This document shows, piece by piece, positions 1 through 64,000 of a stretch of 64,000 bases of DNA (positions are counted from its first letter, which is position 1; every line of letters starts with the position of its first letter). The notes under the pieces were generated by a model. It searched no databases. It worked only from the letters and a program-made list of their open reading frames with translations, and was not told where the DNA came from. This DNA comes from a virus (taxonomy: Duplodnaviria; Caudoviricetes): the IMG/VR virus record IMGVR_UViG_3300033073_001027, positions 38,114-102,113 of that record; one strand, 5' to 3'. The position numbers were made by a program, and so were the translations under genes.

Positions 1-82
1 TTACATCTGATGCACAGCAAAATTTCACTTCTCCATTTGTATTAAGAAAAAAAGAATCAAATGGATAAGAACACAAAGGCAT
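1..82 (-). CDS. 5' end of a further twitch/SPASM radical SAM protein (runs off window)
   Basis: Manual translation MPLCSYPFDSFFLNTNGEVKFCCASDV matches the N-terminal C-x2-P-[FW]...G-x-V-x2-CC motif of the neighbours; ATG overlaps the upstream TAA. Confidence 0.75.
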   Translation of the reverse strand, partial: MPLCSYPFDSFFLNTNGEVKFCCASDV

Positions 83-936
83 TAAAATCTCTCCAACAAT
101 TCACCATAAATTGTTTCGGATAATTCTACGTGCTTATCATATTTCGCATGCCCAAATCCGCAAACTGGATAACTCTCGGTGGTAAAATATTGTGCATTTT
201 TCAAACGTGATTGAAAATTCTCTGCTGTATTAATCATAGTTTCAGAAATATGTCCATCTATTTGCCCCTGCCCATACCAAGGAATCAACGCATCCCAAGA
301 AGTGGAAATTGTAAACCACACAATTCTGTTATTGTGCCGCGAGGATAATAGGTCCAAATATTTTAATTCTTGATAATACTTACATAACATATTCTTAGGA
401 TTCGCATATTGTAAAACATATTCCTCGTAAGATTTCTTATTCGGCCAGTTCCACCATTGAGCATTAAAATGACCATAGATTATATTGTGTTCTTCGCCAG
501 AATCATCAATCCAAAATTGTCTATTGGGAGCAGGCGCTCCAATTACAACAAGAGATTTATCTGTAATATTACCTGACAGCAAATCTTCTTCTAATTTGTG
601 TATCGAATATGCCAAACTAGATCCACCAAGACCACGATTAACCCAAGGAACATTAAATTTATCAGACAACCAGCGAGGCCATGCAAATTGTTCTTGGTAT
701 TCTCGAACTTTCTGTGCCACATGTTTTGGATCAGGGTTGATAAACCAAGCAGGATTACTACAATATTCTGGGGTAAAATATTTTGCATAAAAATCACCAG
801 TTCTGTGATTTGTATATTCTCGTTTAATTCTATCTACTTCTTGCTCTGACAACTTGTCTATAACAACATGATCCATCAGTTCCTCACCAGAAGTAAAACT
901 GCAACCATATGCAAAAATCTTATCAATTTGTATCAT
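82..936 (-). CDS. SGNH/GDSL hydrolase-like protein
   Basis: GCSFT block I, NRGLGGSS block II, C-terminal GH motif. Confidence 0.55.
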   Translation of the reverse strand: MIQIDKIFAYGCSFTSGEELMDHVVIDKLSEQEVDRIKREYTNHRTGDFYAKYFTPEYCSNPAWFINPDPKHVAQKVREYQEQFAWPRWLSDKFNVPWVNRGLGGSSLAYSIHKLEEDLLSGNITDKSLVVIGAPAPNRQFWIDDSGEEHNIIYGHFNAQWWNWPNKKSYEEYVLQYANPKNMLCKYYQELKYLDLLSSRHNNRIVWFTISTSWDALIPWYGQGQIDGHISETMINTAENFQSRLKNAQYFTTESYPVCGFGHAKYDKHVELSETIYGELLERF

Positions 937-945
937 TAATTCCTC

Positions 946-2133
946 TTAAATTAAATTTGCTTCTCGATATGACAGTAGAATATTACCAAATTCAGGAAAA
1001 ATATCGAAATAATTCTCGTTTCGATATTGATCGTGCAGTTTTATCTTTCGCATCATACTAAGATAATCTGACGGATTATCAATTTTCAAAAATTCCACCA
1101 ACGAAGGAAGTTGTTCGTGTAGAGATTGATTTTTCTGTAATTTTTTTATAACATGTTCTTTTATTTCCATGGGCAAATTTTTCGCCGACAATACGTCAGG
1201 AACATGCACTAAATTCAAATAGACTCCTATTCCCAAAGAGTTAAATACCTCCAAATACTCTGGGACGTAATATATATTAAGAGAACTGATAGTCAGGCAA
1301 ATTTGAACATCATTCGGTCCATATCTTTCAAGGAACCTTTGTAAATTTTCAGACACCTTGCCCCAAGAAGCAGGATGTCGCATATATTCAAATTGTTTAC
1401 CTACTCCATCTATGCTAAACATAAAATCAACACGCATAAATTCGTTCCAGATTTCGTTCATTGCGAATTCAGGAAAAACAGTTCCATTGGTATTATAATG
1501 GATTCTTTGTTTTTTACTATAACCAGCAGAAATACTTTTTCGTAATAGACTATAATGTTGCTCGTTAATTAGCGGTTCTCCGCCATATATTTCAAATAAT
1601 TCAATTTGCGGAAGAAGCGTCTCGAGATCATTCCAAAACTCAGAATTATATAATGGCCACTGTAATACTTTTCTGTAGTTTCCATCAGAGGAAAGGTTTG
1701 AATAATTTTGTAAAAACCCACCAAGACCAAGATCAATTGTTTCTCGAATCCATTTACTAGAACTTGTTGCCGTACAAGTCCTGCATTTTAAATTACAAGT
1801 ATTACCTAACTTGACATCTAAAAATTTCAACTCAGGAGTAGTATGAACGCCCCATCTTTTATTTTCTCTCTGCCTCTTACTTTCTTTACCGCATAACTCT
1901 TCTTCCCAACAAACACGACAACCACTTGGTTTCTCTCCATTTACCATGGATTCGCGCAACTCTTTAATTGAGTTTGAATTCCAAACTTCACTTAGAGTGT
2001 CAGAAGAAAGAGTAAATAATGAGTTATCGTCTCGCGTATAGAATTGTTGATTCAGACAACAGGGACTAACTAAACCATCTGCTCGACTTTCTAAATGTAT
2101 GAATGGTAGAACACAATAAGAATCACTGGTCAT
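946..2133 (-). CDS. Radical SAM protein with N-terminal twitch/SPASM domain
   Basis: CNLKCRTC, GGEPL, YNTNGT; N-terminal C..PF..CC and CxxC. Confidence 0.9.
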   Translation of the reverse strand: MTSDSYCVLPFIHLESRADGLVSPCCLNQQFYTRDDNSLFTLSSDTLSEVWNSNSIKELRESMVNGEKPSGCRVCWEEELCGKESKRQRENKRWGVHTTPELKFLDVKLGNTCNLKCRTCTATSSSKWIRETIDLGLGGFLQNYSNLSSDGNYRKVLQWPLYNSEFWNDLETLLPQIELFEIYGGEPLINEQHYSLLRKSISAGYSKKQRIHYNTNGTVFPEFAMNEIWNEFMRVDFMFSIDGVGKQFEYMRHPASWGKVSENLQRFLERYGPNDVQICLTISSLNIYYVPEYLEVFNSLGIGVYLNLVHVPDVLSAKNLPMEIKEHVIKKLQKNQSLHEQLPSLVEFLKIDNPSDYLSMMRKIKLHDQYRNENYFDIFPEFGNILLSYREANLI

Positions 2134-3334
2134 TAAATAAATCCTGGTATTCTGGAAACACTGAAAAGAAATCTTCGTTTCTAATTCTGTCGATAATTTG
2201 AATTTCTTCCAGCAATTCTGGTAATTGATGTGATCTATCTTCTGCCATCATATAATCTTTTAAATGATTAATTTGAGCAATACTGTTAGTTCTATCTGTC
2301 ATACTTACATTACCGACCAAATAAGTTTCTTCAATAAATGAATTGAATCTAACCAGAAGTTCTTCTTTGTATTTTGCGGGCAATACCTGAATACGCATAA
2401 ACTCTGGAGTTTGTATTGGATTTACCATCCATCCATTATCATCAATAAATCCAGAATTTATACAGTGTCGAATAAAATCTGTTAAATCATATGCATTAAA
2501 AACGCCAACAGTCGCGCTGATTTTCAACGAAATGTGAGGACATTCTCGTTTGATTGCTCGAATATTATCTTCAATCTCAGACCAGACAGTCCCCTTTCGC
2601 AAATACTCTCCTCGTTCTAGATAAGAATCTAGACTAGCCCAAACCTCAACAGTATCAAAATGATTCCAATATTCTAATACATTAATATTTTTGTAATTCA
2701 ATTTACTAAGATTAGTATTATATCTAAGGAGAACATTAGTTTTTTTGCGATCGATCAACTCTTGCAATATCATGTAATGTTGTTCCATGATAAGAGGTTC
2801 TCCTCCTGCAAAATATATTTCTTCAACATAATCAAAATGTGGATATATTTGTTCCCAAAGATCAATCTTTTGCGGAGAAGAAAACCAATCTTCACCCACC
2901 TTACCGAATCTTATTTTTGAATCAGAATGCCAACCTGAACTTAATTGCGGACCACAAGATCTACACTTAAAGTTACAAATATTACTGAAACGAAAATCCC
3001 AATAATACATTTTAAATTGATCTAACGACCCATCTTCATTTGTCATATTGAACAAATACTGTTTGTCTTTATTATATTCGTTCAATCTTGTTCGATTGCT
3101 GTTGCCCGAATGCTTTTCTTGTAAATAACAACGAGAACAGATCTCAGATTTTTCTCCGTTTAACATTTTTTTACGAAGAGTTTTCATTTGGTCATTATTC
3201 CATATCTCTTCTAATGTGGAATCTGCGAGATTCCCAACATCAAGATGATGTGATGTCATACAACAAGGTAAAACCTTATTGTTTGGCAACGTATGTAAAT
3301 GAATCCAAGGAGAAATACAAAGAGTATCAGACAT
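2123..3334 (-). CDS. Radical SAM/twitch protein
   Basis: CNFKCRSC, GGEPL; start reassigned to MSDTLC by paralog comparison. Confidence 0.9.
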   Translation of the reverse strand: MSDTLCISPWIHLHTLPNNKVLPCCMTSHHLDVGNLADSTLEEIWNNDQMKTLRKKMLNGEKSEICSRCYLQEKHSGNSNRTRLNEYNKDKQYLFNMTNEDGSLDQFKMYYWDFRFSNICNFKCRSCGPQLSSGWHSDSKIRFGKVGEDWFSSPQKIDLWEQIYPHFDYVEEIYFAGGEPLIMEQHYMILQELIDRKKTNVLLRYNTNLSKLNYKNINVLEYWNHFDTVEVWASLDSYLERGEYLRKGTVWSEIEDNIRAIKRECPHISLKISATVGVFNAYDLTDFIRHCINSGFIDDNGWMVNPIQTPEFMRIQVLPAKYKEELLVRFNSFIEETYLVGNVSMTDRTNSIAQINHLKDYMMAEDRSHQLPELLEEIQIIDRIRNEDFFSVFPEYQDLFNDQ

Positions 3335-4529
3335 AGCGGGATAGTTCCTCGAACCACTCAGGAAATGTTTGTTGGAAATCTTCATTGCGCAAATTGTCAA
3401 GTTTTTTTGTAATATCACTAAATTCAGAAAGTAAATTCTGATCTTTATTCATTGTCAAAAAATTAGTTACTGTTTGCTCTACTCGTTTGCCTTGAACTCG
3501 GGAGATAATTATATCCTTCAATGTTCTTGGTAAAATTCTGGGATCATAATATGCAGGATCGGTGACAAAATTTATAGAAATATTATTTGTATACTTGCTG
3601 AAATAGTCTTCAAACTCAGATAGGTAAAAAATATTAAAAATAGAAACTGTTTGTAGGACACTATAACTCAAGTTGCTATGCGTTTCACACAAATTACGAA
3701 TCCAGTCAAACGTTTCCATTACTGTATTCCATTTAGAAGGCCAACGGATATACTTATTTCGATCATACAAGTCATCAATAGAGAGCATAAATTGCACTCT
3801 TTTAAATTTTTTCCAAACATCATTATATTCTGTATTGATAATAGTAGTATTGGTAGAATAAATTATTTCGATGTGTTCAGAATCACCAGATTGAACTAAC
3901 GACTCTAGAAAATGTTTATGTTTGTCTATCAACAAAGGTTCACCACCATTGATATACAGTAACCTTAATGATTTTCTATGCACAAACAATTTATCCCAAA
4001 ACTCAGAATCCAAACACCAATTAAACTTGTTTTTATCTATGTTGGTAGGAGAGAATCCATGAATTGCTTCAAATGCGGGAAACCATCTACTGCTAGAATA
4101 AATGTTACAAGATCTACAAGCAAGATTGCAATGATTGCCCAATCTTAATTCCACCATCTCATAATTTACATCGACGCTTCCGTCCGCAGAGGTATCTTTT
4201 ATTGCGTCATCATAAGAGTATTCGAGTCTTTCCAATTCAAATTGCCGTTTACTTGTAATTCCAACACGTTCTTTATCGAAACACCGACTGCACTGCACAG
4301 GTTCCTGCCCCGCCAACATTTCCAAGCGGACTTTTTTAAAAGATTCGCTATTCTGAATTGGTTTAAAATCGTATTGCGTATTGTTTAACGTTCTATATTC
4401 AGGTTTCTCGAATTTATCAAATGCTTCTGACATTCTAGAATCGTGTCTTGCCTCACAACACAATGTAACTGAACCATGTGGATGCGTTGCAAGATGATTC
4501 CAGGGTAATGGACAAAATGTTTTACTCAT
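3327..4529 (-). CDS. Radical SAM/twitch protein
   Basis: CNLACRSC, GGEPL, N-terminal FCPLPW..CC. Confidence 0.9.
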   Translation of the reverse strand: MSKTFCPLPWNHLATHPHGSVTLCCEARHDSRMSEAFDKFEKPEYRTLNNTQYDFKPIQNSESFKKVRLEMLAGQEPVQCSRCFDKERVGITSKRQFELERLEYSYDDAIKDTSADGSVDVNYEMVELRLGNHCNLACRSCNIYSSSRWFPAFEAIHGFSPTNIDKNKFNWCLDSEFWDKLFVHRKSLRLLYINGGEPLLIDKHKHFLESLVQSGDSEHIEIIYSTNTTIINTEYNDVWKKFKRVQFMLSIDDLYDRNKYIRWPSKWNTVMETFDWIRNLCETHSNLSYSVLQTVSIFNIFYLSEFEDYFSKYTNNISINFVTDPAYYDPRILPRTLKDIIISRVQGKRVEQTVTNFLTMNKDQNLLSEFSDITKKLDNLRNEDFQQTFPEWFEELSRYV

Positions 4530-4535
4530 AAGTTT

Positions 4536-5852
4536 TTACTCATTAATAGAATCCCACCATACCTTAGCGTTGTCGGTCAAGCACTCTCGGAATGTTATAT
4601 CCTGAGTTCGCAATCTCTCTGTTGTTAATATGTTTTTTTTACCCTTTGATGCTGCTTGCCAATATTGTTCAGTCCATTCTTCCTGGAAAGTTTTTCTATT
4701 TAACAATTCTAACAACGTATGTTTATATATCATTGTTTTGTGCGTTAACTTCGGTTCAATGTATTGCAGAATATCGTGAATAATTTCTTCCAATATTTGT
4801 CGAGGTAGACACATTGGAGACATAAGAACAGAAGGGTCGAAGGCAAAGGTTACTTTTAAGTAAGTTTTAACGTCCAACTCGGTAACAACATCAAACAACT
4901 CTTTTAGATGAATCAATCCAGGAGTTGTTAACGTGACATCGAATACTATAGCATCGTCATTGTATAGATCAAGAAGAAACATTCCTTCTTTAAAATTATG
5001 CAACCACTTATCCCAGTCTAATCCTGTTCTGATATACTCTCCGACAGTTCCAACGCCATCTATGCTCGCACAGATATTTACATTCTTAAAATGCGGCAAG
5101 TATTCATATAGATTATGTTCTTTGTAGGATATTCTACTTAGATTGGTATTATATCGAACAACCACATCCTTACTTTTACCAGTATCAACCAGTTGTTTCA
5201 TTATCGACCAATGTCGTTCCCACATCAAGGGTTCACCGCCAACCCAATAGATTTCTTCGATGATTCCAGAATCAACTGCAGATTGTAATTCTGTTTCTAG
5301 GACTTCCTTTTGGAAATTTCTAATTTTTTCTCTGTTTGCAGGTTGCAACCAAGGATTGCCAGCGTAATCCACTAGATCGTTCTTTACTTTCTCAGTTTCC
5401 CAAGAAGAACTTAATTGCTCACCGCACATTCGACATTTAAAATTGCAAAGATTAGATATTCTATAGTCATAGGAAACAGGAGATAAGGTCGTATATCCTG
5501 TTTCGTCTGTAGATTCTAAAATCTCATCTATCTTGTGCGGAAATAAAGTTTCTGTAAAGTATTTTTTATATGTGTGCAGATTTAATATTTGATTATTACA
5601 AACATCGCATTGTGAAATTTTCTCACCAGAAAGAATTCGCTTTCGAATATCTTTCATATACTCGCTGTTCCAGTGTTCTTCCAGACTCTTCGGCGAAAAC
5701 TCTTGCACTTGTTCTCCCCCAGGAGCATCAATATACTGCCTCTGGAATTCAGGAGTCTCTCTGCTTGCACAGCAAAGTCTGCGCTCCCCCTGCGGACTGA
5801 CGAATGTGTGAGTCCAAGGGGCAACGCAGAAGTATTCTGAAACTTTAGTCAT
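4536..5852 (-). CDS. Radical SAM/twitch protein
   Basis: CNFKCRMC, GGEPL, N-terminal FCVAPW..CC. Confidence 0.9.
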   Translation of the reverse strand: MTKVSEYFCVAPWTHTFVSPQGERRLCCASRETPEFQRQYIDAPGGEQVQEFSPKSLEEHWNSEYMKDIRKRILSGEKISQCDVCNNQILNLHTYKKYFTETLFPHKIDEILESTDETGYTTLSPVSYDYRISNLCNFKCRMCGEQLSSSWETEKVKNDLVDYAGNPWLQPANREKIRNFQKEVLETELQSAVDSGIIEEIYWVGGEPLMWERHWSIMKQLVDTGKSKDVVVRYNTNLSRISYKEHNLYEYLPHFKNVNICASIDGVGTVGEYIRTGLDWDKWLHNFKEGMFLLDLYNDDAIVFDVTLTTPGLIHLKELFDVVTELDVKTYLKVTFAFDPSVLMSPMCLPRQILEEIIHDILQYIEPKLTHKTMIYKHTLLELLNRKTFQEEWTEQYWQAASKGKKNILTTERLRTQDITFRECLTDNAKVWWDSINE

Positions 5853-7362
5853 ACTTTGCTAAAGGTTCGTCGATATTTTTACTATCTGGATTCAGAATCC
5901 AACCTTCTTCTTTAGCGATACGAAGCAAGTCTTCATCGTCTAGATACTGAACAGTGCTATCACCATTGATCAGTTCTGTTCTCTTATTCAAACGTGTATC
6001 AGGAATTGTCTCATACCACTCTCGCAAAATATTTGGGAATGTATCAAGCAAGTTTTTTTCTCTGCGCTGATCATATTGACTGTAGAAAGTTTTAAAGTCT
6101 CTCCACAGAGTCATCTTGTTACTCGTTCTACGATGTGGCGCATCAACAATTTCAAGATAATCAATCAGACGTTCAATACTGGCACGTTCAAATGAATGCC
6201 ACAATGGTCTATCCTTCGCGATGTTCCACCAGTCCTGTAGTTTCTCTCTACAATAATTCTTCAAGTGATCTGGTAGGGCGAGAGGACTCTGGAAACTCGG
6301 AAACCGCAGGATGTTCAGACTCAACGAAGGGTCTTTACATTGACTTATTTCCTTGATGTTATACATATCCTCCATAAACTCAGTTATGTTAAACAAACAT
6401 AGACTGTTAATAGTCATCATGATGTGGACCTGTTTTACATCAGGAGAAAACACCAGACGCTCGATATTCTTGCGCCAAGTCTTCCACTCAAACCCGTCGC
6501 GAATGTATTCTGCATGCGCATGAGTCGTTTCGCAACTTGTATAGACATGAAATTCCTTGATAGACTTCGCCTTCTCAAGAAGTTTATCGATGATGGCATC
6601 TTTAGCAATAAGGTTGCTATTGACAGCAAAACGCATATTGTTATCTGGGTTTTCTTCGAACCAGTCAAAGAGTTTCCAAGTTTCAGGACTCATTAGCGGT
6701 TCGCCGCCTGTAATTCTAAGTTCTTCTAGACTGCCAGACAGTCCACTGTTCCACCACTTCCAAAAAGCAGTGATGTATGGATTTTCCTCATCTCTGGAAA
6801 ATGGTTCAGTCCAAGATCCATCTTGTTCGAAGGCACCTGCGCCATCAGAAACTAGATTCTGATACGGTCCATTGTTTTTAATGTCTCGTGCCCAAGAAGT
6901 GGAGAAACTTGCATTACAATATGAGCATGCTAAATTGCAAGTTCGATCGAATGCAATCTCAAATGTTTTCAGATTAACGTCATCTTTCCAATTCATTTCT
7001 TGAATGACTTTGAGTTCTTCATCGGTATAGATCACTGACTTGAATACTCTATCGCTAACAGCATCAACACCCATATCTTCTATACGCCAGCAGTATTCAC
7101 ACTCACGAGGTCTGTCACCCTCTTGCATCATTTTACGCATTGCCTTTTTGTGCATGGTATTATGAATCGCTGTAGGATTATTTTCGATTTCCTCGAGAGG
7201 AATTTTATGTGCTGGCGGGTGATGACAACTGGCAGTAGTTCCACTACCTAACCAAGTAGTCGCATTAAACCACTTCGCGCCACAGAAACTCTTAGACTTA
7301 GTATCAAGAACTCTTTTTCGATAATCAATTAGAGTTTCATCACCTTGCGGACCTTTGCTCAT
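5845..7362 (-). CDS. Radical SAM/twitch protein, SCHHP subfamily
   Basis: CNLACSYC, TGGEPL, FCGAKW..SCHHP, CEYCW. Confidence 0.9.
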   Translation of the reverse strand: MSKGPQGDETLIDYRKRVLDTKSKSFCGAKWFNATTWLGSGTTASCHHPPAHKIPLEEIENNPTAIHNTMHKKAMRKMMQEGDRPRECEYCWRIEDMGVDAVSDRVFKSVIYTDEELKVIQEMNWKDDVNLKTFEIAFDRTCNLACSYCNASFSTSWARDIKNNGPYQNLVSDGAGAFEQDGSWTEPFSRDEENPYITAFWKWWNSGLSGSLEELRITGGEPLMSPETWKLFDWFEENPDNNMRFAVNSNLIAKDAIIDKLLEKAKSIKEFHVYTSCETTHAHAEYIRDGFEWKTWRKNIERLVFSPDVKQVHIMMTINSLCLFNITEFMEDMYNIKEISQCKDPSLSLNILRFPSFQSPLALPDHLKNYCREKLQDWWNIAKDRPLWHSFERASIERLIDYLEIVDAPHRRTSNKMTLWRDFKTFYSQYDQRREKNLLDTFPNILREWYETIPDTRLNKRTELINGDSTVQYLDDEDLLRIAKEEGWILNPDSKNIDEPLAKYD

Positions 7363-8744
7363 TTCCACTCCTCAATTAAATGTGTATATTCGGGGAAAGT
7401 TTCTGCGAAGTTCTTTCCTCTGCGCTTATCGTATTCATTGACAAACTTAACGAAATCTGCTCTATACTTGTCTTGTGTTGGTTCAGTTCGCAGATAATCA
7501 CAGAACCTTTGTATTTGATCGAACTCTTCCAGATATAATCTGGCATGGTGAGAAGGAGAATGATATTTTAACCATCCTCTGCAATATTCTTCAATTTGAT
7601 CGGCGTACATATCTCGTGTTGCTTTATCGAGCATAGTTGCCTGAAGGTGAACAGGATATCGCAAGTAATTAACACTAAGAGGAATCATATTCTCTTCAGT
7701 AAACTTGTTGAAGAATACTCTGAGTTCCATCAATTCTTCAATAAACTTAGTAAATGTTGGAAGACTGAGAATATTGATTGTTGTCATAATAGTCACTCTG
7801 GACTTGGTCATGTTCAGAATTTTTTGAACATTATTATGCCAATCTCTATAATTTAAACCATCTCTAGCATATTCTGCCTGTTTACCATAACTTTCTATAC
7901 TGGTATAGATGTCGATCTGCTTCACACTATATTCGAGATCATTAATATCTGCAATCAATCTGTCAATCAATTCAGGAGAAGAACCCAAGTTAGTATTAAC
8001 TGCCAGTTCTAAGTTTGGTTGTGGATTCTTCTTGATCATCTCCATAGTCTGCCAGAAATCCTTACTCATGGTCGGTTCTCCGCCAGTCATGCGGAACACC
8101 CTAAGATACTTCAATGCTTCTGGAAACCAAATTTTAAATGCTTCGGAGTAAGGATTGTGTTCACTGTTTTTATATGGAAACCGTCCTGCTTCCTTCAACC
8201 AATCAAGATGATGTGCACTAAACGTCGTTGGATATGGACCATTCTGCTTAATATCTTCCATCCATTTGCTAGAAATTTCAGGAGAACAATACGCACAAGC
8301 AAAATTGCAAGCATTAGAAAATGAAACTTCTAGATATGTAGGATACACGTTTTGATCCCACGGATGAGAAGATAATTCTTCTACCTTATCAAACGACCAA
8401 TGTTCTGCTGTTTTGTAATGTCGATCCGAAAAATAGTCTTTACCGAGATCTTCAATTTTCCAACAGTATTCACACTCGCGAGGTCTTTGCCCCTCTAACA
8501 TAAGTTGACGTTGTTTTTTCTTGTGTTCGCTGTTGTGCAGAGACGAAACATCATTTTCAATCTCTGACAGGGGAATTTTATGCGGCGATGGATGGTGGCA
8601 AGAATGATTGAATCCATTTTGCAAATACAATGTAGTTTGTAACCATTTTGCGGCGCAAAATGTAGGGCTGATTGTATTCATCACATCGCGTTTGCGCTTC
8701 AGTTCTTCAATTCTTGCTTCATTTGTTCCAGTATTAACGTTCAT
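7359..8744 (-). CDS. Radical SAM/twitch protein, SCHHP subfamily
   Basis: CNFACAYC, TGGEP, FCAAKW..SCHHP, CEYCW. Confidence 0.9.
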   Translation of the reverse strand: MNVNTGTNEARIEELKRKRDVMNTISPTFCAAKWLQTTLYLQNGFNHSCHHPSPHKIPLSEIENDVSSLHNSEHKKKQRQLMLEGQRPRECEYCWKIEDLGKDYFSDRHYKTAEHWSFDKVEELSSHPWDQNVYPTYLEVSFSNACNFACAYCSPEISSKWMEDIKQNGPYPTTFSAHHLDWLKEAGRFPYKNSEHNPYSEAFKIWFPEALKYLRVFRMTGGEPTMSKDFWQTMEMIKKNPQPNLELAVNTNLGSSPELIDRLIADINDLEYSVKQIDIYTSIESYGKQAEYARDGLNYRDWHNNVQKILNMTKSRVTIMTTINILSLPTFTKFIEELMELRVFFNKFTEENMIPLSVNYLRYPVHLQATMLDKATRDMYADQIEEYCRGWLKYHSPSHHARLYLEEFDQIQRFCDYLRTEPTQDKYRADFVKFVNEYDKRRGKNFAETFPEYTHLIEEWK

Positions 8745-10057
8745 AATGTTTTACACCACTCTAAAAATTCTTTAAATTCAGGAAATGTCTCTATCAAATT
8801 AGTTCCACTGCGAAGATCGTACTCGGGAAAGAACTTGGCAAATTCTTTACGAGCACGCAGACGGTATTCTTCTGTGACTGCATGTGAGTCTTGATAAAAA
8901 TATTCACGAACTCGTTCCATTTTACCGATTTCTATTTTACTGAATCCATTATGATTCATAAACTCAACATCTCGATCTATATATACTCCGAACTCTCTCG
9001 GTAGAATATTCATTGTCCAGTGTGGAGGTTCTTTAAGATGTGGGATGTCAATCAGAATACGTTCACCCCATTTTGCTCTAAGTTCTACAATCAACTGTAG
9101 GAAGTCTTTAAAGTATGGAACAGTCAGAACATTATACGTTGTCATAAAACTCAGATACGCTGTTGGCACCGTTTCTAGAACAGTATTTACGTTCTCGAGA
9201 AACAGTTCGTAGTTTAGACCACGACGAATATACTCTGCTTGCTTACCTGTGCATTCGAGACTCGTAAACAATCGCAAATTCTTGATGTGCTTTGCTTCAA
9301 TCAAACCCTGCACACGTTCGCAAAAATCTTTAACTTTACGAGTTGTAACACCAAGGTTGGTATTGATCTGTAAAAATAATTCTGGGTTACCATCTTCCTT
9401 TAACATATCCAGCAACTTAAATGTGTTTGTTGTCATCAGAGGTTCGCCACCAGTGATGCGGAAGATCTTCAAATCGTTCTTCAGATCAGGCCACCATTTC
9501 CAAAATGCTTCGACGTATGGATTGTATTCTTTTTCAGAATAAATTTTGCCATGCACACCATATGGACTATTTGAAATATCATAATCCCCAAATTGAGATA
9601 TTTCCTCCTGCCACATCGAAGAAAACGTAGAACAACAATATCCGCACTTGAAGTTACAAGCATTGCTGAAACTAATTTCCATGTTATAAGGATTTACGTC
9701 TTGATCCCATGGAGTATTGCGAAGTAGTTCCGTCTCTTCGTCTAACACAAATAGATTATTAATGCTGTCCGTATTTTTATATACTCGGTCGCTAGTTTTA
9801 TCTAAATCTTCTATGCTCCAGCAATATGAACATTCACTAGGTCTGCCACCTTCAAGCATATTTTTACGCTGTTGTTTTTCATGAGATGTATTGTGGAGGG
9901 CAGAAGGATTACTTTTAATTTCCTCCTGTGGGATATATAGAGGAGGTGGATGATGACAACTGTGTTTCTCCCCAGAGTGAAGATAAAGCGCAAGCCATCT
10001 CCACTTCTGGGGGCAAAACCCAGCACCAACAGAATCCAGTTTTTCTTTTACATTCAA
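8741..10057 (-). CDS. Radical SAM/twitch protein, SCHHP subfamily
   Basis: CNFKCGYC, TGGEPL, FCPQKW..SCHHP, CSYCW. Confidence 0.9.
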   Translation of the reverse strand: MNVKEKLDSVGAGFCPQKWRWLALYLHSGEKHSCHHPPPLYIPQEEIKSNPSALHNTSHEKQQRKNMLEGGRPSECSYCWSIEDLDKTSDRVYKNTDSINNLFVLDEETELLRNTPWDQDVNPYNMEISFSNACNFKCGYCCSTFSSMWQEEISQFGDYDISNSPYGVHGKIYSEKEYNPYVEAFWKWWPDLKNDLKIFRITGGEPLMTTNTFKLLDMLKEDGNPELFLQINTNLGVTTRKVKDFCERVQGLIEAKHIKNLRLFTSLECTGKQAEYIRRGLNYELFLENVNTVLETVPTAYLSFMTTYNVLTVPYFKDFLQLIVELRAKWGERILIDIPHLKEPPHWTMNILPREFGVYIDRDVEFMNHNGFSKIEIGKMERVREYFYQDSHAVTEEYRLRARKEFAKFFPEYDLRSGTNLIETFPEFKEFLEWCKTL

Positions 10058-10449
10058 CCTCTGCGCATCCTTGCTACCTCATGTGCCTGTTCTTCGCTGA
10101 TAATAGGAACAGCATTGCTCTTGTGCATTGTGGCGATACCCTTGATAAGAGTGCCAGTGTATGTGTTCTCTTTGCGAGCAAAGGTGACACCAACACCTTC
10201 CTCTGATTTATAACGTTCGCGATGGTCGGACTTGTATGGTTCAGGTGCCTTGGTACCACGAAGTTTCGGATTATATTTACCCTGACGATATGCGACATAC
10301 TCGTCGAATGTCTTGGTCTTGCAACCGAGACGCTTCATTTGCTTGTTGTGATCTGCCCAGTCTTGAGCATACTTCGCAGTCGGAACTTTCGACTTACGAT
10401 GCTTAGTATTCGTAGTGGTATACGCATGAGACATAAGGTGCATAGTCAT
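10054..10449 (-). CDS. Hypothetical basic phage protein
   Basis: AGGAG RBS; C-terminal GIATMHKSNAVP motif recalled from T4-like phages. Confidence 0.7.
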   Translation of the reverse strand: MTMHLMSHAYTTTNTKHRKSKVPTAKYAQDWADHNKQMKRLGCKTKTFDEYVAYRQGKYNPKLRGTKAPEPYKSDHRERYKSEEGVGVTFARKENTYTGTLIKGIATMHKSNAVPIISEEQAHEVARMRRG

Positions 10450-10480
10450 AACAAACTCCTATTTCAAAGTCAACATACTT

Positions 10481-10509
10481 GTTATACCCTAACTGCGCAA
10501 TATTGTCAA
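10481..10509 (-). promoter_or_regulatory. Sigma70-type early promoter
   Basis: TTGACA-N17-TATAAC. Confidence 0.75.
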
Positions 10510-10524
10510 GGGAAAAATAGGGGC

Positions 10525-10553
10525 TTGACATTTTTAGTGTAATCAAGTAGAAT
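10525..10553 (+). promoter_or_regulatory. Sigma70-type early promoter (divergent)
   Basis: GGGCTTGACA-N17-TAGAAT. Confidence 0.8.
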
Positions 10554-10579
10554 GGTGGTTTGTTTGAGGAGAAGAAACG

Positions 10580-10852
10580 ATGAATATTTTTTATGAAACT
10601 GGTAATGCGAAAAATAGCGACTTTGATCCGTTTGTAATCCGTAAAATGAACCCGAATAGTGCTTGGGCGAATCATTCCTATAATCATTTTGTTCTGACCC
10701 ATATTTTTCGGAATTCGCCTGATCCTCGGGAAAAAATCCAAGCCGGAAAGGAAATTGAAATCGCTGAACGTAAGATGAAGTTTTGGGAACGTCATCCAGA
10801 TTTTGAACTCGATCATGCAGAATTCTATCGGAAAAAATATTACCGAATGTGA
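10580..10852 (+). CDS. Hypothetical protein
   Basis: GAGGAG RBS, own promoter. Confidence 0.75.
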   Translation: MNIFYETGNAKNSDFDPFVIRKMNPNSAWANHSYNHFVLTHIFRNSPDPREKIQAGKEIEIAERKMKFWERHPDFELDHAEFYRKKYYRM

Positions 10853-10862
10853 TTTTTAGGGA

Positions 10863-10891
10863 TTGACTTTTCTGTAATTTTAGCGTATAGT
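10863..10891 (+). promoter_or_regulatory. Sigma70-type early promoter
   Basis: TTGACT-N17-TATAGT. Confidence 0.75.
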
Positions 10892-10915
10892 GATAATATT
10901 GAAATGGAGATTGTT

Positions 10916-11131
10916 ATGTTTGATATTTCTAAAGAAGCAGAAAATCTGATGATCGCTCTCGGATATGATGAGCAAGGGTTTGGTTACGTCGCAAGCGATT
11001 ACCTTGAGGTGAATTTTGAACTGGAAGCAAATGGAATTCAGTTCGGTTCCTTTGAAGATTTCCTTCGTCGTAAGTTGGAATGGAAGAACTCTTTGAAAAG
11101 CGATGTAGTTGTTGAAAGGATTGCAGCATAA
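10916..11131 (+). CDS. Hypothetical protein
   Basis: GGAG RBS before ATG 10916. Confidence 0.65.
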   Translation: MFDISKEAENLMIALGYDEQGFGYVASDYLEVNFELEANGIQFGSFEDFLRRKLEWKNSLKSDVVVERIAA

Positions 11132-11346
11132 TGGTTAGTATCTATACTGAAGTCGAAGTCTATATGGAAGATTTCGATGACGCAGATTTGATTGACGAAC
11201 TTGAAGGTCGAGGTTACTATGTAGTTAAGAACCCAGCACAAGTTCCAAGTGTCAATTCACTTTATGATGCATGGATTCTAGATAAGAATAAGTTTGAAGA
11301 TTTGTTTCGCGATTTTTGCCGCGAGAATATTGGGAGGAGTTTTTAA
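11131..11346 (+). CDS. Hypothetical protein
   Basis: TAATG coupling; DFDDADLIDELEGRG motif typical of small phage proteins. Confidence 0.7.
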   Translation: MVSIYTEVEVYMEDFDDADLIDELEGRGYYVVKNPAQVPSVNSLYDAWILDKNKFEDLFRDFCRENIGRSF

Positions 11347-11472
11347 TGACATCATCAATTAGTCAGCAAGAAATGGATATGCATTTCGACAAGATCGAAA
11401 GTGAGATGACTCAGCAACAAGTTACTGAGTCACCCACTGTTTACTTTCGTTTCGGAGAGGAAAGTCCTCTAC

Positions 11473-13518
11473 TTACTTGGACGTTGCTCTATACACGCCA
11501 TCCCAACCCTCAGTTGGTTTCTTAGATAGTTCTTCGATTCGTTCGACCATCATATCGTAATAAGAAGTTAACTCTCCTTGCCACTGGTCTTTAAGATCGG
11601 TGGCAAACTTTTTAGCACGGATCCAATCACCAGTACGATAAGCATGGAGGAACTTGAGATGCTCGTGCCCGAGTTTCACATTAAGTTCTGTGTCAAGAAC
11701 AGTGTAGATTGATACTGGTTCAGTCTTACCCTTAACAGCGACCAAGTCTAGTTCTACTGCTTGGTAGGTTCCATCGGCGAGGACTGCTTGTGCGGTTTTT
11801 GGACCAATAACGATCTTAACCCCATAAGGTTTTGATTGTCCTTCAAGTCGGGAAGCCAGATTAACGCCATCACCAAGGCAGGTATAATCAAAACGCTGAT
11901 CGCTGCCCATATTACCAACCACAACGGTGTCAGTGTTAATCCCAAGACCCATACCAAAGGGTGGAACACCTTCTTTTTCAACTTCAGCATTGAATGCCTC
12001 CAAGTCTTTCAGCATTGCAAGTCCAGTACGAACTGCATTCATAGCATGATCTTTATCATCTAACGGTGCATTCCAGAAGGCCATCTGGGCATCACCAATA
12101 TATTTGTCAAGAGTGCCTTCGTTCTCGATAATACGAGCAGTCATGGCAGTCATGTAGCGATTCATAATTTTAGTTAGACCCTGAACGTCTTTACCATAGT
12201 GCTCAGAGATAGTTGTAAATCCGCGAACGTCAGTAAACATAATTGACAGTTCTCTTGATTCACCACCAAGCGCAAGCAGTTCTGGATTCTTCTGGAGTTT
12301 CTCGACCATTGCGGGTGACAGATATGTACCGAATTGCTTCTTGATCTGTTGCTTCTGGAGGAATTCGCTGATAAACTTGACCGTATAGATGTGCATGTAG
12401 ATAATAGCAATTGCGATGATATTAAATGTCACATCGAACAGAATATGCTGTTCTTTGAAGAGATATACTGGCAAATAAAAATATCCAGCGAGAATTGCGC
12501 AAATATAAATTATAGAGAACCGAAAACGAGAGAGAACGATCAATGCAAGAGCAAGACCCAGAAAAGCAGCAAGATCCGCAACTGTTGACCAGTTCGGAAT
12601 CGCAACAGAATCTCCATTTATCAGAGTTTCAAGTATACTCGCCTGAAGGTCGTGGGGATATTGGGCACCTGATGGAGTCGCTACAGGATTCGCTACCCCA
12701 GCAGCAGTTACGCCTAATACGACAATCTTACCAGAAAGATCAGGAAGTTTCTCGCCTATCTCAAACGTTTGAAATTTATAATTTGGATTAATGAACACTC
12801 GACCATATTCATCGGTCTTAATGGTATCGAATTGAGGAACACGTAATGCTTCAACACCAGTCTGATTTATCTTTGCTTGATACGAAGAGTCTCCTGCAGC
12901 TACACGCAGCATCTCTATCCCAAATGCAGGATAGTATTCGCCTTTTGATTGAGATAGAAGAGGAACTCTACGTACAACCCCATCAGACTCGGGTAGTGTC
13001 GACGTTATCCCTACACCGACGGCAGCTTCTTGCAGAACTGGAATATTACTTAGAACGCATGGGTATTGAGGAAGAAATTCAGTCGGTTGTCCGTCGCCGA
13101 CGACAGCAACTCCAGTCCGAGCAATATTCTGCACCCCCTTACATGAATCAGTTGTTGTCTGACTCAGGACTACTGGGTAATTAGATAGTGCACTTGCCAA
13201 TACAGCGTCAGTGCCCATGCGATCAGGCTCAGGCATAAGTACAGTGCTACCGACAAGAGCAGCCCCTCTACTATAAATGTCCTCAATAATTTTAGCATGG
13301 ACTTCGCGTGGGAAAGGCCACTGACCATATTCTTCAATTGCTTTCTCCCCGATATTTACGGTAACAATTTGTTCGGATTGTTTGGGTGAACCCAACATCA
13401 AATAGTCATAAAATTTCATTCTGGTTGCTTCAACCAGATACGGATCAGAGAGTTTTACCGCCAAAAGAATACCAAAGGTAAATAACGCCAACCATGGCGA
13501 AAGTAAAACTTTTTTCAT
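11473..13518 (-). CDS. CHASE2-domain class III adenylate cyclase
   Basis: N-terminal TM; CHASE2 (GQWPFPR, DGVVRRVPL); 3 TMs; cyclase motifs FTDVRGFT, DKYIGDA, DYTCLGDGVNLASRLE. Confidence 0.93.
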   Translation of the reverse strand: MKKVLLSPWLALFTFGILLAVKLSDPYLVEATRMKFYDYLMLGSPKQSEQIVTVNIGEKAIEEYGQWPFPREVHAKIIEDIYSRGAALVGSTVLMPEPDRMGTDAVLASALSNYPVVLSQTTTDSCKGVQNIARTGVAVVGDGQPTEFLPQYPCVLSNIPVLQEAAVGVGITSTLPESDGVVRRVPLLSQSKGEYYPAFGIEMLRVAAGDSSYQAKINQTGVEALRVPQFDTIKTDEYGRVFINPNYKFQTFEIGEKLPDLSGKIVVLGVTAAGVANPVATPSGAQYPHDLQASILETLINGDSVAIPNWSTVADLAAFLGLALALIVLSRFRFSIIYICAILAGYFYLPVYLFKEQHILFDVTFNIIAIAIIYMHIYTVKFISEFLQKQQIKKQFGTYLSPAMVEKLQKNPELLALGGESRELSIMFTDVRGFTTISEHYGKDVQGLTKIMNRYMTAMTARIIENEGTLDKYIGDAQMAFWNAPLDDKDHAMNAVRTGLAMLKDLEAFNAEVEKEGVPPFGMGLGINTDTVVVGNMGSDQRFDYTCLGDGVNLASRLEGQSKPYGVKIVIGPKTAQAVLADGTYQAVELDLVAVKGKTEPVSIYTVLDTELNVKLGHEHLKFLHAYRTGDWIRAKKFATDLKDQWQGELTSYYDMMVERIEELSKKPTEGWDGVYRATSK

Positions 13519-14072
13519 TGCGTCAATTCTTTCCATTCTTCTGGGGTGATTTCTCGTTTAGTTGCAAGTAAATTTTCATAATGTATATATTCTGTTTCTA
13601 AATCATTTTCAGAATACACATCATTTTTTACATAAACTTTTGATTCGCTTTTGGTATTTGTGGTAATTGTTCTGTTGTCAGTTGGTATATACTCAGATAA
13701 TCTATCAAAATTAATATAACAAAAATCAAGATAATTTTGACGCCATTGACCTGTTTCAATATCATAGTGCACAAAATTCATAGTATTACCATAACATATA
13801 TATTTTAAGAATGGTCTGGAATGCTCGATAAATTGCTGTCTAGCATGTTCATCATATATTATACTATTACATCCAAATCTTTTATATGCAGAAATTAATC
13901 GTTGGTACGGATTGCGCAACACAACAATTCTAAGATTTTTTGTAGTTTGCCAAATATTAAATGATTCCGCAACACAAGTATATACGGGAATATTAAAATA
14001 CCCATACATACTTGTATGACCGCATCTTGTTGCAGAATAAACACACATTTTACCATTATCATAAACAAACAT
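13515..14072 (-). CDS. Sulfotransferase family 2-like protein
   Basis: RCGHTS and LRNPYQRLISAY resemble the PAPS-binding motifs; paralog at 34538. Confidence 0.55.
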   Translation of the reverse strand: MFVYDNGKMCVYSATRCGHTSMYGYFNIPVYTCVAESFNIWQTTKNLRIVVLRNPYQRLISAYKRFGCNSIIYDEHARQQFIEHSRPFLKYICYGNTMNFVHYDIETGQWRQNYLDFCYINFDRLSEYIPTDNRTITTNTKSESKVYVKNDVYSENDLETEYIHYENLLATKREITPEEWKELTQ

Positions 14073-14074
14073 AA

Positions 14075-15529
14075 TTAATTCTTCGTATAAGAGTATCCAT
14101 TACATGGTCCAGTCGTACATGTTATTTCCATTTTTGCAGAGTCTGCGGCAGTCAAGTTATTTTGCGAAACTGTCACACCAATACCTGCATTATTTAATAT
14201 AAGTTGAAATTGTTTAGCAGAAGAACCAATTTGAGATACTGTAGCAGAAACTCCACCAAATGGCGCATCAATCTGTAAGAAATGGTTTCCCAATCCTTCT
14301 TGCAACGCACTGATATTATTAGAATTTCCTAACGCATTGATAAACAACGATTTTCCGTTTGCGTCTTTTTGTTGTGCAGAAATCTGATTGCCAAGACCAT
14401 TGGTTACAATCTCAGCATACTTGCTACCATGCTGTTGCGTCAGCGATATAATATTGTTGTTACCAGTCACCGAAACTTCTGCCAAATTTTTACCGATTGG
14501 TGTTGTCGCAGTCCCTTGATTAATTGTAATACTGTTACCACTACCATTGATCAACATTGCTTGTGCACCATTAACACCGCGAATCTGATTCTGTTTAGAA
14601 AACTGTTCAATATAAACTGAATTATTAGATCCAGTTGCATTAATGTAGATAGAGTTTTGCGTAATTGCATTAGTCTGATTGATCTTTAGTGATTGACTCG
14701 CACTAATTGCAGCAGCAGGATATGTTGGTTCTACAGGTCCAGGAGTCGGAGGTGGCGGGGCAGAAGATCCCGCATTTGGTTGAACTGGTGTGAATGTCGC
14801 ACCATTCAGCAACGTTGTACCTTGCATCTGGTCAATGAAAAGAATTGGCGACAAAGCAGTATCACCAAGATTGAATGAAGCAAATCCTAATGTGTAGTTA
14901 CCATCAGTAGGAACAGTAAATACCGCAACTTGCCAACCAGTGGCACCATACGAGTTAGTAGAGTAGTTACCAGTGCCAGTATTAGTAAAACCTAACAGAG
15001 CAAAGTTTTGTGTCTGTCCATTGATAGTTGGTGTTCCTGGTCCGCCAGTCAAAGTAATCAGAGAACCATCATTGTATGGCATGTAGTCTGTTGAAACATA
15101 CTGCCAAGCAAACGTATAAGTAACCCCTGCTTGTAGCGTTACTGTTCTACTGATAGATGACGCATTAGTCGGCCACATGTTACCATTAGAATAGATCGTA
15201 TTTTTAATTGATGTAATCGCTGAACCAGCAAGACCAAGAGTGGTCATAGCATTATCAAAGGTTGGCGAACCACCCCCTGCTTGAACAGCGACCATGTATG
15301 ATCCGTATGGTGTAACTGTCCAGCACTTACCGCCACCAGGACAATAGTTTTGCATTCCAGATGTTACTTGAACACCAGCGCCGTTTGGACTCCAAGAAGT
15401 GCGAAGTGTAGTTGATCCGTTACTTACTGTCCAACCAGTATAATTCCCGTTCTCAAACCCGTAGTTTGCAACCTGCGCAAAAGATGGGAAAGAGAAGAAC
15501 AGAAGAAATAGAGCGATTAATTTTTTCAT
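14075..15529 (-). CDS. Secreted protein: beta-rich N-domain, Pro linker, C-terminal curlin-like repeats
   Basis: Signal peptide; NYGFENG start; PPPPTPGP linker; repeated [IV]xQxGxxN units. Confidence 0.7.
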   Translation of the reverse strand: MKKLIALFLLFFSFPSFAQVANYGFENGNYTGWTVSNGSTTLRTSWSPNGAGVQVTSGMQNYCPGGGKCWTVTPYGSYMVAVQAGGGSPTFDNAMTTLGLAGSAITSIKNTIYSNGNMWPTNASSISRTVTLQAGVTYTFAWQYVSTDYMPYNDGSLITLTGGPGTPTINGQTQNFALLGFTNTGTGNYSTNSYGATGWQVAVFTVPTDGNYTLGFASFNLGDTALSPILFIDQMQGTTLLNGATFTPVQPNAGSSAPPPPTPGPVEPTYPAAAISASQSLKINQTNAITQNSIYINATGSNNSVYIEQFSKQNQIRGVNGAQAMLINGSGNSITINQGTATTPIGKNLAEVSVTGNNNIISLTQQHGSKYAEIVTNGLGNQISAQQKDANGKSLFINALGNSNNISALQEGLGNHFLQIDAPFGGVSATVSQIGSSAKQFQLILNNAGIGVTVSQNNLTAADSAKMEITCTTGPCNGYSYTKN

Positions 15530-16665
15530 CTCTGCCCTGTCTCCTGAATAACAGTGATGTTACCTTGCGGTCTACCAGTACCAGATGTTGTCCATTTATC
15601 ATCCATAAAGTTGTAAACATCAACCAATCCATTTTGCACGGAAACTAACTGCAGTTCTGTAGATTTTTCCATCCACACAGTGATTGCTTGTTGTTTATCT
15701 TCCGAGAGACGAGTATAAACCCAACCAACCTGCACATTCTTTTTGAATGTTGGAGAAACGTTAGTATAAATCGTTTCTGCTGGTCTATTTCCCTCGTTGA
15801 ATTCTTGATAAACTTCAATCAACTCTTGCGGAGTTGCTTGTCGAATCATAACAGCAGCAACCTGTTCGACATTGTCTGTAGTTCCTGCGTCAGGATCTTT
15901 ATTGTCATCTCCTGCTGCTCTTGCTGGGTTTGTGAATTTCTTGAGTGTTTCTCTAGCAACCTGCAGCAAACTTTGACCGTCGTCTGTTTCCAGAGGAACA
16001 ATCTGAACACTGTTGTCTAGTGTCTTCATCAAAGGATTAATTACCACTGGTGGAGAAGGTGGGGCATAAGAATTCTCAACAACAGTTGCTTGGAATGCTT
16101 TTGTAAGAGAAACAACTCCAGACGCAGTGATAACATCGATCGCACCATTAGGACAATCTGCTGTTTGTTTTGTAATATCTAATTCATTATAGCATTCGGG
16201 AACAAGCACGACCGTCGAACGACCTGCTTCATCAACCGACATAACGAAGTCTGTGCCACGAACTGCGATGGTTGCAGTAGGTGTGCGAATATTTACGCCT
16301 TTCGCGTTACCGTGCGCGATGGCACCTGAGGTGTATCTGACAGTGCCGAGTGCGACTCGTAACCCGAGTTTGCCTTTCGACTTCCCTCCGCCATCATAAA
16401 CAAAGTCATCGATAAGAAGTTTAGAGTTTTCTGTAATATTGACCGTAGTTGCATCATTGAATGTAATCCTAAATCTTCCCTGAGAGTTGGTGGACACCGT
16501 GTCCATTTTTTCAACACCAGAACCCTTCGCGGCAGGTGCTGCTTTCACCCCACGTTTAATTTGCCCACCACCCTTAGCATCGGTGATCGACCCGATTGAT
16601 GCCATCGCAGGGGTCGATACCAATAGTAAAAGATTAATGGCCAGTTTTAATATTGAACGTGCCAT
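15526..16665 (-). CDS. FecR-domain exported protein
   Basis: Signal peptide; ITFNDATTVNITENS, IRTPTATIAVRGTDF. Confidence 0.85.
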   Translation of the reverse strand: MARSILKLAINLLLLVSTPAMASIGSITDAKGGGQIKRGVKAAPAAKGSGVEKMDTVSTNSQGRFRITFNDATTVNITENSKLLIDDFVYDGGGKSKGKLGLRVALGTVRYTSGAIAHGNAKGVNIRTPTATIAVRGTDFVMSVDEAGRSTVVLVPECYNELDITKQTADCPNGAIDVITASGVVSLTKAFQATVVENSYAPPSPPVVINPLMKTLDNSVQIVPLETDDGQSLLQVARETLKKFTNPARAAGDDNKDPDAGTTDNVEQVAAVMIRQATPQELIEVYQEFNEGNRPAETIYTNVSPTFKKNVQVGWVYTRLSEDKQQAITVWMEKSTELQLVSVQNGLVDVYNFMDDKWTTSGTGRPQGNITVIQETGQR

Positions 16666-17395
16666 TTGAACCTGTGCTGTTAATGTTTATAACAGTTTCG
16701 GAAACACCATATTGTTGTGTTGTTACAGTGTTTAGAGAACCTGTTAGATTCACATACAGCGAGTGACCAAATGTTCCACCAGTGCCTGTTTGTGTAATAT
16801 CAAAGTCGTTGTAGTTACCAGTCACAAGTAGAGTCTGCGATGCATTAGGAGATAATGCATCAATGTTAAATGTGTTGTTATTACCAGAGATATCCATCGA
16901 GTTGCGGATATTGGCACCCGAACCATGGAACACAATCGAGTTTGAATTACCAGTAAACTTAGCATTCATGTCAAGTTGATTACACAACGAATCTGTCTGC
17001 AGAGTTCCGCAGCGAATATCTGCAGAGTTTAGATCGCCAAGTTGACGAATTGTTACTGTTGCGATTCCTTGGGCCCCAGTGTTGGAAACAATTCCCATGT
17101 AGAGAGTGTTTCCGTTACCTGTCTGAATACCAATGACGCTTTGGTTGTCCCCACGTAGATAGATAGGATCAACAGCGGAACCAATAATATTGGCAGTACC
17201 AGTTTGAACAATGTTAACATCTACATTGCCTCCTTGCTGATCGATATATACCTTATTTGTAGTTGCCACTGCATTAGCGTCAGTTTCGTTAGGTGAAGTT
17301 GTGACGATTGCTGGTGGAGTTGGTGCTGTTGGCAGAACTGTCTGAGCGAACGCAGAAGTTGAAACGAACAGCAAACCTAGTGCGAATTTCTTCAT
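16634..17395 (-). CDS. Curlin-like (CsgA/CsgB-type) repeat protein
   Basis: Signal peptide; QTGTAN, QTGNGN, QLGDLN, SGNNN, TGNYN repeats; next to csgG. Confidence 0.7.
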   Translation of the reverse strand: MKKFALGLLFVSTSAFAQTVLPTAPTPPAIVTTSPNETDANAVATTNKVYIDQQGGNVDVNIVQTGTANIIGSAVDPIYLRGDNQSVIGIQTGNGNTLYMGIVSNTGAQGIATVTIRQLGDLNSADIRCGTLQTDSLCNQLDMNAKFTGNSNSIVFHGSGANIRNSMDISGNNNTFNIDALSPNASQTLLVTGNYNDFDITQTGTGGTFGHSLYVNLTGSLNTVTTQQYGVSETVININSTGSNGTFNIKTGH

Positions 17396-18210
17396 TTAGA
17401 TTGCTCCTGTTTTTGCTTAAATCTCCATAGATTTTTTCTTTCACCATCCTTGATCACCTCAACAACGGCCGTTTCTATGGCAGAACGGATAGCATAACTA
17501 CCTGCTTCATTACTTGTTTGTTGTCCATCGAACTCAAATGCTTTCGTGTCCATATCGAAGAACTTGAAAGCAGTGATACCTTCAGAAGTCGAGAGAACTG
17601 TTTTCTCAACTGTAACTGAAGTCAGCACCTCGCCAGTCTGGACAGATACTAGACGAATACTAATCGTAACTTGGTCTTGCGCATATTGCTGGTATGGACC
17701 GATGCCAAGGAAACGAGCACCTGTTCCTCCAGTTTTAATGTTCGAATTATAGTCAATGATGCCACCCTCAAGAATGATACCTGCAACTTTTAGTGGCGGT
17801 AGAGGTTCAGCACTTTCACCAGCAATTTGTTCACGCATCTGGCGAACAAGTTGACGTTCTTTAATGAGTGAATCGATTCCAACACGCTCAACAGGAACAA
17901 ACCACTTACCATCGCCTGTATCTTGTAGAGTTTTAATCAGATATGCGTCAGCACCCTGAGTTACTGCTGTTGAGAAACTTGCTAATGTCGATGATGGTTT
18001 ACGTTGCCCTGTTCTATCAGTAAATGCATATAGAGCGATAGGAATAGGTTGACCGTCTAACTCTGGTAGATTCTTGAATAATTTTGGATTCGCGAATCTT
18101 TTGACTTCTGCATCTTCTCTGAACAAATAGGATTGATTGGTGGCAGGATGAAGCGCACCAACGCACCCTGAAGTTGCGAGCAGAAGCGGAAGGAGAATTA
18201 ACTTTTTCAT
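17392..18210 (-). CDS. csgG: Curli secretion channel CsgG
   Basis: Lipobox ATSGC; FTDRTGQRKP, STAVTQG, WFVPVER, LIKERQLVR, LEGGIIDY. Confidence 0.92.
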   Translation of the reverse strand: MKKLILLPLLLATSGCVGALHPATNQSYLFREDAEVKRFANPKLFKNLPELDGQPIPIALYAFTDRTGQRKPSSTLASFSTAVTQGADAYLIKTLQDTGDGKWFVPVERVGIDSLIKERQLVRQMREQIAGESAEPLPPLKVAGIILEGGIIDYNSNIKTGGTGARFLGIGPYQQYAQDQVTISIRLVSVQTGEVLTSVTVEKTVLSTSEGITAFKFFDMDTKAFEFDGQQTSNEAGSYAIRSAIETAVVEVIKDGERKNLWRFKQKQEQSK

Positions 18211-18219
18211 ATATCCTCC

Positions 18220-18666
18220 TTAGAATGCGAATGTAGCAATAGGAACAGTAACAACCGTAGTGTTACCATTCTTATCGACAACTGTTAGAGTCACATCAGT
18301 ATTGCTCTTGACATAAGAAATCTTATTTCCGTCAAGATTAAAAGTTCCTGCTCTCGCCTCAGAACCCTCAGCAAACAGATTGTTTGAAAGTTGTGTAGCA
18401 AGTTGGGCATAAACCTGTGAGGTGAACAGTGCCATAAACTTTGCTAGTGGTGTATTTGATGCCTCTGCCTTTGCCAGCGCAATCTTTGCTGCTTCCGCAT
18501 CTTTAATTGCTTGAGTACGCGAACGTTCTTGGGCATCAATTGATTGAACGTGCGATGACCACCCATAACCATTGAAGGAAGGTGATTTAAAGGACTGGAC
18601 TATAGGGTCTGCGAATGCTGGACTACTTAGACTTAGTAGCAGGAGCATCGTCGCTCGTTTTAGCAT
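18220..18666 (-). CDS. csgF: Curli assembly protein CsgF-like
   Basis: Signal peptide followed by FKSPSFNGYG (CsgF F-x-[NS]-P-x-F-x-G); adjacent to csgG. Confidence 0.75.
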   Translation of the reverse strand: MLKRATMLLLLSLSSPAFADPIVQSFKSPSFNGYGWSSHVQSIDAQERSRTQAIKDAEAAKIALAKAEASNTPLAKFMALFTSQVYAQLATQLSNNLFAEGSEARAGTFNLDGNKISYVKSNTDVTLTVVDKNGNTTVVTVPIATFAF

Positions 18667-18754
18667 CTTTCTCTTCCTTTATTTTTTTATTTGAAGAAAA
18701 ATCTAATTCAAGCGTAAATACTTTAAGGATCTCAATTTTTAGTCTTAATGTCAT
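18623..18754 (-). CDS. Possible 43-aa ORF bridging the operon gap
   Basis: MTLRLKIEILKVFTLELDFSS...; overlaps both neighbours. Confidence 0.35.
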   Translation of the reverse strand: MTLRLKIEILKVFTLELDFSSNKKIKEEKDAKTSDDAPATKSK

Positions 18755-18998
18755 CACTATGATCCTCTTTTATTTGCAATACAACACTCACCTTCTGATT
18801 TAATCTAATAAGATCGTTATCTAACATGCGAATTCTATCAATTAGTGCGATCAAAATTACATTTGTCTCACCAATCAACGGCATTAATTTATCTGTAACA
18901 AATTTGTAAATAAACCAAACAAAATATCCCATGCCAACTGCGGCGACAATAGGAAATCCGTACTGTTTAACAAACGAAACTATCAATTCGGGATCCAT
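18732..18998 (-). CDS. Small single-TM protein (YvrJ-like GFPI motif)
   Basis: YGFPIVAA TM plus helical tail; paralog of next gene. Confidence 0.75.
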   Translation of the reverse strand: MDPELIVSFVKQYGFPIVAAVGMGYFVWFIYKFVTDKLMPLIGETNVILIALIDRIRMLDNDLIRLNQKVSVVLQIKEDHSDDIKTKN

Positions 18999-19285
18999 TA
19001 GTCCCTCCTTGCGTCGTTCTTCCCGTCTGCTCTTGCGATTCTATCTAAGTCTGGTTTCAGACCCAAAGCGGAACTAACAACAGCATCAACGCGAATAATA
19101 TCATGGTTCATGGTTTTCACACGGTTGTCCAACCCCATAATAATACCCTGCATTCCCTTGATCGCCTTAACAACGCTCTCAAGAATGTAGTTGATGACAA
19201 AATACACGAAAACGCCACCGAGCAATGCTGCCGCGATGGGAAATCCTACATCTCCAATAAGTTTAAAAATTGCATCGTAACTCAT
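18998..19285 (-). CDS. Small single-TM protein (YvrJ-like GFPI motif)
   Basis: VGFPIAAA TM; LDNRVKTMNHDIIR parallels LIDRIRMLDNDLIR. Confidence 0.75.
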   Translation of the reverse strand: MSYDAIFKLIGDVGFPIAAALLGGVFVYFVINYILESVVKAIKGMQGIIMGLDNRVKTMNHDIIRVDAVVSSALGLKPDLDRIARADGKNDARRD

Positions 19286-19290
19286 GCATT

Positions 19291-19298
19291 TATTTATA
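19291..19298 (-). promoter_or_regulatory. T4-type late promoter
   Basis: TATAAATA 5 nt upstream of ATG 19285. Confidence 0.75.
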
Positions 19299-19304
19299 AT
19301 AAAA

Positions 19305-20402
19305 TCAATGCAAATACTTAAAATCGCACATCATACGAGTCGGATATCCGTCAGTTCCTTGTGTATCACGAATGTTAAGTTTAAATTCGTAAGTGGAACT
19401 CTTGACGACTATATCGATACGCTTCCCTGCTCCGCCTTTACCACCATAGAATATTTCTTGCGAAATAGGAGTCGCTGCAGTTCGCATATATTGTTCATCA
19501 ACTGCATAGGATTTTATTTTTCCTGGCATTTTGTGAATAACGTGATAGTTATGACCGATGCCTGTTTCCAACAACGTCTTAAGACCCTGTTTATCTGGAA
19601 CAACTGTCTCTTTAGTTCCCTGCTTCAAATCTCCGTTGAATATATCACAAAACTTCTTGGGATCTATCTTAAACAATTCTAGAAGCGCAAGTCCATCTTT
19701 GTTGGTTATATTTCCAGATTGTATTTCACTCTTAGTGAGAATAGTTTTAATACCAACATTAAAGAAGGTAACAGTACTTTCAAATTTCAAACTTAGATAT
19801 AGTTTCTTCTGAATACCTTGCTTGTTTTTCCAATGAACTGTTACGTCTGTGACAAGTTCTCCAACATCAGTTCCGCTTCCCTTTGGATTCGAAACCTTAA
19901 TACCATTGGTAAATGTTAGAGGTCTTCTGTTATTCGCGGCACCTTCCGCCGCTACTTTGAAGTCTGACTGGTTTCCTTCGCCAATACCATACTTCTTGTC
20001 TAGACCTTCAATTGTATCCAACACAGTTCTATCAATATTGTCGAGATTACCTTCTCGCCATTTGTTTAATGCATCGACGAATTCATATTCAAACGCATTA
20101 CCTCTATTCTGAACACCTCTGTTACCAGAAGAACCATCTCCGAATTTCATCTTAAATGGTTGTTGGACTTTGGCAAGAGAAAGTATCTGAGATTCTGTGA
20201 GAGAACCTTTTATCGCACGAACAACATTGATTGGAGAATTCTCTCCTTTTGTCGTATCAATGTTGATTGGAGTTTCTATTGATGGATATTTTGTGCGCAG
20301 CAATGCAAAAACACGAGAGCAGTTCTCTCTGTATTTGTCAGACTTACTTTTCAGTTTGTCTTGGATCTCTTTTTCAGATTTTGGGAAAAAATCGTACGCC
20401 AT
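19305..20402 (-). CDS. Putative PD-(D/E)XK-like nuclease
   Basis: GNAFE...TDVT...YLSLK motif spacing. Confidence 0.5.
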   Translation of the reverse strand: MAYDFFPKSEKEIQDKLKSKSDKYRENCSRVFALLRTKYPSIETPINIDTTKGENSPINVVRAIKGSLTESQILSLAKVQQPFKMKFGDGSSGNRGVQNRGNAFEYEFVDALNKWREGNLDNIDRTVLDTIEGLDKKYGIGEGNQSDFKVAAEGAANNRRPLTFTNGIKVSNPKGSGTDVGELVTDVTVHWKNKQGIQKKLYLSLKFESTVTFFNVGIKTILTKSEIQSGNITNKDGLALLELFKIDPKKFCDIFNGDLKQGTKETVVPDKQGLKTLLETGIGHNYHVIHKMPGKIKSYAVDEQYMRTAATPISQEIFYGGKGGAGKRIDIVVKSSTYEFKLNIRDTQGTDGYPTRMMCDFKYLH

Positions 20403-20428
20403 AATAGTCCTCTTTAAGACTATTTATA
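20403..20428 (-). promoter_or_regulatory. T4 late promoter overlapping an RBS-masking hairpin
   Basis: TATAAATA; AATAGTC/GACTATT stem enclosing GAGG. Confidence 0.65.
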
Positions 20429-20431
20429 GTA

Positions 20432-21550
20432 TCAGCGAATAATATCAATCTTTTCGATCGTTTCGGGCGACCAAATTTCTAAATTTTGACGCAAACGTCC
20501 GTCCGAACGCAAAGTTTCGTATCTTGAGGACGCTTTTTTCTTCCACCAGCGAATAATATTCTCAGAATAGTGCTTGTCAAAGTTTTCAGGACTCTTAATT
20601 AGCGTTTTATCGGTTCCGAGGATGTAATTTTTAGAATTTTCGTATCCGTAAGTCGAAATATAGAATCTTTTTTGCGTTGTAACGTCTTTGTTCGCCTGAA
20701 TTGCGTTCGAAAACTCCTTCAAGAGTTCGGATTCGTAATATTTTAGCGAATTTTTGATAACTGCCATCATTTTGTTTTGCATTTTCAACTTGTAGGAGGC
20801 AATTCCCTCTCTACCAAACAAAGGTTGACCATTATTCTTACTTGCAAACCAATTCATCGTCTCTTCCCAGAAATCATCCGAGAATGCAAGCACAAAATTG
20901 CTTACTGTATCACCAGTGTAGCGAATAAACGGTTTTAGTCCGTCGTATTGCGACGCTTGTTTGATATTTCCGTAAAGAGATGTTGTTTCAAAAAGACAAG
21001 TTTCCATGTCATATTTCTTATTGAACATTTCACGGAACTCATGAGAAGCGCAAAGAAGTGCACAAAGTTTACCACCAAGGTAGTTGAACCCAAACGGTTG
21101 CGCAGGGACGATAATGAACCCCATAACTGCATGCTTGTTGAAAGATCGTAAATCTGGAACGCGACCAAACCAATCATTACGAGGTTTAGAATTAATGAGA
21201 GGACTGGCGACTCGACAAAATCCAACATATTTTCCTGTGTTCTTTTCTCTTACAATGAATTTAATCTCCTTCCCGAACGAATTCTCATTACAGAAAGACG
21301 AGGTGATCTCGACCATCGTTGAAAATTCGCTCGGGGAGGGTTCGAAGATCTCAAACTCCATATCTTCAGGATGCATATCGAAATCCGAGAACAACATGTG
21401 TTCTGGTTCACAACCTGGAAGAGTTGCAGGAAGAGACTTCAAACGTTCTAACTTCTTCATGCGCATGTGGTCATCGATTCGACCATAGTTTGACATATAG
21501 TCAATGAATCGACGACCAATATATTCTGCGTCTTGTTTTTCTAATAGCAT
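20432..21550 (-). CDS. DUF4338/DruA-like protein
   Basis: PAQPFGFNYLGGKLCALLCAS, ETTSLYG, SQYDG. Confidence 0.7.
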   Translation of the reverse strand: MLLEKQDAEYIGRRFIDYMSNYGRIDDHMRMKKLERLKSLPATLPGCEPEHMLFSDFDMHPEDMEFEIFEPSPSEFSTMVEITSSFCNENSFGKEIKFIVREKNTGKYVGFCRVASPLINSKPRNDWFGRVPDLRSFNKHAVMGFIIVPAQPFGFNYLGGKLCALLCASHEFREMFNKKYDMETCLFETTSLYGNIKQASQYDGLKPFIRYTGDTVSNFVLAFSDDFWEETMNWFASKNNGQPLFGREGIASYKLKMQNKMMAVIKNSLKYYESELLKEFSNAIQANKDVTTQKRFYISTYGYENSKNYILGTDKTLIKSPENFDKHYSENIIRWWKKKASSRYETLRSDGRLRQNLEIWSPETIEKIDIIR

Positions 21551-21556
21551 TAAATG

Positions 21557-21585
21557 ACTATACTACGAGGAAACAAGAAAGTCAA
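21557..21585 (-). promoter_or_regulatory. Early promoter (leaderless transcript)
   Basis: TTGACT-N17-TATAGT, 6 nt from ATG. Confidence 0.7.
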
Positions 21586-21586
21586 G

Positions 21587-22396
21587 TTAAAAAAGATCTT
21601 CAAGTGAAGATTCAACCTTCTTATACTTCTTGTTTCGATCATGCAGTTTCAGTTCTGCATGCCCAGTCGACTCACGAATATACATCGTACACAGTTCTGG
21701 GAAAGTATCAGCAATAATCTTGACGCTGTCATAGACATACTGCTTGGTTCGGAAGTCTTGTAGTCCACCTTCTTCCTTATAGTATCGCGACTTAACAGTA
21801 TAATCGTCTAGACGAACTAGAACACCATTCTTAATATACTGGCGAATAGAATATTCGTAGTCTTCACCGTGATTGGTAATACGAGCAAGGAAGTCATCAT
21901 GCTCAACAATAACACCAAACATAGAAGCAATGATATAACAGATGTCGTTATAAACACGGTGCTTCATAAAATATGCATTAGCAGCAGCATAGATACCAAA
22001 AGTCTTAGCACCTACCTTGTCACATTCCTCGAAACCACGAAGAATAACTTCCTTCTCCAGATCCTCGACTCGACCCAACTTCTGTTCGCTAATCTTTACC
22101 TGAACTTCTTCAATGTCATCATCGAACATCATGAGACGAGTTCCCTCAGGATACCACTTCTCGATAAAATTGCGCTGAGCACCAATGGTCGGAACTCCAC
22201 GAATAATCTCAATATCCTTTGCGTAAGGATTATCCTTCAACGCATTGGCATAGCGATCATATTCACCTTCTTCCTGATCATTAACAAAGATCTTAATCTT
22301 GGCAGGATCAATGTTATACGACTCAAGAACCTTCAACGTCTTATTCTGAACAGTCTTTTCACGATGATAAGACGGGATGGCAATACAATAATCCAT
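21587..22396 (-). CDS. TET-associated (GREB1-like, GT-A) glycosyltransferase
   Basis: IAIPSYHR, MMFDDD, GEDYE; coupled to TET/JBP gene. Confidence 0.75.
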   Translation of the reverse strand: MDYCIAIPSYHREKTVQNKTLKVLESYNIDPAKIKIFVNDQEEGEYDRYANALKDNPYAKDIEIIRGVPTIGAQRNFIEKWYPEGTRLMMFDDDIEEVQVKISEQKLGRVEDLEKEVILRGFEECDKVGAKTFGIYAAANAYFMKHRVYNDICYIIASMFGVIVEHDDFLARITNHGEDYEYSIRQYIKNGVLVRLDDYTVKSRYYKEEGGLQDFRTKQYVYDSVKIIADTFPELCTMYIRESTGHAELKLHDRNKKYKKVESSLEDLF

Positions 22397-23772
22397 TAAA
22401 ACAAATCCTCCAATGACGATGTTACTTCATATGCTTTAGGGTGATACTTCTCAACTGTTTCTCGACCCATCTTTTCTTCTAGGTAGTCATACCATTCTTG
22501 TTCATCCCACATTCCAGGCGATACGCCATTCCAAAGTGGGCGATAATACTTATGCTCGTGGTTGCTTCTGCGATCTACAACATACTGCTCCCGAGTTGTT
22601 TCGTATTCATACGATCCAAGTTCCAACATGTTCTCGCGGAAATAGCAAACGAGCGAGATACGTTCTGCTTCTGGATTATTTAGAACGATCTCAGTGTTAC
22701 CGTGCATAATTTCATGATTGTTAACAAGCAGCAGATCTCCTGGGCGAACGTTTACTGCGATACGATATTCAGGAAATACTAGATAACCACCAGTATAATC
22801 CCCGCTACCGACAACAAGCAGATTGCTGAGACCATCGTCAAGATCGCCAGCATCTCTGTGGGCAGCAGTACGGAACGACTTGTTGACTGTGATAGTTGTA
22901 AATACGGTTCCTGGGACAACAAACTTCTCATCGATTCTGTCGACTGCTGCTTTCTGATTCCCCCAACGCCATGGGAGTAGTTCCTTGAAACCTCTGTCAA
23001 GAGACTGTAGAAAAGGAAAGGAAAGGCGAAACTTATCAAAATTATCGCGAGTGTAACTAGTAGCACGCCCAAAAGGAATTCTCGGATAACGATCGTACCA
23101 CCCAGCAACACCTGAGAAAACCGACTTCGCATAGTTTGTGGTTGAGATCCACTTGGTGGCAACGATTTTTGCTGCATCTACAATTTCTTCCTTAGACTTT
23201 CCATCAAGACTATCGACCCACTTGTCGAACCATCCGAAATATTCTGGATATACCTTACATACCTGACTACGCAACCAGACTGCGCCACGAGTTTCATCTG
23301 CATTCGAACGAGGCGCACCTGCATACTTAGCACGAATGCTTTCGATTGATACGTCTTCGATCAATCTTCCGCTAGTATCCATCAGGAAATCGAGCATCTC
23401 GAGTTCGTAATCAGTTACCCAGTCACGGCCGCCACGACCCTCTACGCCAAGAATCTCACCGCGAGGACCAGCAGCAAGTCCACGATTCTGCGATTCGGTT
23501 GCTGCTTCTCGCAGTCCGAGATATGCCTGATCCTGTTCTTCCTGAGTAAACCAGTTCTTACGAAACTTGAATGCGATTCGTCGCTCATCAGTGCCAATAT
23601 CGCAATCACTACAATCTTTATCGCATGAAACTTTTGTGTCAAGACCACAGTCTGCTTCCATATAGCAGTCGGTATCTTCATTGATCACAACATCAAAGTG
23701 ACTCTCATCTAGATATTGACCTAGTAGGTGTTCGCAGTCGAGTTTAGACTCTGCGACAATAACTTTTACCAT
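22396..23772 (-). CDS. TET/JBP-family 2OG-Fe(II) dioxygenase
   Basis: TAAHRDAGD (HxD), MHGNT (H), RISLVCYFR. Confidence 0.8.
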   Translation of the reverse strand: MVKVIVAESKLDCEHLLGQYLDESHFDVVINEDTDCYMEADCGLDTKVSCDKDCSDCDIGTDERRIAFKFRKNWFTQEEQDQAYLGLREAATESQNRGLAAGPRGEILGVEGRGGRDWVTDYELEMLDFLMDTSGRLIEDVSIESIRAKYAGAPRSNADETRGAVWLRSQVCKVYPEYFGWFDKWVDSLDGKSKEEIVDAAKIVATKWISTTNYAKSVFSGVAGWYDRYPRIPFGRATSYTRDNFDKFRLSFPFLQSLDRGFKELLPWRWGNQKAAVDRIDEKFVVPGTVFTTITVNKSFRTAAHRDAGDLDDGLSNLLVVGSGDYTGGYLVFPEYRIAVNVRPGDLLLVNNHEIMHGNTEIVLNNPEAERISLVCYFRENMLELGSYEYETTREQYVVDRRSNHEHKYYRPLWNGVSPGMWDEQEWYDYLEEKMGRETVEKYHPKAYEVTSSLEDLF

Positions 23773-23819
23773 AAAATACTCCTTAATTAACTCCTACTAG
23801 TATATAGACAGGATCAATC

Positions 23820-24371
23820 TTACGCAAAAAATCTACCCCAAGTGGTGTTCTTCTTGACAATACCATCTTTATCGGCAGGAATGGTGAGAGTGTCGCCCGT
23901 ATGACCAGTAAGGTCAATGATTGCTTCCTGGAGCATACCACCATATGTGATCTGAACATGGACCTTACTGAGATTCTTACCCTTGAGATTACCAATACGA
24001 TAATTAAAATATCGTTCATCACTAGACGACAGTAAACTCTTGGTAGACTTAGTTTCAATACCACCAACAGTATCTGATCCAGGACTATTCTTCGGGAGAA
24101 GAGAATCACCCTCAACCAAACACGTATAGATTTCTGCAATCTGCCCTGGACGAAAAACACCTAGTCGGCAGAAGATCTCCAGTAGTTTCTGATATGGAAG
24201 AAGATTACGACGATCTAAAACAATCTCACGAGTGAACGGATCTTCGATTAGAATGTCTTGAGACATGATACTGTCAAGCAACTGATTGACTGAATACAAA
24301 TCTCCGACGACATCTGTGTGCTTTTGATTGCTGAGTTCTGCAATAGAACGAGATAATGTATTATTTTCCAT
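23820..24371 (-). CDS. Hypothetical protein
   Basis: AAGGTG RBS; own promoter. Confidence 0.65.
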   Translation of the reverse strand: MENNTLSRSIAELSNQKHTDVVGDLYSVNQLLDSIMSQDILIEDPFTREIVLDRRNLLPYQKLLEIFCRLGVFRPGQIAEIYTCLVEGDSLLPKNSPGSDTVGGIETKSTKSLLSSSDERYFNYRIGNLKGKNLSKVHVQITYGGMLQEAIIDLTGHTGDTLTIPADKDGIVKKNTTWGRFFA

Positions 24372-24399
24372 AGTTTCACCTTTCACATTATAAAGAATC

Positions 24400-24428
24400 A
24401 TTATACTAAATTGTAGGAGATTTGTCAA
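24400..24428 (-). promoter_or_regulatory. Early promoter
   Basis: TTGACA-N17-TATAAT. Confidence 0.8.
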
Positions 24429-24889
24429 GTGTTTTTGTTGTTCATATCATACCAACGCTGGTAGAGTCCAACCTCGCGACCGTATGCTTCAATTTCCCAC
24501 GGGCAGTCCCAATATGGATCCTCGTTCTTCTTTGGATCCCAGAACTCTCCCATCCACTTCGAACCAATCCCGATACCCTTACGAGTCAGACGGAACTGCT
24601 TGCTCAACTCATTACGAATATACTGCTTGACATGCACCATCTCGTGCGCCAGCGTCTTAATCATATCCTCGTCGCTCTTCTTACCCCGAAGGGTAATCGT
24701 AAACCATCGAGGATTCTTCGTCTCCTCCTCCGACACGCATTCACCCTGCACATCAGACCGAAGGTTGCGCTCCACATCCAGCGTAAACTTAATGCGACTC
24801 AACCCCAACGCATGCGCAAATAGCGACACTGCATTGGTAATATCCTCAGTCTGCTTCCGAGAGAATCCAGTTACCGTCAGGTCAATCAT
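24425..24889 (-). CDS. Zincin-like metallopeptidase
   Basis: LAHEMVH (HEXXH) plus PWEIEA third ligand. Confidence 0.75.
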   Translation of the reverse strand: MIDLTVTGFSRKQTEDITNAVSLFAHALGLSRIKFTLDVERNLRSDVQGECVSEEETKNPRWFTITLRGKKSDEDMIKTLAHEMVHVKQYIRNELSKQFRLTRKGIGIGSKWMGEFWDPKKNEDPYWDCPWEIEAYGREVGLYQRWYDMNNKNT

Positions 24890-24895
24890 GTTAAC

Positions 24896-24924
24896 ACTAT
24901 ACCATAAATTTGAAGAAATGTCAA
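24896..24924 (-). promoter_or_regulatory. Early promoter (leaderless transcript)
   Basis: TTGACA-N17-TATAGT, 6 nt from ATG. Confidence 0.75.
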
Positions 24925-24928
24925 GCCA

Positions 24929-25591
24929 TTAAATATCAAGCAACGCTGGTGTGGCAGCACTCTGCCGCTTGTGCTCCAGCGTAATATTCGGAGAAATCGA
25001 GTTAAGTACCGCATTCGCGGGATACAAACCATTATAGAATTCGATAACACCATCCTCTAGTGCTCGAAGCATAGTCTGCGGAGCATCGATCGGAATGAAT
25101 ATCGCAGAAGCATAATCCATGGTTCTCCCATGCTTCTTAATCCACTTATTAGCAGCAGCAATATCATCATCGCCAAGATCAGTCATAACACGTCGAACGA
25201 ACTTACCAATACGCTCTCGTGGGTCACGAATAGTTGATCCAACATACACTGATATTTCACCACTGATTGGATGTTCATAGTAAATCACATACAACCCTCG
25301 TGTCCCCTTAATACTGGGGATATTATAGTCAAGGAAATCAATTCCCTTATACTCACCAGTCGAACTATAACGTGGTGTAATTCTGGTCTTTTCCGTCATA
25401 GTCAATACCATACTGACATACTCTGAAAGAAAATCCACATACTGCGGTAAAATCAATGTACCATCAAGTCCATATAATGTGCCATTAAGTGCACGTGCGC
25501 AACTCTCAACAACTGGACTCATCGTTGATTGCTTAACAAACATATCTGATGCCAATCTAACTGCCACTGCATGTGCTAATTCATGTTTCAT
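24929..25591 (-). CDS. GIY-YIG-like domain protein
   Basis: GLYVI...VYVGST...RERI...LE; GGAGG RBS. Confidence 0.5.
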   Translation of the reverse strand: MKHELAHAVAVRLASDMFVKQSTMSPVVESCARALNGTLYGLDGTLILPQYVDFLSEYVSMVLTMTEKTRITPRYSSTGEYKGIDFLDYNIPSIKGTRGLYVIYYEHPISGEISVYVGSTIRDPRERIGKFVRRVMTDLGDDDIAAANKWIKKHGRTMDYASAIFIPIDAPQTMLRALEDGVIEFYNGLYPANAVLNSISPNITLEHKRQSAATPALLDI

Positions 25592-25789
25592 ATTATGCCT
25601 CCTTATTGTTTCATGCTTCAACTGTAGTAGCGTATCCGTTTTTCACTTCACGCTTTCTTGATGCCTGTGCTCTCTTCACTTCTTTATCGGAGAGTCCCAA
25701 CCCCCTCGCCCATTCATAATTGTCCAGGAGGACAACAATGCCATCAGGGGTGATATACTCATAGTAGAAGTAGTGCGCTTTCCTTGCCA

Positions 25790-25999
25790 TCAGTTAAACT
25801 TCCCTTCCATAAAGTCTTCCACCCACTGAAAGAACGTGTCGTAATCGTATAGCACAGTCTCCAATAGTTCCGCTTCAATCTGTGCAGCAGTATCCAGTGA
25901 AGGATTACGCTTCATCACCTGATACCCTAATGCTGCCGTAGTAGCATTGAGTCCAAAGTATGCCACCACGGGATGAGTCATTAGTACTTCAATATCCAT
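25790..25999 (-). CDS. Hypothetical protein
   Basis: AAGGTG RBS. Confidence 0.6.
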   Translation of the reverse strand: MDIEVLMTHPVVAYFGLNATTAALGYQVMKRNPSLDTAAQIEAELLETVLYDYDTFFQWVEDFMEGKFN

Positions 26000-26021
26000 T
26001 ATATCGCACCTTTACAGAGTT

Positions 26022-26094
26022 GTTTTTTGGCCGCAGAAATTTTTGTGTCGGGGTTTTGGGAATCGTTTTCGGCTGCAGGATTTTTTTGATCGGG
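26022..26094. repeat. Imperfect ~30-bp direct repeat in a non-coding gap
   Basis: gttttttggccgcagaaatttttgtgtcggg vs gttttcggctgcaggatttttttgatcggg. Confidence 0.4.
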
Positions 26095-26179
26095 AGTCGC
26101 ACGATGTTAAAGCAAGTCGACGCTAAACCCCCATGACGGGTCGGGTACCTCGTCCGAAAAACCATAGCTCACTTTCACA

Positions 26180-26413
26180 CTACCTCAACTCGCGAGGCAC
26201 TCGTAGCAGACGACCCACGTCCTTATCCAGGAAGTCACCACTCGCAGACCACACACGGAAGGCGACGCATTCGGTCAACTTCACAGCGCATTGTGCCTCG
26301 TTCGAGCATCCATCGCACGGTACATCACGCACGTTCTCGGGAATCGGGAGCAGAATCTTCGAATGAGTGCACGGATCATTCATGAATTCATTGTCAAAAC
26401 CAATCATATCCAT
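26180..26413 (-). CDS. Small Cys-rich protein
   Basis: PCDGC..C..EC; TAATG coupling. Confidence 0.65.
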   Translation of the reverse strand: MDMIGFDNEFMNDPCTHSKILLPIPENVRDVPCDGCSNEAQCAVKLTECVAFRVWSASGDFLDKDVGRLLRVPRELR

Positions 26414-26610
26414 TATACAAACTCCTTCATACGGAAAGCAACACGGTCTTCGATATCCTTACGAACCTCAGGATATCGATCCATGAGAGTAAGTAGGCAA
26501 CCTTCGAAGTAACCAGCAGCATATGCCTTCTTGGCATTGTCAGGAACACCAGCAGTGTCTACGAGATAGTCCAGCAGGTGGGCATTGGTGGTATCAGCAA
26601 GATTCATCAT
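26413..26610 (-). CDS. Hypothetical protein
   Basis: GGAG RBS; YAAGYFE motif. Confidence 0.6.
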   Translation of the reverse strand: MMNLADTTNAHLLDYLVDTAGVPDNAKKAYAAGYFEGCLLTLMDRYPEVRKDIEDRVAFRMKEFV

Positions 26611-26611
26611 A

Positions 26612-26851
26612 TTACATGCTCCAGTAGGTTTCAGAGGAAGGATCGCAGCAGAGAGGAGTACCAACAGGGATCTCCACCTGAGTGTTAGTGCCCAGCACAG
26701 TGACAGTCTTCAGAGTGGTCTGGTTCAGAAAGAATGCCTGAGCATTTGCCTGATACTTGCGCTTGAAACGCTGCACCTGATTGCCAGTCCAGGTGTCAAC
26801 CACGTTGAAACCGTATTCACCGACATTCTTTTCAACCACGAACTGAGTCAT
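26612..26851 (-). CDS. Hypothetical protein
   Basis: C-terminal TPLCCDPSSETYWSM motif recalled from phage early proteins. Confidence 0.7.
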   Translation of the reverse strand: MTQFVVEKNVGEYGFNVVDTWTGNQVQRFKRKYQANAQAFFLNQTTLKTVTVLGTNTQVEIPVGTPLCCDPSSETYWSM

Positions 26852-26890
26852 ATCAAACTTCCTTTTTGTTTCACTTCAAACTATAATTCC

Positions 26891-26950
26891 ACTCTACCTC
26901 CAAAATGGGAAAAAGTCAAGCCCCCAAATCGGGACTTGACTCTTTTTTTT
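26891..26950 (-). promoter_or_regulatory. Early promoter overlapped by a terminator-like hairpin
   Basis: TTGACT-N17-TAGAGT; inverted repeat agtcaagccc/gggacttgact flanked by A and T runs. Confidence 0.7.
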
Positions 26951-27130
26951 CTTATGACCAAACTTCTATGAGTCGGTCCCAATTGATGTTATATTCTAGG
27001 TTAAGTGATTGAAATTCCTTGAGTTGCGCTACCTTATCGTCGGCTTGCTGAAAAATCTTATAAAGGTCTTGAAGGGTATAAACGTAAGCCATAGTGTTTT
27101 TAATTCCTTTTCATCATCAACGACATAGTC

Positions 27131-27159
27131 ATTGTACCGCGAATCAAGGTATTTGTCAA
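27131..27159 (-). promoter_or_regulatory. Early promoter
   Basis: TTGACA-N17-TACAAT. Confidence 0.7.
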
Positions 27160-27677
27160 GCCCTTTTTAGCACCGTGCGATATTTTTTTCGTGGCGTGTG
27201 GTGACAGTGTGGATGCCAGACAGGACTAAGACCAACCTCCACACGCTTCCAAACGCTCCTACACACACAGTTCGAGTCAAGAACAGAACATAGCATTTGA
27301 CCCACTACATCTAGTGGGTCATGGCATGCTTGGACACTATTTTATGGATTTACATATATACTGCACTTCTATATGTTCATTCACTTCTACTCTATACTCA
27401 TACTTATCCCCTTCATTCTTACACTGTTCGAGTGATTCTTGGGGTATTTCATCCATCCAGAGTAACTGTAGTTTCTTTTCCACTGGATTCATATAGTATA
27501 CAGAGATGATCAACAGTATCTTATGCATTATATGATACTCTTATACCTACATACCATAGATCTACACGAAAGAACCATTTACTTTCATGCTTACCTAGAC
27601 CTATACGTAGCATTCGATTATCTTTATTCAGTGGTATAAATTTTATCATTTTTTAGTGTTTCTTACGCAGGATCGGT

Positions 27678-28016
27678 CTACCATTCTGTTCCAGCAGTAA
27701 CATCAGTGCGTTCATATACCTGGAACCAGTCGACTCCATATGCAGGGCAGACGTAGAGTTTCTCTGGTAGATTGTTGTCATCCTTGGATCCACTCTCACC
27801 ACAGATGAAATAGTGAAATCCCTTGTCTGGAGTTAGATTGTGTCGGAAGATTACACCAGCAACCTCTACCAGTTTGTTGAGACGAGAGATTTCCTCTGCG
27901 AGAATGATACGATCGTAGTCAGAGGGTTCTACCTGGACAACCTGCGGCAGTGTTTCTCTGTCATACTCCACACGTTGTAGTGCATCTTGGAGAGTTCGTC
28001 CGAGATAATCAGTCAT
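27678..28016 (-). CDS. Hypothetical protein
   Basis: FICGE..LP..VCPAYG phage motif. Confidence 0.7.
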   Translation of the reverse strand: MTDYLGRTLQDALQRVEYDRETLPQVVQVEPSDYDRIILAEEISRLNKLVEVAGVIFRHNLTPDKGFHYFICGESGSKDDNNLPEKLYVCPAYGVDWFQVYERTDVTAGTEW

Positions 28017-28542
28017 TTGTATAATATTCTTTCAGTTCTTGCCATGTCTCGGTGGTGTCAGTGCGTAGTGACATTGTCCAGCGAGGAGTATTAGTGTGTA
28101 TTGCGTGGAATCGAGAGGTGTTCACCAGAGTCAGATGCGTAGCGGGCAGTGTTATTGACTCGACAGGGAACACTGGATCGGTTGGATACTGCGTAGTATG
28201 CACTGATGGAGGATCGGTGTCATACCATGTCATTCTGTTATCTGCATCAGTCAGACTGTAGTTAAATGCATGGGTATATCCACGCAATGGTGGTGTGTAG
28301 TCCTGATGAATTGATGAGTCAGACTCACGATAGAACACCATTGCATACTTCAGTGGACTGTGTATCTGGTTGTTTACCTGTTCAATCCAGTCTGCATCGA
28401 ATACATCTACCAGTCGAATCTGATACAGTCGATAGTCGAAGTATGTTACTTGTGGTTCGATGGACTGACAATACTCTATGGGATCGATGCGATGTGCATG
28501 CTCTGTTGTAATGGGTAACTGTATGTAGTTACTCTCATTCAT
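28009..28542 (-). CDS. Putative 2OG-Fe(II)/cupin-fold protein
   Basis: IHQD...FHAI...RWTMSLR. Confidence 0.5.
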   Translation of the reverse strand: MNESNYIQLPITTEHAHRIDPIEYCQSIEPQVTYFDYRLYQIRLVDVFDADWIEQVNNQIHSPLKYAMVFYRESDSSIHQDYTPPLRGYTHAFNYSLTDADNRMTWYDTDPPSVHTTQYPTDPVFPVESITLPATHLTLVNTSRFHAIHTNTPRWTMSLRTDTTETWQELKEYYTND

Positions 28543-28708
28543 GTATTCAGTTTCTCGAGTTCTGCGATTGCACGTTGCAGTGCCTGTAACTCAGCGCCCA
28601 TGTCCATTACACCATGTGCATCACGGTTCTGTAGGAATACCTCTGCCATGTCCCAGCACTTCTCTTCGCGCCAACGCAGATTGTCCAATGCTTCTTTTTC
28701 TCTAGTTC

Positions 28709-28957
28709 TCATACTTCAGCATCCATATCAATCTTCACGCGATCAACCGATTCCCAGTTGCTAGTGTTGACGAGTCCACCATACTGATCGAAATAGTGCA
28801 TTCGATACTGTAGTTCTACCTTCGCGATACGATCGTTCTTGGTATACTCTACCACACGCACCTCCATTTTCTCAGGCATCGGAATGTTCTGTGGAGGTGG
28901 AGTAGGTGGTTGGTAGTAATGTAGTCGCAGCGGATCGCGCATGAATACATTAGACAC
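28709..28957 (-). CDS. Hypothetical protein
   Basis: ORF coupled to neighbours. Confidence 0.6.
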   Translation of the reverse strand: MSNVFMRDPLRLHYYQPPTPPPQNIPMPEKMEVRVVEYTKNDRIAKVELQYRMHYFDQYGGLVNTSNWESVDRVKIDMDAEV

Positions 28958-29141
28958 GATACTTCCTCACTGCCCACAAAATACCATCACCAACATTGAA
29001 CACCACAAAGAAAATCACCATCCATGTGATAGCACCATCACGAATAAACTCACCCCACACAATGAGGTGAACCAGTGCTACAATAATAGCAGCAATGGAT
29101 GCGTGGAAAAAGTTATTCAGTAGTGTTCTAATCATTATCAA
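28950..29141 (-). CDS. Small two-TM membrane protein
   Basis: Two hydrophobic segments. Confidence 0.55.
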   Translation of the reverse strand: MIMIRTLLNNFFHASIAAIIVALVHLIVWGEFIRDGAITWMVIFFVVFNVGDGILWAVRKYRV

Positions 29142-29287
29142 TCACCAAAACTTAGAGATAAAGTGAAATGCAACGTAGAACACAGTTGCCCAAAACGACA
29201 TTACTAGGATAAGAGGTAGGCAACCCATTGCGAGAATGACAGCACCAGTCTTTTTATTACGAGCAACAAAACGCATCACAAAACTCC

Positions 29288-29464
29288 TCAATAATACTTC
29301 ATACCAGAGATCGGCGAGTAGACAGCGAACAGACTACCATCACGCAGGACGGTGCACTCAAACCCAGACTGCTTGGCAGTCAGGAGAGCATCGGTCTGGT
29401 TGACACCCTGATAGTAGGTACGACCAGTGTTGATGCCGAGAGTTTCAAACAGCGGAGTATACAT
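29288..29464 (-). CDS. Hypothetical early protein
   Basis: AAGGAA RBS downstream of promoter. Confidence 0.6.
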   Translation of the reverse strand: MYTPLFETLGINTGRTYYQGVNQTDALLTAKQSGFECTVLRDGSLFAVYSPISGMKYY

Positions 29465-29491
29465 ATTCACTTCCTTTCTCATCATAGATTC

Positions 29492-29520
29492 ACTCTACCC
29501 TAAAAATGAGAAAATGTCAA
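29492..29520 (-). promoter_or_regulatory. Early promoter
   Basis: GGGCTTGACA-N17-TAGAGT. Confidence 0.8.
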
Positions 29521-29524
29521 GCCC

Positions 29525-29704
29525 CTAATATGCGATTTCTGATAAAATTTCACCGTACATCTCATTCACATCACTCTCGGGCAGTTGCTCGAGCGATGCA
29601 GTAATCTGCCAGATGACAAAATCATCCAGTTCCTTCTGCGTCATAGCAGCATAGATATCCTCAGCAACAACACGAATCTTATCTGCTTGGGTAATTTCAA
29701 CCAT
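29525..29704 (-). CDS. Hypothetical early protein
   Basis: GAGGAG RBS; single-gene promoter cassette. Confidence 0.65.
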   Translation of the reverse strand: MVEITQADKIRVVAEDIYAAMTQKELDDFVIWQITASLEQLPESDVNEMYGEILSEIAY

Positions 29705-29729
29705 TTCACTTCTCCTCAATCAATACATC

Positions 29730-29758
29730 ATTCTACCGCGAAACACCGAAAATGTCAA
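29730..29758 (-). promoter_or_regulatory. Early promoter
   Basis: TTGACA-N17-TAGAAT. Confidence 0.8.
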
Positions 29759-29925
29759 GTGTTATTTGCATGTTCTTTTCCTACCTCATACACAGCACGT
29801 AACCACCCAACCATTGTAGTTGCACGATCAGTATTAGATGAGTATGTGCGTTCGAGGTCATCATAGAAACGTTCTGCCCTGAGAGCAAATCCTTCTGTAT
29901 CATAGAACCAATCATCGAATTGCAT
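29755..29925 (-). CDS. Hypothetical protein
   Basis: FDDWF..EGFALRAERF phage motif. Confidence 0.65.
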   Translation of the reverse strand: MQFDDWFYDTEGFALRAERFYDDLERTYSSNTDRATTMVGWLRAVYEVGKEHANNT

Positions 29926-30295
29926 TGTTCTTCCTCTGCTGTTCGATGAAGTCTTTGTTACCAACCCATGTGTATGCACGGTAGCGCACCGCATGTCGTT
30001 CCATCAATGCTTGCTTGGTAAACAGAATGTGTCCATCATCGATCATCTTCTCGACCAGTTTGGTTGCCAGTTCCTTCTTGAAGATGCGATTCTGTTCATC
30101 CTCTGGTAGACCAGATGACTTGAGAAAATCCATCTCATACTCGAAACTGTAGTCGAGCATTGCTCCAGGAAGATTCAGATTCCACTGCGTGTTGATACCA
30201 GTAATGGCACTTATACCAGCATTGTTTCCCTGAATGGTAATGCTGTCCCAGTCTACTGGTTTGAATACGCTGATGTTATTGTCAATTATCGCCAT
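29912..30295 (-). CDS. Hypothetical protein
   Basis: ORF overlapping neighbours in operon. Confidence 0.65.
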   Translation of the reverse strand: MAIIDNNISVFKPVDWDSITIQGNNAGISAITGINTQWNLNLPGAMLDYSFEYEMDFLKSSGLPEDEQNRIFKKELATKLVEKMIDDGHILFTKQALMERHAVRYRAYTWVGNKDFIEQQRKNNAIR

Positions 30296-30464
30296 CGTCC
30301 ACCCATTCGATCTGGTGTGATGCTACCACACGCTCAAAGATATTACCACCGTCATCCTCAAGTGTCATGGTGACAGCAGTCGACTGCGGTCTGGTGGAGA
30401 GAGAATGGACAAAGTATACCTTACCAGCATCTTCCCACTTATCATTATTAATCATACATCGCAT
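30282..30464 (-). CDS. Small hypothetical protein
   Basis: GGGAG RBS. Confidence 0.55.
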   Translation of the reverse strand: MRCMINNDKWEDAGKVYFVHSLSTRPQSTAVTMTLEDDGGNIFERVVASHQIEWVDDGDN

Positions 30465-30475
30465 TTTCTTTCTCC

Positions 30476-31849
30476 CTATATGCTGCAAACATTTTCTTTT
30501 TCAAACCGTCTGTCAAGATACATCAGGAGTTCACCATATGCAATCTTGTTTTCTACAGTAAATTCTTCTTTATTTAGAATATACCATGCATCTGCTGCTC
30601 TGTTCAACTCACCGTTACATCCAAGTGGCACTACAGTCAAGTCCCATAGAACAATATACTTTCTTCCTGTTTCTTCACTCTTACCGTAGTAATAATCACA
30701 TTGTTCGTCTAACATCTTCTTGAGATCAGGATCTTCAATCTCCATCTTGTCAGAACGTTTGACAAAGTATACACTATTGCCTTCGATCCTTATCTTGTCT
30801 GGGACTTTGGTATCATAAAATTCTAGTTGTTCTGATGTTGCATATGCATCATCTCCGTCGAATCTGATAGTGATCCAATCTACGAGTTCACCAACATATC
30901 CTGGGACATTTTCTGTCGTATCGTCGATCTCGAACCAAGCAATCAATCCCTGCTCCGTGGTTCCATAACAGGTCCAGAATGTGACAGGGAGACGCTTTGC
31001 ATAATCATACATCTCGTCGAATGCAGCAAAACCTGCAGTAAAGATTTGCAATTTATGTGTAAACTTATCTTTATGCTTCTCGATATATGGTATGATGCGA
31101 TTGATCTGAAATTGATTGTTGGCCATCATGGTCTTCACACCACGACCAATCACATAATCCAGAATATACTGTTCCTCTTTTCCAGGTTGAATCAGACCGT
31201 AGTAGTTGTTTTCCACCACTCGCAATGCAGGAAGAATAACACTTGTCAATGCAGCAGCATGGTGCATGTTCACATTATGCATGACTGTTGTTTCGCGATT
31301 ATACCGCAATTTCTGTGCAATATCTGACCATTTAAGAGTATACTCGTGCGTAAAGTAAACCTCTTTGACTTTTCCTGTTGAACCACTGGTCGAGGTCAAC
31401 ATATAATTATCATGGGGATATACAGGTTCGCACTCTATGTCAGTGTCATCAACGTCATGGTATGCCTCGATCTGTTCGATGATTTTCATACCGTGACTTC
31501 TATAATAATCGACCATCTCGGGAACCCACCAATATCCTCCGATCTGGTCTACAACCATAATCTCTGGGAGACCAAGTTGGGCAAACTTTGTTGCCATGAC
31601 TGTTTCCATAGAAATCGGTTTTGATATAATACTACAAACCATACCAATTTCTGCTGTTGCGAACAACAGGGCAACATGGTCGGGAGTTACATCAAAAATA
31701 CCAATACCAATGGTAGTTCCCTTTTTTGCACCATACTTTGTTACCAGCAATCTCTTCCAGCGATTGATCATCTTACACAGATCATCCTTCGAATATCCAG
31801 CAAAATTGATGTAGTCACAAATTATGTCTCTTGTGATAACTCTGCTCAT
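30476..31849 (-). CDS. Adenylate-forming (ANL superfamily) enzyme-like protein
   Basis: STSGSTG P-loop, YGTTE, terminal NKI Lys. Confidence 0.75.
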   Translation of the reverse strand: MSRVITRDIICDYINFAGYSKDDLCKMINRWKRLLVTKYGAKKGTTIGIGIFDVTPDHVALLFATAEIGMVCSIISKPISMETVMATKFAQLGLPEIMVVDQIGGYWWVPEMVDYYRSHGMKIIEQIEAYHDVDDTDIECEPVYPHDNYMLTSTSGSTGKVKEVYFTHEYTLKWSDIAQKLRYNRETTVMHNVNMHHAAALTSVILPALRVVENNYYGLIQPGKEEQYILDYVIGRGVKTMMANNQFQINRIIPYIEKHKDKFTHKLQIFTAGFAAFDEMYDYAKRLPVTFWTCYGTTEQGLIAWFEIDDTTENVPGYVGELVDWITIRFDGDDAYATSEQLEFYDTKVPDKIRIEGNSVYFVKRSDKMEIEDPDLKKMLDEQCDYYYGKSEETGRKYIVLWDLTVVPLGCNGELNRAADAWYILNKEEFTVENKIAYGELLMYLDRRFEKENVCSI

Positions 31850-33204
31850 AAATCTTTCTCCACGTATGCACGGACTTGTTCCATCGACAGTTTTGTTGCG
31901 TCCATAAAATCTTGCTTCTTTAGATAAAATATTTCATGGAATAGATCTCTTAGGTTGATTGTTGCTTTCGAGAAATCAATATTTTCATGTTCATCCCAGA
32001 TAACAAGAATTGGCATCCCTTCTCTATGGATTAGAGTCCAATCATTGAATGTTTCATTAAGTAAAAATCTATAGTCGAACGGCATGTATGGAGGGAGAGG
32101 TTCGATGCGTCCTTTGAACACATAACTCTCGCCATCATACTCGATGTTGTCATCCACTTTACGAGCAACATCATCTCGACGATGGTACGTCACATATGTG
32201 CCAGTGTCATTGATCTCCACGGTATAGTCTTGCACCACCTGTCCGAGATTGTTTTCCTTGAACACTGACTGGTCTGTCACGTAATTGCTGAGAAACCCAC
32301 CTAGTTCAGTCGACCCGTAGATCGAGTTAAAGTTGACAGGTGCTCGCTTGCACAGATCATACTTTTCTTTTGGAAGAGGAAATCCTGATACTAAGAATGT
32401 AACACGCTTGTTAAATTCATCTGTTCTGCGTTCGATCACACGCAGAACAGAGTCCAGATACATAACATGAACCATAGTGTGGTCCACATTATACTCGATC
32501 AATCTATCAACAAACTCTTCCAGATTACTGTGATCAACAAAGAAACTATGATGTTCTTCTACCACTTGTAGCGCAGGTGTCAAATACGCCAGCAATGCAC
32601 TGGCATGATGTAGATTGAGAGTGTTCATGATCACAGAATCCTCAGAGATTCTGTTACAATACAGAGCATTTGTCATGTGCCATGAATATGCATCGCCATG
32701 CTTGACAAACACAGGTTTCGATGTAGTCAGTGTAGTACCACTGGTGGATCCAAACAGAAAGATATCTGATGGATCCACAGTGTAATTTATGGTAACATCT
32801 TCATCAGTACGAAGAGTATCAATCTCATCAGAGTAGCAGACCTGCTTGCTGTAGCGATTTACCATTACATTGTGTGCTTCTGGCCACTCCTCACCGAAAT
32901 AATACTTATCTGTGATGGTAAGATCCATTGGTCCATAGATTGCCATCTTGGTGGCATGGACTGTCTCCATACAGACAGGTTTGTTTGCTAGGAATAGTTT
33001 TAAACCAAGTTCAGCGACTGCCAGAATACAGGCAACATGATTGATGTTAACATCGAGCAACAGAACACAAACAAGATCACCACGTTGCATTCCATACTTG
33101 TATGTCAGTAGTCTTTTCCAACGATTGATCTTGTTACAGATATCCTGCTTGGTATATCCATCGTAACTGATGTTATCGTTGATGATGTTACGATCGATTA
33201 TCAT
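31846..33204 (-). CDS. Adenylate-forming (ANL superfamily) enzyme-like protein
   Basis: STSGTT..KPV, YGSTE, D...FKGR, TKL. Confidence 0.78.
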   Translation of the reverse strand: MIIDRNIINDNISYDGYTKQDICNKINRWKRLLTYKYGMQRGDLVCVLLLDVNINHVACILAVAELGLKLFLANKPVCMETVHATKMAIYGPMDLTITDKYYFGEEWPEAHNVMVNRYSKQVCYSDEIDTLRTDEDVTINYTVDPSDIFLFGSTSGTTLTTSKPVFVKHGDAYSWHMTNALYCNRISEDSVIMNTLNLHHASALLAYLTPALQVVEEHHSFFVDHSNLEEFVDRLIEYNVDHTMVHVMYLDSVLRVIERRTDEFNKRVTFLVSGFPLPKEKYDLCKRAPVNFNSIYGSTELGGFLSNYVTDQSVFKENNLGQVVQDYTVEINDTGTYVTYHRRDDVARKVDDNIEYDGESYVFKGRIEPLPPYMPFDYRFLLNETFNDWTLIHREGMPILVIWDEHENIDFSKATINLRDLFHEIFYLKKQDFMDATKLSMEQVRAYVEKDL

Positions 33205-33397
33205 TTTTTGTATCTACAATGTGCAAGAGATTTGGTCCTGACGATGCAGTAAAGGCACGATCATATTGTCGTAGGATTGCTTTGTAATCATCTGATGTTT
33301 GACGAACTACATACTCAGTTCGAGTAGCGTCAGTCCATCTGCGAAGTTCATATCTCACTAAAACCTCCAAAATTATACCATTAGATCTGTCTTCCAC
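33188..33397 (-). CDS. Hypothetical protein
   Basis: ORF bridging neighbours. Confidence 0.5.
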   Translation of the reverse strand: MEDRSNGIILEVLVRYELRRWTDATRTEYVVRQTSDDYKAILRQYDRAFTASSGPNLLHIVDTKNDNRS

Positions 33398-33942
33398 CCC
33401 TGACCAATTAATTTCTGCAATCTACGCAGATTCGGTTGGTCATTATACTTAGGGTTCTGCACCAGTTTGCGTTGCTTGATTGCATCATACTGTGCACGGG
33501 AGATGTAGAAGTTGCCACTACCAAACTCGAAGTATGGCATGCAATGCAGGAAGTCGAACGTCTCACGCGATGTGCGGTCAGACATTACAATCACCTGCAA
33601 CTTATTCTTGAAGGTAACTGCTCGTTCGGTGACAACTTTACCATTCAGCAGAGTTGTGACGTTATAGTTGGGATTGATGTCAGCAATCACATCCTCGATA
33701 CCATCCAATCCCTTCATCACACGGTCGAGAAACTGATTCGACAGCGAATGCGTCTCAAGATAGATATCCCAGTCATTGGGTTCTTCCCCGTGAAACAGTG
33801 AGGCGATGGCACCACCAGCGAGGATGCCATTCTTGAACATCTGAGTATACGGTGATGGTAGTTCTGACATCAGCAAACGCAATCGCTGCTTGATGGTCAG
33901 TTTTACTGCTTCGATCTCACCACGCTCAATGTCGGTGAACAT
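33373..33942 (-). CDS. Nucleotidyltransferase (polyA polymerase/CCA head-like)
   Basis: LAGGAIASL..DWDIY, FDFLHC. Confidence 0.65.
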   Translation of the reverse strand: MFTDIERGEIEAVKLTIKQRLRLLMSELPSPYTQMFKNGILAGGAIASLFHGEEPNDWDIYLETHSLSNQFLDRVMKGLDGIEDVIADINPNYNVTTLLNGKVVTERAVTFKNKLQVIVMSDRTSRETFDFLHCMPYFEFGSGNFYISRAQYDAIKQRKLVQNPKYNDQPNLRRLQKLIGQGWKTDLMV

Positions 33943-33951
33943 AACAAATCC

Positions 33952-34152
33952 TTAGAGAAAACGATTGATGCTATGAATCTCAGTACGAATTTCTGAATAG
34001 AATCGATCTAGAATCTTCTTAATTTCTGCCTTTTCCTTGGGACTTGCACCCTTACAATTGACATACAGATTTGCCGAGAGACTCGATTCTCCAGGTCCAT
34101 TCTGTTCGTCTGCAGTCATGTCATTGTAAAATAGTTGCGTATCAATTTCCAT
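33952..34152 (-). CDS. Hypothetical protein
   Basis: ORF, RBS. Confidence 0.55.
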   Translation of the reverse strand: MEIDTQLFYNDMTADEQNGPGESSLSANLYVNCKGASPKEKAEIKKILDRFYSEIRTEIHSINRFL

Positions 34153-34357
34153 CGCGAATATCCTTCAACTTGTGATAAATTTCAATCATATCAATTGCCT
34201 TTGAGATTGAAACAACCAGAAAAGCAATTCCCATCCAATTTAAAAATGATGCGTTGCCAATATGATTACCAGTAATAATAAACTCTGCGGTTGCAACTAC
34301 CAGAGCAACAAACCAAGACTTTACTACAATATCAAACAACAATCTAAACAAAATCAT
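34142..34357 (-). CDS. Small two-TM membrane protein
   Basis: Two hydrophobic helices. Confidence 0.55.
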   Translation of the reverse strand: MILFRLLFDIVVKSWFVALVVATAEFIITGNHIGNASFLNWMGIAFLVVSISKAIDMIEIYHKLKDIRDGN

Positions 34358-34517
34358 TACGTAACCTCTCAATTTCATCCTTGATCTTCAATTTACGTCG
34401 TTTAATCGTAGTAATCAACCACTCAGGAGTTTGTGGACGCTTGTAGCAGTTTTCAAGAATTTCTTCTTGCTCAGCATGCTTCTGCTCTAGTGCTTTGATG
34501 TGATTCTCAACGCTCAT
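34344..34517 (-). CDS. DUF465/YdcH-like small protein (not in ORF track)
   Basis: MSVENHIKALEQKHAE...IKRRKLKIKDEIERL. Confidence 0.7.
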   Translation of the reverse strand: MSVENHIKALEQKHAEQEEILENCYKRPQTPEWLITTIKRRKLKIKDEIERLRNDFV

Positions 34518-34537
34518 CGTAATATCCTTATACTATA

Positions 34538-35140
34538 TTATTGCGATTTTGTCAATACTTTCCATTCCTCAGGAGAAATTTCTTCGAATCGATGACGGTA
34601 TTCTTCATACAATCTTTTTTCAAACTTCAGATTATCAATGTGGAAGAATTCTAAGAAATCAACGGAAAATTGCTTGCTGGTAGTATCAGTGATTGGTCCT
34701 ACTTTTTGGGGCAAATATTCTGAGATTCTCTCAAAATTTATGTACCTGAAATTGTACCCAATTAGATGATCGAGGTAAGGCATGCTGTGGGCACTAATAT
34801 CTTCAAATCTAAACTGTTCATAAGATTTTTCATTGAGTTTTTCGTATGCCCAAAACAGAGGATTTTTCTCCTGTTCTTCTTTGGGCAATGAGATAAAATC
34901 ATAATAGAATTTTTTTGCTTTTAATTCATGATATGCAATAGCAGATGCAATGCGCTGATATGGATGCCGCAAAACAATAATTTTTTCTGATGGATTTTGT
35001 TTCCAAATCGATCTTATTTGGGTTCTACCTCTCCCAATCATGTGAGAGTATCGTGGAATATTAAAATAATGATACATCGATGTGTTCGCACATCGATTCT
35101 CTGCCATTATATTAAGTTTTCCATTATCTAAAACAAACAT
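34538..35140 (-). CDS. Sulfotransferase family 2-like protein
   Basis: RCANTS, LRHPYQRIASA; full-length paralog of 13515..14072. Confidence 0.55.
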   Translation of the reverse strand: MFVLDNGKLNIMAENRCANTSMYHYFNIPRYSHMIGRGRTQIRSIWKQNPSEKIIVLRHPYQRIASAIAYHELKAKKFYYDFISLPKEEQEKNPLFWAYEKLNEKSYEQFRFEDISAHSMPYLDHLIGYNFRYINFERISEYLPQKVGPITDTTSKQFSVDFLEFFHIDNLKFEKRLYEEYRHRFEEISPEEWKVLTKSQ

Positions 35141-35143
35141 GTC

Positions 35144-35764
35144 TTAGTCTGTTTTTTTCCAACAGCACCAAACTGCCAGATCAAAATCATCTTGAAGCAG
35201 AGGTGTCAAATTATATTCCTCTGTTGCAATGATAATGTCTTTCAGTTTAATTTCGCACCATCTCCATACATTCTCCTTCACGAACACATCATAATACTCA
35301 TCGTCCATCACATAATCATGCGCCATGATTATATCATTGGGTTTGAGAACACGAGAAAGTGTGTTAAACTCTAGTGGTTTGTTACCACCATCACACAGAA
35401 CAAGTGTCTGACCTTCCTGTTGAATGTAATCTGCGATGCGATCTAAATCTTGGAATGCATCCATAACTCTGACAGTAATATTCTTTTCTTCAAGTCTATT
35501 TTTGTGTCTTGTTTCTACGATGTCATATGTGATGATCTCAGCATCAGTAAGACTACGGATAGAATGAATGAATCCACCACTGGCAGTTCCAATCTCTACA
35601 ATCCTGACAATATTTTCTTGTTCGAATAGTTTTTGGAATGCAGGATAAAATGCTTTGTTTTGCTGACAGAAAATACCATCAAACAAACCACCACCCCATT
35701 TATGATTCCAGTGGGGATATTCATTTACTGGGTCAAATGCTTCTTTTGGAATCTGAAATGCCAT
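35144..35764 (-). CDS. Class I SAM-dependent methyltransferase (CmcI/Methyltransf_24-like)
   Basis: VEIGTASGG, YDI, CDGG, AHDY. Confidence 0.75.
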   Translation of the reverse strand: MAFQIPKEAFDPVNEYPHWNHKWGGGLFDGIFCQQNKAFYPAFQKLFEQENIVRIVEIGTASGGFIHSIRSLTDAEIITYDIVETRHKNRLEEKNITVRVMDAFQDLDRIADYIQQEGQTLVLCDGGNKPLEFNTLSRVLKPNDIIMAHDYVMDDEYYDVFVKENVWRWCEIKLKDIIIATEEYNLTPLLQDDFDLAVWCCWKKTD

Positions 35765-36330
35765 TAGTAACCTCCATACGACCAATGAACGGTCGAATAA
35801 CGTGGACCTTCAATAAGAGGATCAACTTGATGTCTCACAAATGATGGGAAGACTAATAGATCACCTTGGTTGTAGTCGAACGACATACGCTTCTCATCGA
35901 CCCAAAGTGCAAGTTTACCTCCCTCGAAAGAATTACGATCCGAGAGAAGAACGAGTGCACTGATTTTTCTGATTGGTTTCGAGACAAAATTGGTGTAGTT
36001 TGTGGGGAAGATAATGTCGTGGTGAATGTCGAACTTACCACCTGAATCGTATTTCAGAAAATGATTTTCTCCGCAATACTCAAATATATTAATGTTCCAC
36101 ATCTCATCATTGAGTTGCGCTACTGCTTGTTTTACCTTCAAACAGAATGGATTTGTTGGATTGATATTGCACTGTTGACTTTTTCTAGTATCAGAAATGC
36201 CACTATTATAACCACCTGTTGTTTGACTGTCTACTAGTGGTTTCTCTAATTGTTCTTTGATGAAATCTTCTGCTTCATTCTTCATATATCCACGCCAGAT
36301 AAAGGCAGGACCCATTCTCTCAAATGCCAT
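35764..36330 (-). CDS. 2OG-Fe(II) oxygenase (prolyl-hydroxylase-like)
   Basis: HHD, RKIS, FEGG, FPSFVRHQV, RYS. Confidence 0.88.
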   Translation of the reverse strand: MAFERMGPAFIWRGYMKNEAEDFIKEQLEKPLVDSQTTGGYNSGISDTRKSQQCNINPTNPFCLKVKQAVAQLNDEMWNINIFEYCGENHFLKYDSGGKFDIHHDIIFPTNYTNFVSKPIRKISALVLLSDRNSFEGGKLALWVDEKRMSFDYNQGDLLVFPSFVRHQVDPLIEGPRYSTVHWSYGGY

Positions 36331-36650
36331 TAAAAATACTTTCCTTTGTAATCGTCAACAGACTTATATGACCAACGCTTTGGTGTTACGTCAGGTTCAT
36401 CCATGACATCAATTGTGTATTGATTGACCGAATCTGCCCATGATTCTTTGTCAACTACGCTGGTAAGAATATTTTTTGACATCACAAGCAATACTGAACC
36501 CAGTGCAATTAGATCTTGTTTGTCATCACAATATTGAATCATTTCTGAAATGTAGTCATCAACATCATGGAGCATACCAAATCGTTTCTCCAAAACTTCC
36601 TTTGGAGTAAGTCTGAAATAAGAGAGATCTGGTTTGTTTTCATCGTCCAT
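36330..36650 (-). CDS. Hypothetical protein
   Basis: AATAAATA late-like box 5 nt upstream of ATG 36650. Confidence 0.65.
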   Translation of the reverse strand: MDDENKPDLSYFRLTPKEVLEKRFGMLHDVDDYISEMIQYCDDKQDLIALGSVLLVMSKNILTSVVDKESWADSVNQYTIDVMDEPDVTPKRWSYKSVDDYKGKYF

Positions 36651-36661
36651 ACGCATATTTA

Positions 36662-36856
36662 TTATGCGTTTATACGACCCAATCTGTGAAGAAGATTTGC
36701 AATAGGTGTTACATCGGGATGTGGATCCCGATCACTGTAACCCTCGGTGCGAAGGCAATCGACCAAGTAGACCTGTAGGGCCCGCTTGATAACAGGAATA
36801 TCTGCGGGTGCGAAAGTGCCACCCTTTGCTTGCTTAGGTTCAGTCATTAGTCCCAA
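36662..36856 (-). CDS. Hypothetical protein
   Basis: ORF in operon. Confidence 0.6.
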   Translation of the reverse strand: MGLMTEPKQAKGGTFAPADIPVIKRALQVYLVDCLRTEGYSDRDPHPDVTPIANLLHRLGRINA

Positions 36857-37410
36857 AGTCCTCTATAATATTTACCAAACAAGGTAGTACCACGATTGAT
36901 ACGTTCGTTGTGCTTCTTGTGACCTTTCTTGTCGTAGGTGATAGGATCGGTCGAGTGATCAAAAAATTGATGATCGTTATCATCATTTATAAGTTGTTCA
37001 AAGGCCCAGATCATTTCATCCAGCACCCATTCCCAACGCTGGTGCCACTTGCCATCTGGTTCGTAGTCCTCGGTAGCAGGTTCAACATCTGAGCGAAGAT
37101 GCTTAGGAACATCCTTGTCATCAACAGCAGGTGATCCATGTTTAGTGTCACGCAACTGCTTCAACATCGGCAGAATGATAAGAGCGAGGGTGTGGTCCAT
37201 ACCCCAAGTATCATACTTATCAATACGGACCTTGATCTTACGCTTCTTCTTATTGCCTGCCCATACAAGGAAACGACCGATAAAAGTGTTGCTAAGTTTT
37301 TCACCCAAGTCATACACGGCATCATCGTCCTTGTCCTTCCAGAACATGATCTTCTCTGCCAGTTGGTATGGACCAAACCAGTCACGATATGGTCCGATAT
37401 TCACTTTCAT
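36847..37410 (-). CDS. Conserved hypothetical phage protein
   Basis: DTWGMDHTLA.II.PML, LDEMIWAFE, LFGKYY.GLWD. Confidence 0.8.
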   Translation of the reverse strand: MKVNIGPYRDWFGPYQLAEKIMFWKDKDDDAVYDLGEKLSNTFIGRFLVWAGNKKKRKIKVRIDKYDTWGMDHTLALIILPMLKQLRDTKHGSPAVDDKDVPKHLRSDVEPATEDYEPDGKWHQRWEWVLDEMIWAFEQLINDDNDHQFFDHSTDPITYDKKGHKKHNERINRGTTLFGKYYRGLWD

Positions 37411-38585
37411 TACAGCGCACCCCAGTAGAAGTTGGTCTTCGGTTGCTTCTTAGTCAGTTGGACACGCTGGCCTTCTGCGTTAGTGAAGACAAACGATCCT
37501 GCCTTTGCGTTGACGCTGGTAAGATCGGCAGGTGTAAACACTGCACGACCATTAGTAACCTTCTTCGCAACACGGTTACGATTTGGACTTGGCCAAGGTT
37601 CATTGCGACCAAGAGTTGTAGGAGAAGGAACTGCTACCAGTTCATCAAACTCATTGTCCAGATACTCTTCCTCGTCTGCATAATCAAGACCGTAATAGAT
37701 TGTCCAACTTTCATTGGTCAGAGGATTACAATCCAGTTCCTTGGTACCAAGATACTGTTCAGGAACAATCTGTCCATCAATAACCAGTTGCACCATATAG
37801 TCTGGTTCCTGATTATCATACTCAGGCTTGGCATTCAGAAGGCGCATTGCTTCTTGCGGCGTTTCGTTGTAGCGATTCATATCTTCAACGAGTGCCTTGA
37901 GCATATCGAAGTTGAATTCCGAAAACAGAGTGGCGATCTTGGTGATCTGGTCGATATACGACTTGTTGATCAGAAGGTCATTGCAATAGTCGCGGATGAA
38001 TTCTTCCGACAGACCCTTGAAGTCAATCGCATAGAAGATACGACCAGGGCGATTTCGCATATGCTGGTCGACACGCCACTTATCGTTGCAGGTCAGCACG
38101 AACAGGGTCTTGCTGGCATACACACCATCAAGCAGAGTCAGCATCTTTTCCTGTTGGTCGCGGTCATACACCTTTTCGAATTCGTCAAACAGAACTACCG
38201 ACGGTTGTTCGATATCCTGGATCAACTTGTTGAAACTGTCACCAACCCACGGCGAGTTAATCACGATGGTAGGCATGTTCTCTGCATATCCAAGGATAGA
38301 CAGGTGCTTGGCGAGTAGTGTCTTACCCGAACCCTTTTCGCCCGTCAGTAGAACACCAGTGGATGCACTGCGATCCTTGAAGGTGCGCCAGATACGATCA
38401 GCATTGCGAAGAGTGTCTCCGTAATACTTGTTCAGAGGTTCGAACCGATCGACAACCTCAAGAAAGAAATTACCGAACTGATCTACCTTGACCTGATAAT
38501 TGTCGGCAGGCAGGTGTGTAGTAATGTCAATCGAGTTTTCGTCGGTGACACGGAAGGTATTAGCATTACGAAGATAATAAGTCAC
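37410..38585 (-). CDS. AAA+ ATPase
   Basis: Walker A GEKGSGKT, Walker B LFDEFE, RPGR. Confidence 0.9.
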   Translation of the reverse strand: MTYYLRNANTFRVTDENSIDITTHLPADNYQVKVDQFGNFFLEVVDRFEPLNKYYGDTLRNADRIWRTFKDRSASTGVLLTGEKGSGKTLLAKHLSILGYAENMPTIVINSPWVGDSFNKLIQDIEQPSVVLFDEFEKVYDRDQQEKMLTLLDGVYASKTLFVLTCNDKWRVDQHMRNRPGRIFYAIDFKGLSEEFIRDYCNDLLINKSYIDQITKIATLFSEFNFDMLKALVEDMNRYNETPQEAMRLLNAKPEYDNQEPDYMVQLVIDGQIVPEQYLGTKELDCNPLTNESWTIYYGLDYADEEEYLDNEFDELVAVPSPTTLGRNEPWPSPNRNRVAKKVTNGRAVFTPADLTSVNAKAGSFVFTNAEGQRVQLTKKQPKTNFYWGAL

Positions 38586-38769
38586 TGTTTTACGCCTTTA
38601 ACAAAAATTGTCCCAATCAATTTCAGACTTCATATAATTCATATCAAGAGGGAAATCCAATCCCCGAATAGTCTTTACAATCTTGGTCACACCATAAACT
38701 GCAAGGGCAGAGATACCGAAGACTGCGATATATGGCAGTGCATCGGTAACCTTCTGCTTTACATCTTCC

Positions 38770-39009
38770 TTATTCATATTTCAGTCCAATGCTTTCAAGT
38801 TGTTCCTTGTTGCCATACCACTTGAGAACTACCTCAAGCGCATCGATATGGCGCTGGATCATTGCATCGTCCTGCTCGGGATCATCCCAAGCAAACACAG
38901 AATTGCCAGCACCAAGATCATTTAGAAAATTCTGGCGACAATCTGCCAGATTTTCAAACGTGATACGATCCGACATATCATGATCGATTTCAACTGTAAA
39001 CTTAGTCAT
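38770..39009 (-). CDS. Hypothetical protein
   Basis: ORF in operon. Confidence 0.6.
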   Translation of the reverse strand: MTKFTVEIDHDMSDRITFENLADCRQNFLNDLGAGNSVFAWDDPEQDDAMIQRHIDALEVVLKWYGNKEQLESIGLKYE

Positions 39010-39403
39010 TGTCTGTCACCTTCTTATAACGATTATAACTACCATCTGCCTCGACAATCATTACTTCACCGAGATTCTCGTTCTTTGCCAGAACACGTTG
39101 CTCATCCTCTGCTACGATACGACCACGTTCGCGAAGAACACGCATCACCGCATTGGCGATGCCAAACTTATTACGACCAGTGTCAGCAGCATTCTGTGCT
39201 GCCTCTGCGCACTCACGATATACATCGTCGGGTAATGACCAAGAGAGATCCATTGCAGCACCAAGATCACCGACACGGCGGAGATACTCTTGACCACCGT
39301 CAACTGCGATGGCACCACAGGTGCATGTCACATAATCATGACGATGCTTAGAGACAATAAAATCTCCGCACAAAAGACATGTTGCTGCATTCTGGACAAT
39401 CAT
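39002..39403 (-). CDS. Zinc-ribbon phage protein
   Basis: CLLCGD..SKHRHD..CTCG..VDGG. Confidence 0.75.
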   Translation of the reverse strand: MIVQNAATCLLCGDFIVSKHRHDYVTCTCGAIAVDGGQEYLRRVGDLGAAMDLSWSLPDDVYRECAEAAQNAADTGRNKFGIANAVMRVLRERGRIVAEDEQRVLAKNENLGEVMIVEADGSYNRYKKVTDND

Positions 39404-39520
39404 GGGAACATATCCTTACTGTTTAGCATTTCGTCACGTTCTTCATCAGTGACTTTAGAAGTAAATATACTATAGATCGTGTAAAAAATCAATAGAATTA
39501 TGAAAATAAAAAGAGCGAGA

Positions 39521-39787
39521 TCACTCGTCATAATTCACCACATGCACCTGTTGCAACGCTCGTTCTGGTCCCCATGATTCGAGATATGGGGCATCCTCAA
39601 AGAATAGACGAGCGATTTCCGCATCGTCAACTTCACGGCAACCGACGATGCTCTCATCAATATGCATCTGCCCCAACTCTTCTACATTATTCATGGTGAC
39701 TTCATCTTTGGCATGTTCTGGACTGTTACATTCCACTACATACCGCATACGAAACATGCTGATAGTTTCTACTAGATACTTGGGCAT
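39521..39787 (-). CDS. Hypothetical protein
   Basis: LVETISMFRMRYVV phage motif. Confidence 0.7.
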   Translation of the reverse strand: MPKYLVETISMFRMRYVVECNSPEHAKDEVTMNNVEELGQMHIDESIVGCREVDDAEIARLFFEDAPYLESWGPERALQQVHVVNYDE

Positions 39788-40014
39788 TACGAACTCACCT
39801 TCTTATGAACCATGTTAATGTGCTTACACTTGTTGTGGAAATTGAATCCAACACAATCACAGACCCAACCACGTTCTGTCATGGTGGTATTATACTGCTT
39901 ACCCTTAGAGTTTACATAGGGCCAAGTAAAACCAACAAGATGATGATCTTCACTGAAATTAATACCAGGAAGAGCAACAGGAGTCCGATATGGACTTACA
40001 CCAGGAACAATCAA
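39787..40014 (-). CDS. SWIM zinc-finger protein
   Basis: CDC..F...CKH. Confidence 0.7.
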   Translation of the reverse strand: MIVPGVSPYRTPVALPGINFSEDHHLVGFTWPYVNSKGKQYNTTMTERGWVCDCVGFNFHNKCKHINMVHKKVSS

Positions 40015-40202
40015 TTCAACTTCCCATCATATAAACGTAACCACGGTTGACCAGCAAGCAAATGAGAATACTTTTCTTCAAGATCATCAGCGACCTTGGT
40101 CCAATATTCCTTCGCCCAATCACTCTTTGCATTGTACGCTGTATCAAGACATTTGTCAATAGAATTTAGCAACCAAACCCAATTTTTATTCCGTTCCATC
40201 AC
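40011..40202 (-). CDS. Hypothetical protein
   Basis: ORF in operon. Confidence 0.55.
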   Translation of the reverse strand: MMERNKNWVWLLNSIDKCLDTAYNAKSDWAKEYWTKVADDLEEKYSHLLAGQPWLRLYDGKLN

Positions 40203-40620
40203 GCTTCGCCTTATACAAATTTACACCTGCTTCTCTGAACATCATCTCGGTAATATCCCAATGGAATGTGTCCTCTCGATCAGGTTCGTAACAAATAACC
40301 TTCTTGATACCACGCTGGATGATGCTCTTGGCGCATTCATTGCAAGGCATCAGAGGCACATACATTGTGCAACCCTCGACCGACATGGGAGAGTTATCTA
40401 GAGCATTGCGTTCTGCGTGTGCCACGAAGAGGTGCTTCGTGGGTCGATCCTCGTATCGTTTTGCGAGATCCTTCACACCACGGGGGAATCCATTGTACCC
40501 AATGGAGATAATACGATTTCGATCATCAACAATGACTGCACCCAACTTGGTGCGAGGATCATACGACCATTCACCGATATGCTCAGCGAGATCCAGAAAA
40601 CGCTTCGACCACTTACCCAT
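40186..40620 (-). CDS. cd: dCMP deaminase
   Basis: GYNGFPRG, HAE, PCNEC. Confidence 0.93.
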   Translation of the reverse strand: MGKWSKRFLDLAEHIGEWSYDPRTKLGAVIVDDRNRIISIGYNGFPRGVKDLAKRYEDRPTKHLFVAHAERNALDNSPMSVEGCTMYVPLMPCNECAKSIIQRGIKKVICYEPDREDTFHWDITEMMFREAGVNLYKAKRDGTE

Positions 40621-40822
40621 CGTAGTCTACACCCTCGTCTTGCTTGCGACCAGAATGATGATCGTCAGACACGCAAACCATCTGGACAGTAGATTTTGTG
40701 TATCTACGAGCAACAGGTTCCATCATCATATAACAAGTTGCTTCGTCTGGATAAACAATTTCTCTCTTTGCGACGAATTCACCTCTGGGATTCAACAGAA
40801 AAATGATCAACCAGAACTTCAT
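40613..40822 (-). CDS. Small protein, paralog of next gene
   Basis: KFWLII..GEFVAK..C..CVSDD. Confidence 0.65.
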   Translation of the reverse strand: MKFWLIIFLLNPRGEFVAKREIVYPDEATCYMMMEPVARRYTKSTVQMVCVSDDHHSGRKQDEGVDYDG

Positions 40823-41019
40823 CACTTGCGTTCCAGAACATGACGATACTCTTCGTCGCTGACACATTCGAACTGAGCATGAAGTTTGGTGTTGATAATA
40901 GTCTTGGCGACATCACCAGCAAACTCCTCGCACTGCGCAGGACTGGCAGTCTCATAGACATCCTTTGCCATGAATTCACCCTCTGCGGTGAACAGATATA
41001 CCAAAAGCCAATAGGTCAC
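40822..41019 (-). CDS. Small protein, paralog of previous gene
   Basis: TYWLLV..GEFMAK..C..CVSDE. Confidence 0.65.
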   Translation of the reverse strand: MTYWLLVYLFTAEGEFMAKDVYETASPAQCEEFAGDVAKTIINTKLHAQFECVSDEEYRHVLERK

Positions 41020-41222
41020 TTCACAACTCCATACAGAAGAATGGCAAGGATAAATGCATTGACGGTAACAAGCGCATTGTCCTTCATACGGACAGCGGCA
41101 TATGCCCAGACCAACGCACCAACGATCGACAGGAACATATCAGCAGAGTGATAGTTAAACGAACGACAGGCAGCAGCGGCGATGACGCATCCAGTGCCGA
41201 TCCACTTCAAAGCATTAAGCAT
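41016..41222 (-). CDS. Small three-TM membrane protein
   Basis: Hydrophobic; KWIGT, D.AL..VN. Confidence 0.65.
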   Translation of the reverse strand: MLNALKWIGTGCVIAAAACRSFNYHSADMFLSIVGALVWAYAAVRMKDNALVTVNAFILAILLYGVVK

Positions 41223-41386
41223 GGGATTCTTCCAGAGCGAGAGCAACACCACCGATGAACATCAGCAAACCAAGACCACCCTGCAGAGCAAGGCGAATCA
41301 GACTGGCATCATCAGGAACGCACATGGTAAGCAGACCAGCAATCATCAAACCGTACTTCATAACAAATCCTTTTCAATTATGTTTC

Positions 41387-41415
41387 ATTCTACCCTATTT
41401 TCGGGTAAATGTCAA
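41387..41415 (-). promoter_or_regulatory. Early promoter
   Basis: TTGACA-N17-TAGAAT. Confidence 0.8.
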
Positions 41416-41741
41416 GCCGCTATCTTATCGAAACCGAACGAAGCACAACGGAAAAGTTCACCATCAACTTCGAGGATGTCACCAACCGACATCGACGAGC
41501 AAGGACCAAGACGCTCAACCAGAGCAGCATCATCCCAGAGGTTCATGGCACGGAATGCTTCTTCCATGTTATCAGTAGCAACCGTAGCAACATGGGTATA
41601 GAACTGGAAGTTTTCTGCCTTGAACAGACGGTCAAACGAGCGATCAAAGAATGCCTTTGCTTTGGGGAACGACTCGTCGCGATTGATGGCATCAACTTCA
41701 GCGTCGGTCAGGCGGATTTGGTAAACCTTGATCATTTTCAT
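41412..41741 (-). CDS. Hypothetical early protein (SMSVGDI motif, YodL-like)
   Basis: KVYQI...LEEAF...SMSVGDI...GF. Confidence 0.7.
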   Translation of the reverse strand: MKMIKVYQIRLTDAEVDAINRDESFPKAKAFFDRSFDRLFKAENFQFYTHVATVATDNMEEAFRAMNLWDDAALVERLGPCSSMSVGDILEVDGELFRCASFGFDKIAA

Positions 41742-41762
41742 TTCCTTTTTCATCATATATAC

Positions 41763-41791
41763 ACTCTACCATATTTTACCGAAAATGTCAA
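41763..41791 (-). promoter_or_regulatory. Early promoter
   Basis: GGGGCTTGACA-N17-TAGAGT. Confidence 0.8.
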
Positions 41792-41978
41792 GCCCCCATA
41801 TGTCGTTTTTTTGAAAAAAGATTCTATACGCCCCAATGCCTTATTGCATTGGCGATGATAAAAATATTGGTTACCACTGCTTGTAAGATTAAAAACGTGC
41901 GAATCCAAGCAACCTTGTCGGATTCACGATCGCACGGGGATGCCTTTTCACCCAGTGCCTTTGCCCATAATTTCCACA

Positions 41979-42296
41979 TTAACCAATCAACGATCCCCCT
42001 GCCTTCTTTCGTGCCTTGTCTACGGCATCACGAGTCTTAATGTCTTTGATCGACTTAGAACCATACTTTTCTGCCATTGGGGTGTTAGGATTTGCCTCAG
42101 CAACCTTTGCAAATACTTCCTTAACGTGGTCTGGCACCTTGCCGCCACCATCTGAACCAGCGGCATGCACGAAGTTGATCTTCTTATACATGATCTGGAT
42201 CTTGCCATCTGCAGTGAGAGACTTCATGTCTTCGTAGGACATCTTTTCTTCCCACTCTTCGCCTGTCTCGGTATTCATCAAGTCATATACTGGCAT
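41979..42296 (-). CDS. FmdB-like conserved T4-like phage protein
   Basis: MPVYD..NTETGE.WE..MS. Confidence 0.7.
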   Translation of the reverse strand: MPVYDLMNTETGEEWEEKMSYEDMKSLTADGKIQIMYKKINFVHAAGSDGGGKVPDHVKEVFAKVAEANPNTPMAEKYGSKSIKDIKTRDAVDKARKKAGGSLIG

Positions 42297-42313
42297 TTTA
42301 TCTCTTTCTAAAC

Positions 42314-42390
42314 TGGTAGGGATAGTGGGATTCGAACCCACACTGTAGAGATTTTAAGTCTCCTGTCTCTGCCGATTGGACTATATCCCC
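42314..42390 (-). tRNA. tRNA-Leu(UAA), short variable arm
   Basis: Cloverleaf, CT-TAA-AA loop, encoded CCA. Confidence 0.85.
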
Positions 42391-42391
42391 A

Positions 42392-42467
42392 TGGGGTGGA
42401 TGATGGGGATCGAACCCACGACATTCGGTACCACAAACCGACGCTCTACCACTGAGCTACAACCACC
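42392..42467 (-). tRNA. tRNA-His(GUG)
   Basis: G-1, C73, CCA. Confidence 0.92.
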
Positions 42468-42480
42468 ATAATCATATTAT

Positions 42481-42532
42481 ATAGTTGAGAGACTAACCAT
42501 GGTCTCTCGCGTGCTTATTAAGTAGCAACCCT
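42481..42532 (-). ncRNA. Small structured intergenic element
   Basis: GAGAGAC/GTCTCTC hairpin plus GGTTG/CAACT pairing. Confidence 0.35.
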
Positions 42533-42535
42533 AAC

Positions 42536-42622
42536 TGGCGGAAGGTGTGGGAGTCGAACCCACTCAACCATTTCTGGTTGACGCATTAGCAGTGCGTTGC
42601 ATTACCGTCCTGCCCACCTTCC
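42536..42622 (-). tRNA. tRNA-Ser(GCU)
   Basis: Long variable arm, G73, CCA. Confidence 0.92.
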
Positions 42623-42639
42623 AAACGGATCTTTTAACT

Positions 42640-43521
42640 TTATCTTAAATAATTATCACTTAATGTACTATCAAAACCCAAATAAGTCAACCAATTTTTA
42701 TACAATTTTTTTGATCCGTCATCCATCATTGCACGCACTGACCGATGAATACCATGAGTATAACTCTGAAGAAACTCACACCGTTCTATCTGCTGTGCGA
42801 TGTAATCCTTTACAGGAATGCTTGTATCAATCTCGTGCTCATTGAGTGCACTTGACATCCATTCTTTTGGATCGTCATACTCCTCTGGGTTGACATAGAA
42901 CCAGTAGAGGTGGTATTCTGATCGCGGAACATGATACATTTCAGATGCAAAAAACATCTTTTCGATATCAATCTCATCATAAATCTTGCGACTAATCTCA
43001 GTATTCATGACGAATGGCGATTCACATGCACCACCACAGAACTTATCAGGGATCGGCAACCCAGTTTCTTGGGAGATATACAGCAACCAATTTCGCATAA
43101 CATGCAGTCGTGGAAGTGTCATGACTTCCTTTGTATCTCTATACCGTCCACTACCATGACGTAACGGGAGATCATCAAAGTCGATAGTGCGAACAAAAAA
43201 GTTCTTGCTGTCCAGCGACAGATATCGCTCCGAGGTGACCAACTTTGATGCTGCAAACGAGAGAACCTGTTGCCGCCTCCACCCATACGTAAAGGGAGCA
43301 GAAAACTCCTCGTCACGATTATCTCGAATTGAAAAGGATAGATTTAATTGGTGTTTGGTATAGAATGGGGATAGAATGTCTTCCCATTCTGTCAGGGATA
43401 GGGAATTGTCTTCAACAATCACCCAATGCTTCGCAGGTTTCTCGACATACTTATCGATTGAATGTGCCTGTAGCATGATTTCATTAATGTCTCGTTTACA
43501 GACAACAGTTACAAGTTCCAT
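42640..43521 (-). CDS. DUF6492-like (GT-A-type) protein
   Basis: GWRRQQ, LDSKNFF; paralog at 44084. Confidence 0.6.
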   Translation of the reverse strand: MELVTVVCKRDINEIMLQAHSIDKYVEKPAKHWVIVEDNSLSLTEWEDILSPFYTKHQLNLSFSIRDNRDEEFSAPFTYGWRRQQVLSFAASKLVTSERYLSLDSKNFFVRTIDFDDLPLRHGSGRYRDTKEVMTLPRLHVMRNWLLYISQETGLPIPDKFCGGACESPFVMNTEISRKIYDEIDIEKMFFASEMYHVPRSEYHLYWFYVNPEEYDDPKEWMSSALNEHEIDTSIPVKDYIAQQIERCEFLQSYTHGIHRSVRAMMDDGSKKLYKNWLTYLGFDSTLSDNYLR

Positions 43522-43532
43522 GTGCTATCCTT

Positions 43533-43609
43533 TGGTGACCCCTACGGGATTCGAACCCGTGATCTTCGCCGTGAAAGGGCGATGTCCTGGACCGCTAGAC
43601 GAAGGGGCC
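43533..43609 (-). tRNA. tRNA-Glu(UUC)
   Basis: Cloverleaf, CCA. Confidence 0.93.
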
Positions 43610-43612
43610 AAA

Positions 43613-43849
43613 TTAAAGTCCTACTGCATTCTTATATGTATCGAGAAGTGCTTCTTCTTCCATGCGGACATGTGCTTCCAACTTGCGCAGACGGATAATC
43701 TGACGAACAGTCTTGGGAACATACCCAACTGACTTCAGTTCCGAGTAGACTTCCTTGCGGTCAATCTTCTTCTCTTCCAGTTCTGCCTCGATCGTTTCGA
43801 TACGAGTAATATACTGCATAAGTTCTTCACTGATAATTTGATCGCTCAT
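43613..43849 (-). CDS. gapR: GapR/DUF2312 nucleoid-associated protein
   Basis: YITRIE.IE.E...D.KEVY.ELKS.GY..K.VRQIIRLRK..EE..LLD.Y. Confidence 0.85.
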   Translation of the reverse strand: MSDQIISEELMQYITRIETIEAELEEKKIDRKEVYSELKSVGYVPKTVRQIIRLRKLEAHVRMEEEALLDTYKNAVGL

Positions 43850-43867
43850 TATATACCTTTCTAAGAA

Positions 43868-43945
43868 TGGAGTGACGGGTGGGATTTGAACCCACGGTTT
43901 TCAGGTTTTGCAGACCTGTGCATTGGACCACTCTGCCACCGTCAC
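43868..43945 (-). tRNA. tRNA-Cys(GCA)
   Basis: U73, CCA. Confidence 0.9.
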
Positions 43946-43946
43946 G

Positions 43947-44018
43947 TGGTACCAGCAGTAGGTAACGCTCCTACCAAACCAACCTTATGAGAGTCGGTCG
44001 AACACTTGTTCTGCTGGC
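43947..44018 (-). tRNA. Non-canonical tRNA, anticodon CAU
   Basis: 7-bp acceptor, no U8-N9 linker, 4-nt D loop, 6-bp anticodon stem, T loop AGCGTTA, CCA. Confidence 0.65.
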
Positions 44019-44019
44019 A

Positions 44020-44093
44020 TGGTTGTCTCGGGAAGAATCGAACTTCCATCTACCGATTATCAGTCGGTTGCTCTACCGTTGAGCTACGAGACA
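44020..44093 (-). tRNA. tRNA-Ile(GAU)
   Basis: Cloverleaf, CCA. Confidence 0.9.
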
Positions 44094-45028
44094 AAACTCG
44101 TTGGATTCATATAATTATTTACTAACTCACTATCAAGACCCAGGGAAATCAACCAGTTTCCATAAAATGATTTAGCATTTTGCGGAAGATAATTTCTAAT
44201 TCCACTATGTATGCCATGAGTTGGACTATTAATATCTACACATTGATTTATTGAATGCTCAAGAAATTGGGCATGATAATTTTCATCATCCGTATTTGTT
44301 GTAATCTCAAACCTTGTATTGGTAAAGGGATCAGTTCCCTGAGCAATTCTATAATTATCAATTGCAGGGCAAACTAAATTCTGAGGTTCATCATAATCCT
44401 CTTCATCAACAAAGAAATAATAGTAATCGCATTCTCCTGCTGGAACAACTCCATCATTGTTCATGAAAAGAGTTTCGAAAAGTGGATGATCCGTTGCCTT
44501 TCTACATATCTCTTTGTTGAAAACAAATGGTGTTGGCATTGCTCCTGGTAGTCGCGGAGGCATTTTCATACCAGTCTTAGATACTACATAATGCATCCAT
44601 TTTCCAGCAGGAAAACGTTCATCAAACCCGTAATGGTATCTGCCGTTGCCATGTTTAAACGGCCATTGGTCGAGATCAGTAGGACGGACAAATATATTCT
44701 TGCAATCAAGAATCAATGCACTTTCACCAAAAACCTGTGATGCTACTTGCAACTTTAACATTGCCGATCTTCGCCATCCAAATCCTTTAGTTTCAAACAT
44801 TCCAGTATGAGGAACAAATTCAGGATTTTCTGGACGAGGTACGGAAGTTAAAATCAACTCATGTTTTGTATAAAATGGAGAGAGTATCTCATACCATTTA
44901 TCCAATGATAATGAGTCATCTTCAATAGTCACATAATGTCGACACGGAGAAACGAATTTATTGATAGTATGTGCTTGTAGAACAATATCAGCAAGATCTT
45001 GTTCACAAACAATAGTAACTATATCCAT
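44084..45028 (-). CDS. DUF6492-like (GT-A-type) protein
   Basis: GWRRS..LKL, LDCKNIF; paralog of 42640. Confidence 0.6.
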   Translation of the reverse strand: MDIVTIVCEQDLADIVLQAHTINKFVSPCRHYVTIEDDSLSLDKWYEILSPFYTKHELILTSVPRPENPEFVPHTGMFETKGFGWRRSAMLKLQVASQVFGESALILDCKNIFVRPTDLDQWPFKHGNGRYHYGFDERFPAGKWMHYVVSKTGMKMPPRLPGAMPTPFVFNKEICRKATDHPLFETLFMNNDGVVPAGECDYYYFFVDEEDYDEPQNLVCPAIDNYRIAQGTDPFTNTRFEITTNTDDENYHAQFLEHSINQCVDINSPTHGIHSGIRNYLPQNAKSFYGNWLISLGLDSELVNNYMNPTSFVS

Positions 45029-45043
45029 ACTCTCTCCTTAATT

Positions 45044-45119
45044 TGGTGGACACTCTGGGGTTCGAACCCAGGACCTACAGGTTAAAAGCCCGTTGCTCTA
45101 CCTACTGAGCTAAGTGTCC
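45044..45119 (-). tRNA. tRNA-Lys(UUU)
   Basis: Cloverleaf, CCA. Confidence 0.93.
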
Positions 45120-45123
45120 AAAC

Positions 45124-45199
45124 TGGTAGACCCTGTAGGATTCGAACCTACGACCTGCGGATTAAGAGTCCGACGCTCTACCGACTGAGCTAAGGGTCC
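45124..45199 (-). tRNA. tRNA-Lys(CUU)
   Basis: Cloverleaf, CCA. Confidence 0.93.
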
Positions 45200-45206
45200 A
45201 TAAAAC

Positions 45207-45282
45207 TGGTAGACGAGGAGGGACTCGAACCCCCAACCTAATCCTTATGAGGGATCAGCTCTAACCATTGAGCTACTCGTCC
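45207..45282 (-). tRNA. tRNA-Ile2/Met(CAU), probably Ile2
   Basis: CT-CAT-AA loop; body resembles Ile2. Confidence 0.85.
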
Positions 45283-45283
45283 A

Positions 45284-45460
45284 TTAACCGAAGTAAGGGT
45301 CGATACCCGAATCGATTTCTCGTTCTACAATATCAATCCAATCGTAAGAGATGACACGGTAGTCATCCCGATACATTTCTGCTTGTTCTTGCGAGGAGAA
45401 CACACCGAGAAGGGTATGACCTTCGTAGTCAATACCACCCATAAGAACGAAAACCGACAT
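45284..45460 (-). CDS. Hypothetical protein
   Basis: DYEG..LLGVFSS.E.A phage motif. Confidence 0.65.
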   Translation of the reverse strand: MSVFVLMGGIDYEGHTLLGVFSSQEQAEMYRDDYRVISYDWIDIVEREIDSGIDPYFG

Positions 45461-45843
45461 CACAAAGTTCCTTTCACATATCCAAACGGCAGACCCAACC
45501 GCCATTCCAGACTTTCATAACCATAAAACTCAAAGTCGTCGAGGCAATCCTCGGCGTCCATGATAATACGAAGCGCACTGATGCGATCCGTATTAGAAAC
45601 AAGGTTCATTACCTCGACGATGCGAGTTTCGAACCGAGAGATTGCTTCGCGCTGCTCTTCGCGCTCTTGCTCCATCTTCTGGTTGAGACGCTTGACCAGA
45701 AACTCGTAGTCACGGTCAAACTCTTCAACCGACTCGAACTGAGCATAACGAGGACGCGAACCATACACATCCTTGTAAAGATCCGAGTAGATGTCACCAT
45801 CCTTAGAATTGGTGGCAGAGTTAATATCAGTAAGAGTAAGCAT
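45460..45843 (-). CDS. Hypothetical early protein
   Basis: YSDLYKDVYGSRPR; GLPFGY. Confidence 0.75.
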   Translation of the reverse strand: MLTLTDINSATNSKDGDIYSDLYKDVYGSRPRYAQFESVEEFDRDYEFLVKRLNQKMEQEREEQREAISRFETRIVEVMNLVSNTDRISALRIIMDAEDCLDDFEFYGYESLEWRLGLPFGYVKGTL

Positions 45844-45869
45844 CACACACCTCATCAATCAATATTCTC

Positions 45870-45898
45870 ACTCTACCCCATTTTCGCGAAAATGTCAA
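45870..45898 (-). promoter_or_regulatory. Early promoter
   Basis: GGGGCTTGACA-N17-TAGAGT, palindromic spacer. Confidence 0.8.
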
Positions 45899-47181
45899 GC
45901 CCCATTTTTTAAAAAATATCGTAATTGATGAAGATTTATTTTTGTCTCGGTTGTCCAGGTTTTCTTGTCTAGATGGTGTATTTGATATCGACAATCTCGA
46001 GAGAAATGACAATCTTCCCAGAAAACAATGTGGTCATCAATGACAGTCAGATCTTTTCCAGTGACGTTACGTAGAACCTCTTCAGTAACGTTCTTTTCCA
46101 GTCTACCAAAGTGACTCCAGGTTCCGTCAGAGCGAGGACTGATATAATCTTGAAGAACTACACCTTCAAATGTAGGTCCAGACACCTCTACTAGACAGGT
46201 TTGCGGAGACCATTGCATTTCATAGAAGTAATCTGGTTCTCTTCCCAACCAGTTAGGAATATACTTCGAATCTTTCGTGACATGATTCAGCAGCAATGGG
46301 ATGCCTGTATCTACTGAACCATAATGCGACATAAACTCTACGTTGTGCTTAGCACAGTAGTCGATATATTCTTCTGGCACCGTGTATCCACTGATATTAA
46401 TCTTTGGTGCAACGTCAAACACAACATCAGAAGCAATCATATCCTCTACCACAAAATGACTACCAAAGAAAACTTGATCAATTTTCTTTTCCTTCATGAA
46501 TGGGAAGAACCCTGACATGTTATGGTAGATATTGTAGTAGTAATGCTTGGATGCTACCATGAGAGAAGGCAACATGAACGTTAACATACAACTGACATGG
46601 TGCATGTTTCGGGTATGGCAAACAACAGATTCCTGAGTAAACCCAAACACACTGATATTTCTGTTCGCGAGAGAATAACAATCCTGCTGTGTAAACTCTA
46701 CGATCTTACCTTCGCTGGTGGTGCCACTGGTGGAACCGCAAACGTACACATCATTCATGTCACCATGAATTTCTGTATACTCGCCTGCGTGCGCAAGGAT
46801 CTCTTCTTCCATGATATTGACAGTGCAATATCGAGCAACCATCTCGGCGTATGCCGCATTTGCTTGCAGATATTCATCCATAACATGATAGTCGATTGGC
46901 GCGAATAATGCTGCTTTGGTGGCAGGAACAGTCTCCATACAGACAGGTTTGTCTAGTAGAACAAGACGCATTCCCAATTCACCTGCAGCAAATACGAGAG
47001 CAAGATGATTCGGGCTGACCATAACAAGTGAAATGCCAAGAGAGTTTCCCCTCTTGGCACCACGATTGACCAATAGAGATTTCCATCGGTCGATCAGAGA
47101 ACAGAACCCAATCCTCGACAGTACATTTCCAAACTCGTCTTCATATGTAAATGTCGAAGGAATTAAATTCTTATTGATCAT
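45895..47181 (-). CDS. Adenylate-forming (ANL superfamily) enzyme-like protein
   Basis: STSGTT..KIV, HYGS, D..FGR, TKI; KPVCMETV.ATK shared with paralogs. Confidence 0.75.
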   Translation of the reverse strand: MINKNLIPSTFTYEDEFGNVLSRIGFCSLIDRWKSLLVNRGAKRGNSLGISLVMVSPNHLALVFAAGELGMRLVLLDKPVCMETVPATKAALFAPIDYHVMDEYLQANAAYAEMVARYCTVNIMEEEILAHAGEYTEIHGDMNDVYVCGSTSGTTSEGKIVEFTQQDCYSLANRNISVFGFTQESVVCHTRNMHHVSCMLTFMLPSLMVASKHYYYNIYHNMSGFFPFMKEKKIDQVFFGSHFVVEDMIASDVVFDVAPKINISGYTVPEEYIDYCAKHNVEFMSHYGSVDTGIPLLLNHVTKDSKYIPNWLGREPDYFYEMQWSPQTCLVEVSGPTFEGVVLQDYISPRSDGTWSHFGRLEKNVTEEVLRNVTGKDLTVIDDHIVFWEDCHFSRDCRYQIHHLDKKTWTTETKINLHQLRYFLKNGA

Positions 47182-49322
47182 TAGAACCTCGCACGAATGG
47201 TAGCACCATAAGTCACAGGGTCATTGAATTCACCAGTAACGAGCGGTGGCCCAAGAATAATCGCTGAGCGGATAACACGTTCATCAAGAACATTTCGTCC
47301 CCAAACAGAGAAGTCAAGATTTTCATTGACCTTATATTCAGCACGCAGATTCAGCATGTTATTGGCAGCAGTTGTATGCGCATCAAAAATCTTTTGAGCA
47401 GCAACTGGACCAAACGATGCAGCGAAGGAAGAAAGTGGTGTGTTAGACTGAGGAGTCTTATCTGTCCATACGTAATTTGTATAGAGAGTCAGACGATTTG
47501 TCAGATCATACTTCACATCGGCAGTAAACTGCTTGCGAATTGTCATGTTAAACCGACTATCAGTCAGATTGGCACCAGTTCGTGCGTCGATAAACTTGTC
47601 ATAAGTTGGGTTGACAAGAAGACCATTCAGAGTGACACGCAGTCGATCAGTTACCTTAGCAGAAACAGTTGCTTCACCACCCCACGCATGGATCTTTGCC
47701 GCATTACGGACAATGTTCGATGGATATGGAGAGAAGAGAACAGAACTGATCTGAACATCATTCGATTCGTTGTAGAATCCAGCGATGCTGTATGTCACAC
47801 GTGGAAGTTCACCCTTGATACCAACCTGATATTCAGTAATTGTTTCTGGTGAGAATGCCACAGCAGTAGCACTATCCCAACCACGAGGATTCAGACCACC
47901 TGAACGATAACCAGTCGAAACCTTCGCATAAACCATATTCGAATCATCAATATGGTAGTCTAGACCAGCAGTCCAAGAAACCTTATTAAACTTTTCTGAA
48001 TACGTAACTTCACACTTGTTTGCGAAAACTGCAGTGCGATATGTGCATGCTCGAGGCGCAAGAGTTCCCTGTGTCAGAACGTAGTTATTGGTGACTGCAT
48101 CCTTGGCATCATGCGTATAGCGGATACCACCATTGACAGTGACAGGACCAATATCATAAGAGGCATTACCGAACGCACCATATGACTGGTTGGTACCACT
48201 ATACCTCCAATTTACGCCCATGAACGACCCAAAGTTGAAGTCTGGGAGCAAGTTGTCATACCCATATTCCTTGAAATAGAACGCACCAGCAACATACTTC
48301 AGATTGTCACCGATCTGACCATTATACTGCGCCTCGGCAGTCCACTGAGCAATATTCACATCACTCAAAGTACGAGCATTGGGGGCAGCATAACCATCGT
48401 AATCGATTGCCTGCGCAACCTTAGTGCGACGCCATCCACCAGTCAACTTGAAGTCACCGATATTAGTAACCGAAGAGATATTGGTGTATGAAGTATCAGA
48501 TGTCGGTTGGAATGAGGTGGAATACGACGAACGAGGAGTCAGCGATCCATTGACTGGTGCAGGTAGAACTGCTTCTAGCAGCAGTTGCTTGCCATCCAAC
48601 GAAGTCGACTTATAACGCTCGACTGAAACAACAGTGTTCACACCAGCAAACGGTTCATAGAGAACCTTGCCGCGAACCGCATAACGATTCTTGTTGTTTA
48701 GATCGGTGCCACGAACAGAATCCTTTGCCCAACCATCACGAGTAAAACGAGTACCAGCAAGACGGACTGCGATAGTATCAGAAACAGGAACATTGACAAC
48801 ACCAGTTGTCTGCAGTTCGTTGAATCGACCATACGATACTTCTGCATTACCACCAAGTGTGTTCAGTTGCGGATCATTGGTATTGATCAGAACAGCACCA
48901 CCAGTAGAGTTGCGACCAAACAGAGTTCCCTGTGGTCCATAAAGAACCTGAACATTCTTAACGTCAAGAAGTGTTCCGTTCATACCGAATGTGCGAGCGT
49001 AATATACGCCATCAACATACACACCAACTGCGCCATCGATCGACATGTCAGATGAAGTTTGCACCTGACCATGCATTGCGATCTGGAGAGTTTCTGTGTT
49101 AATAATTGCTGATCGTGAAGAGAATCCAGGAATATCATTCGTCGTTACAGCAGAACGAGCACGAAGTTCTTCTGCATCTACCACACGAACTGATACAGGA
49201 ACATCCTTGAGATTTTCCTCTGTCTTACGAGCAGTAACGATAATACTATCCGATTCCTCGGCATATGCAGCAGTGCTAATTGCTGTTGATGCCAGCAATG
49301 CAATACCAATTAGTTTATTCAT
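47181..49322 (-). CDS. TonB-dependent outer membrane receptor
   Basis: Signal peptide, TonB box DSIIVTARK, LYGPQGTLFGRNSTGGAV plug, NVLD, terminal Phe. Confidence 0.95.
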   Translation of the reverse strand: MNKLIGIALLASTAISTAAYAEESDSIIVTARKTEENLKDVPVSVRVVDAEELRARSAVTTNDIPGFSSRSAIINTETLQIAMHGQVQTSSDMSIDGAVGVYVDGVYYARTFGMNGTLLDVKNVQVLYGPQGTLFGRNSTGGAVLINTNDPQLNTLGGNAEVSYGRFNELQTTGVVNVPVSDTIAVRLAGTRFTRDGWAKDSVRGTDLNNKNRYAVRGKVLYEPFAGVNTVVSVERYKSTSLDGKQLLLEAVLPAPVNGSLTPRSSYSTSFQPTSDTSYTNISSVTNIGDFKLTGGWRRTKVAQAIDYDGYAAPNARTLSDVNIAQWTAEAQYNGQIGDNLKYVAGAFYFKEYGYDNLLPDFNFGSFMGVNWRYSGTNQSYGAFGNASYDIGPVTVNGGIRYTHDAKDAVTNNYVLTQGTLAPRACTYRTAVFANKCEVTYSEKFNKVSWTAGLDYHIDDSNMVYAKVSTGYRSGGLNPRGWDSATAVAFSPETITEYQVGIKGELPRVTYSIAGFYNESNDVQISSVLFSPYPSNIVRNAAKIHAWGGEATVSAKVTDRLRVTLNGLLVNPTYDKFIDARTGANLTDSRFNMTIRKQFTADVKYDLTNRLTLYTNYVWTDKTPQSNTPLSSFAASFGPVAAQKIFDAHTTAANNMLNLRAEYKVNENLDFSVWGRNVLDERVIRSAIILGPPLVTGEFNDPVTYGATIRARF

Positions 49323-49369
49323 AAAGTACCTCAGTAGTTGTTGACGAAATTGTCACGTATTATATAGTT

Positions 49370-49459
<90 letters not shown>

Positions 49460-49464
49460 TAAAC

Positions 49465-49538
49465 TGGATGCCCCGACTGGATTCGAACCAATACAAACGG
49501 AATCAAAATCCGTTGTCCTACCTTTAGACGACGGGGCA
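49465..49538 (-). tRNA. tRNA-Gln(UUG)
   Basis: Cloverleaf, CCA. Confidence 0.9.
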
Positions 49539-49541
49539 TTA

Positions 49542-49617
49542 TGGTACGGGGTGACGGTCTCGAACCGCCGACATTCTGCGTGTAAAACAGATGCTCTACC
49601 AACTGAGCTAACCCCGC
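49542..49617 (-). tRNA. tRNA-Val(UAC)
   Basis: Cloverleaf, CCA. Confidence 0.92.
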
Positions 49618-50048
49618 ACAACGTGGTCTGCAGCATGCGTCGCAGCAAATGATTCAGGTTTAATCTTAGCATCTAGACCAAGAGTTCCTTTAACGTAACC
49701 AAGTGCTTCTTTCACTGCTACATTACTCTTATACTTCGGATTTGGATTAATGTCAAGGTGAATTTCTAATTTTCTTTCACCTAAAACGTCTAAAATTTGT
49801 GTTGCTGCTTCGATTGCGAAACCTGCTTCAGTAATTAGACGCTGACGTAAGTTACCAAAATCTCTCATCTCGATATTCTTATGAAATATCCTAGCACCAT
49901 GCTTGGAATCCATGTGAAGAATAATTACCGTTGAGTATTTGGCATACCAATGCCCATCTTTGCGTTTGAATCTAATGGAATCGGCACCAATATAAACAGA
50001 TGACGTTTCACTAGAGTTTAGAATTGCTTCTCTTGCTGCATCATACAT
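49608..50048 (-). CDS. RNase H-like YkuK/DUF458 protein
   Basis: YIGADS, RL.TE, EIHLDIN, KP.SFAATHAAD. Confidence 0.85.
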   Translation of the reverse strand: MYDAAREAILNSSETSSVYIGADSIRFKRKDGHWYAKYSTVIILHMDSKHGARIFHKNIEMRDFGNLRQRLITEAGFAIEAATQILDVLGERKLEIHLDINPNPKYKSNVAVKEALGYVKGTLGLDAKIKPESFAATHAADHVVRG

Positions 50049-50066
50049 GTGTCACCTATTATTGAA

Positions 50067-50141
50067 TGGCGAAGGTGCGAGGATTCGAACCCCGATCGCA
50101 AGGTTTTGGAGACCTGCATGTTACCGTTACAACACACCGAC
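50067..50141 (-). tRNA. tRNA-Trp(CCA) with mismatched acceptor stem
   Basis: CT-CCA-AA loop, G73, CCA; U2:U71 and C3:U70 mismatches. Confidence 0.75.
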
Positions 50142-50146
50142 AAAAC

Positions 50147-50222
50147 TGGTCGGGAAGACAGGACTCGAACCTGCAACCCCCTGCTCCCAAAGCAGGTGCG
50201 CTACCACTTGCGCCACTTCCCG
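50147..50222 (-). tRNA. tRNA-Pro(UGG)
   Basis: Cloverleaf, CCA. Confidence 0.93.
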
Positions 50223-50227
50223 AAACT

Positions 50228-50308
50228 TGGAACCCTCGACAGGACTCAAACCTGCATGTAATTCAGTTAACCTTTCCACTCGTTCGTAGCGAGAGGGTAT
50301 ACGAGGGT
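50228..50308 (-). tRNA. D-armless tRNA-like RNA, anticodon ACG (Arg)
   Basis: ACCCTCG/CGAGGGT acceptor, CTCG-CTACGAA-CGAG arm, ~23-nt extra region, T arm, CCA. Confidence 0.6.
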
Positions 50309-50309
50309 A

Positions 50310-50384
50310 TGGAGCGACATGTGAGAATCGAACTCACCCCTTACGGCTTGGAAGGCCGACGCACCACCACTATGCTAATGCCGC
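50310..50384 (-). tRNA. tRNA-Gly(UCC)
   Basis: U73, CCA. Confidence 0.88.
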
Positions 50385-50386
50385 AT

Positions 50387-50911
50387 TTAAACTCTAACAT
50401 ACTTGAATATTGTCACAGCAACTCTTGGCGGCGCAACAATACCAGTAATTCTATGGTGTACCTGACCTTGATGTTGATACCACTTTTTTGGTTTATAGTG
50501 CACAGAATGCAAAACATTCTCTACCTTGTCATCATACCAAGACGTAATAGCACCATCATCAGTCAGAAGAAAATTAAATCCTGATTCTCTGATAATTTCA
50601 GGAGAACCATTCTCATCATACTTAATATCTATATGCGCACGACACTCATGCCATGGCATTAATTGAATTTGAACATTAAACACATTGAAGTCTATCTCTG
50701 GAATATTCGCGACGCACCACTCCCGAAGATAATCGGGGACTTCATGCATTTGAAATCCACCATAACCCTTCTTCTGCCACTCATAAATGTCATTCTGTAG
50801 TTCTTCAGAATTCTTTACGTAATCCAAAAGACGTTCGCAGAGATCTTCTGGAATATTGGTAATCCAATCGATTTCTCGATAAAATTCATCAGGAGGCATT
50901 CGCATGTCCAT
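50387..50911 (-). CDS. Putative 2OG-Fe(II)/cupin-fold protein
   Basis: AHID...HHRI...RVAVTIF. Confidence 0.5.
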   Translation of the reverse strand: MDMRMPPDEFYREIDWITNIPEDLCERLLDYVKNSEELQNDIYEWQKKGYGGFQMHEVPDYLREWCVANIPEIDFNVFNVQIQLMPWHECRAHIDIKYDENGSPEIIRESGFNFLLTDDGAITSWYDDKVENVLHSVHYKPKKWYQHQGQVHHRITGIVAPPRVAVTIFKYVRV

Positions 50912-50929
50912 AGCATATTCCTTTAATAA

Positions 50930-51006
50930 TGGCGACTCGTACGGGACTTGAACCCGTGGCCTCATGCGTGACAGGCATGCGATCTAACCAACTGATCTAA
51001 CGAGCC
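50930..51006 (-). tRNA. tRNA-Asp(GUC)
   Basis: G73, CCA. Confidence 0.93.
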
Positions 51007-51012
51007 GTAAAC

Positions 51013-51098
51013 TGGTGCATGGGGTTGGATTCGAACCAACGTAGCCTCTCGACGGCAGATTTACAGTCTGCTGGTATTAACCACTCACCCACCCATGC
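51013..51098 (-). tRNA. tRNA-Tyr(GUA)
   Basis: Long variable arm, CCA. Confidence 0.93.
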
Positions 51099-51099
51099 A

Positions 51100-51176
51100 T
51101 GGTGCCTCCAGAGGGAATCGAACCCATCGACACTCGGTTCTTCAGACCGATGCTCTACCAACTGAGCTACAGAGGC
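51100..51176 (-). tRNA. tRNA-Phe(GAA)
   Basis: Cloverleaf with 1-nt T-stem bulge, CCA. Confidence 0.85.
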
Positions 51177-51177
51177 A

Positions 51178-51260
51178 TGGTACCTGTAGAGGGACTCGAA
51201 CCCCCACGCTTTCGCACTGGTACCTAAAACCAGCGTGTCTACCAATTTCACCATACAGGC
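51178..51260 (-). tRNA. tRNA-Leu(UAG)
   Basis: Type II variable arm, CCA. Confidence 0.93.
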
Positions 51261-51270
51261 ATAAAAGAGT

Positions 51271-51403
51271 GACCACCCGCAGTGTGCCTTGATCGCTTAC
51301 TTCCGGACGTCGCGATCTTCCCAGGTAATCAACCACTGTTGCAACAGCAATTAACTACCACTTCCTCTATGTGGCAATGCCACGGGGTTCAGCAGGGGTG
51401 GTC
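51271..51403 (-). ncRNA. Unassigned multibranch structured RNA
   Basis: GACCACCC/GGGTGGTC closing stem plus three internal hairpins. Confidence 0.55.
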
Positions 51404-51408
51404 TATAC

Positions 51409-51484
51409 TGGTGGAGGATAACGGGATCGAACCGTTGACCTTCTGCGTGCAAAGCAGACGCTCTCCCATCTGAGCTAATCCCCC
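51409..51484 (-). tRNA. tRNA-Ala(UGC)
   Basis: G3:U70, CCA. Confidence 0.93.
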
Positions 51485-51494
51485 AATGAAAAAA

Positions 51495-51588
51495 ACTTAT
51501 TAGAAGAATACACTGGCGACAATATTAGCGACCTTTGCTCTTATCATCGGGACGGTCATGCGAGGACCAATGTATTCATCTAATAAGT
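51495..51588 (-). ncRNA. Unassigned RNA closed by ~22-bp AT-rich stem
   Basis: acttattagaagaatacactgg / ccaatgtattcatctaataagt. Confidence 0.5.
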
Positions 51589-51590
51589 CT

Positions 51591-52450
51591 TGTGAACCCT
51601 GAGATTACAGGTTCTAGTGAGTGCCTTTGGCCATTACCGAGTCCCTTGCGAGGATCGTTCTACCGTTATCCACTAAAGTCCTTTCGGATTCTCTAGTATC
51701 ACTCAGTGCTGCCTTTTTTGAGTGGTGGCGTATCCACTATCATGCTACGCTATTCGTCCCTCAATCTTCCGTCTGCCTTGCGAGCAGTTCGGTTCCGCTA
51801 AGAACCTACGTCTTCAATCCGAACAATCACATCATCCTTGCGGGAATCCGTGAACCCAATTCACATTCGTGTCAGGTATTAAGCACCTTTCACGTAGCAC
51901 TGGAGCAGACTTTCGCTTTTTCTATGGTTGCATCGACAGGGATCGAACCTGCTACCTACATATCCTAAAGATGTTGCTCTACCGATGAGCTACAATGCGA
52001 AACCTACCAAGAAGTGCTGCTCCAGTTGCTCCATACCTTGTTAGATACAGAATACAACACTCCTCATGTCTTTCTCCTTGCGGGATACTCAACCTTGCTT
52101 CAAGTCTCCCCTCATCGGTTCAACTCTTGCAATGCCTAACTGCCTTCTCACGCGAATGATCAGACTAGTCGACTATCCGTTAGCATTCAGCACTCATAGG
52201 TTTGGTGCGTTACAGTTCGACCACCACAGTCTCTTGGAACTCAACGATCGTCTCTGTTCCTATCCTTTCGGACTATAACACCTACTTACTGCCTACCGCC
52301 ATCCTATTGACGGAGGATGCTTTCGCACAATGGCGAGTCATCCTTTGCTCGGACTTGTATAGATAGACCATCACTGGCGCAGTTACGTAGGAGTCCCTGC
52401 TTTGGGCACGTTACCGTGCTTATCTTAACGACGCTATACCGCCAATCACT
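51591..52450 (-). ncRNA. GOLLD-like giant structured RNA
   Basis: ~860 nt without a credible ORF, own promoter, inside tRNA array, many C-GCAA-G and C-GAAA-G tetraloops, 3' CCTGTAATCTCAGG; recalled resemblance to GOLLD. Confidence 0.7.
51925..51999 (-). tRNA. Atypical tRNA (anticodon UAG, type I body) embedded in the GOLLD-like RNA
   Basis: Cloverleaf with C1:A72 and C31:U39 mismatches, CCA. Confidence 0.7.
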
Positions 52451-52458
52451 ATTTTTCA

Positions 52459-52487
52459 ACTCTACCCTATATTGAGTAATTTGTCAA
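52459..52487 (-). promoter_or_regulatory. Early promoter for the GOLLD-like RNA
   Basis: TTGACA-N17-TAGAGT. Confidence 0.78.
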
Positions 52488-52516
52488 TATCTTTTTGAAA
52501 TTTTTTTCAAAAAGTT

Positions 52517-52635
52517 TTTATTGTATCTTGCAGGGTTTGCACCTGCGTACTCCTGAATGCAGGAGATCTTAGTCTCATCCCAGCGAACCGAGAAGTTGCA
52601 CGGACCACCGTGTCCCAGATCAAAGATACAATAAA
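52517..52635 (-). ncRNA. Unassigned RNA with 13-bp closing stem and T-arm-like hairpin
   Basis: TTTATTGTATCTT/AAGATACAATAAA; GCAGG-TGCAAAC-CCTGC. Confidence 0.55.
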
Positions 52636-52680
52636 GTGGAAGTGAGATCATTAAAAGGATACTACCTTGCTTCCACTAAC

Positions 52681-52755
52681 TGGTTGCAGAGGTCGGATTT
52701 GAACCGACGACCTTCTGGTTATGAGCCAGACGAGCTGCCACTGCTCCACCCTGCG
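52681..52755 (-). tRNA. Initiator tRNA-fMet(CAU)
   Basis: C1:A72 mismatch, GGAGCAG D arm, CCA. Confidence 0.9.
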
Positions 52756-52844
52756 TCAAACTGGTCGACAGTTTCGAGACATGTCGAGGTCTGATGGACT
52801 TACGGGGACCAGCATTACCTGTAAAGATACCCTGCCACGCTACC

Positions 52845-52919
52845 TGGCTGCTTCGGTAGGATTCGAACCTACGACCAAGTGATTAACAGTCACCTGCGCT
52901 ACCGCTGCGCTACGAAGCA
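52845..52919 (-). tRNA. tRNA-Asn(GUU)
   Basis: G73, CCA. Confidence 0.93.
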
Positions 52920-52926
52920 ATAAGAA

Positions 52927-53002
52927 TGGTGCCCCCATACGGATTCGAACCGCAGACCCCCTGCTTACAAGGCAGGTGCTCTACCAACTGAGCTATAAGG
53001 GC
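52927..53002 (-). tRNA. tRNA-Thr(UGU)
   Basis: Cloverleaf, CCA. Confidence 0.93.
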
Positions 53003-53165
53003 GAAACTTATTTAAACTCTCTTGCTTGTGGCGAATTTCCCAGTCTGTTGCAGCAGTGGTAAGCCATTGCCGAGATTATCTCAGGACTGGTATGATGGCC
53101 CACCCAATCCGTAGCATATGCGTCCATATGCGCTACTCTCAGCAAGAGAGATTAAATAAGTTTCG
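53002..53165 (-). ncRNA. Unassigned RNA closed by ~25-bp stem
   Basis: cgaaacttatttaaactctcttgct / agcaagagagattaaataagtttcg; internal hairpins. Confidence 0.55.
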
Positions 53166-53285
53166 GACGAGTCGAGAGGCTGTTGTCCACTCATCTCCTG
53201 CAGAACAGGCAGACTTCACGAGTTGCGATTCAACGCGAGGCAGCAATTCTCTCTAAGCACGATGGCGCCAGCGGCACTCTCGCCC
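53165..53285 (-). ncRNA. Unassigned ~120-nt RNA with acceptor-like stem
   Basis: 5' GGGCGAG pairs with 3' CTCGTCC; GAGAG/CTCTC inner stem. Confidence 0.45.
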
Positions 53286-53307
53286 AAACTTAGAAACTAT
53301 ACAACAA

Positions 53308-53319
53308 TGTCAAAGAGCA
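53308..53319 (-). promoter_or_regulatory. boxA antitermination element
   Basis: TGCTCTTTGACA between a candidate promoter (TTGATA ~53352-53357) and the first RNA of the array. Confidence 0.6.
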
Positions 53320-53375
53320 GAACACTTATATATAATACTTTTTAGAATTTATCAATATTTTTTTAAAATTATTTT

Positions 53376-53597
53376 TTAAAAATGCTGTTGGATGCCTTCA
53401 ATACGGGGAGCAATGCTCTTGGCAGAGAACTGCATGCCATCAATCTCAAAGAACCAACGACCAGTCACAGGACCAGTCTTTTCCCAACGAACATTCATCG
53501 GTTCACGATCACGATACGTCAACCCATGGGTCCAAGGACGACCCGTCTTCAGTTCGAACGCACCACCACAGAGATTAGCAACCGAAATCATTTTCAT
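53376..53597 (-). CDS. Hypothetical early protein
   Basis: AAGGAA RBS, own promoter. Confidence 0.65.
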   Translation of the reverse strand: MKMISVANLCGGAFELKTGRPWTHGLTYRDREPMNVRWEKTGPVTGRWFFEIDGMQFSAKSIAPRIEGIQQHF

Positions 53598-53619
53598 TTC
53601 CTTCTCAATCATTATTACC

Positions 53620-53648
53620 ACTCTACCCTATAATTGAGAAATTGTCAA
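53620..53648 (-). promoter_or_regulatory. Early promoter
   Basis: GGGGCTTGACA-N17-TAGAGT. Confidence 0.8.
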
Positions 53649-53671
53649 GCCCCATTTTAATTTTTTTCAAA

Positions 53672-54169
53672 TTAATTTTTGTATGGGTCGTAGGTTCTAC
53701 CCCACATCCAACCACCAGGAAGAATGAATGTCCTGGGATCAACTAGATGCGTCTTACCATTTGGTTCAACGCACCATTTCCTATGCCGCAAACTTTGCAT
53801 CATACTCATCTTTCTTCTCGATTCGTATGAATGTCTGCGATTATGCATCGGGTTGTTTTCTCCGCGACGAGTTCCTCGCATAGTTTTGCTGATTTTGGCA
53901 CGATGTTCGAACGACAATCCTTTTGCGTTTGGATTGTTGTTGCCCATTTTTGCCTCAGCAATTTTTTGCCGACCTTCTGGTGTATGCCACGTGTTTCTTT
54001 TACGGGCAACCTTATCTACAGTTTTGCTTATTTTTTGTTGTTTTTTTGCAGTGTCTCGGATCAATTCTATGTTCGATGACTGTAGAATCAACTCGCGAGG
54101 TTTAGGTACAACGTTTGGATCTTTTACAATCCATATTTCTGTTTTGTGTTTAAACAAAAAGTATTTCAA
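53672..54169 (-). CDS. NUMOD3-repeat DNA-binding protein
   Basis: HTPEGRQKIAE, SFEHRAKISK, GENNPMHNRRHSYESRRKMS. Confidence 0.75.
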   Translation of the reverse strand: MKYFLFKHKTEIWIVKDPNVVPKPRELILQSSNIELIRDTAKKQQKISKTVDKVARKRNTWHTPEGRQKIAEAKMGNNNPNAKGLSFEHRAKISKTMRGTRRGENNPMHNRRHSYESRRKMSMMQSLRHRKWCVEPNGKTHLVDPRTFILPGGWMWGRTYDPYKN

Positions 54170-54552
54170 GCAACACCCTTGTCAAGCAAAGTCAAATTAT
54201 GTTCGCGATCAATATACTTGTATTCAACATGATGCGGATCAAATTCTGCAAGAGCAGCAAATACATCTGCAATATTCAGCGTGCTGCATGTGTAGACATC
54301 CAGTTGCATCAGAGCAGGGTCGACTTCATCCCAGACATGCATGGCAATGTGACTTGTTTCGATAATAGTAACTGCAGTCAATCCGCGATTACCAACCATA
54401 TCAGAGTAGATTGCATATGGACCCATAAGAATCTTCATACCAATCTTATCGACCAAAACCTTCATCCAATCCTGTATTGCTTCAGCGCACTTAGGAGGAT
54501 TGTTAAGTTCTGCTCGGATAATCAAATGCTTATGTTCCAGAATTGCGCCCAT
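54166..54552 (-). CDS. speD: S-adenosylmethionine decarboxylase proenzyme
   Basis: KHLI, GLT...IETSHIAMHVW, LDVYTC. Confidence 0.85.
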   Translation of the reverse strand: MGAILEHKHLIIRAELNNPPKCAEAIQDWMKVLVDKIGMKILMGPYAIYSDMVGNRGLTAVTIIETSHIAMHVWDEVDPALMQLDVYTCSTLNIADVFAALAEFDPHHVEYKYIDREHNLTLLDKGVA

Positions 54553-54582
54553 CGAAGTCCCTTACTGTATCGTGGAAAGAAG

Positions 54583-55383
54583 TTATTTATATGGATTCCA
54601 CCAGATACTTTCAATGAAGTCTTTGCCGAAACGATCTACTGCGAAGTCATAATTTTGCTTCGCGAATGGATATGCCTCGAACAATCGCAATTTTTCGGCA
54701 TCACTAAAATCTGGATGTTCGCCGAATGTGAAAATCTTTTTATCTGTTTTTACAGAATGGTATGGGAGTTCCAGATAAGCAAACATTTTCTGTAAGGATT
54801 CTTCAGTAAACAGAGTCTCATAGAAATTAAAATGAATCTTACCAAAAACTTCCATCACATTGTCAACTGTCTGACTCCAAGGAATCGCCAACTGATCAAA
54901 GGGAATTCCTTGCTGGACTATTTGTTCAACTGTTTGTGGATCTGGACCAGGACGTTCGGTTTCTATTTGATTCCACATCCAACCAAGCAGGTTTTTCTGA
55001 TTACCTGATTTAAGATATTCATTTGCAGATAGTTGTAACTTCGACAATGAAATTGCATATGCTACAGGGTCGCGCAATGTCATCATTGGTAAAACATTTA
55101 GACCATGTTTTTCTGCATTCTGTTTAAACCAATACAGTTGATCCTTACTCGCATATCCATTAGATGGTGTTATATCGCCAGTAAGAGCAACATTCGAACC
55201 CAATTCTACCATAGTCTCAAAATATTTTTCTCGATCAAACCCATTGTGAATGGGAAGAAATTTTTGAAAGATGAAAAGTTCTTTTTGGATTGGTAGATTA
55301 CAGTCTGTTCTTTTGTTTAACTCCCCATGCAACCACGTGCTGCCTGCTCTCCCGCTTCCGAAATAGAGAATAAAATTTGTCAC
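54583..55383 (-). CDS. Sulfotransferase
   Basis: GSGRAGSTWL 5'PSB loop, KELFIF, GDITP, LRDPV. Confidence 0.75.
   Translation of the reverse strand: MTNFILYFGSGRAGSTWLHGELNKRTDCNLPIQKELFIFQKFLPIHNGFDREKYFETMVELGSNVALTGDITPSNGYASKDQLYWFKQNAEKHGLNVLPMMTLRDPVAYAISLSKLQLSANEYLKSGNQKNLLGWMWNQIETERPGPDPQTVEQIVQQGIPFDQLAIPWSQTVDNVMEVFGKIHFNFYETLFTEESLQKMFAYLELPYHSVKTDKKIFTFGEHPDFSDAEKLRLFEAYPFAKQNYDFAVDRFGKDFIESIWWNPYK
54584..54591 (-). promoter_or_regulatory. T4-type late promoter
   Basis: TATAAATA upstream of speD. Confidence 0.6.
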
Positions 55384-55386
55384 GGA

Positions 55387-55896
55387 TTACTCGGCAGGTG
55401 TCGGCGACTTTTTTCTTGTCGACTTCTTCTTAACCTCAGGTGCCTTCCAACCAACAAGAAACTTCTCAAGAACTGGACCAAGTCGGGGATATTCCTCGAG
55501 CAGTCGCTGATCCTTTACGAGATCGAGCAGTTTTGCCTCGTTCTGATGAACACCTTGACAAATCTGCATCCAGATTTCTTCGCGTCGCCACTGCGAAACC
55601 TTTTGCGCAGAACCACCAGGAATCAGTGTAAGTAGTCGACGAAACTCAGAGGTGATTGATGCATCCCCGAGACCTTCTGGGAGACCCTCATCCTTGAATG
55701 GTGTGTTGCCTTCTGGTAAACCAACTGGTCCCTGTTCATATCCTACGCCCCATGCGAGAAAACGCATGAGAATGGTATTACCGAGCGAGATCGCTCGAAC
55801 ACGTTCTGCTAGTTCTTCGTCAGTCTTTGCTTCCAGCGCCCAGTTGAGTGCCTCGTCAATCTGCCTGAACCTTTTTGGTTGTAGTCTTTCTGCCAT
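55387..55896 (-). CDS. Conserved T4-like hypothetical protein
   Basis: LPEG.TPF, RREE.W.QI..GVH..EAKLL..VKD. Confidence 0.75.
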   Translation of the reverse strand: MAERLQPKRFRQIDEALNWALEAKTDEELAERVRAISLGNTILMRFLAWGVGYEQGPVGLPEGNTPFKDEGLPEGLGDASITSEFRRLLTLIPGGSAQKVSQWRREEIWMQICQGVHQNEAKLLDLVKDQRLLEEYPRLGPVLEKFLVGWKAPEVKKKSTRKKSPTPAE

Positions 55897-56296
55897 CTTC
55901 AATTTTCTTTCGTAAATTTGTTGTGCTAAAATCATGTCGGCGAGAGTTGTAATAGATTTCCATCGGTAGATCGCTCCCAGTAAAATTCTTACCGAAATAT
56001 TCCTCTCCGATGATACGAACATCCCATTCATATGACTTCAGGATGTTGAGAAGATCTTCTTCTGTAGCATATGGAATAATCTGATCGACATACTTGCAAC
56101 CTTCCACCTGCACCCAGCGTTCGAACACTGACTGAACAGGTTTATTCTTCTCAGGTCGATCAATTGTGGGATCAGTTTGCAACGCTACGACCAGTCGGTC
56201 GCACTGTTCCTTTGCTTCTTGTAGCATGAGAACGTGACCTGCATGGAAAAGGTCAAAGCAACTTGCAGTAATACCAATTCTATCAGAAGTCACCAA
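55856..56296 (-). CDS. Cytidylyltransferase (TagD-like)
   Basis: FDLFHAGH (HXGH), KNKP, R.HDFSTT. Confidence 0.9.
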   Translation of the reverse strand: MVTSDRIGITASCFDLFHAGHVLMLQEAKEQCDRLVVALQTDPTIDRPEKNKPVQSVFERWVQVEGCKYVDQIIPYATEEDLLNILKSYEWDVRIIGEEYFGKNFTGSDLPMEIYYNSRRHDFSTTNLRKKIEDGRKTTTKKVQAD

Positions 56297-57167
56297 TTAC
56301 CTCCATCATATTCTTCATACGGTTTGCAATAAAATAATTCAAAAGACCAGAGCGATCCATCTTGCCACTCTGCGCCTCGTAACTATCTATAATCGCTGTC
56401 TTGATGTCCTCAGGAATACGAGACAGGTCTACGAGTTCACGATTGCGCTGGAAGTTGCGCCACATCTCATCGTTGGTGATAAATTCTTCAGGTTGTTGAG
56501 TCTTCCACTCTGCGACCTTGTCCTTACGAATAGGACGCTGACGCTGACCATTGATAAACGTATCGTCGTCGGAAAGAATGTTCGGAACACCGTCACCCTT
56601 ATCACCCATGATGATATGTTCCATAAGAACTGCTTCGGGTGATTCAGTCAACTTGACAAACTTCTTCTGAATGGGAGCATACTGCTTGACATTCGACCAC
56701 TTCTGTAACTGATTGAAGTCGTGGTCGCTGGAAAGAATCAGGAATGGTTCCTGACCTGGAATGAGACCATCGGTGTTAGAAGTCTGCGAGTATTCAGCGA
56801 GAGTTGCGATAACATCGTCTGCCTCTGCGCCATCAACATCAATGACAGGATACGGGAAGTGTTCGGCGATTTCCTCGCGAATGAGAGACAGTGCCTCGAA
56901 AATGGCAGACCAGTCGAAACCACTGTCGGCGCGAGACTTCTTGCGCATCGCCTTGTAGTTCGGAAAATACTGACGACGCCAGTAGTGACGGTTGTCGCAA
57001 GCAATAACCATCTCACCGAACTCATCGCCAAACCTGCGCTTATAACTACGCAGAGAATTGATGATCATATGACGCACGAGCGGGACGTTAATCTCAACGT
57101 CCCGACGTCCACCGAGTTCTGCCATCAGACTACTAATTGCAGTCTGGTTATAATCTACAACAATCAT
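56283..57167 (-). CDS. rnh: T4-type RNase H / 5'-3' exonuclease
   Basis: YWRR..FPNYK..R, EADD, SSDHDF.QL, GDKGDGVPNI. Confidence 0.93.
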   Translation of the reverse strand: MIVVDYNQTAISSLMAELGGRRDVEINVPLVRHMIINSLRSYKRRFGDEFGEMVIACDNRHYWRRQYFPNYKAMRKKSRADSGFDWSAIFEALSLIREEIAEHFPYPVIDVDGAEADDVIATLAEYSQTSNTDGLIPGQEPFLILSSDHDFNQLQKWSNVKQYAPIQKKFVKLTESPEAVLMEHIIMGDKGDGVPNILSDDDTFINGQRQRPIRKDKVAEWKTQQPEEFITNDEMWRNFQRNRELVDLSRIPEDIKTAIIDSYEAQSGKMDRSGLLNYFIANRMKNMMEVIGDF

Positions 57168-57511
57168 GTTCGTTCTCCATTGGATGACAGTGCATCCTTC
57201 AAATCGTCGAGCAGAGCAACTTCTGGTGTCATCAGTCGTTCCTGTCGAGCAAGCATAGCAAAAACAAGAGTGGAAATCACAGCAGCATCAGTATAGAAAT
57301 TATCATCCATATTACTGATACGCTCCTGCGTCACTCGAACAATACCATGAACAATTGACTTTGCAGTCTTTTCGCACCGTTCATATGCATCAATATCATC
57401 TGCTGCCTGAGCAAACATCTCAACAGTTTCCTGAATGGATTCCTCAGGCAGTTCCTTCGACTTCTTTTTGAAGTTCAGGAATGTAACATTATCACTATTA
57501 TCGTTCATCAA
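57164..57511 (-). CDS. Hypothetical protein
   Basis: ORF coupled to rnh. Confidence 0.7.
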   Translation of the reverse strand: MMNDNSDNVTFLNFKKKSKELPEESIQETVEMFAQAADDIDAYERCEKTAKSIVHGIVRVTQERISNMDDNFYTDAAVISTLVFAMLARQERLMTPEVALLDDLKDALSSNGERT

Positions 57512-58629
57512 AAGACTTTCAAAATCAAAGTTGTCGCAGTCAGTCGAGCACGAACTGGTGCATCTTTACTTTTAATTGAAGAATACCATTTTGTCAAGTC
57601 ATTTTTCTTCAGTTCATAAAATTCCTTCAGTTGAACATCTGGTTTACGCAGAAGTTTACAACTCGACATTGATTCTTCATAACCAATCAACGCAGCACCC
57701 TTTACAGTAATGCCACCACCAATGGGACTATAGAACTTAGAGATCTTTCGAGTCTTAGTATCAAACACCCACACTTCGCTGCAGTTTAGCAGATTGATAG
57801 GATCGACGCTAGTGATTGCAAGAGCAGTATCCTCCTTGAGGAACTTGATGTTCTTAATCATCTTGCTCTTGTCCTTCGGTTTCTTCTTGCGAACCTTAGC
57901 AACCTGCTTGCTGACATGAGACTTCTTAAGATCAGCAATGTAGGATTCGAGCAACTTGACGATATCCTTGACGATCTTCATTCCAGACAGATGCTCATAA
58001 CCTTCGAGCAACTGACTCTGTTCGGGAGTAAGTTGACCCTTGGGCAGTCGACGCACCTCGACCAGTTCGCTGAATTCAGCAAGCATGGGTTCGATCTTGG
58101 CAATGCAATCGAGATAATGCTTGTCAGTCATGCGATATGGCATGAGGATCTGACCCATTGTCTTAGTATCTTCGCCGATGATCAGGTTTTCTATCTCGTC
58201 ATCTACATCAGAGACAATAAAGTTGGGAGCGAGAGGAAGAACACGTGCTACCTTGACAACAGGTTCTGCGTTGTCATCATCTTCTTCGAGTTTGATGCGA
58301 GCATTCGCAACTTCCTGAACCTTCTCCCAAATACGTGCCTTGTGCACATCGCTTACGGGAAAACCACGCATTGCGATGCGAGCAGTATTAGCATAGGTGC
58401 GAGGGAGCAACTTGTCAGGAACCTTTGAGAGTGCCTTCAACTTATCCTTGTCTCCCTTGAACCAGTCGACGAGGAAAGCACGACAATCCTTCTGTTCTAC
58501 AATGTAACTATACCAATTTAGAGCAACACCAAACTCTGACTGATAATCTACAGGTTCATAATTATCAACCCAGATCGGTTCAGTGCCGAGGTGCTTGGAC
58601 TCAGAAACGGGAACTTTAAACTTATACAT
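57508..58629 (-). CDS. Conserved T4-like hypothetical protein
   Basis: ALNWY, VWVFDTKTRK, LRKP..QL. Confidence 0.8.
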   Translation of the reverse strand: MYKFKVPVSESKHLGTEPIWVDNYEPVDYQSEFGVALNWYSYIVEQKDCRAFLVDWFKGDKDKLKALSKVPDKLLPRTYANTARIAMRGFPVSDVHKARIWEKVQEVANARIKLEEDDDNAEPVVKVARVLPLAPNFIVSDVDDEIENLIIGEDTKTMGQILMPYRMTDKHYLDCIAKIEPMLAEFSELVEVRRLPKGQLTPEQSQLLEGYEHLSGMKIVKDIVKLLESYIADLKKSHVSKQVAKVRKKKPKDKSKMIKNIKFLKEDTALAITSVDPINLLNCSEVWVFDTKTRKISKFYSPIGGGITVKGAALIGYEESMSSCKLLRKPDVQLKEFYELKKNDLTKWYSSIKSKDAPVRARLTATTLILKVF

Positions 58630-58656
58630 GTTGTCACCTTTCTTCATGATATAATT

Positions 58657-58685
58657 ACTCTACCCTACTTTTTGAAAAAAGTCAA
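58657..58685 (-). promoter_or_regulatory. Early promoter
   Basis: TTGACT-N17-TAGAGT. Confidence 0.75.
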
Positions 58686-58951
58686 GCTATATTATACACA
58701 ACGTCCAACACGTTTTCGTAACGGAACGATCTCCAAGCATTTTCATCTAGATCCCAGACAGGCAAAACGTCAGGATTAGTCTTGCGTTGCGTTTCAGTTT
58801 TCTTCTTAGTAGGAGGTGCAGGAATTGCTTCCTTACGCAAAGTGCAATTCATCTCACGAATTTCACCAGTAGCCTTGCTAAATCTAACCCTTGCATTCAT
58901 ACGCTGCAGATTATGCTTCAACGTTTCTCGTTCATTTTGTTCCATATTCAC
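58682..58951 (-). CDS. WYL-like SH3-fold protein (DUF2693 type)
   Basis: V.F.K..GE.R.M.CTL; VWDL...WRSFR. Confidence 0.8.
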   Translation of the reverse strand: MNMEQNERETLKHNLQRMNARVRFSKATGEIREMNCTLRKEAIPAPPTKKKTETQRKTNPDVLPVWDLDENAWRSFRYENVLDVVYNIA

Positions 58952-59946
58952 ATCCTTTTAATATTAGACTGGTCAATTTCAATTTTACCGTCACGCCATG
59001 ACCTTTTCGGAGGATCAGGAGCAGGCATATCGTGCGTCGAAACAGGTTGCTTGTCTTCATGTTTCGCAAAGGCAAAGAAGTCTGGAGTTTCTACAGCAGG
59101 TTTCTTGACCTTTTGTTTATTCTTCTTCGCAGCACGAACAACCTTCTTCAATGCCTCTGTTGGTTTCGGTTCTTCAACATCAACCACGACATAGTCGTTT
59201 ATACTCTCTTCTTCCTTCTTTGTCAAGCCTAAAAATGTCATATTAGCAGCAATGATTAAAAGAATTGCTAAAGGATCGAATACAAAGATAAGAACGATGA
59301 TCATCATGCGCACTGCTTTATCTACAGTAGCGTTATCCCCACTACCATAGAACAGTTCCGCAACATATTTAATTGGTCCTACTTCCGCTTCGAGTTTGAG
59401 GTTTTCAGTTTTGAGCGGTATGAGATCAGTCTCAATAGTTTGAATGTCAGCAGTCGCACTCTCAATTTCTTTATTAAGGGACGCACGTTCCCTTTTCTGT
59501 CTATTTCTAATGTAATTAGCATCGAGTACATTTTCTGCAGTAGTGAGTCGGTCCAGAGTATCCAGAGATGTTTGTGCATTCTTAAGTCTCCTTTCTGCCG
59601 ATGCTTTTTTGCTTTCAAGTTGCTCGATCTTTAATTGTGCGGAACCACCCACGGTGGTATGTTCGATGTGCGCCTTACTCAAATAACCGAATACGCCCAT
59701 GCTCGTAATAAACGAGAGGACGCAAACTGCTATCGTGAAGTATGTCTTCAAGAGTTTGTTTGCATTTTTCCAGTTACGATACACCCAACTTGCAGTAGTA
59801 AGTTTTGCAAGTTCCAGAACACCACCCATGGCAGCAACCGCCAACGGTGATGCAGGGAAGATTGCCATCAACCCTAATATTGAAAAGTAACCAGCGACAC
59901 CTGTAATCGCTAGTGCTACTAGCATTAAGAGTGCTGCGAAAAACAT
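58948..59946 (-). CDS. Conserved phage membrane/coiled-coil protein
   Basis: 3 N-terminal TMs, coiled coil, EVGPIKY, FVFDPLA. Confidence 0.8.
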   Translation of the reverse strand: MFFAALLMLVALAITGVAGYFSILGLMAIFPASPLAVAAMGGVLELAKLTTASWVYRNWKNANKLLKTYFTIAVCVLSFITSMGVFGYLSKAHIEHTTVGGSAQLKIEQLESKKASAERRLKNAQTSLDTLDRLTTAENVLDANYIRNRQKRERASLNKEIESATADIQTIETDLIPLKTENLKLEAEVGPIKYVAELFYGSGDNATVDKAVRMMIIVLIFVFDPLAILLIIAANMTFLGLTKKEEESINDYVVVDVEEPKPTEALKKVVRAAKKNKQKVKKPAVETPDFFAFAKHEDKQPVSTHDMPAPDPPKRSWRDGKIEIDQSNIKRM

Positions 59947-60281
59947 CCTGGTCTCCAGTCTGGTAGTTTAAGTTCTTTCAAGTGCGACAGTCTTAGGCGC
60001 ACGTTCCACATGTCATTGATGCAACGTTCGTCTAGTCGATACTCCCACTGTAGTAGGTGTTCAACTGCCTTGGCATGCGCTTTGCTGTCATATTCTGCAA
60101 CAACTTCTTTGCGCATCTCGCCTTCATAGTTATTCACATACGAGGAACTACCGAAATATTTTTCGAATAGTTTTTCTGTTTTACATGAATACCCAATATA
60201 AAATTTGCCGTCGTCAAAGTAAGTGCAATACACACGATGCACTTTCTTCGGCGACGGCTTTCGCTTTTTCTTAACTGTCAT
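59925..60281 (-). CDS. Small GIY-YIG (Seg-like) endonuclease domain protein
   Basis: RVY...FYIG, YFGSS, E, CIN. Confidence 0.7.
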   Translation of the reverse strand: MTVKKKRKPSPKKVHRVYCTYFDDGKFYIGYSCKTEKLFEKYFGSSSYVNNYEGEMRKEVVAEYDSKAHAKAVEHLLQWEYRLDERCINDMWNVRLRLSHLKELKLPDWRPGCFSQHS

Positions 60282-60309
60282 AGTCTACTCCGAAGTAGAC
60301 TTATTTATT
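60282..60309 (-). promoter_or_regulatory. Late-like promoter plus RBS-masking hairpin
   Basis: AATAAATA followed by AGTCTACT-TCGG-AGTAGACT-ATG. Confidence 0.65.
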
Positions 60310-60454
60310 CGTCTTCGTAGTCTTCAAACTCATATGAATCGTGTTCAATCTCAGTACCACAGAATGGACAGTGCATTATTCTATAGTATTTTTCGTCCAT
60401 GTCATGCTCAACTATAAACAGAGCATCACATGTTGTGCATTCCAACTCTTCCAT
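60305..60454 (-). CDS. Small zinc-ribbon protein (not in ORF track)
   Basis: MEELECTTC...HCPFCG plus acidic tail. Confidence 0.7.
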   Translation of the reverse strand: MEELECTTCDALFIVEHDMDEKYYRIMHCPFCGTEIEHDSYEFEDYEDE

Positions 60455-60747
60455 TAGGCAATATCTTCAACACTAACTTCGACTGTGACCCCATTCGCAG
60501 AGTTATACGCATCTCTTTCTGCGGAAATAAGATCATTATACTGTGACCATTGCGCAAAATCTTCATCAGAGATTACCATGGTTGTTGAAATATTATTGGT
60601 ATCAATAGGATTTACGTTAAAGTTTAGTGTTGCTCCTTCAAGAAATGCTTCAAAATCAAGAATATTTTGTGACTTTGGAGTAACTTGTCCGAACCATACT
60701 GTTTGTTGGTTTTGTCTACTGATAGTTGTTGTAATCTTCTTAGGCAT
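60454..60747 (-). CDS. Hypothetical protein
   Basis: AAGGA RBS. Confidence 0.65.
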   Translation of the reverse strand: MPKKITTTISRQNQQTVWFGQVTPKSQNILDFEAFLEGATLNFNVNPIDTNNISTTMVISDEDFAQWSQYNDLISAERDAYNSANGVTVEVSVEDIA

Positions 60748-60758
60748 TTAATATTCCT

Positions 60759-61733
60759 TTATGCTGCTACGCCCCAAACGTCTTGCCAAGTTCCAGAAAG
60801 CGCACCCTTCGCATAGTCGGTAGCACGATTCTCAAAGAAATTGGTATGCGTTGGAGCATTGATCATCTCCTCAACCCATGGTAGAGGATTCTTTTTAACT
60901 TTGAAAATACCCTTCATACCCAAAGCAATAAGACGACGATCCGCAATATAACGGATATACTTCTTTACATCTTCTTCTGTCAAATCTTCCATTGCTCCCA
61001 TGGAGAATGAAAGTTCGATAAACTTATCTTCTAGTTCTACCATGCGTTCGGCAATGGTGTAGATGCTAGACTTCAATTCGTCATTCCAAAGTTCACGATT
61101 TTCTTCAACATATGCACGGAACAACTTGATCATCGACTCGGCGTGTTGCGTTTCATCAACAATCGACCAAGTAACAATCTGCCCCATACCCTTCATCTTT
61201 CCGTGACGAGGGAAGTTGAGGAGCATGATGAAGGATGAGAACAGTTGCATACCCTCAGTGAATGCACTAAATGCAGCGATATTGGTTGCGACCGATTCAG
61301 GCGTTCCATTTGCATTCGACAAATCTGTAAAGTAGTCGTGCTTTGCTCGCATTGAGTCGTATTCGAGGAACTCTTGATACGTTGTCTCAGGCATACCCAG
61401 AGTTTCAATAAGGTGTGAGTAGGCAGCGACATGCAATGCCTCCCTTGCGGCAAACCCCATCAACATCATACGGATTTCAGGTTGTGGGAAATATGGTAGA
61501 TAGTTCTTTACATAACCACCCGCAACATCGATATCGCCTTGTGTAAAGAAACGAAAAATATTTGTTAGGAAATGCTTCTCTTCTGGTTTGAGACGCTTTT
61601 TCCAATCATTGACGTCTTCCAACATTGGCACCTCAGTGTGCAACCAATGTGACTGTTCATGCTTTAACCATGCGTCATATGCCCATGGATAGTTGAACGG
61701 TTTGAAATACGATCTTTCAGTCATTAATGTCAT
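60759..61733 (-). CDS. nrdB: Ribonucleotide reductase class Ia beta subunit
   Basis: FFTQGD, EALH..AY, EGMQLFSSF, DETQH, NFFE.R.TDY. Confidence 0.97.
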   Translation of the reverse strand: MTLMTERSYFKPFNYPWAYDAWLKHEQSHWLHTEVPMLEDVNDWKKRLKPEEKHFLTNIFRFFTQGDIDVAGGYVKNYLPYFPQPEIRMMLMGFAAREALHVAAYSHLIETLGMPETTYQEFLEYDSMRAKHDYFTDLSNANGTPESVATNIAAFSAFTEGMQLFSSFIMLLNFPRHGKMKGMGQIVTWSIVDETQHAESMIKLFRAYVEENRELWNDELKSSIYTIAERMVELEDKFIELSFSMGAMEDLTEEDVKKYIRYIADRRLIALGMKGIFKVKKNPLPWVEEMINAPTHTNFFENRATDYAKGALSGTWQDVWGVAA

Positions 61734-61888
61734 GGGCGACCCTGTCCCCTATACTTCTTAAAATTGCGCTTCTTACGCTTGTTCATTGTGCTCATCTTAA
61801 TCTTACCATTACCAATAGTAGTCCCCTTGCGGTGAACGTCATTGATTACGATCTTCATTGTTCCATTGGAACGTCCGCCTTTTGCCAT
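61730..61888 (-). CDS. Small basic phage protein (not in ORF track)
   Basis: Ends STMNKRKKRNFKKYRGQGRP, a motif recalled from T4-like phages. Confidence 0.65.
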   Translation of the reverse strand: MAKGGRSNGTMKIVINDVHRKGTTIGNGKIKMSTMNKRKKRNFKKYRGQGRP

Positions 61889-62124
61889 TAATTATTCTCC
61901 GCCCATTTAATTAGATCATCATATCCTCCGACATGCGATCCGTTGATCCAAATTTGTGGAACAGTTTTGGCATCAGGAATTACAGCAACTACATCTTCCC
62001 ATAGCACATCTTGACCTACCACGCTTTCTATATAGTTGATTTCCATACCTTGCATAAATTCCTTTGCCATTACGCAATAAGGACAGTCAGGTTTGGTATA
62101 AATCTCTGCAAAAAACTGTGTCAT
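61888..62124 (-). CDS. Glutaredoxin
   Basis: CPYC, TVPQI, GGYDDL. Confidence 0.95.
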   Translation of the reverse strand: MTQFFAEIYTKPDCPYCVMAKEFMQGMEINYIESVVGQDVLWEDVVAVIPDAKTVPQIWINGSHVGGYDDLIKWAENN

Positions 62125-62128
62125 TTGT

Positions 62129-63931
62129 TTACCCTTCGCATGCTACACAGGTATCGCCATCGATCATTGCCTTGAAGTCGATTTCCTTAATCGCTTCACG
62201 TTCGATCTTCTTTGCGACCTTGTCTGCCTTACCGATCTTCTCGGAGCGGCAGTAGTATAGCGTTTTTAGACCCTGTTTCCATGCAAGATAATGTACTGCA
62301 TGGAGATACTTAATATTTGCATCGGGACGGAAAAAAATATTGAGGGACTGCGCCTGATCAATAAACTTCTGTCGGTCTGCGGCATGCTCAATAACCCAGC
62401 GCTGGTCAATTTCCATAGAAGTCTTAAAGACTTCCTTAGTTTGTGCATCCATCCAAGTCAAATGCTGGACTGAACCATCATTTGCAATAATTGATGACCA
62501 AACTTCGTCGTACCAACCTGCGTGCTTACCTAACGCTGCTTCTTCTAGGATAATAGCATCAAGGTATTTATTCTTATTGAGATGTGCGCCCGACAAAGTA
62601 TCTTGACGATATGCATTTGCTCGCCATGGTTCAATCGACGGACTGGTGTTGCCCATGATGATTGACGAAGATGCGTTAGGAGCAATTGCCATCATGTGTG
62701 AGAAACGACGACCAGTTCCAGCAGCATCTGGTGCTTCACCACGTTCTGCGCCAAGTTCTAGATTTGCTACATCCAACTTGTTCTTGATATGCTTGAAGAT
62801 GCGCATATTGACACCCTTAGCAACAGCAGATTCCCAAGCAATACCTTTACGTTGTAGATAAGCATGGAAACCAAGTGCACCAATACCGATTGAACGTTCG
62901 CGCTTTGCAGAGTAAATTGCTCGAGCAACCTGCTTCGGTGCATTCTCAATGAAATACTGGAGAACATTGTCAAGCATCTCTGCCATGTCCTTGAGAAACA
63001 GCGGATCACGCGACCATGCATCATAGTATTCCAGATTGACGGAAGACAAGCAACAAACAGCAGTTCGTTTCTTATCAGTCGGGAGAATGATTTCCGAACA
63101 CAGATTGGACTGGTTAATCTTGAGACCCAGATCTTTCTGGAACTGCGGCATTTGACGATTTGAAGTGTCAATAAAATGCAGGTATGGTTCGCCTGTCATC
63201 ATGCGAAGTTCAAGAATCTTCTGCCAGAGTTCCTTGGCAGAAACTGTATCGCGCACTACACCAGAATGCGGATCCTTTAGTTCCCACGTGTCATCCGCAT
63301 CCTTATCAGTCATGCAACGCTCAATGATTTCCATAAAATCATCAGTGATGTTCACCCCATGGTGCAGATTAAGTGCACGCATGTTCGGATCACCAGTCGG
63401 TTTGCGCATTTCTAGAAATAGAGCGATGTCAGGATGAGAGATGTCAAGATAAGCAGCATAACTACCTCGTCTGGTTCTTCCTTGACGGTATGCCATACTA
63501 GAAGCATCATAAGTGCGAAGATGAGGCATGACCCCAGTAGACTTGTCATCGGCGGCACGAATACCGAACCCAATGCCAACGCCACCGCCAAGCATAGATA
63601 ACCAATTCGTTTCTGATAGATTGTCAACTAGACCCTCCGCAGTATCTTCAATAAAATTCAAAAAACAACTAATTGGCATACCACGCTTCGACCGACCAAA
63701 CGAGAGGATCGGAGTTGCGTATGACAACCAGTGCTTGGACGAATACTCATACAATCTCTGAGCATGTTCAGGGTTGGAAGAAAAGGTTTTTGAGACAAAT
63801 GCGAATCGATGTTGAGGAGATGTCTCACCATCCTTCATGTACGATTCTTCCAGACGCTGAATACCTAGTTTGTCAAACAGGGAGTCTCGTGATAGATCAA
63901 TTATAATTCCTAGATATTCTTGCTTTGCCAT
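62129..63931 (-). CDS. nrdA: Ribonucleotide reductase class Ia alpha subunit (no ATP cone)
   Basis: ISCF, SNLCSEI, APNASS, KTLYY, C-terminal CVACEG. Confidence 0.97.
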   Translation of the reverse strand: MAKQEYLGIIIDLSRDSLFDKLGIQRLEESYMKDGETSPQHRFAFVSKTFSSNPEHAQRLYEYSSKHWLSYATPILSFGRSKRGMPISCFLNFIEDTAEGLVDNLSETNWLSMLGGGVGIGFGIRAADDKSTGVMPHLRTYDASSMAYRQGRTRRGSYAAYLDISHPDIALFLEMRKPTGDPNMRALNLHHGVNITDDFMEIIERCMTDKDADDTWELKDPHSGVVRDTVSAKELWQKILELRMMTGEPYLHFIDTSNRQMPQFQKDLGLKINQSNLCSEIILPTDKKRTAVCCLSSVNLEYYDAWSRDPLFLKDMAEMLDNVLQYFIENAPKQVARAIYSAKRERSIGIGALGFHAYLQRKGIAWESAVAKGVNMRIFKHIKNKLDVANLELGAERGEAPDAAGTGRRFSHMMAIAPNASSSIIMGNTSPSIEPWRANAYRQDTLSGAHLNKNKYLDAIILEEAALGKHAGWYDEVWSSIIANDGSVQHLTWMDAQTKEVFKTSMEIDQRWVIEHAADRQKFIDQAQSLNIFFRPDANIKYLHAVHYLAWKQGLKTLYYCRSEKIGKADKVAKKIEREAIKEIDFKAMIDGDTCVACEG

Positions 63932-64000
63932 TTACATTCCCTGCTTCTTCAAGACCTTTTCGATATCGGGCTTGAAGTAAGTATCTGGTTTCAGAATCTT
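63932..64000 (-). CDS. 3' end of MazG-like/PRA-PH nucleotide pyrophosphohydrolase (partial)
   Basis: KILKPDTYFKPDI C-terminal motif. Confidence 0.5.
   Translation of the reverse strand, partial: KILKPDTYFKPDIEKVLKKQGM

Follow-up and report, generated by a model that had tools for sequence, protein, structure and literature searches.

A viral curli-secretion operon with a FecR-domain protein and a CHASE2 adenylate cyclase, and a possible link between secretion and cAMP

Zaragoza-Solas et al. (2020; PMC7029224) were the first to note curli genes in viral genomes, and Buchholz et al. (2022; PMC9004378) later described them in Melnitz. In pelagiphage podoviruses and myoviruses they belong to a viral type VIII secretion module (Wittmers et al., 2022, mSystems; PMC9599517), in which FecR, small "HK" genes, and an adenylate cyclase are also present. 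The same study detected the viral cluster in metatranscriptomes and at each of the 65 GOV2 stations, and reported podophage curli regions in which the cyclase is sometimes missing and FecR is retained. Among aquatic phages the module is very widespread. Unlike cellular curli, this version is carried by a lytic phage. The known host groups of such phages have no curli, and the module supplies the host with a secretion system that the host lacks. Alphaproteobacterial curli systems have no CsgE, CsgC, or CsgD, which belong to the enterobacterial type of the system (PMC9599517). Neither the CHASE2 domain (0 occurrences of "CHASE2") nor the bacterial pairing of FecR with CHASE2 is named by Wittmers et al. 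(2022; PMC9599517).

Such a pairing of a FecR-domain protein with a CHASE2 adenylate cyclase is found in a cluster from Campylobacterota (PMC9239204). In Sinorhizobium meliloti, the CHASE2 class III cyclases CyaD1, CyaD2, and CyaK provide a trans-envelope route to cAMP, and signal perception needs the outer-membrane protein NsrA. This requirement offers a precedent for a relay from the outer membrane to CHASE2; the system differs from the phage operon in its signal (a plant or ribosomal protein), its readout (the regulator Clr), and its lack of curli genes.

The operon analyzed here lies in a window of 64,000 nucleotides, the whole stretch of DNA under study, within a 102-kb contig that represents ~59% of a genome. 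The contig comes from an uncultured aquatic myophage of the T4-like kind and carries T4-like backbone genes. Nine ORFs run in one direction on the minus strand from 19285 to 11473, in the order sm1, sm2, csgF, csgG, cur1, FecR, cur2, sulf, and CHASE2 cyclase, and every gap or overlap between neighbors is 65 nt or less (Table 1). The ORFs and their Pfam matches bear out the gene content and orientation of the original prediction, which described a nine-gene co-directional run with spacing of at most 65 bp. Its two GFPI membrane paralogs were also recovered (both proteins align, share the GFPI motif, and fall in one PHROG family, phrog_18771), and, as it had stated for csgC, csgD, and csgE, no match to CsgE, CsgC, or a GerE/CsgD-type protein was obtained in the 102-kb partial contig (~59% of the genome). 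Reading of the protein sequences predicts a signal peptide on every exported product except CsgG, which has a lipobox.

Table 1. Features of the phage operon, listed from the upstream end
Feature	Coordinates	Strand	Evidence	Junction with next gene
TATAAATA, T4-type late promoter motif	19291..19298	minus	5 nt upstream of first ATG (sm1)	
sm1, 95 aa	18998..19285	minus	phrog_18771 1.8e-29; one N-terminal TM, GFPIAAA motif	1-nt overlap (sm2)
sm2, 88 aa, sm1 paralog	18732..18998	minus	phrog_18771 2.7e-31; GFPIVAA; IDRIRMLDNDLIRL helix	65-nt gap (csgF)
CsgF homolog	18220..18666	minus	Pfam CsgF 5.9e-17, 62.5 bits vs 25.8 cut-off; phrog_35372; signal peptide	9-nt gap (csgG)
CsgG outer-membrane lipoprotein channel	17392..18210	minus	Pfam CsgG 1.4e-51; lipobox-like TSG↓C	4-nt overlap (cur1)
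cur1, secreted curlin-like repeat protein, 253 aa	16634..17395	minus	Curlin_rpt 2.5e-4, 21.3 bits vs 20.7 cut-off	32-nt overlap (FecR)
Secreted FecR-domain protein	15526..16665	minus	Pfam FecR 3.7e-12; signal peptide	4-nt overlap (cur2)
cur2, secreted fusion (putative), 484 aa	14075..15529	minus	Sequence reading; Curlin_rpt weak, E 0.054, 13.9 bits	2-nt gap (sulf)
sulf, small cytoplasmic sulfotransferase-like protein	13515..14072	minus	Sulfotransfer_2 4.8e-5, 24 bits vs 22 cut-off	22-nt overlap (cyclase)
CHASE2 class III (IIIb-type) adenylate cyclase	11473..13536	minus	Pfam CHASE2 1.4e-37 and Guanylate_cyc 8.7e-19; phrog_35576 1.6e-236	

The phage operon represents the viral type VIII secretion (curli) module already described from aquatic phages. 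The order is the same (one or two small genes, CsgF, CsgG, a CsgA/B-like protein, FecR, a second CsgA/B-like protein, and the cyclase), and CsgC, CsgD, and CsgE are missing from both, for the present phage within the partial contig. It differs in lying ~20 kb from gp32 rather than adjoining it, in its GC content of ~41%, in the separate clade that its cyclase occupies in the cyclase tree, and in two additions, a sulfotransferase-like gene and a large passenger domain carried by the second curlin. Identity of the cyclase with its Melnitz and HTVC008M counterparts is ~40%, and the curli-linked cyclases form a single clade (SH-aLRT 100). Because a cluster with both FecR and the cyclase was published in 2022, the system is not new, which weakens the original prediction (Wittmers et al., 2022; PMC9599517). 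What is new here is the CHASE2 identity, the bacterial FecR-CHASE2 pairing without curli, a cassette in Caulobacteraceae, the conserved TATAAATA, and the sporadic sulfotransferase.

Of 46 related loci, 32 have the TATAAATA motif in the same place, 5 nt ahead of the initial ATG, with upstream sequence that otherwise differs. This conserved position lends support to the predicted start at a T4 late promoter, and a homolog of the late coactivator gp33 is encoded elsewhere in the contig; together, motif and coactivator support the reading of the operon as a putative T4-type late transcription unit. In the window as a whole the motif is not enriched (3 found vs 2.86 expected). The genes that directly follow it, sm1 and sm2, represent two orthologous groups that are kept as far as marine phages, and sm1 is 93-99% identical across close loci. 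The C-terminal helix of sm1 ends in DARRD. Neither protein has a Pfam or NCBIfam match, and an Atlas search with the sm1 family returned viral clusters only, indicating that it is phage-restricted.

The secretion components are recognizable relatives of those in E. coli and Alphaproteobacteria: CsgG aligns over its full length with E. coli CsgG (1.3e-47), CsgF has its Pfam match, and the subunits are predicted to be secreted proteins with repeats. The differences from cellular curli are that two of three constriction residues are changed (Y51/N55/F56 of E. coli CsgG correspond to S/S/F), that the curlin repeats are highly divergent, and that one subunit carries a passenger. Cur1, with a signal peptide, N/G/T-rich repeats, and a weak CsgB match, scores just above the Curlin_rpt cut-off, and cur2 scores below it. 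From its sequence, cur2 appears to consist of a beta-rich passenger of ~240 aa (model pLDDT 47), a Pro-rich linker, and C-terminal curlin-like repeats, and it cross-matches a cur1 profile made from viral loci. Its size ranges from 111 to 486 aa across loci and the gene is missing in some. These weak profile matches make cur2 a weakly assigned, candidate curlin-type subunit.

Between the two curlin-type genes lies the gene for the FecR-domain protein, whose FecR/PupR-CCSSD-like fold (~residues 23-250) is followed by a disordered linker and a small C-terminal beta domain. Structure comparison of the AF2 model (pLDDT 79.5) matched the periplasmic fold of anti-sigma regulators, namely the PupR CCSSD (6ovk; Z 14.7, rmsd 2.8 over 136 residues) and BDI_1681 (4m0n; Z 13.7). 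A PupR-like fold contacts its partner with a domain rich in beta-sheet, a binding mode that the title of the 6ovk entry gives and that is otherwise established. Unlike FecR/PupR regulators, the phage protein has neither an N-terminal cytoplasmic anti-sigma domain nor a TM anchor, and a cleavable signal peptide (PAMA↓SIG) takes their place; the operon also has no ECF sigma factor and no TonB-dependent transducer. A representative library contains 12,657 FecR-domain representatives at E <= 0.001, and 4,588 of the 8,000 candidates scored were related FecR proteins.

We identify the sensor domain of the viral curli-module cyclase as CHASE2, which adds to the published description of the module. 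The protein comprises TM1, a periplasmic CHASE2 domain (~31-315), three TM segments, a cytoplasmic cyclase domain (~420-615), and a C-terminal extension; the Pfam CHASE2 match covers residues 30-333, and hydropathy places TM segments at 9-30 and 316-389. Among solved structures, the best matches are to bacterial adenylate cyclases, CyaB (3r5g, 7.4e-31) among them. The metal-binding Asp residues (D436 and D482) and the Asn/Arg pair (N559 and R563) are present, as originally predicted, and the predicted Lys/Asp pair is not: Thr552 aligns with the adenine-specifying Asp, with D550 two residues earlier, so that the substrate pair is Lys/Thr (K478/T552). This pair is class IIIb in the established classification of Linder and Schultz. 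The predicted catalytic set of that class (D436, D482, K478, T552, N559, and R563) is complete.

The gene-neighborhood survey, which bears on a refuting condition named in the original prediction, favored a link of FecR and the cyclase to csg genes, with co-conservation and the same gene order next to csgF and csgG in 50 IMG/VR loci, Melnitz, and HTVC008M. Two Caulobacteraceae MAG contigs carry the same cassette from csgF to the cyclase, a ~6-kb block of six genes with 87% identity between the two contigs, namely csgF, csgG, curlin, FecR-domain protein, second curlin-type protein, and CHASE2 adenylate cyclase. In these MAGs the cassette has unrelated flanks and forms a low-GC island (52% vs 55-65% in the flanks). 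The curli-FecR-cyclase cluster is real and travels as a single mobile unit. Sm2 is missing from the bacterial cassette, and sm1/sm2 are phage-specific additions.

CHASE2 genes in bacteria tell us about FecR apart from curli. Among 49 bacterial CHASE2 loci, a secreted FecR gene occurs within 1.4 kb of the CHASE2 gene in 28, and no CsgG or CsgF was found within 10 kb. In both Campylobacterota and the alpha- and betaproteobacterial loci recovered here, a secreted FecR directly adjoins a TM-CHASE2-TM-cyclase gene, and the CHASE2-paired FecR proteins of phage and bacteria have similar mature N-termini of the "IG.V/I" type. The bacterial pairs differ in their lack of nearby CsgG/CsgF and in the size of some FecR partners (700-1800 aa), and the phosphodiesterase and TPR partners of the Campylobacterota cluster (PMC9239204) are missing from the phage operon. 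The pairing is not obligatory, since an adjacent FecR gene is missing in 21 of 49 loci. Conversely, the secretion part can work without the cyclase, given that viral curli regions do not always include one. These two separate associations of FecR, with CHASE2 in the absence of curli and with secretion genes that sometimes have no cyclase, fit a role for FecR as a bridge.

Our leading interpretation, held tentatively and at somewhat short of even confidence, is that in this member of the published module a FecR adaptor links secretion to CHASE2. Late in infection, the host outer membrane would receive a CsgG/CsgF channel that exports two curlin-like subunits, one bearing a passenger domain. The secreted FecR, with the fold by which anti-sigma regulators grip an outer-membrane partner, may serve as a periplasmic adaptor that connects the CHASE2 sensor with the secretion apparatus or its substrates, so that cAMP in the infected cell would be made in response to a cue from the envelope or from secretion. 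This cAMP would most likely be read by a host-encoded protein, and the sulfotransferase-like gene would be an optional passenger. FecR-mediated coupling of secretion to cAMP appears plausible, and the "complete relay" of the first reading, from outer membrane through periplasm to inner membrane, is one that we infer. Several observations weigh against coupling: the S/S/F rather than Y/N/F constriction of CsgG, the lack of clumping of Melnitz-infected cells (Buchholz et al., 2022; PMC9004378), no cNMP-binding protein encoded in the 102-kb contig, the bacterial CHASE2 loci without adjacent FecR (21/49), the viral curli regions without a cyclase (PMC9599517), and the weak curlin profile matches of the second subunit.

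Some of these same facts would suit two independent functions that travel together, with the curli fibre or pore serving aggregation, "sibling capture," or superinfection exclusion, and FecR with the CHASE2 cyclase forming a self-contained environmental sensor that resets host cAMP with no secretion input. The curli-free FecR-CHASE2 pairs of 28 bacterial loci and of Campylobacterota (PMC9239204) and the occasional absence of the viral cyclase (PMC9599517) favor this view, whereas the exact six-gene block moves whole between unrelated bacterial contexts and phage lineages, and FecR sits between two curlin genes and is kept in viral clusters even without the cyclase (PMC9599517); we regard it as possible but rather doubtful. 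That same position between the curlin genes, the lack of CsgE and CsgC in the partial 102-kb contig, and the binding of partners by a PupR-like fold through its beta-sheet-rich domain (6ovk) could instead mean that FecR chaperones or gates curlins in the periplasm, standing in for CsgE/CsgC with no signaling role. In bacterial loci that have no curli genes, close homologs adjoin CHASE2 sensors, and we judge this unlikely.

A role in lysis, for which a secretin or pinholin was proposed in Melnitz (Buchholz et al., 2022; PMC9004378), would have the CsgG/CsgF pore repurposed for lysis timing, sm1/sm2 acting as a holin/antiholin-like pair, and cAMP tuning the timing. The late promoter motif upstream of the operon, that published hypothesis, and the phage-specific, single-TM sm1/sm2 paralogs agree with it. 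However, their matches to holin phrog_4898 (E 0.006-0.007) fall well short of significance, the two curlin-type substrates are intact although a mere pore would not need them, and CsgG is an outer-membrane channel rather than a hole in the cytoplasmic membrane, which leaves this reading very improbable. An extension of the FecR-adaptor scheme, in which the cassette is a self-contained trans-envelope sensor passing curli secretion state, or passenger contact with another cell, through secreted FecR and CHASE2 to cAMP, and with the phage-only sm1/sm2 sets lysis timing or superinfection behavior, seems to us a long shot. The independent FecR-CHASE2 pair and the mobile six-gene island turn vague "regulatory genes nearby" into a concrete, testable wiring diagram, and the pairing gives a starting point for learning what CHASE2 domains sense.

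The sulfotransferase-like protein has no signal peptide, and its gene is not part of the Melnitz or HTVC008M cluster. Among ~40 viral loci spanning the cur2-cyclase junction, only two (L014 and L031) carry it. It is a sporadic insert and optional passenger outside the core, and in environmental contigs without it position 13513 is joined straight to 14075.

Nine minus-strand open reading frames, running from 19285 down to 11473 with gaps or overlaps of at most 65 nt at their junctions, make up the operon, and profile searches bear out the co-directional run of nine genes described in the original prediction (see table). Based on hydropathy and sequence reading, cleavable signal peptides are present on CsgF, on the curlin-like proteins cur1 and cur2, and on the FecR-domain protein, and a Cys follows the signal sequence of CsgG. 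The small paralogous membrane proteins sm1 and sm2 each have a single N-terminal transmembrane (TM) segment and no signal peptide, and the sulfotransferase-like protein is predicted to be cytoplasmic. At the CsgG constriction, residues Y51, N55, and F56 of E. coli align to Ser, Ser, and Phe, with only the Phe ring retained.

Features of the operon, of related loci (L-numbers), and of other parts of the window
Feature	Position	Strand	Evidence
TATAAATA region before sm1	19285-19298	-	late promoter motif
sm1 and sm2, operon head		-	paralogs within one phage-only family, phrog_18771
CsgF (csgF product)		-	profile match 5.9e-17
CsgG	17392-18210	-	profile match 1.4e-51
cur1, 253 aa		-	Curlin_rpt 21.3 bits, barely above 20.7-bit cut-off
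FecR-domain protein	15526-16665	-	profile match 3.7e-12
Sulfotransfer_2-like protein, 185 aa		-	24 bits, cut-off 22
CHASE2 cyclase, 687 aa		-	CHASE2 1.4e-37; class III cyclase 8.7e-19
csgF-to-cyclase block, Caulobacteraceae MAG	L055:6100-12054		shared with L056
csgF-to-cyclase block, Caulobacteraceae MAG	L056:6116-12054		shared with L055
Sulfotransferase-like paralogs	L014:731-1246; L014:9933-10430		one within operon, one upstream
Mosaic locus	L048:1015-6565		identity to window
phrog_19197 gene, 372 aa	20432-21550	-	Druantia DruA-like domain, PF14236, 1.8e-12
TATAAATA of phrog_19197 gene	20428-20421
Radical-SAM-like genes, at least 7	82-10057	-
tRNA genes, 24	42314-53002	-

In cur2 (484 aa), the Curlin_rpt match is weak (E 0.054), and the last 210 residues, made up of repeats rich in N, Q, and G, cross-match the cur1 profile. 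The AlphaFold2 model of its passenger domain reaches a pLDDT of 47 from a shallow alignment of 8 rows, too low to be of use. Atlas comparisons of the passenger gave CBM_4_9, DUF642, and Cleaved_Adhesin at 0.79-0.84, which are leads only, and the match to NF038132 (NCBIfam) is weak and far under the cut-off.

The operon belongs to a viral type VIII secretion (curli) module that has already been published. Genes for csgF and csgG were reported in pelagimyophages (Zaragoza-Solas 2020, PMC7029224) and in the OM43 phage Melnitz (Buchholz 2022, PMC9004378). The viral module was then described in its entirety, FecR, the second curlin, the adenylate cyclase, and one or two small genes termed "HK" included; it is present in myophages and HTVC023P-type podophages, at 65 of 65 GOV2 stations, and in metatranscriptomes, and has alphaproteobacterial affinities (Wittmers 2022, PMC9599517). 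CHASE2 is not named in the published description of the module (PMC9599517). Gene order in Melnitz and HTVC008M, both of them cultured phages, equals that of the window operon, and their cyclases are ~40% identical to the one studied here. Thus, the system is not new as a kind. Its domain architecture, topology, complete catalytic set, and linkage as a cassette are established, and the original prediction of trans-envelope cAMP signalling is supported in part.

Fifty IMG/VR loci encode sm1, sm2, csgF, csgG, cur1, FecR, cur2 (111 to 486 aa, and missing in some), and the cyclase, in constant order where the contig is long enough. The co-conservation of FecR and cyclase with the csg genes, chosen beforehand as a refutation test, held across these loci. 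The sulfotransferase-like gene occupies this operon position in just two other loci, elsewhere its paralog lies outside the operon, and in environmental contigs its two neighbours are directly joined; it is an optional insert. Some relatives have two such paralogs, as in L014, where the upstream copy lies beside other enzyme genes; both have RCGHTS and RNP..R..S-type motifs, which we take to be those expected of PAPS-binding sites. The L048 locus is mosaic: identity to the window is 96% for sm1 and 89% for sm2, only 41-49% for CsgF, CsgG, and FecR, and 60% for the cyclase, and the drop after sm2 suggests recombination at the sm2/csgF junction. A megablast search of the phage collection with this region returned no near-identical phages. 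As to habitat, the source runs are labelled as aquatic or freshwater, as soil, or as seawater, with mostly small shares. Short contigs from RNA libraries (one freshwater, one riverine) are 85-99% alike and span most operon genes, although DNA carry-over is possible and they are silent on transcription, strand, and starts, and so do not count as evidence of expression; the sulfotransferase gene is among the bins that they leave uncovered, which alone proves nothing.

Hydropathy places TM1 of the cyclase at residues 9-30 and three further TM segments at 316-389; the CHASE2 domain lies between them in the periplasm, and the catalytic domain follows in the cytoplasm. Alignment to solved bacterial adenylate cyclases and to relatives identified the metal ligands D436 and D482, along with K478, N559, and R563, and Thr552 occupies the adenine-specifying Asp position. 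The predicted Lys/Asp substrate pair is therefore wrong in detail, whereas the full catalytic set is present and the enzyme is still expected to be ATP-specific. Under the established classification, its Lys/Thr pair is that of class IIIb. The cyclase of the marine relative L051 has Lys/Asp at the substrate pair, and Ser replaces Asn.

The AlphaFold2 model of FecR (pLDDT 79.5) comprises a confident domain (23-250), a disordered linker, and a small C-terminal beta domain. Residues 23-250 match PupR in its periplasmic domain for cell-surface signalling (6ovk; 136 residues at rmsd 2.8, Z 14.7) and also match BDI_1681 (Z 13.7). The model contains neither an anti-sigma domain nor a membrane anchor, so a role as anti-sigma factor is ruled out. 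The first subdomain (residues 21-118) also superposes on RIN, the "plug" domain of the Marinomonas RTX adhesin (5ix9; 74/76 residues at rmsd 2.3 and 24% identity; Z 7.0, in the ambiguous range). RIN is periplasmic and is positioned beneath an outer-membrane channel.

Secreted FecR proteins and CHASE2 form, by gene neighbourhood, an independent bacterial signalling pair. A CHASE2 alignment, scanned against prokaryotic genomes at one per species, yielded 59 loci, of which 49 are genuinely bacterial, several "MAG" contigs being mis-binned phage. In 28 of the 49, a FecR-domain gene lies no more than 1.4 kb from the CHASE2 gene. CsgG and CsgF are absent from the surrounding 10 kb in all 49, nor were they found at 14 further alphaproteobacterial CHASE2 loci. 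Nearly all of these FecR neighbours start with a signal peptide, and their mature N-terminus resembles that of the phage protein. The same pairing was reported in Campylobacterota (PMC9239204).

Two freshwater Caulobacteraceae MAGs encode csgF, csgG, two curlins, FecR, and the CHASE2 cyclase amid bacterial genes and without sm1 and sm2. The 6-kb block from csgF to cyclase is all that they share (87% identity); the flanks are unrelated, and GC content is 52% in the cassette versus 55-65% outside. A Metallophos phosphoesterase gene lies directly upstream of the shared block in L056. Among 301 sampled genomes of that order, a close homolog of the MAG FecR occurs only in the query genome itself. 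In the cyclase tree (quick search, midpoint root), the curli-linked cyclases all group in a single clade (SH-aLRT 100). On one of its branches the MAG pair is the sister group of the window's clade (99), and the marine phages make up the other. The cassette is therefore passed on whole among phages and bacteria, and either may have been the donor.

FecR is common to two associations: in bacteria it accompanies CHASE2 in the absence of curli genes, and in viral clusters it stays with the secretion genes even when there is no cyclase (Wittmers 2022, PMC9599517). The simplest reading is that it couples CHASE2 sensing to the secretion apparatus or to what that apparatus exports. FecR would bridge the two, and cAMP output would track secretion or an envelope cue; the contact made by FecR, the course of the signal, the assembly of a fibre, and an effect on infection are all inferred. 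For such a route there is a precedent in S. meliloti, where the outer-membrane protein NsrA feeds CHASE2 cyclases. Complex prediction for mature FecR (23-379) and the periplasmic part of CHASE2 (31-318), run with alignments for both and without controls, gave an ipSAE of 0.00 in both runs and is neutral on binding. The partial contig yielded no cNMP-binding protein; the cAMP reader is thus probably host-encoded, although the phage may still encode one elsewhere.

Alternatively, the curli genes and the FecR/CHASE2 cyclase may be independent functions carried together; bacterial FecR-CHASE2 pairs lack CsgG/CsgF, and in phage loci the genes are co-conserved. FecR might also be a CsgE-like chaperone. 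The lysis-timing pore proposed for Melnitz (Buchholz 2022, PMC9004378) would make sm1 and sm2 holin-like, but their holin matches are below significance. The viral module is abundant, and coupling through FecR now offers a more definite and testable hypothesis of its wiring.

The motif TATAAATA lies 5 nt ahead of the first ATG, and its frequency in the window is at chance (3 found, 2.86 expected). Among 46 related loci, 32 have it ahead of the first small gene, usually at equal spacing, and its retention despite divergent sequence further upstream argues for function before sm1. Most members of the window's clade keep the TATAAATA-N5-ATG spacing, which leaves no space for a ribosome-binding site and hints that the first cistron has little or no leader; the Melnitz motif overlaps the ATG that is annotated there. 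Homologs of gp33, gp59, gp32, and baseplate proteins are encoded on this T4-like contig, all outside the window. Sigma-70 promoter-like sites do not exceed shuffles (24 versus 23.8), and the promoter/terminator scan revealed no convincing internal terminator on the minus strand.

The phrog_19197 gene, two upstream of the operon, has its own TATAAATA. Radical-SAM-like genes are arrayed downstream of the operon, and the tRNA genes of the window are clustered.

Follow-up and report, generated by a model that had tools for sequence, protein, structure and literature searches.

Among the closest described counterparts of the element reported here are tRNAs of archaea and of mitochondria. In the tRNA-Pyl of Methanomethylophilus alvus, which belongs with the class of PylRS that lacks an N-terminal domain, the D stem follows the acceptor stem without an intervening nucleotide, the D loop is 4 nt long, the anticodon stem is elongated, the variable region is short, and both G18-G19 and T-psi-C are absent (PMC7609411). 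Mammalian mitochondrial tRNA-Ser(UCN), a type I mitochondrial tRNA, combines a shortened acceptor/D connector with a small D loop and a 6-bp anticodon stem (PMC7609411). Non-standard cloverleaves have also been mined from metagenomes in phage arrays, namely the (8/4) tRNA-Ser and tRNA-His of alphaproteobacterial phage clusters (PMC5389517). We have examined a phage tRNA gene with the anticodon CAU, referred to below as the compact tRNA(CAU), for which an architecture like that of tRNA-Pyl or of mitochondrial tRNAs had been proposed. Its geometry indeed matches both the tRNA-Pyl type and mitochondrial tRNA-Ser(UCN) (PMC7609411), and each feature of M. alvus tRNA-Pyl listed above recurs in it.

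Unlike M. alvus tRNA-Pyl, which carries CUA, the compact tRNA has CAU in all of its members, is of phage or bacterial and not archaeal origin, and presumably serves MetRS. Furthermore, its 6-bp anticodon stem is unbroken and its T loop, AGCGUUA, is common to many tRNAs of ordinary size. The likeness to tRNA-Pyl is one of architecture only, and we claim no sequence homology. Mitochondrial tRNA-Ser(UCN) departs from the compact form in having one connector nucleotide, in keeping G18-G19 and T-psi-C, and in its anticodon and compartment. In the (8/4) phage tRNAs it is the acceptor/T split that is altered, whereas the compact tRNA keeps the 7/5 arrangement and alters the D arm, the length of the anticodon stem and the elbow. 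With the canonical bacterial elongator tRNA-Met it shares the CUCAUAA loop, A73, C3-G70, the 7/5 acceptor/T helix and a paired 1:72; however, it is without U8-N9, its D loop is 4 nt long instead of 8-10 nt, its anticodon stem has 6 bp, A54-G55 stands in for T54-psi55, and its first pair is G.U or A-U. We came across neither the AGCGUUA elbow nor compact phage Met tRNAs in the literature searched, the coverage of which was partial, and novelty is not thereby proven.

The gene lies within a window of 64,000 nucleotides (bases 38114-102113) of a 102-kb IMG/VR virus record that is by estimate ~59% complete and has 41% G+C (Table 1). From its 5' end, the 7-bp acceptor stem runs into the D arm with no 8-9 linker, and there follow 2 nt, the anticodon arm, a 4-nt variable region, the T arm, A73 and CCA. 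The minus strand reads exactly as the original prediction had described it, that is, with no 8-9 linker, a 4-nt D loop without GG, a 6-bp anticodon stem and no TTC. The claim that every stem is fully paired also holds, in the sequence and in the RNAfold cloverleaf, when G.U pairs are included (one at 1:72 and two in the anticodon stem). This cloverleaf is the minimum-energy structure found by RNAfold (-26.7 kcal/mol, z -2.97, with 1/200 shuffles as good). As in cloverleaves generally, there are four arms, a 7-bp acceptor stem, a 5-bp T stem, a 7-nt anticodon loop, U33 and a purine at 37. The elbow nucleotides G18, G19, T54 and psi55 are not present, and equivalents of C56 and R57 alone are kept.

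Table 1. Compact tRNA(CAU) gene, its parts and other features of the phage record (window positions, except for the tmRNA gene).
Feature	Position	Strand	Remarks
Compact tRNA(CAU) gene	43947-44018	-	72 nt with encoded CCA; proposed elongator tRNA-Met; fold, covariation and own covariance model
Acceptor stem, 5' strand (positions 1-7)	44012-44018	-	G1.U72 wobble; double changes in 7/7 pairs
D arm	44000-44011	-	4-bp stem abuts acceptor stem, positions 8-9 absent; tetraloop AAGU invariant
Anticodon arm	43979-43997	-	6-bp stem and 7-nt loop CUCAUAA; anticodon CAU at 43987-43989
T arm	43958-43974	-	5-bp stem; loop AGCGUUA (43963-43969) replaces T-psi-C-R-A
Acceptor stem, 3' strand, with discriminator A73 and encoded CCA	43947-43957	-	A73 and CCA invariant in 22-member alignment
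tRNA-Ile(GAU), canonical	44020-44093	-	Upstream neighbour, 1 nt off; ARAGORN; Rfam 74.9 bits
tRNA-Cys(GCA)	43868-43945	-	Downstream neighbour, 1 nt off; ARAGORN, Rfam
Canonical CAU tRNA, Ile2 (lysidine) type	45207-45282	-	A3-U70, C4-G69; rules of PMC1635315
Canonical initiator tRNA	52681-52755	-	C1xA72, A11-U24, G12-C23; rules of PMC1635315
Non-canonical tRNA-Arg(ACG)-like gene, unannotated	50228-50308	-	In 87-nt gap between tRNA-Pro and tRNA-Gly
GOLLD RNA, full-length	51596-52065	-	RF02032, 190 bits, E 1e-52; inside tRNA array
tRNA-Leu(UAG)	51925-51999		Embedded in GOLLD RNA
Multi-helix intergenic RNA, 148 nt	51261-51408	-	z -3.5; 76-86% identity in related loci; no Rfam family matched
Long hairpin, 111 nt	51485-51595	-	z -5.4; immediately 3' of GOLLD; no Rfam family matched
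Variable segment, 67 nt	42469-42535		In gap between tRNA-His and tRNA-Ser(GCU); 7-bp hairpin
Protein genes among the tRNAs	42640-43521, 44084-45028, 45895-47181, 47181-49322, 43613-43849, 49608-50048	-	
458-aa protein, uncharacterised PHROG	22396-23772	-	Weak match to queuine tRNA-ribosyltransferase
Permuted tmRNA gene	G000:C1:31367-31745	-	Same record, outside window; ARAGORN; tag peptide ANDNDVAFALAA

Standard tools pass over this gene. The bacterial mode of ARAGORN made no call at default or lowered thresholds, and there was no match to the Rfam tRNA model RF00005 even at E<=10. The metazoan-mitochondrial mode of ARAGORN does label it, as mtRNA-Met(cat). The D arm drawn by that mode, with a 2-nt linker and a shorter stem, was rejected, because among the relatives described below the zero-linker 4-bp stem is paired in 100% of cells and shows double changes in four of four pairs. 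Our own covariance model (R1), built from the 22-member alignment, scored 90.3 bits at the compact tRNA(CAU); elsewhere in the window it found only ordinary tRNAs, at 9-28 bits.

The fold is strongly conserved in uncultured phages. An exact search of IMG/VR with the 19-nt anticodon arm returned 25 contigs, in which the D, T and acceptor stems have undergone compensatory changes and neither the D loop AAGU nor the T loop AGCGUUA has altered. The compact CAU pattern as such was found in at least 119 IMG/VR contigs, the wider pattern searches of that database each giving at least 119-120 matches. An alignment was made of 22 distinct members with a zero linker, of which 17 come from phage contigs (some of them much more divergent) and five from Verrucomicrobiota assemblies. 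Standard pairs fill 98.6% of the 484 stem cells and both sides have changed in 20/22 pairs; none of 500 shuffles reached this, and partners slid out of register paired in 21-45% of cases. Covariation extends to every pair of the acceptor, D and anticodon stems, the invariant pairs being the two loop-proximal G-C pairs of the T stem (the equivalents of G52-C62 and G53-C61). Columns 12-14 of the D loop do not vary, and column 15 is conserved in at least 90%. The anticodon stem is paired in 100% of cells, with double changes in six of six pairs; in its loop, columns 28-33 do not vary and column 34 is conserved in at least 90%. We rejected the 8-bp anticodon stem that RNAfold draws, since the two added pairs are 74% paired compared with 68% after sliding by one column. 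The T loop is identical in all 22 aligned members as well as in the 25 anticodon-arm loci; U33, CAU, A37, A73 and CCA are invariant among the 22, A38 is present in at least 90% and C3-G70 in 21.

Because of this covariation in 22 relatives, we regard the zero-nucleotide connector, the 4-bp D stem and the 6-bp anticodon stem as real. The original prediction had argued from the full pairing of the stems for selection rather than decay and for an alternative tRNA fold, and had proposed that homologues be collected and examined for covariation; with compensatory changes now seen in all four stems, and with slid controls so far below the observed pairing, both arguments are upheld. By contrast with IMG/VR, blastn against 50,697 deposited phage genomes returned no homologue of either the compact tRNA(CAU) or a compact relative with a 1-nt linker, and a search with 1.1 kb of flank gave generic tRNA matches only.

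The loops of the compact tRNA(CAU) have a wider distribution than its compact core. Among the loci fetched we counted at least 261 distinct tRNA-like sequences with an AGCGUUA T loop, covering ~25 anticodons and including long-arm (type II) tRNAs. Their D loop is without GG in 93% of cases and has A-A-G (or U-A-G) instead, whereas GG is present in 87% of 3,174 ordinary tRNAs from the same loci; in the subset found without any requirement on the D loop, 47/49 were GG-less. What the original prediction had not brought out is that the D and T loops of the compact tRNA(CAU) are not simply degenerate, but are an invariant, coupled pair common to a large family. AAGU and AGCGUUA look like the two halves of a coupled alternative elbow, in which a contact resembling G19-C56 could probably survive, with U54, U55 and A58 replaced. 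The compact tRNA(CAU) belongs to a large, apparently undescribed tRNA family of uncultured phages.

The compact D arm itself (a linker of 0-1 nt and a loop of 4-5 nt) was seen in 72/103 CAU tRNAs with this elbow, compared with ~0 of ~160 others, in the loci fetched. In non-CAU members the 8-9 linker is normal and the D loop has 7 nt, and ARAGORN often calls them. A search for UAU counterparts of the compact form turned up none; the tRNA-Ile(UAU) that it found had the alternative elbow and ordinary-sized D loops. The compact form thus appears to be tied to methionine-accepting tRNAs. MetRS recognises chiefly the CAU anticodon and A73, independently of the D arm or the elbow, so that a compact D arm nearly confined to CAU tRNAs is a sensible arrangement and fits an identity set that ignores the tRNA core.

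The alternative elbow also occurs in cellular assemblies. Long, mixed tRNA arrays that contain it are found in Verrucomicrobiota (L228-L346), including the isolate Chthoniobacter flavus. These arrays hold compact CAU tRNAs that are initiator-like in having C1xC72 and a GGG/CCC anticodon stem, and in several of their alternative-elbow members C33 replaces U33. A lone tRNA-Val(GAC) with the elbow is present in single-cell genomes of Pelagibacteraceae (L236, L252, L270), and the same tRNA is found in gut alphaproteobacterial MAGs (Alphaproteobacteria loci L231, L246, L266 and others). In one Pelagibacteraceae locus it sits among transhydrogenase, TonB-receptor and radical-SAM genes, a setting that is unlike a prophage, and there the tRNA is apparently a housekeeping one. 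As ~25 anticodons use the elbow, this lone tRNA-Val(GAC) among them, it appears to be compatible with ordinary translation.

Which CAU tRNA, then, is the compact one? In bacteria, C3-G70 marks tRNA-Met or initiator tRNA, and G3, A3, C70 or T70 mark tRNA-Ile2; C4-G69 and C5-G68 are frequent in Ile2, and A11-T24 with G12-C23 marks initiators (Silva et al., 2006; PMC1635315). The compact tRNA(CAU) has C3-G70, A4-U69 and G5-C68, so it carries the Met-type 3-70 pair and none of the Ile2 marks. Initiator marks are likewise missing, in that 1:72 is paired, the D-stem pairs vary and there is no GG/CC run at 29-31/39-41. It had been suggested that the other CAU tRNAs of the window look like fMet and Ile2, which would leave this gene as the only candidate for the elongator. 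Their acceptor and D-stem marks agree with this (Table 1), and within the record both C3-G70 and the elimination of the other two CAU tRNAs bear out the conclusion; the rules used come from canonical bacterial tRNAs, from which those of the host may differ, and the elimination applies to a record that is ~59% complete. In blastn against the 50,697 deposited genomes, the best CAU-tRNA matches of the Ile2-type gene are labelled tRNA-Met in Providencia phages; these are depositors' unrefined labels and for that reason were left out of the identity call.

A similar picture emerges from the related loci that we examined. There, canonical Ile2-like CAU tRNAs are found next to compact CAU tRNAs in which 1:72 is paired, and a canonical initiator may or may not be present; the Ile2-like companions have A3-U70, or else G3-C70 together with C4-G69 and C5-G68. 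A canonical elongator tRNA-Met with C3-G70 was called in only one of 53 paired-1:72 locus entries, and no other CAU tRNA at all was called in 19 of them. Some relatives also have a called tRNA-Ile(UAU), and because of this the bookkeeping of the AUN box is not uniform.

We therefore favour, with moderate confidence, the reading that the compact tRNA(CAU) is a functional phage elongator tRNA-Met with a remodelled core, a putative assignment made from sequence. The gene would be transcribed within a polycistronic tRNA array and freed by the tRNA-end machinery of the host, since its 7+5-bp acceptor/T helix is intact and CCA is encoded. Host MetRS would then load it with methionine, and EF-Tu would bring it to internal AUG codons. 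Even a tRNA without a D arm was accepted in E. coli translation (PMC11551756); this, together with the geometry of M. alvus tRNA-Pyl (PMC7609411), suggests that the compact core is in principle no barrier. The weak G1.U72 or A1-U72 pair is unusual for an elongator and counts against this assignment.

It is unlikely, in our view, that the compact tRNA(CAU) is instead an AUA-reading tRNA-Ile2, with C34 lysidinylated by TilS and the tRNA charged by IleRS, which would make the gene at 45207-45282 the elongator. The CAU anticodon alone is ambiguous and the determinants of TilS vary between lineages (PMC1635315); a CUCAUAA loop with A37 and A38 suits either Met or Ile2, and an AUA reader is to be expected in an AT-rich phage the called tRNAs of which mostly have U34. 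Against this stand the near-constant C3-G70 of the aligned members, their lack of C4-G69 and C5-G68, and the published Ile2 marks borne by the canonical companions. In addition, TilS (PF01171) was not found in the 102-kb record, itself incomplete; nor were formyltransferase (PF00551) and peptide deformylase (PF01327).

Another improbable reading is that the gene encodes a tRNA-shaped RNA with no part in translation, acting as a decoy or sponge for host tRNA-targeting nucleases or modification enzymes, or helping to process or regulate the array. The absence of G18-G19 and T-psi-C is consistent with such a role, as is the failure of both bacterial ARAGORN and the Rfam tRNA model, and some non-canonical allo-tRNAs are inactive in translation (PMC5389517). 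Precedent of another kind lies in phage tRNA clusters. Stable non-tRNA RNAs do occur in them, as in the tRNA region of T4. However, every stem covaries, and the anticodon loop, A73, CCA and C3-G70 change hardly or not at all, which is the pattern of a tRNA that is decoded and charged; the gene fills an elongator-Met slot that is otherwise empty in these arrays; and the same elbow serves whole sets of isoacceptors.

The elongator assignment can also be set against a second, phage-specific initiator, in which the weak 1:72 pair would permit formylation and use of the P site. Among the 22 aligned members 1:72 is G.U in 11, A-U in three, G-C in two and U.G in one, and is unpaired in the five from Verrucomicrobiota; in the close subfamily it is always weak (G.U or A-U), and ~1.5% of bacterial initiators have A1-U72 or U1-A72 (PMC1635315). 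Furthermore, there is a sister compact class, mostly with a 1-nt linker, in which 1:72 is a true mismatch (CxA, UxU, GxA or AxA). Where other CAU tRNAs were called beside it, they were up to two canonical ones of the paired-1:72, elongator type, and a canonical initiator was called in one such locus only; this class, the D stem of which is without A11-U24, seems to take the place of the initiator in other phages, a point in favour of the initiator reading. Nevertheless, we consider that reading very improbable for the gene described here, as a canonical initiator is already encoded at 52681-52755, A11-U24 and G12-C23 are not conserved in a D stem whose pairs vary freely, the G29-G31/C39-C41 run is absent from the anticodon stem, and more distant members have G1-C72. 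Finally, a decaying pseudogene or chance hairpins in a spacer, in line with the lack of any call by tRNA finders at bacterial settings, can be dismissed, for the idea is refuted by the covariation, with so many matching contigs, pairing kept through double substitutions and invariant loops.

The setting of the gene is that of an extended tRNA array. ARAGORN called 24 tRNA genes in the window, all on the minus strand between 42.3 and 53.0 kb, with protein genes in between, and the compact tRNA(CAU) exactly occupies the gap between tRNA-Ile(GAU) and tRNA-Cys, leaving a 1-nt spacer on each side. In 19 of the 25 loci with the same anticodon arm, tRNA-Cys likewise comes after it, 0-6 nt away. Contigs from RNA libraries (two freshwater metatranscriptome runs of one study) span 43875/43895-44023 at 90-97% identity; they derive from relatives of this phage, and DNA carry-over is possible. 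The end at 44023 that these contigs share is the point where relatives have another upstream gene, and the contigs attest neither a transcript nor its ends.

Several other features of the array deserve mention. GOLLD and two strongly structured intergenic RNAs lie among the tRNA genes (Table 1), and the 67-nt segment at 42469-42535 is absent in some related phage contigs and 96% conserved in others. The interleaved protein genes encode two DUF6492 paralogues, which flank the sub-cluster holding the compact tRNA(CAU), an AMP-binding-like protein, a TonB-dependent receptor (Plug and barrel), a GapR-like DNA binder and an RNaseH-like PF04308 protein. Such a receptor is unusual in a phage, and it suggests a Gram-negative host. 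The 458-aa product encoded at 22396-23772 may be a deazaguanine DNA- or tRNA-modification enzyme.

A second odd tRNA gene is the tRNA-Arg(ACG)-like element at 50228-50308. Its acceptor stem has 7 bp, its T arm is canonical, CCA follows U73, and the loop of its anticodon hairpin is CUACGAA. It is without a normal D arm; instead, there is a 3-bp helix around the anticodon hairpin and then a 14-nt single strand, which in relatives holds the D-loop-like GUUGGAUA. An exact pattern for the element gave zero IMG/VR matches, the relatives having come from blastn of fetched loci; it is kept in 10 other IMG/VR loci, with compensatory changes in 15/19 predicted pairs. Arginine is the sole amino acid missing from the called tRNA set, and is probably served by this element.

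The original prediction had further raised the possibility that the unusual fold evades host tRNA nucleases. T loops are cut at UUC by a Schlafen nuclease associated with type III CRISPR, and cleavage is lost on a single change of U54 or U55 (PMC13462974); since these residues are needed, a tRNA with A54-G55 should resist enzymes of this class. As the driver of the compact tRNA(CAU), nuclease evasion is possible but not supported, and three observations tell against it. Its T loop AGCGUUA is the only one among the tRNAs of the window (the 24 called, the compact gene and the tRNA-Arg-like gene), so that a single altered T loop is present; the same elbow occurs in an apparently housekeeping cellular tRNA; and a UC step is retained in the anticodon loop of the compact tRNA(CAU) itself. 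A broader idea, which we offer tentatively and regard as rather unlikely, is that compact CAU tRNAs and the AAGU/AGCGUUA elbow represent a parallel and structurally distinct tRNA lineage of uncultured phages and bacterial arrays, the Met and initiator members of which would be invisible to host enzymes and defence nucleases keyed on U8, G18-G19 and U54-U55, such as Schlafen-type nucleases that cut the T loop. If this were true, phage translation would continue while host tRNAs are cut. The compact tRNA(CAU) in any case offers a concrete substrate for asking whether phage tRNAs escape nucleases directed at the T loop or the elbow.

In summary, the compact CAU tRNAs are a natural and abundant tRNA class in a bacterial setting that combines a tRNA-Pyl-like compact core, an alternative elbow and a methionine anticodon. 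They could be exploited as natural scaffolds for the engineering of orthogonal tRNAs, and they test how much of the tRNA core is needed by MetRS, EF-Tu, RNase P and the ribosome. Furthermore, as standard annotation overlooks the class, the tRNA complements of phages are under-counted in the Met and initiator slots.
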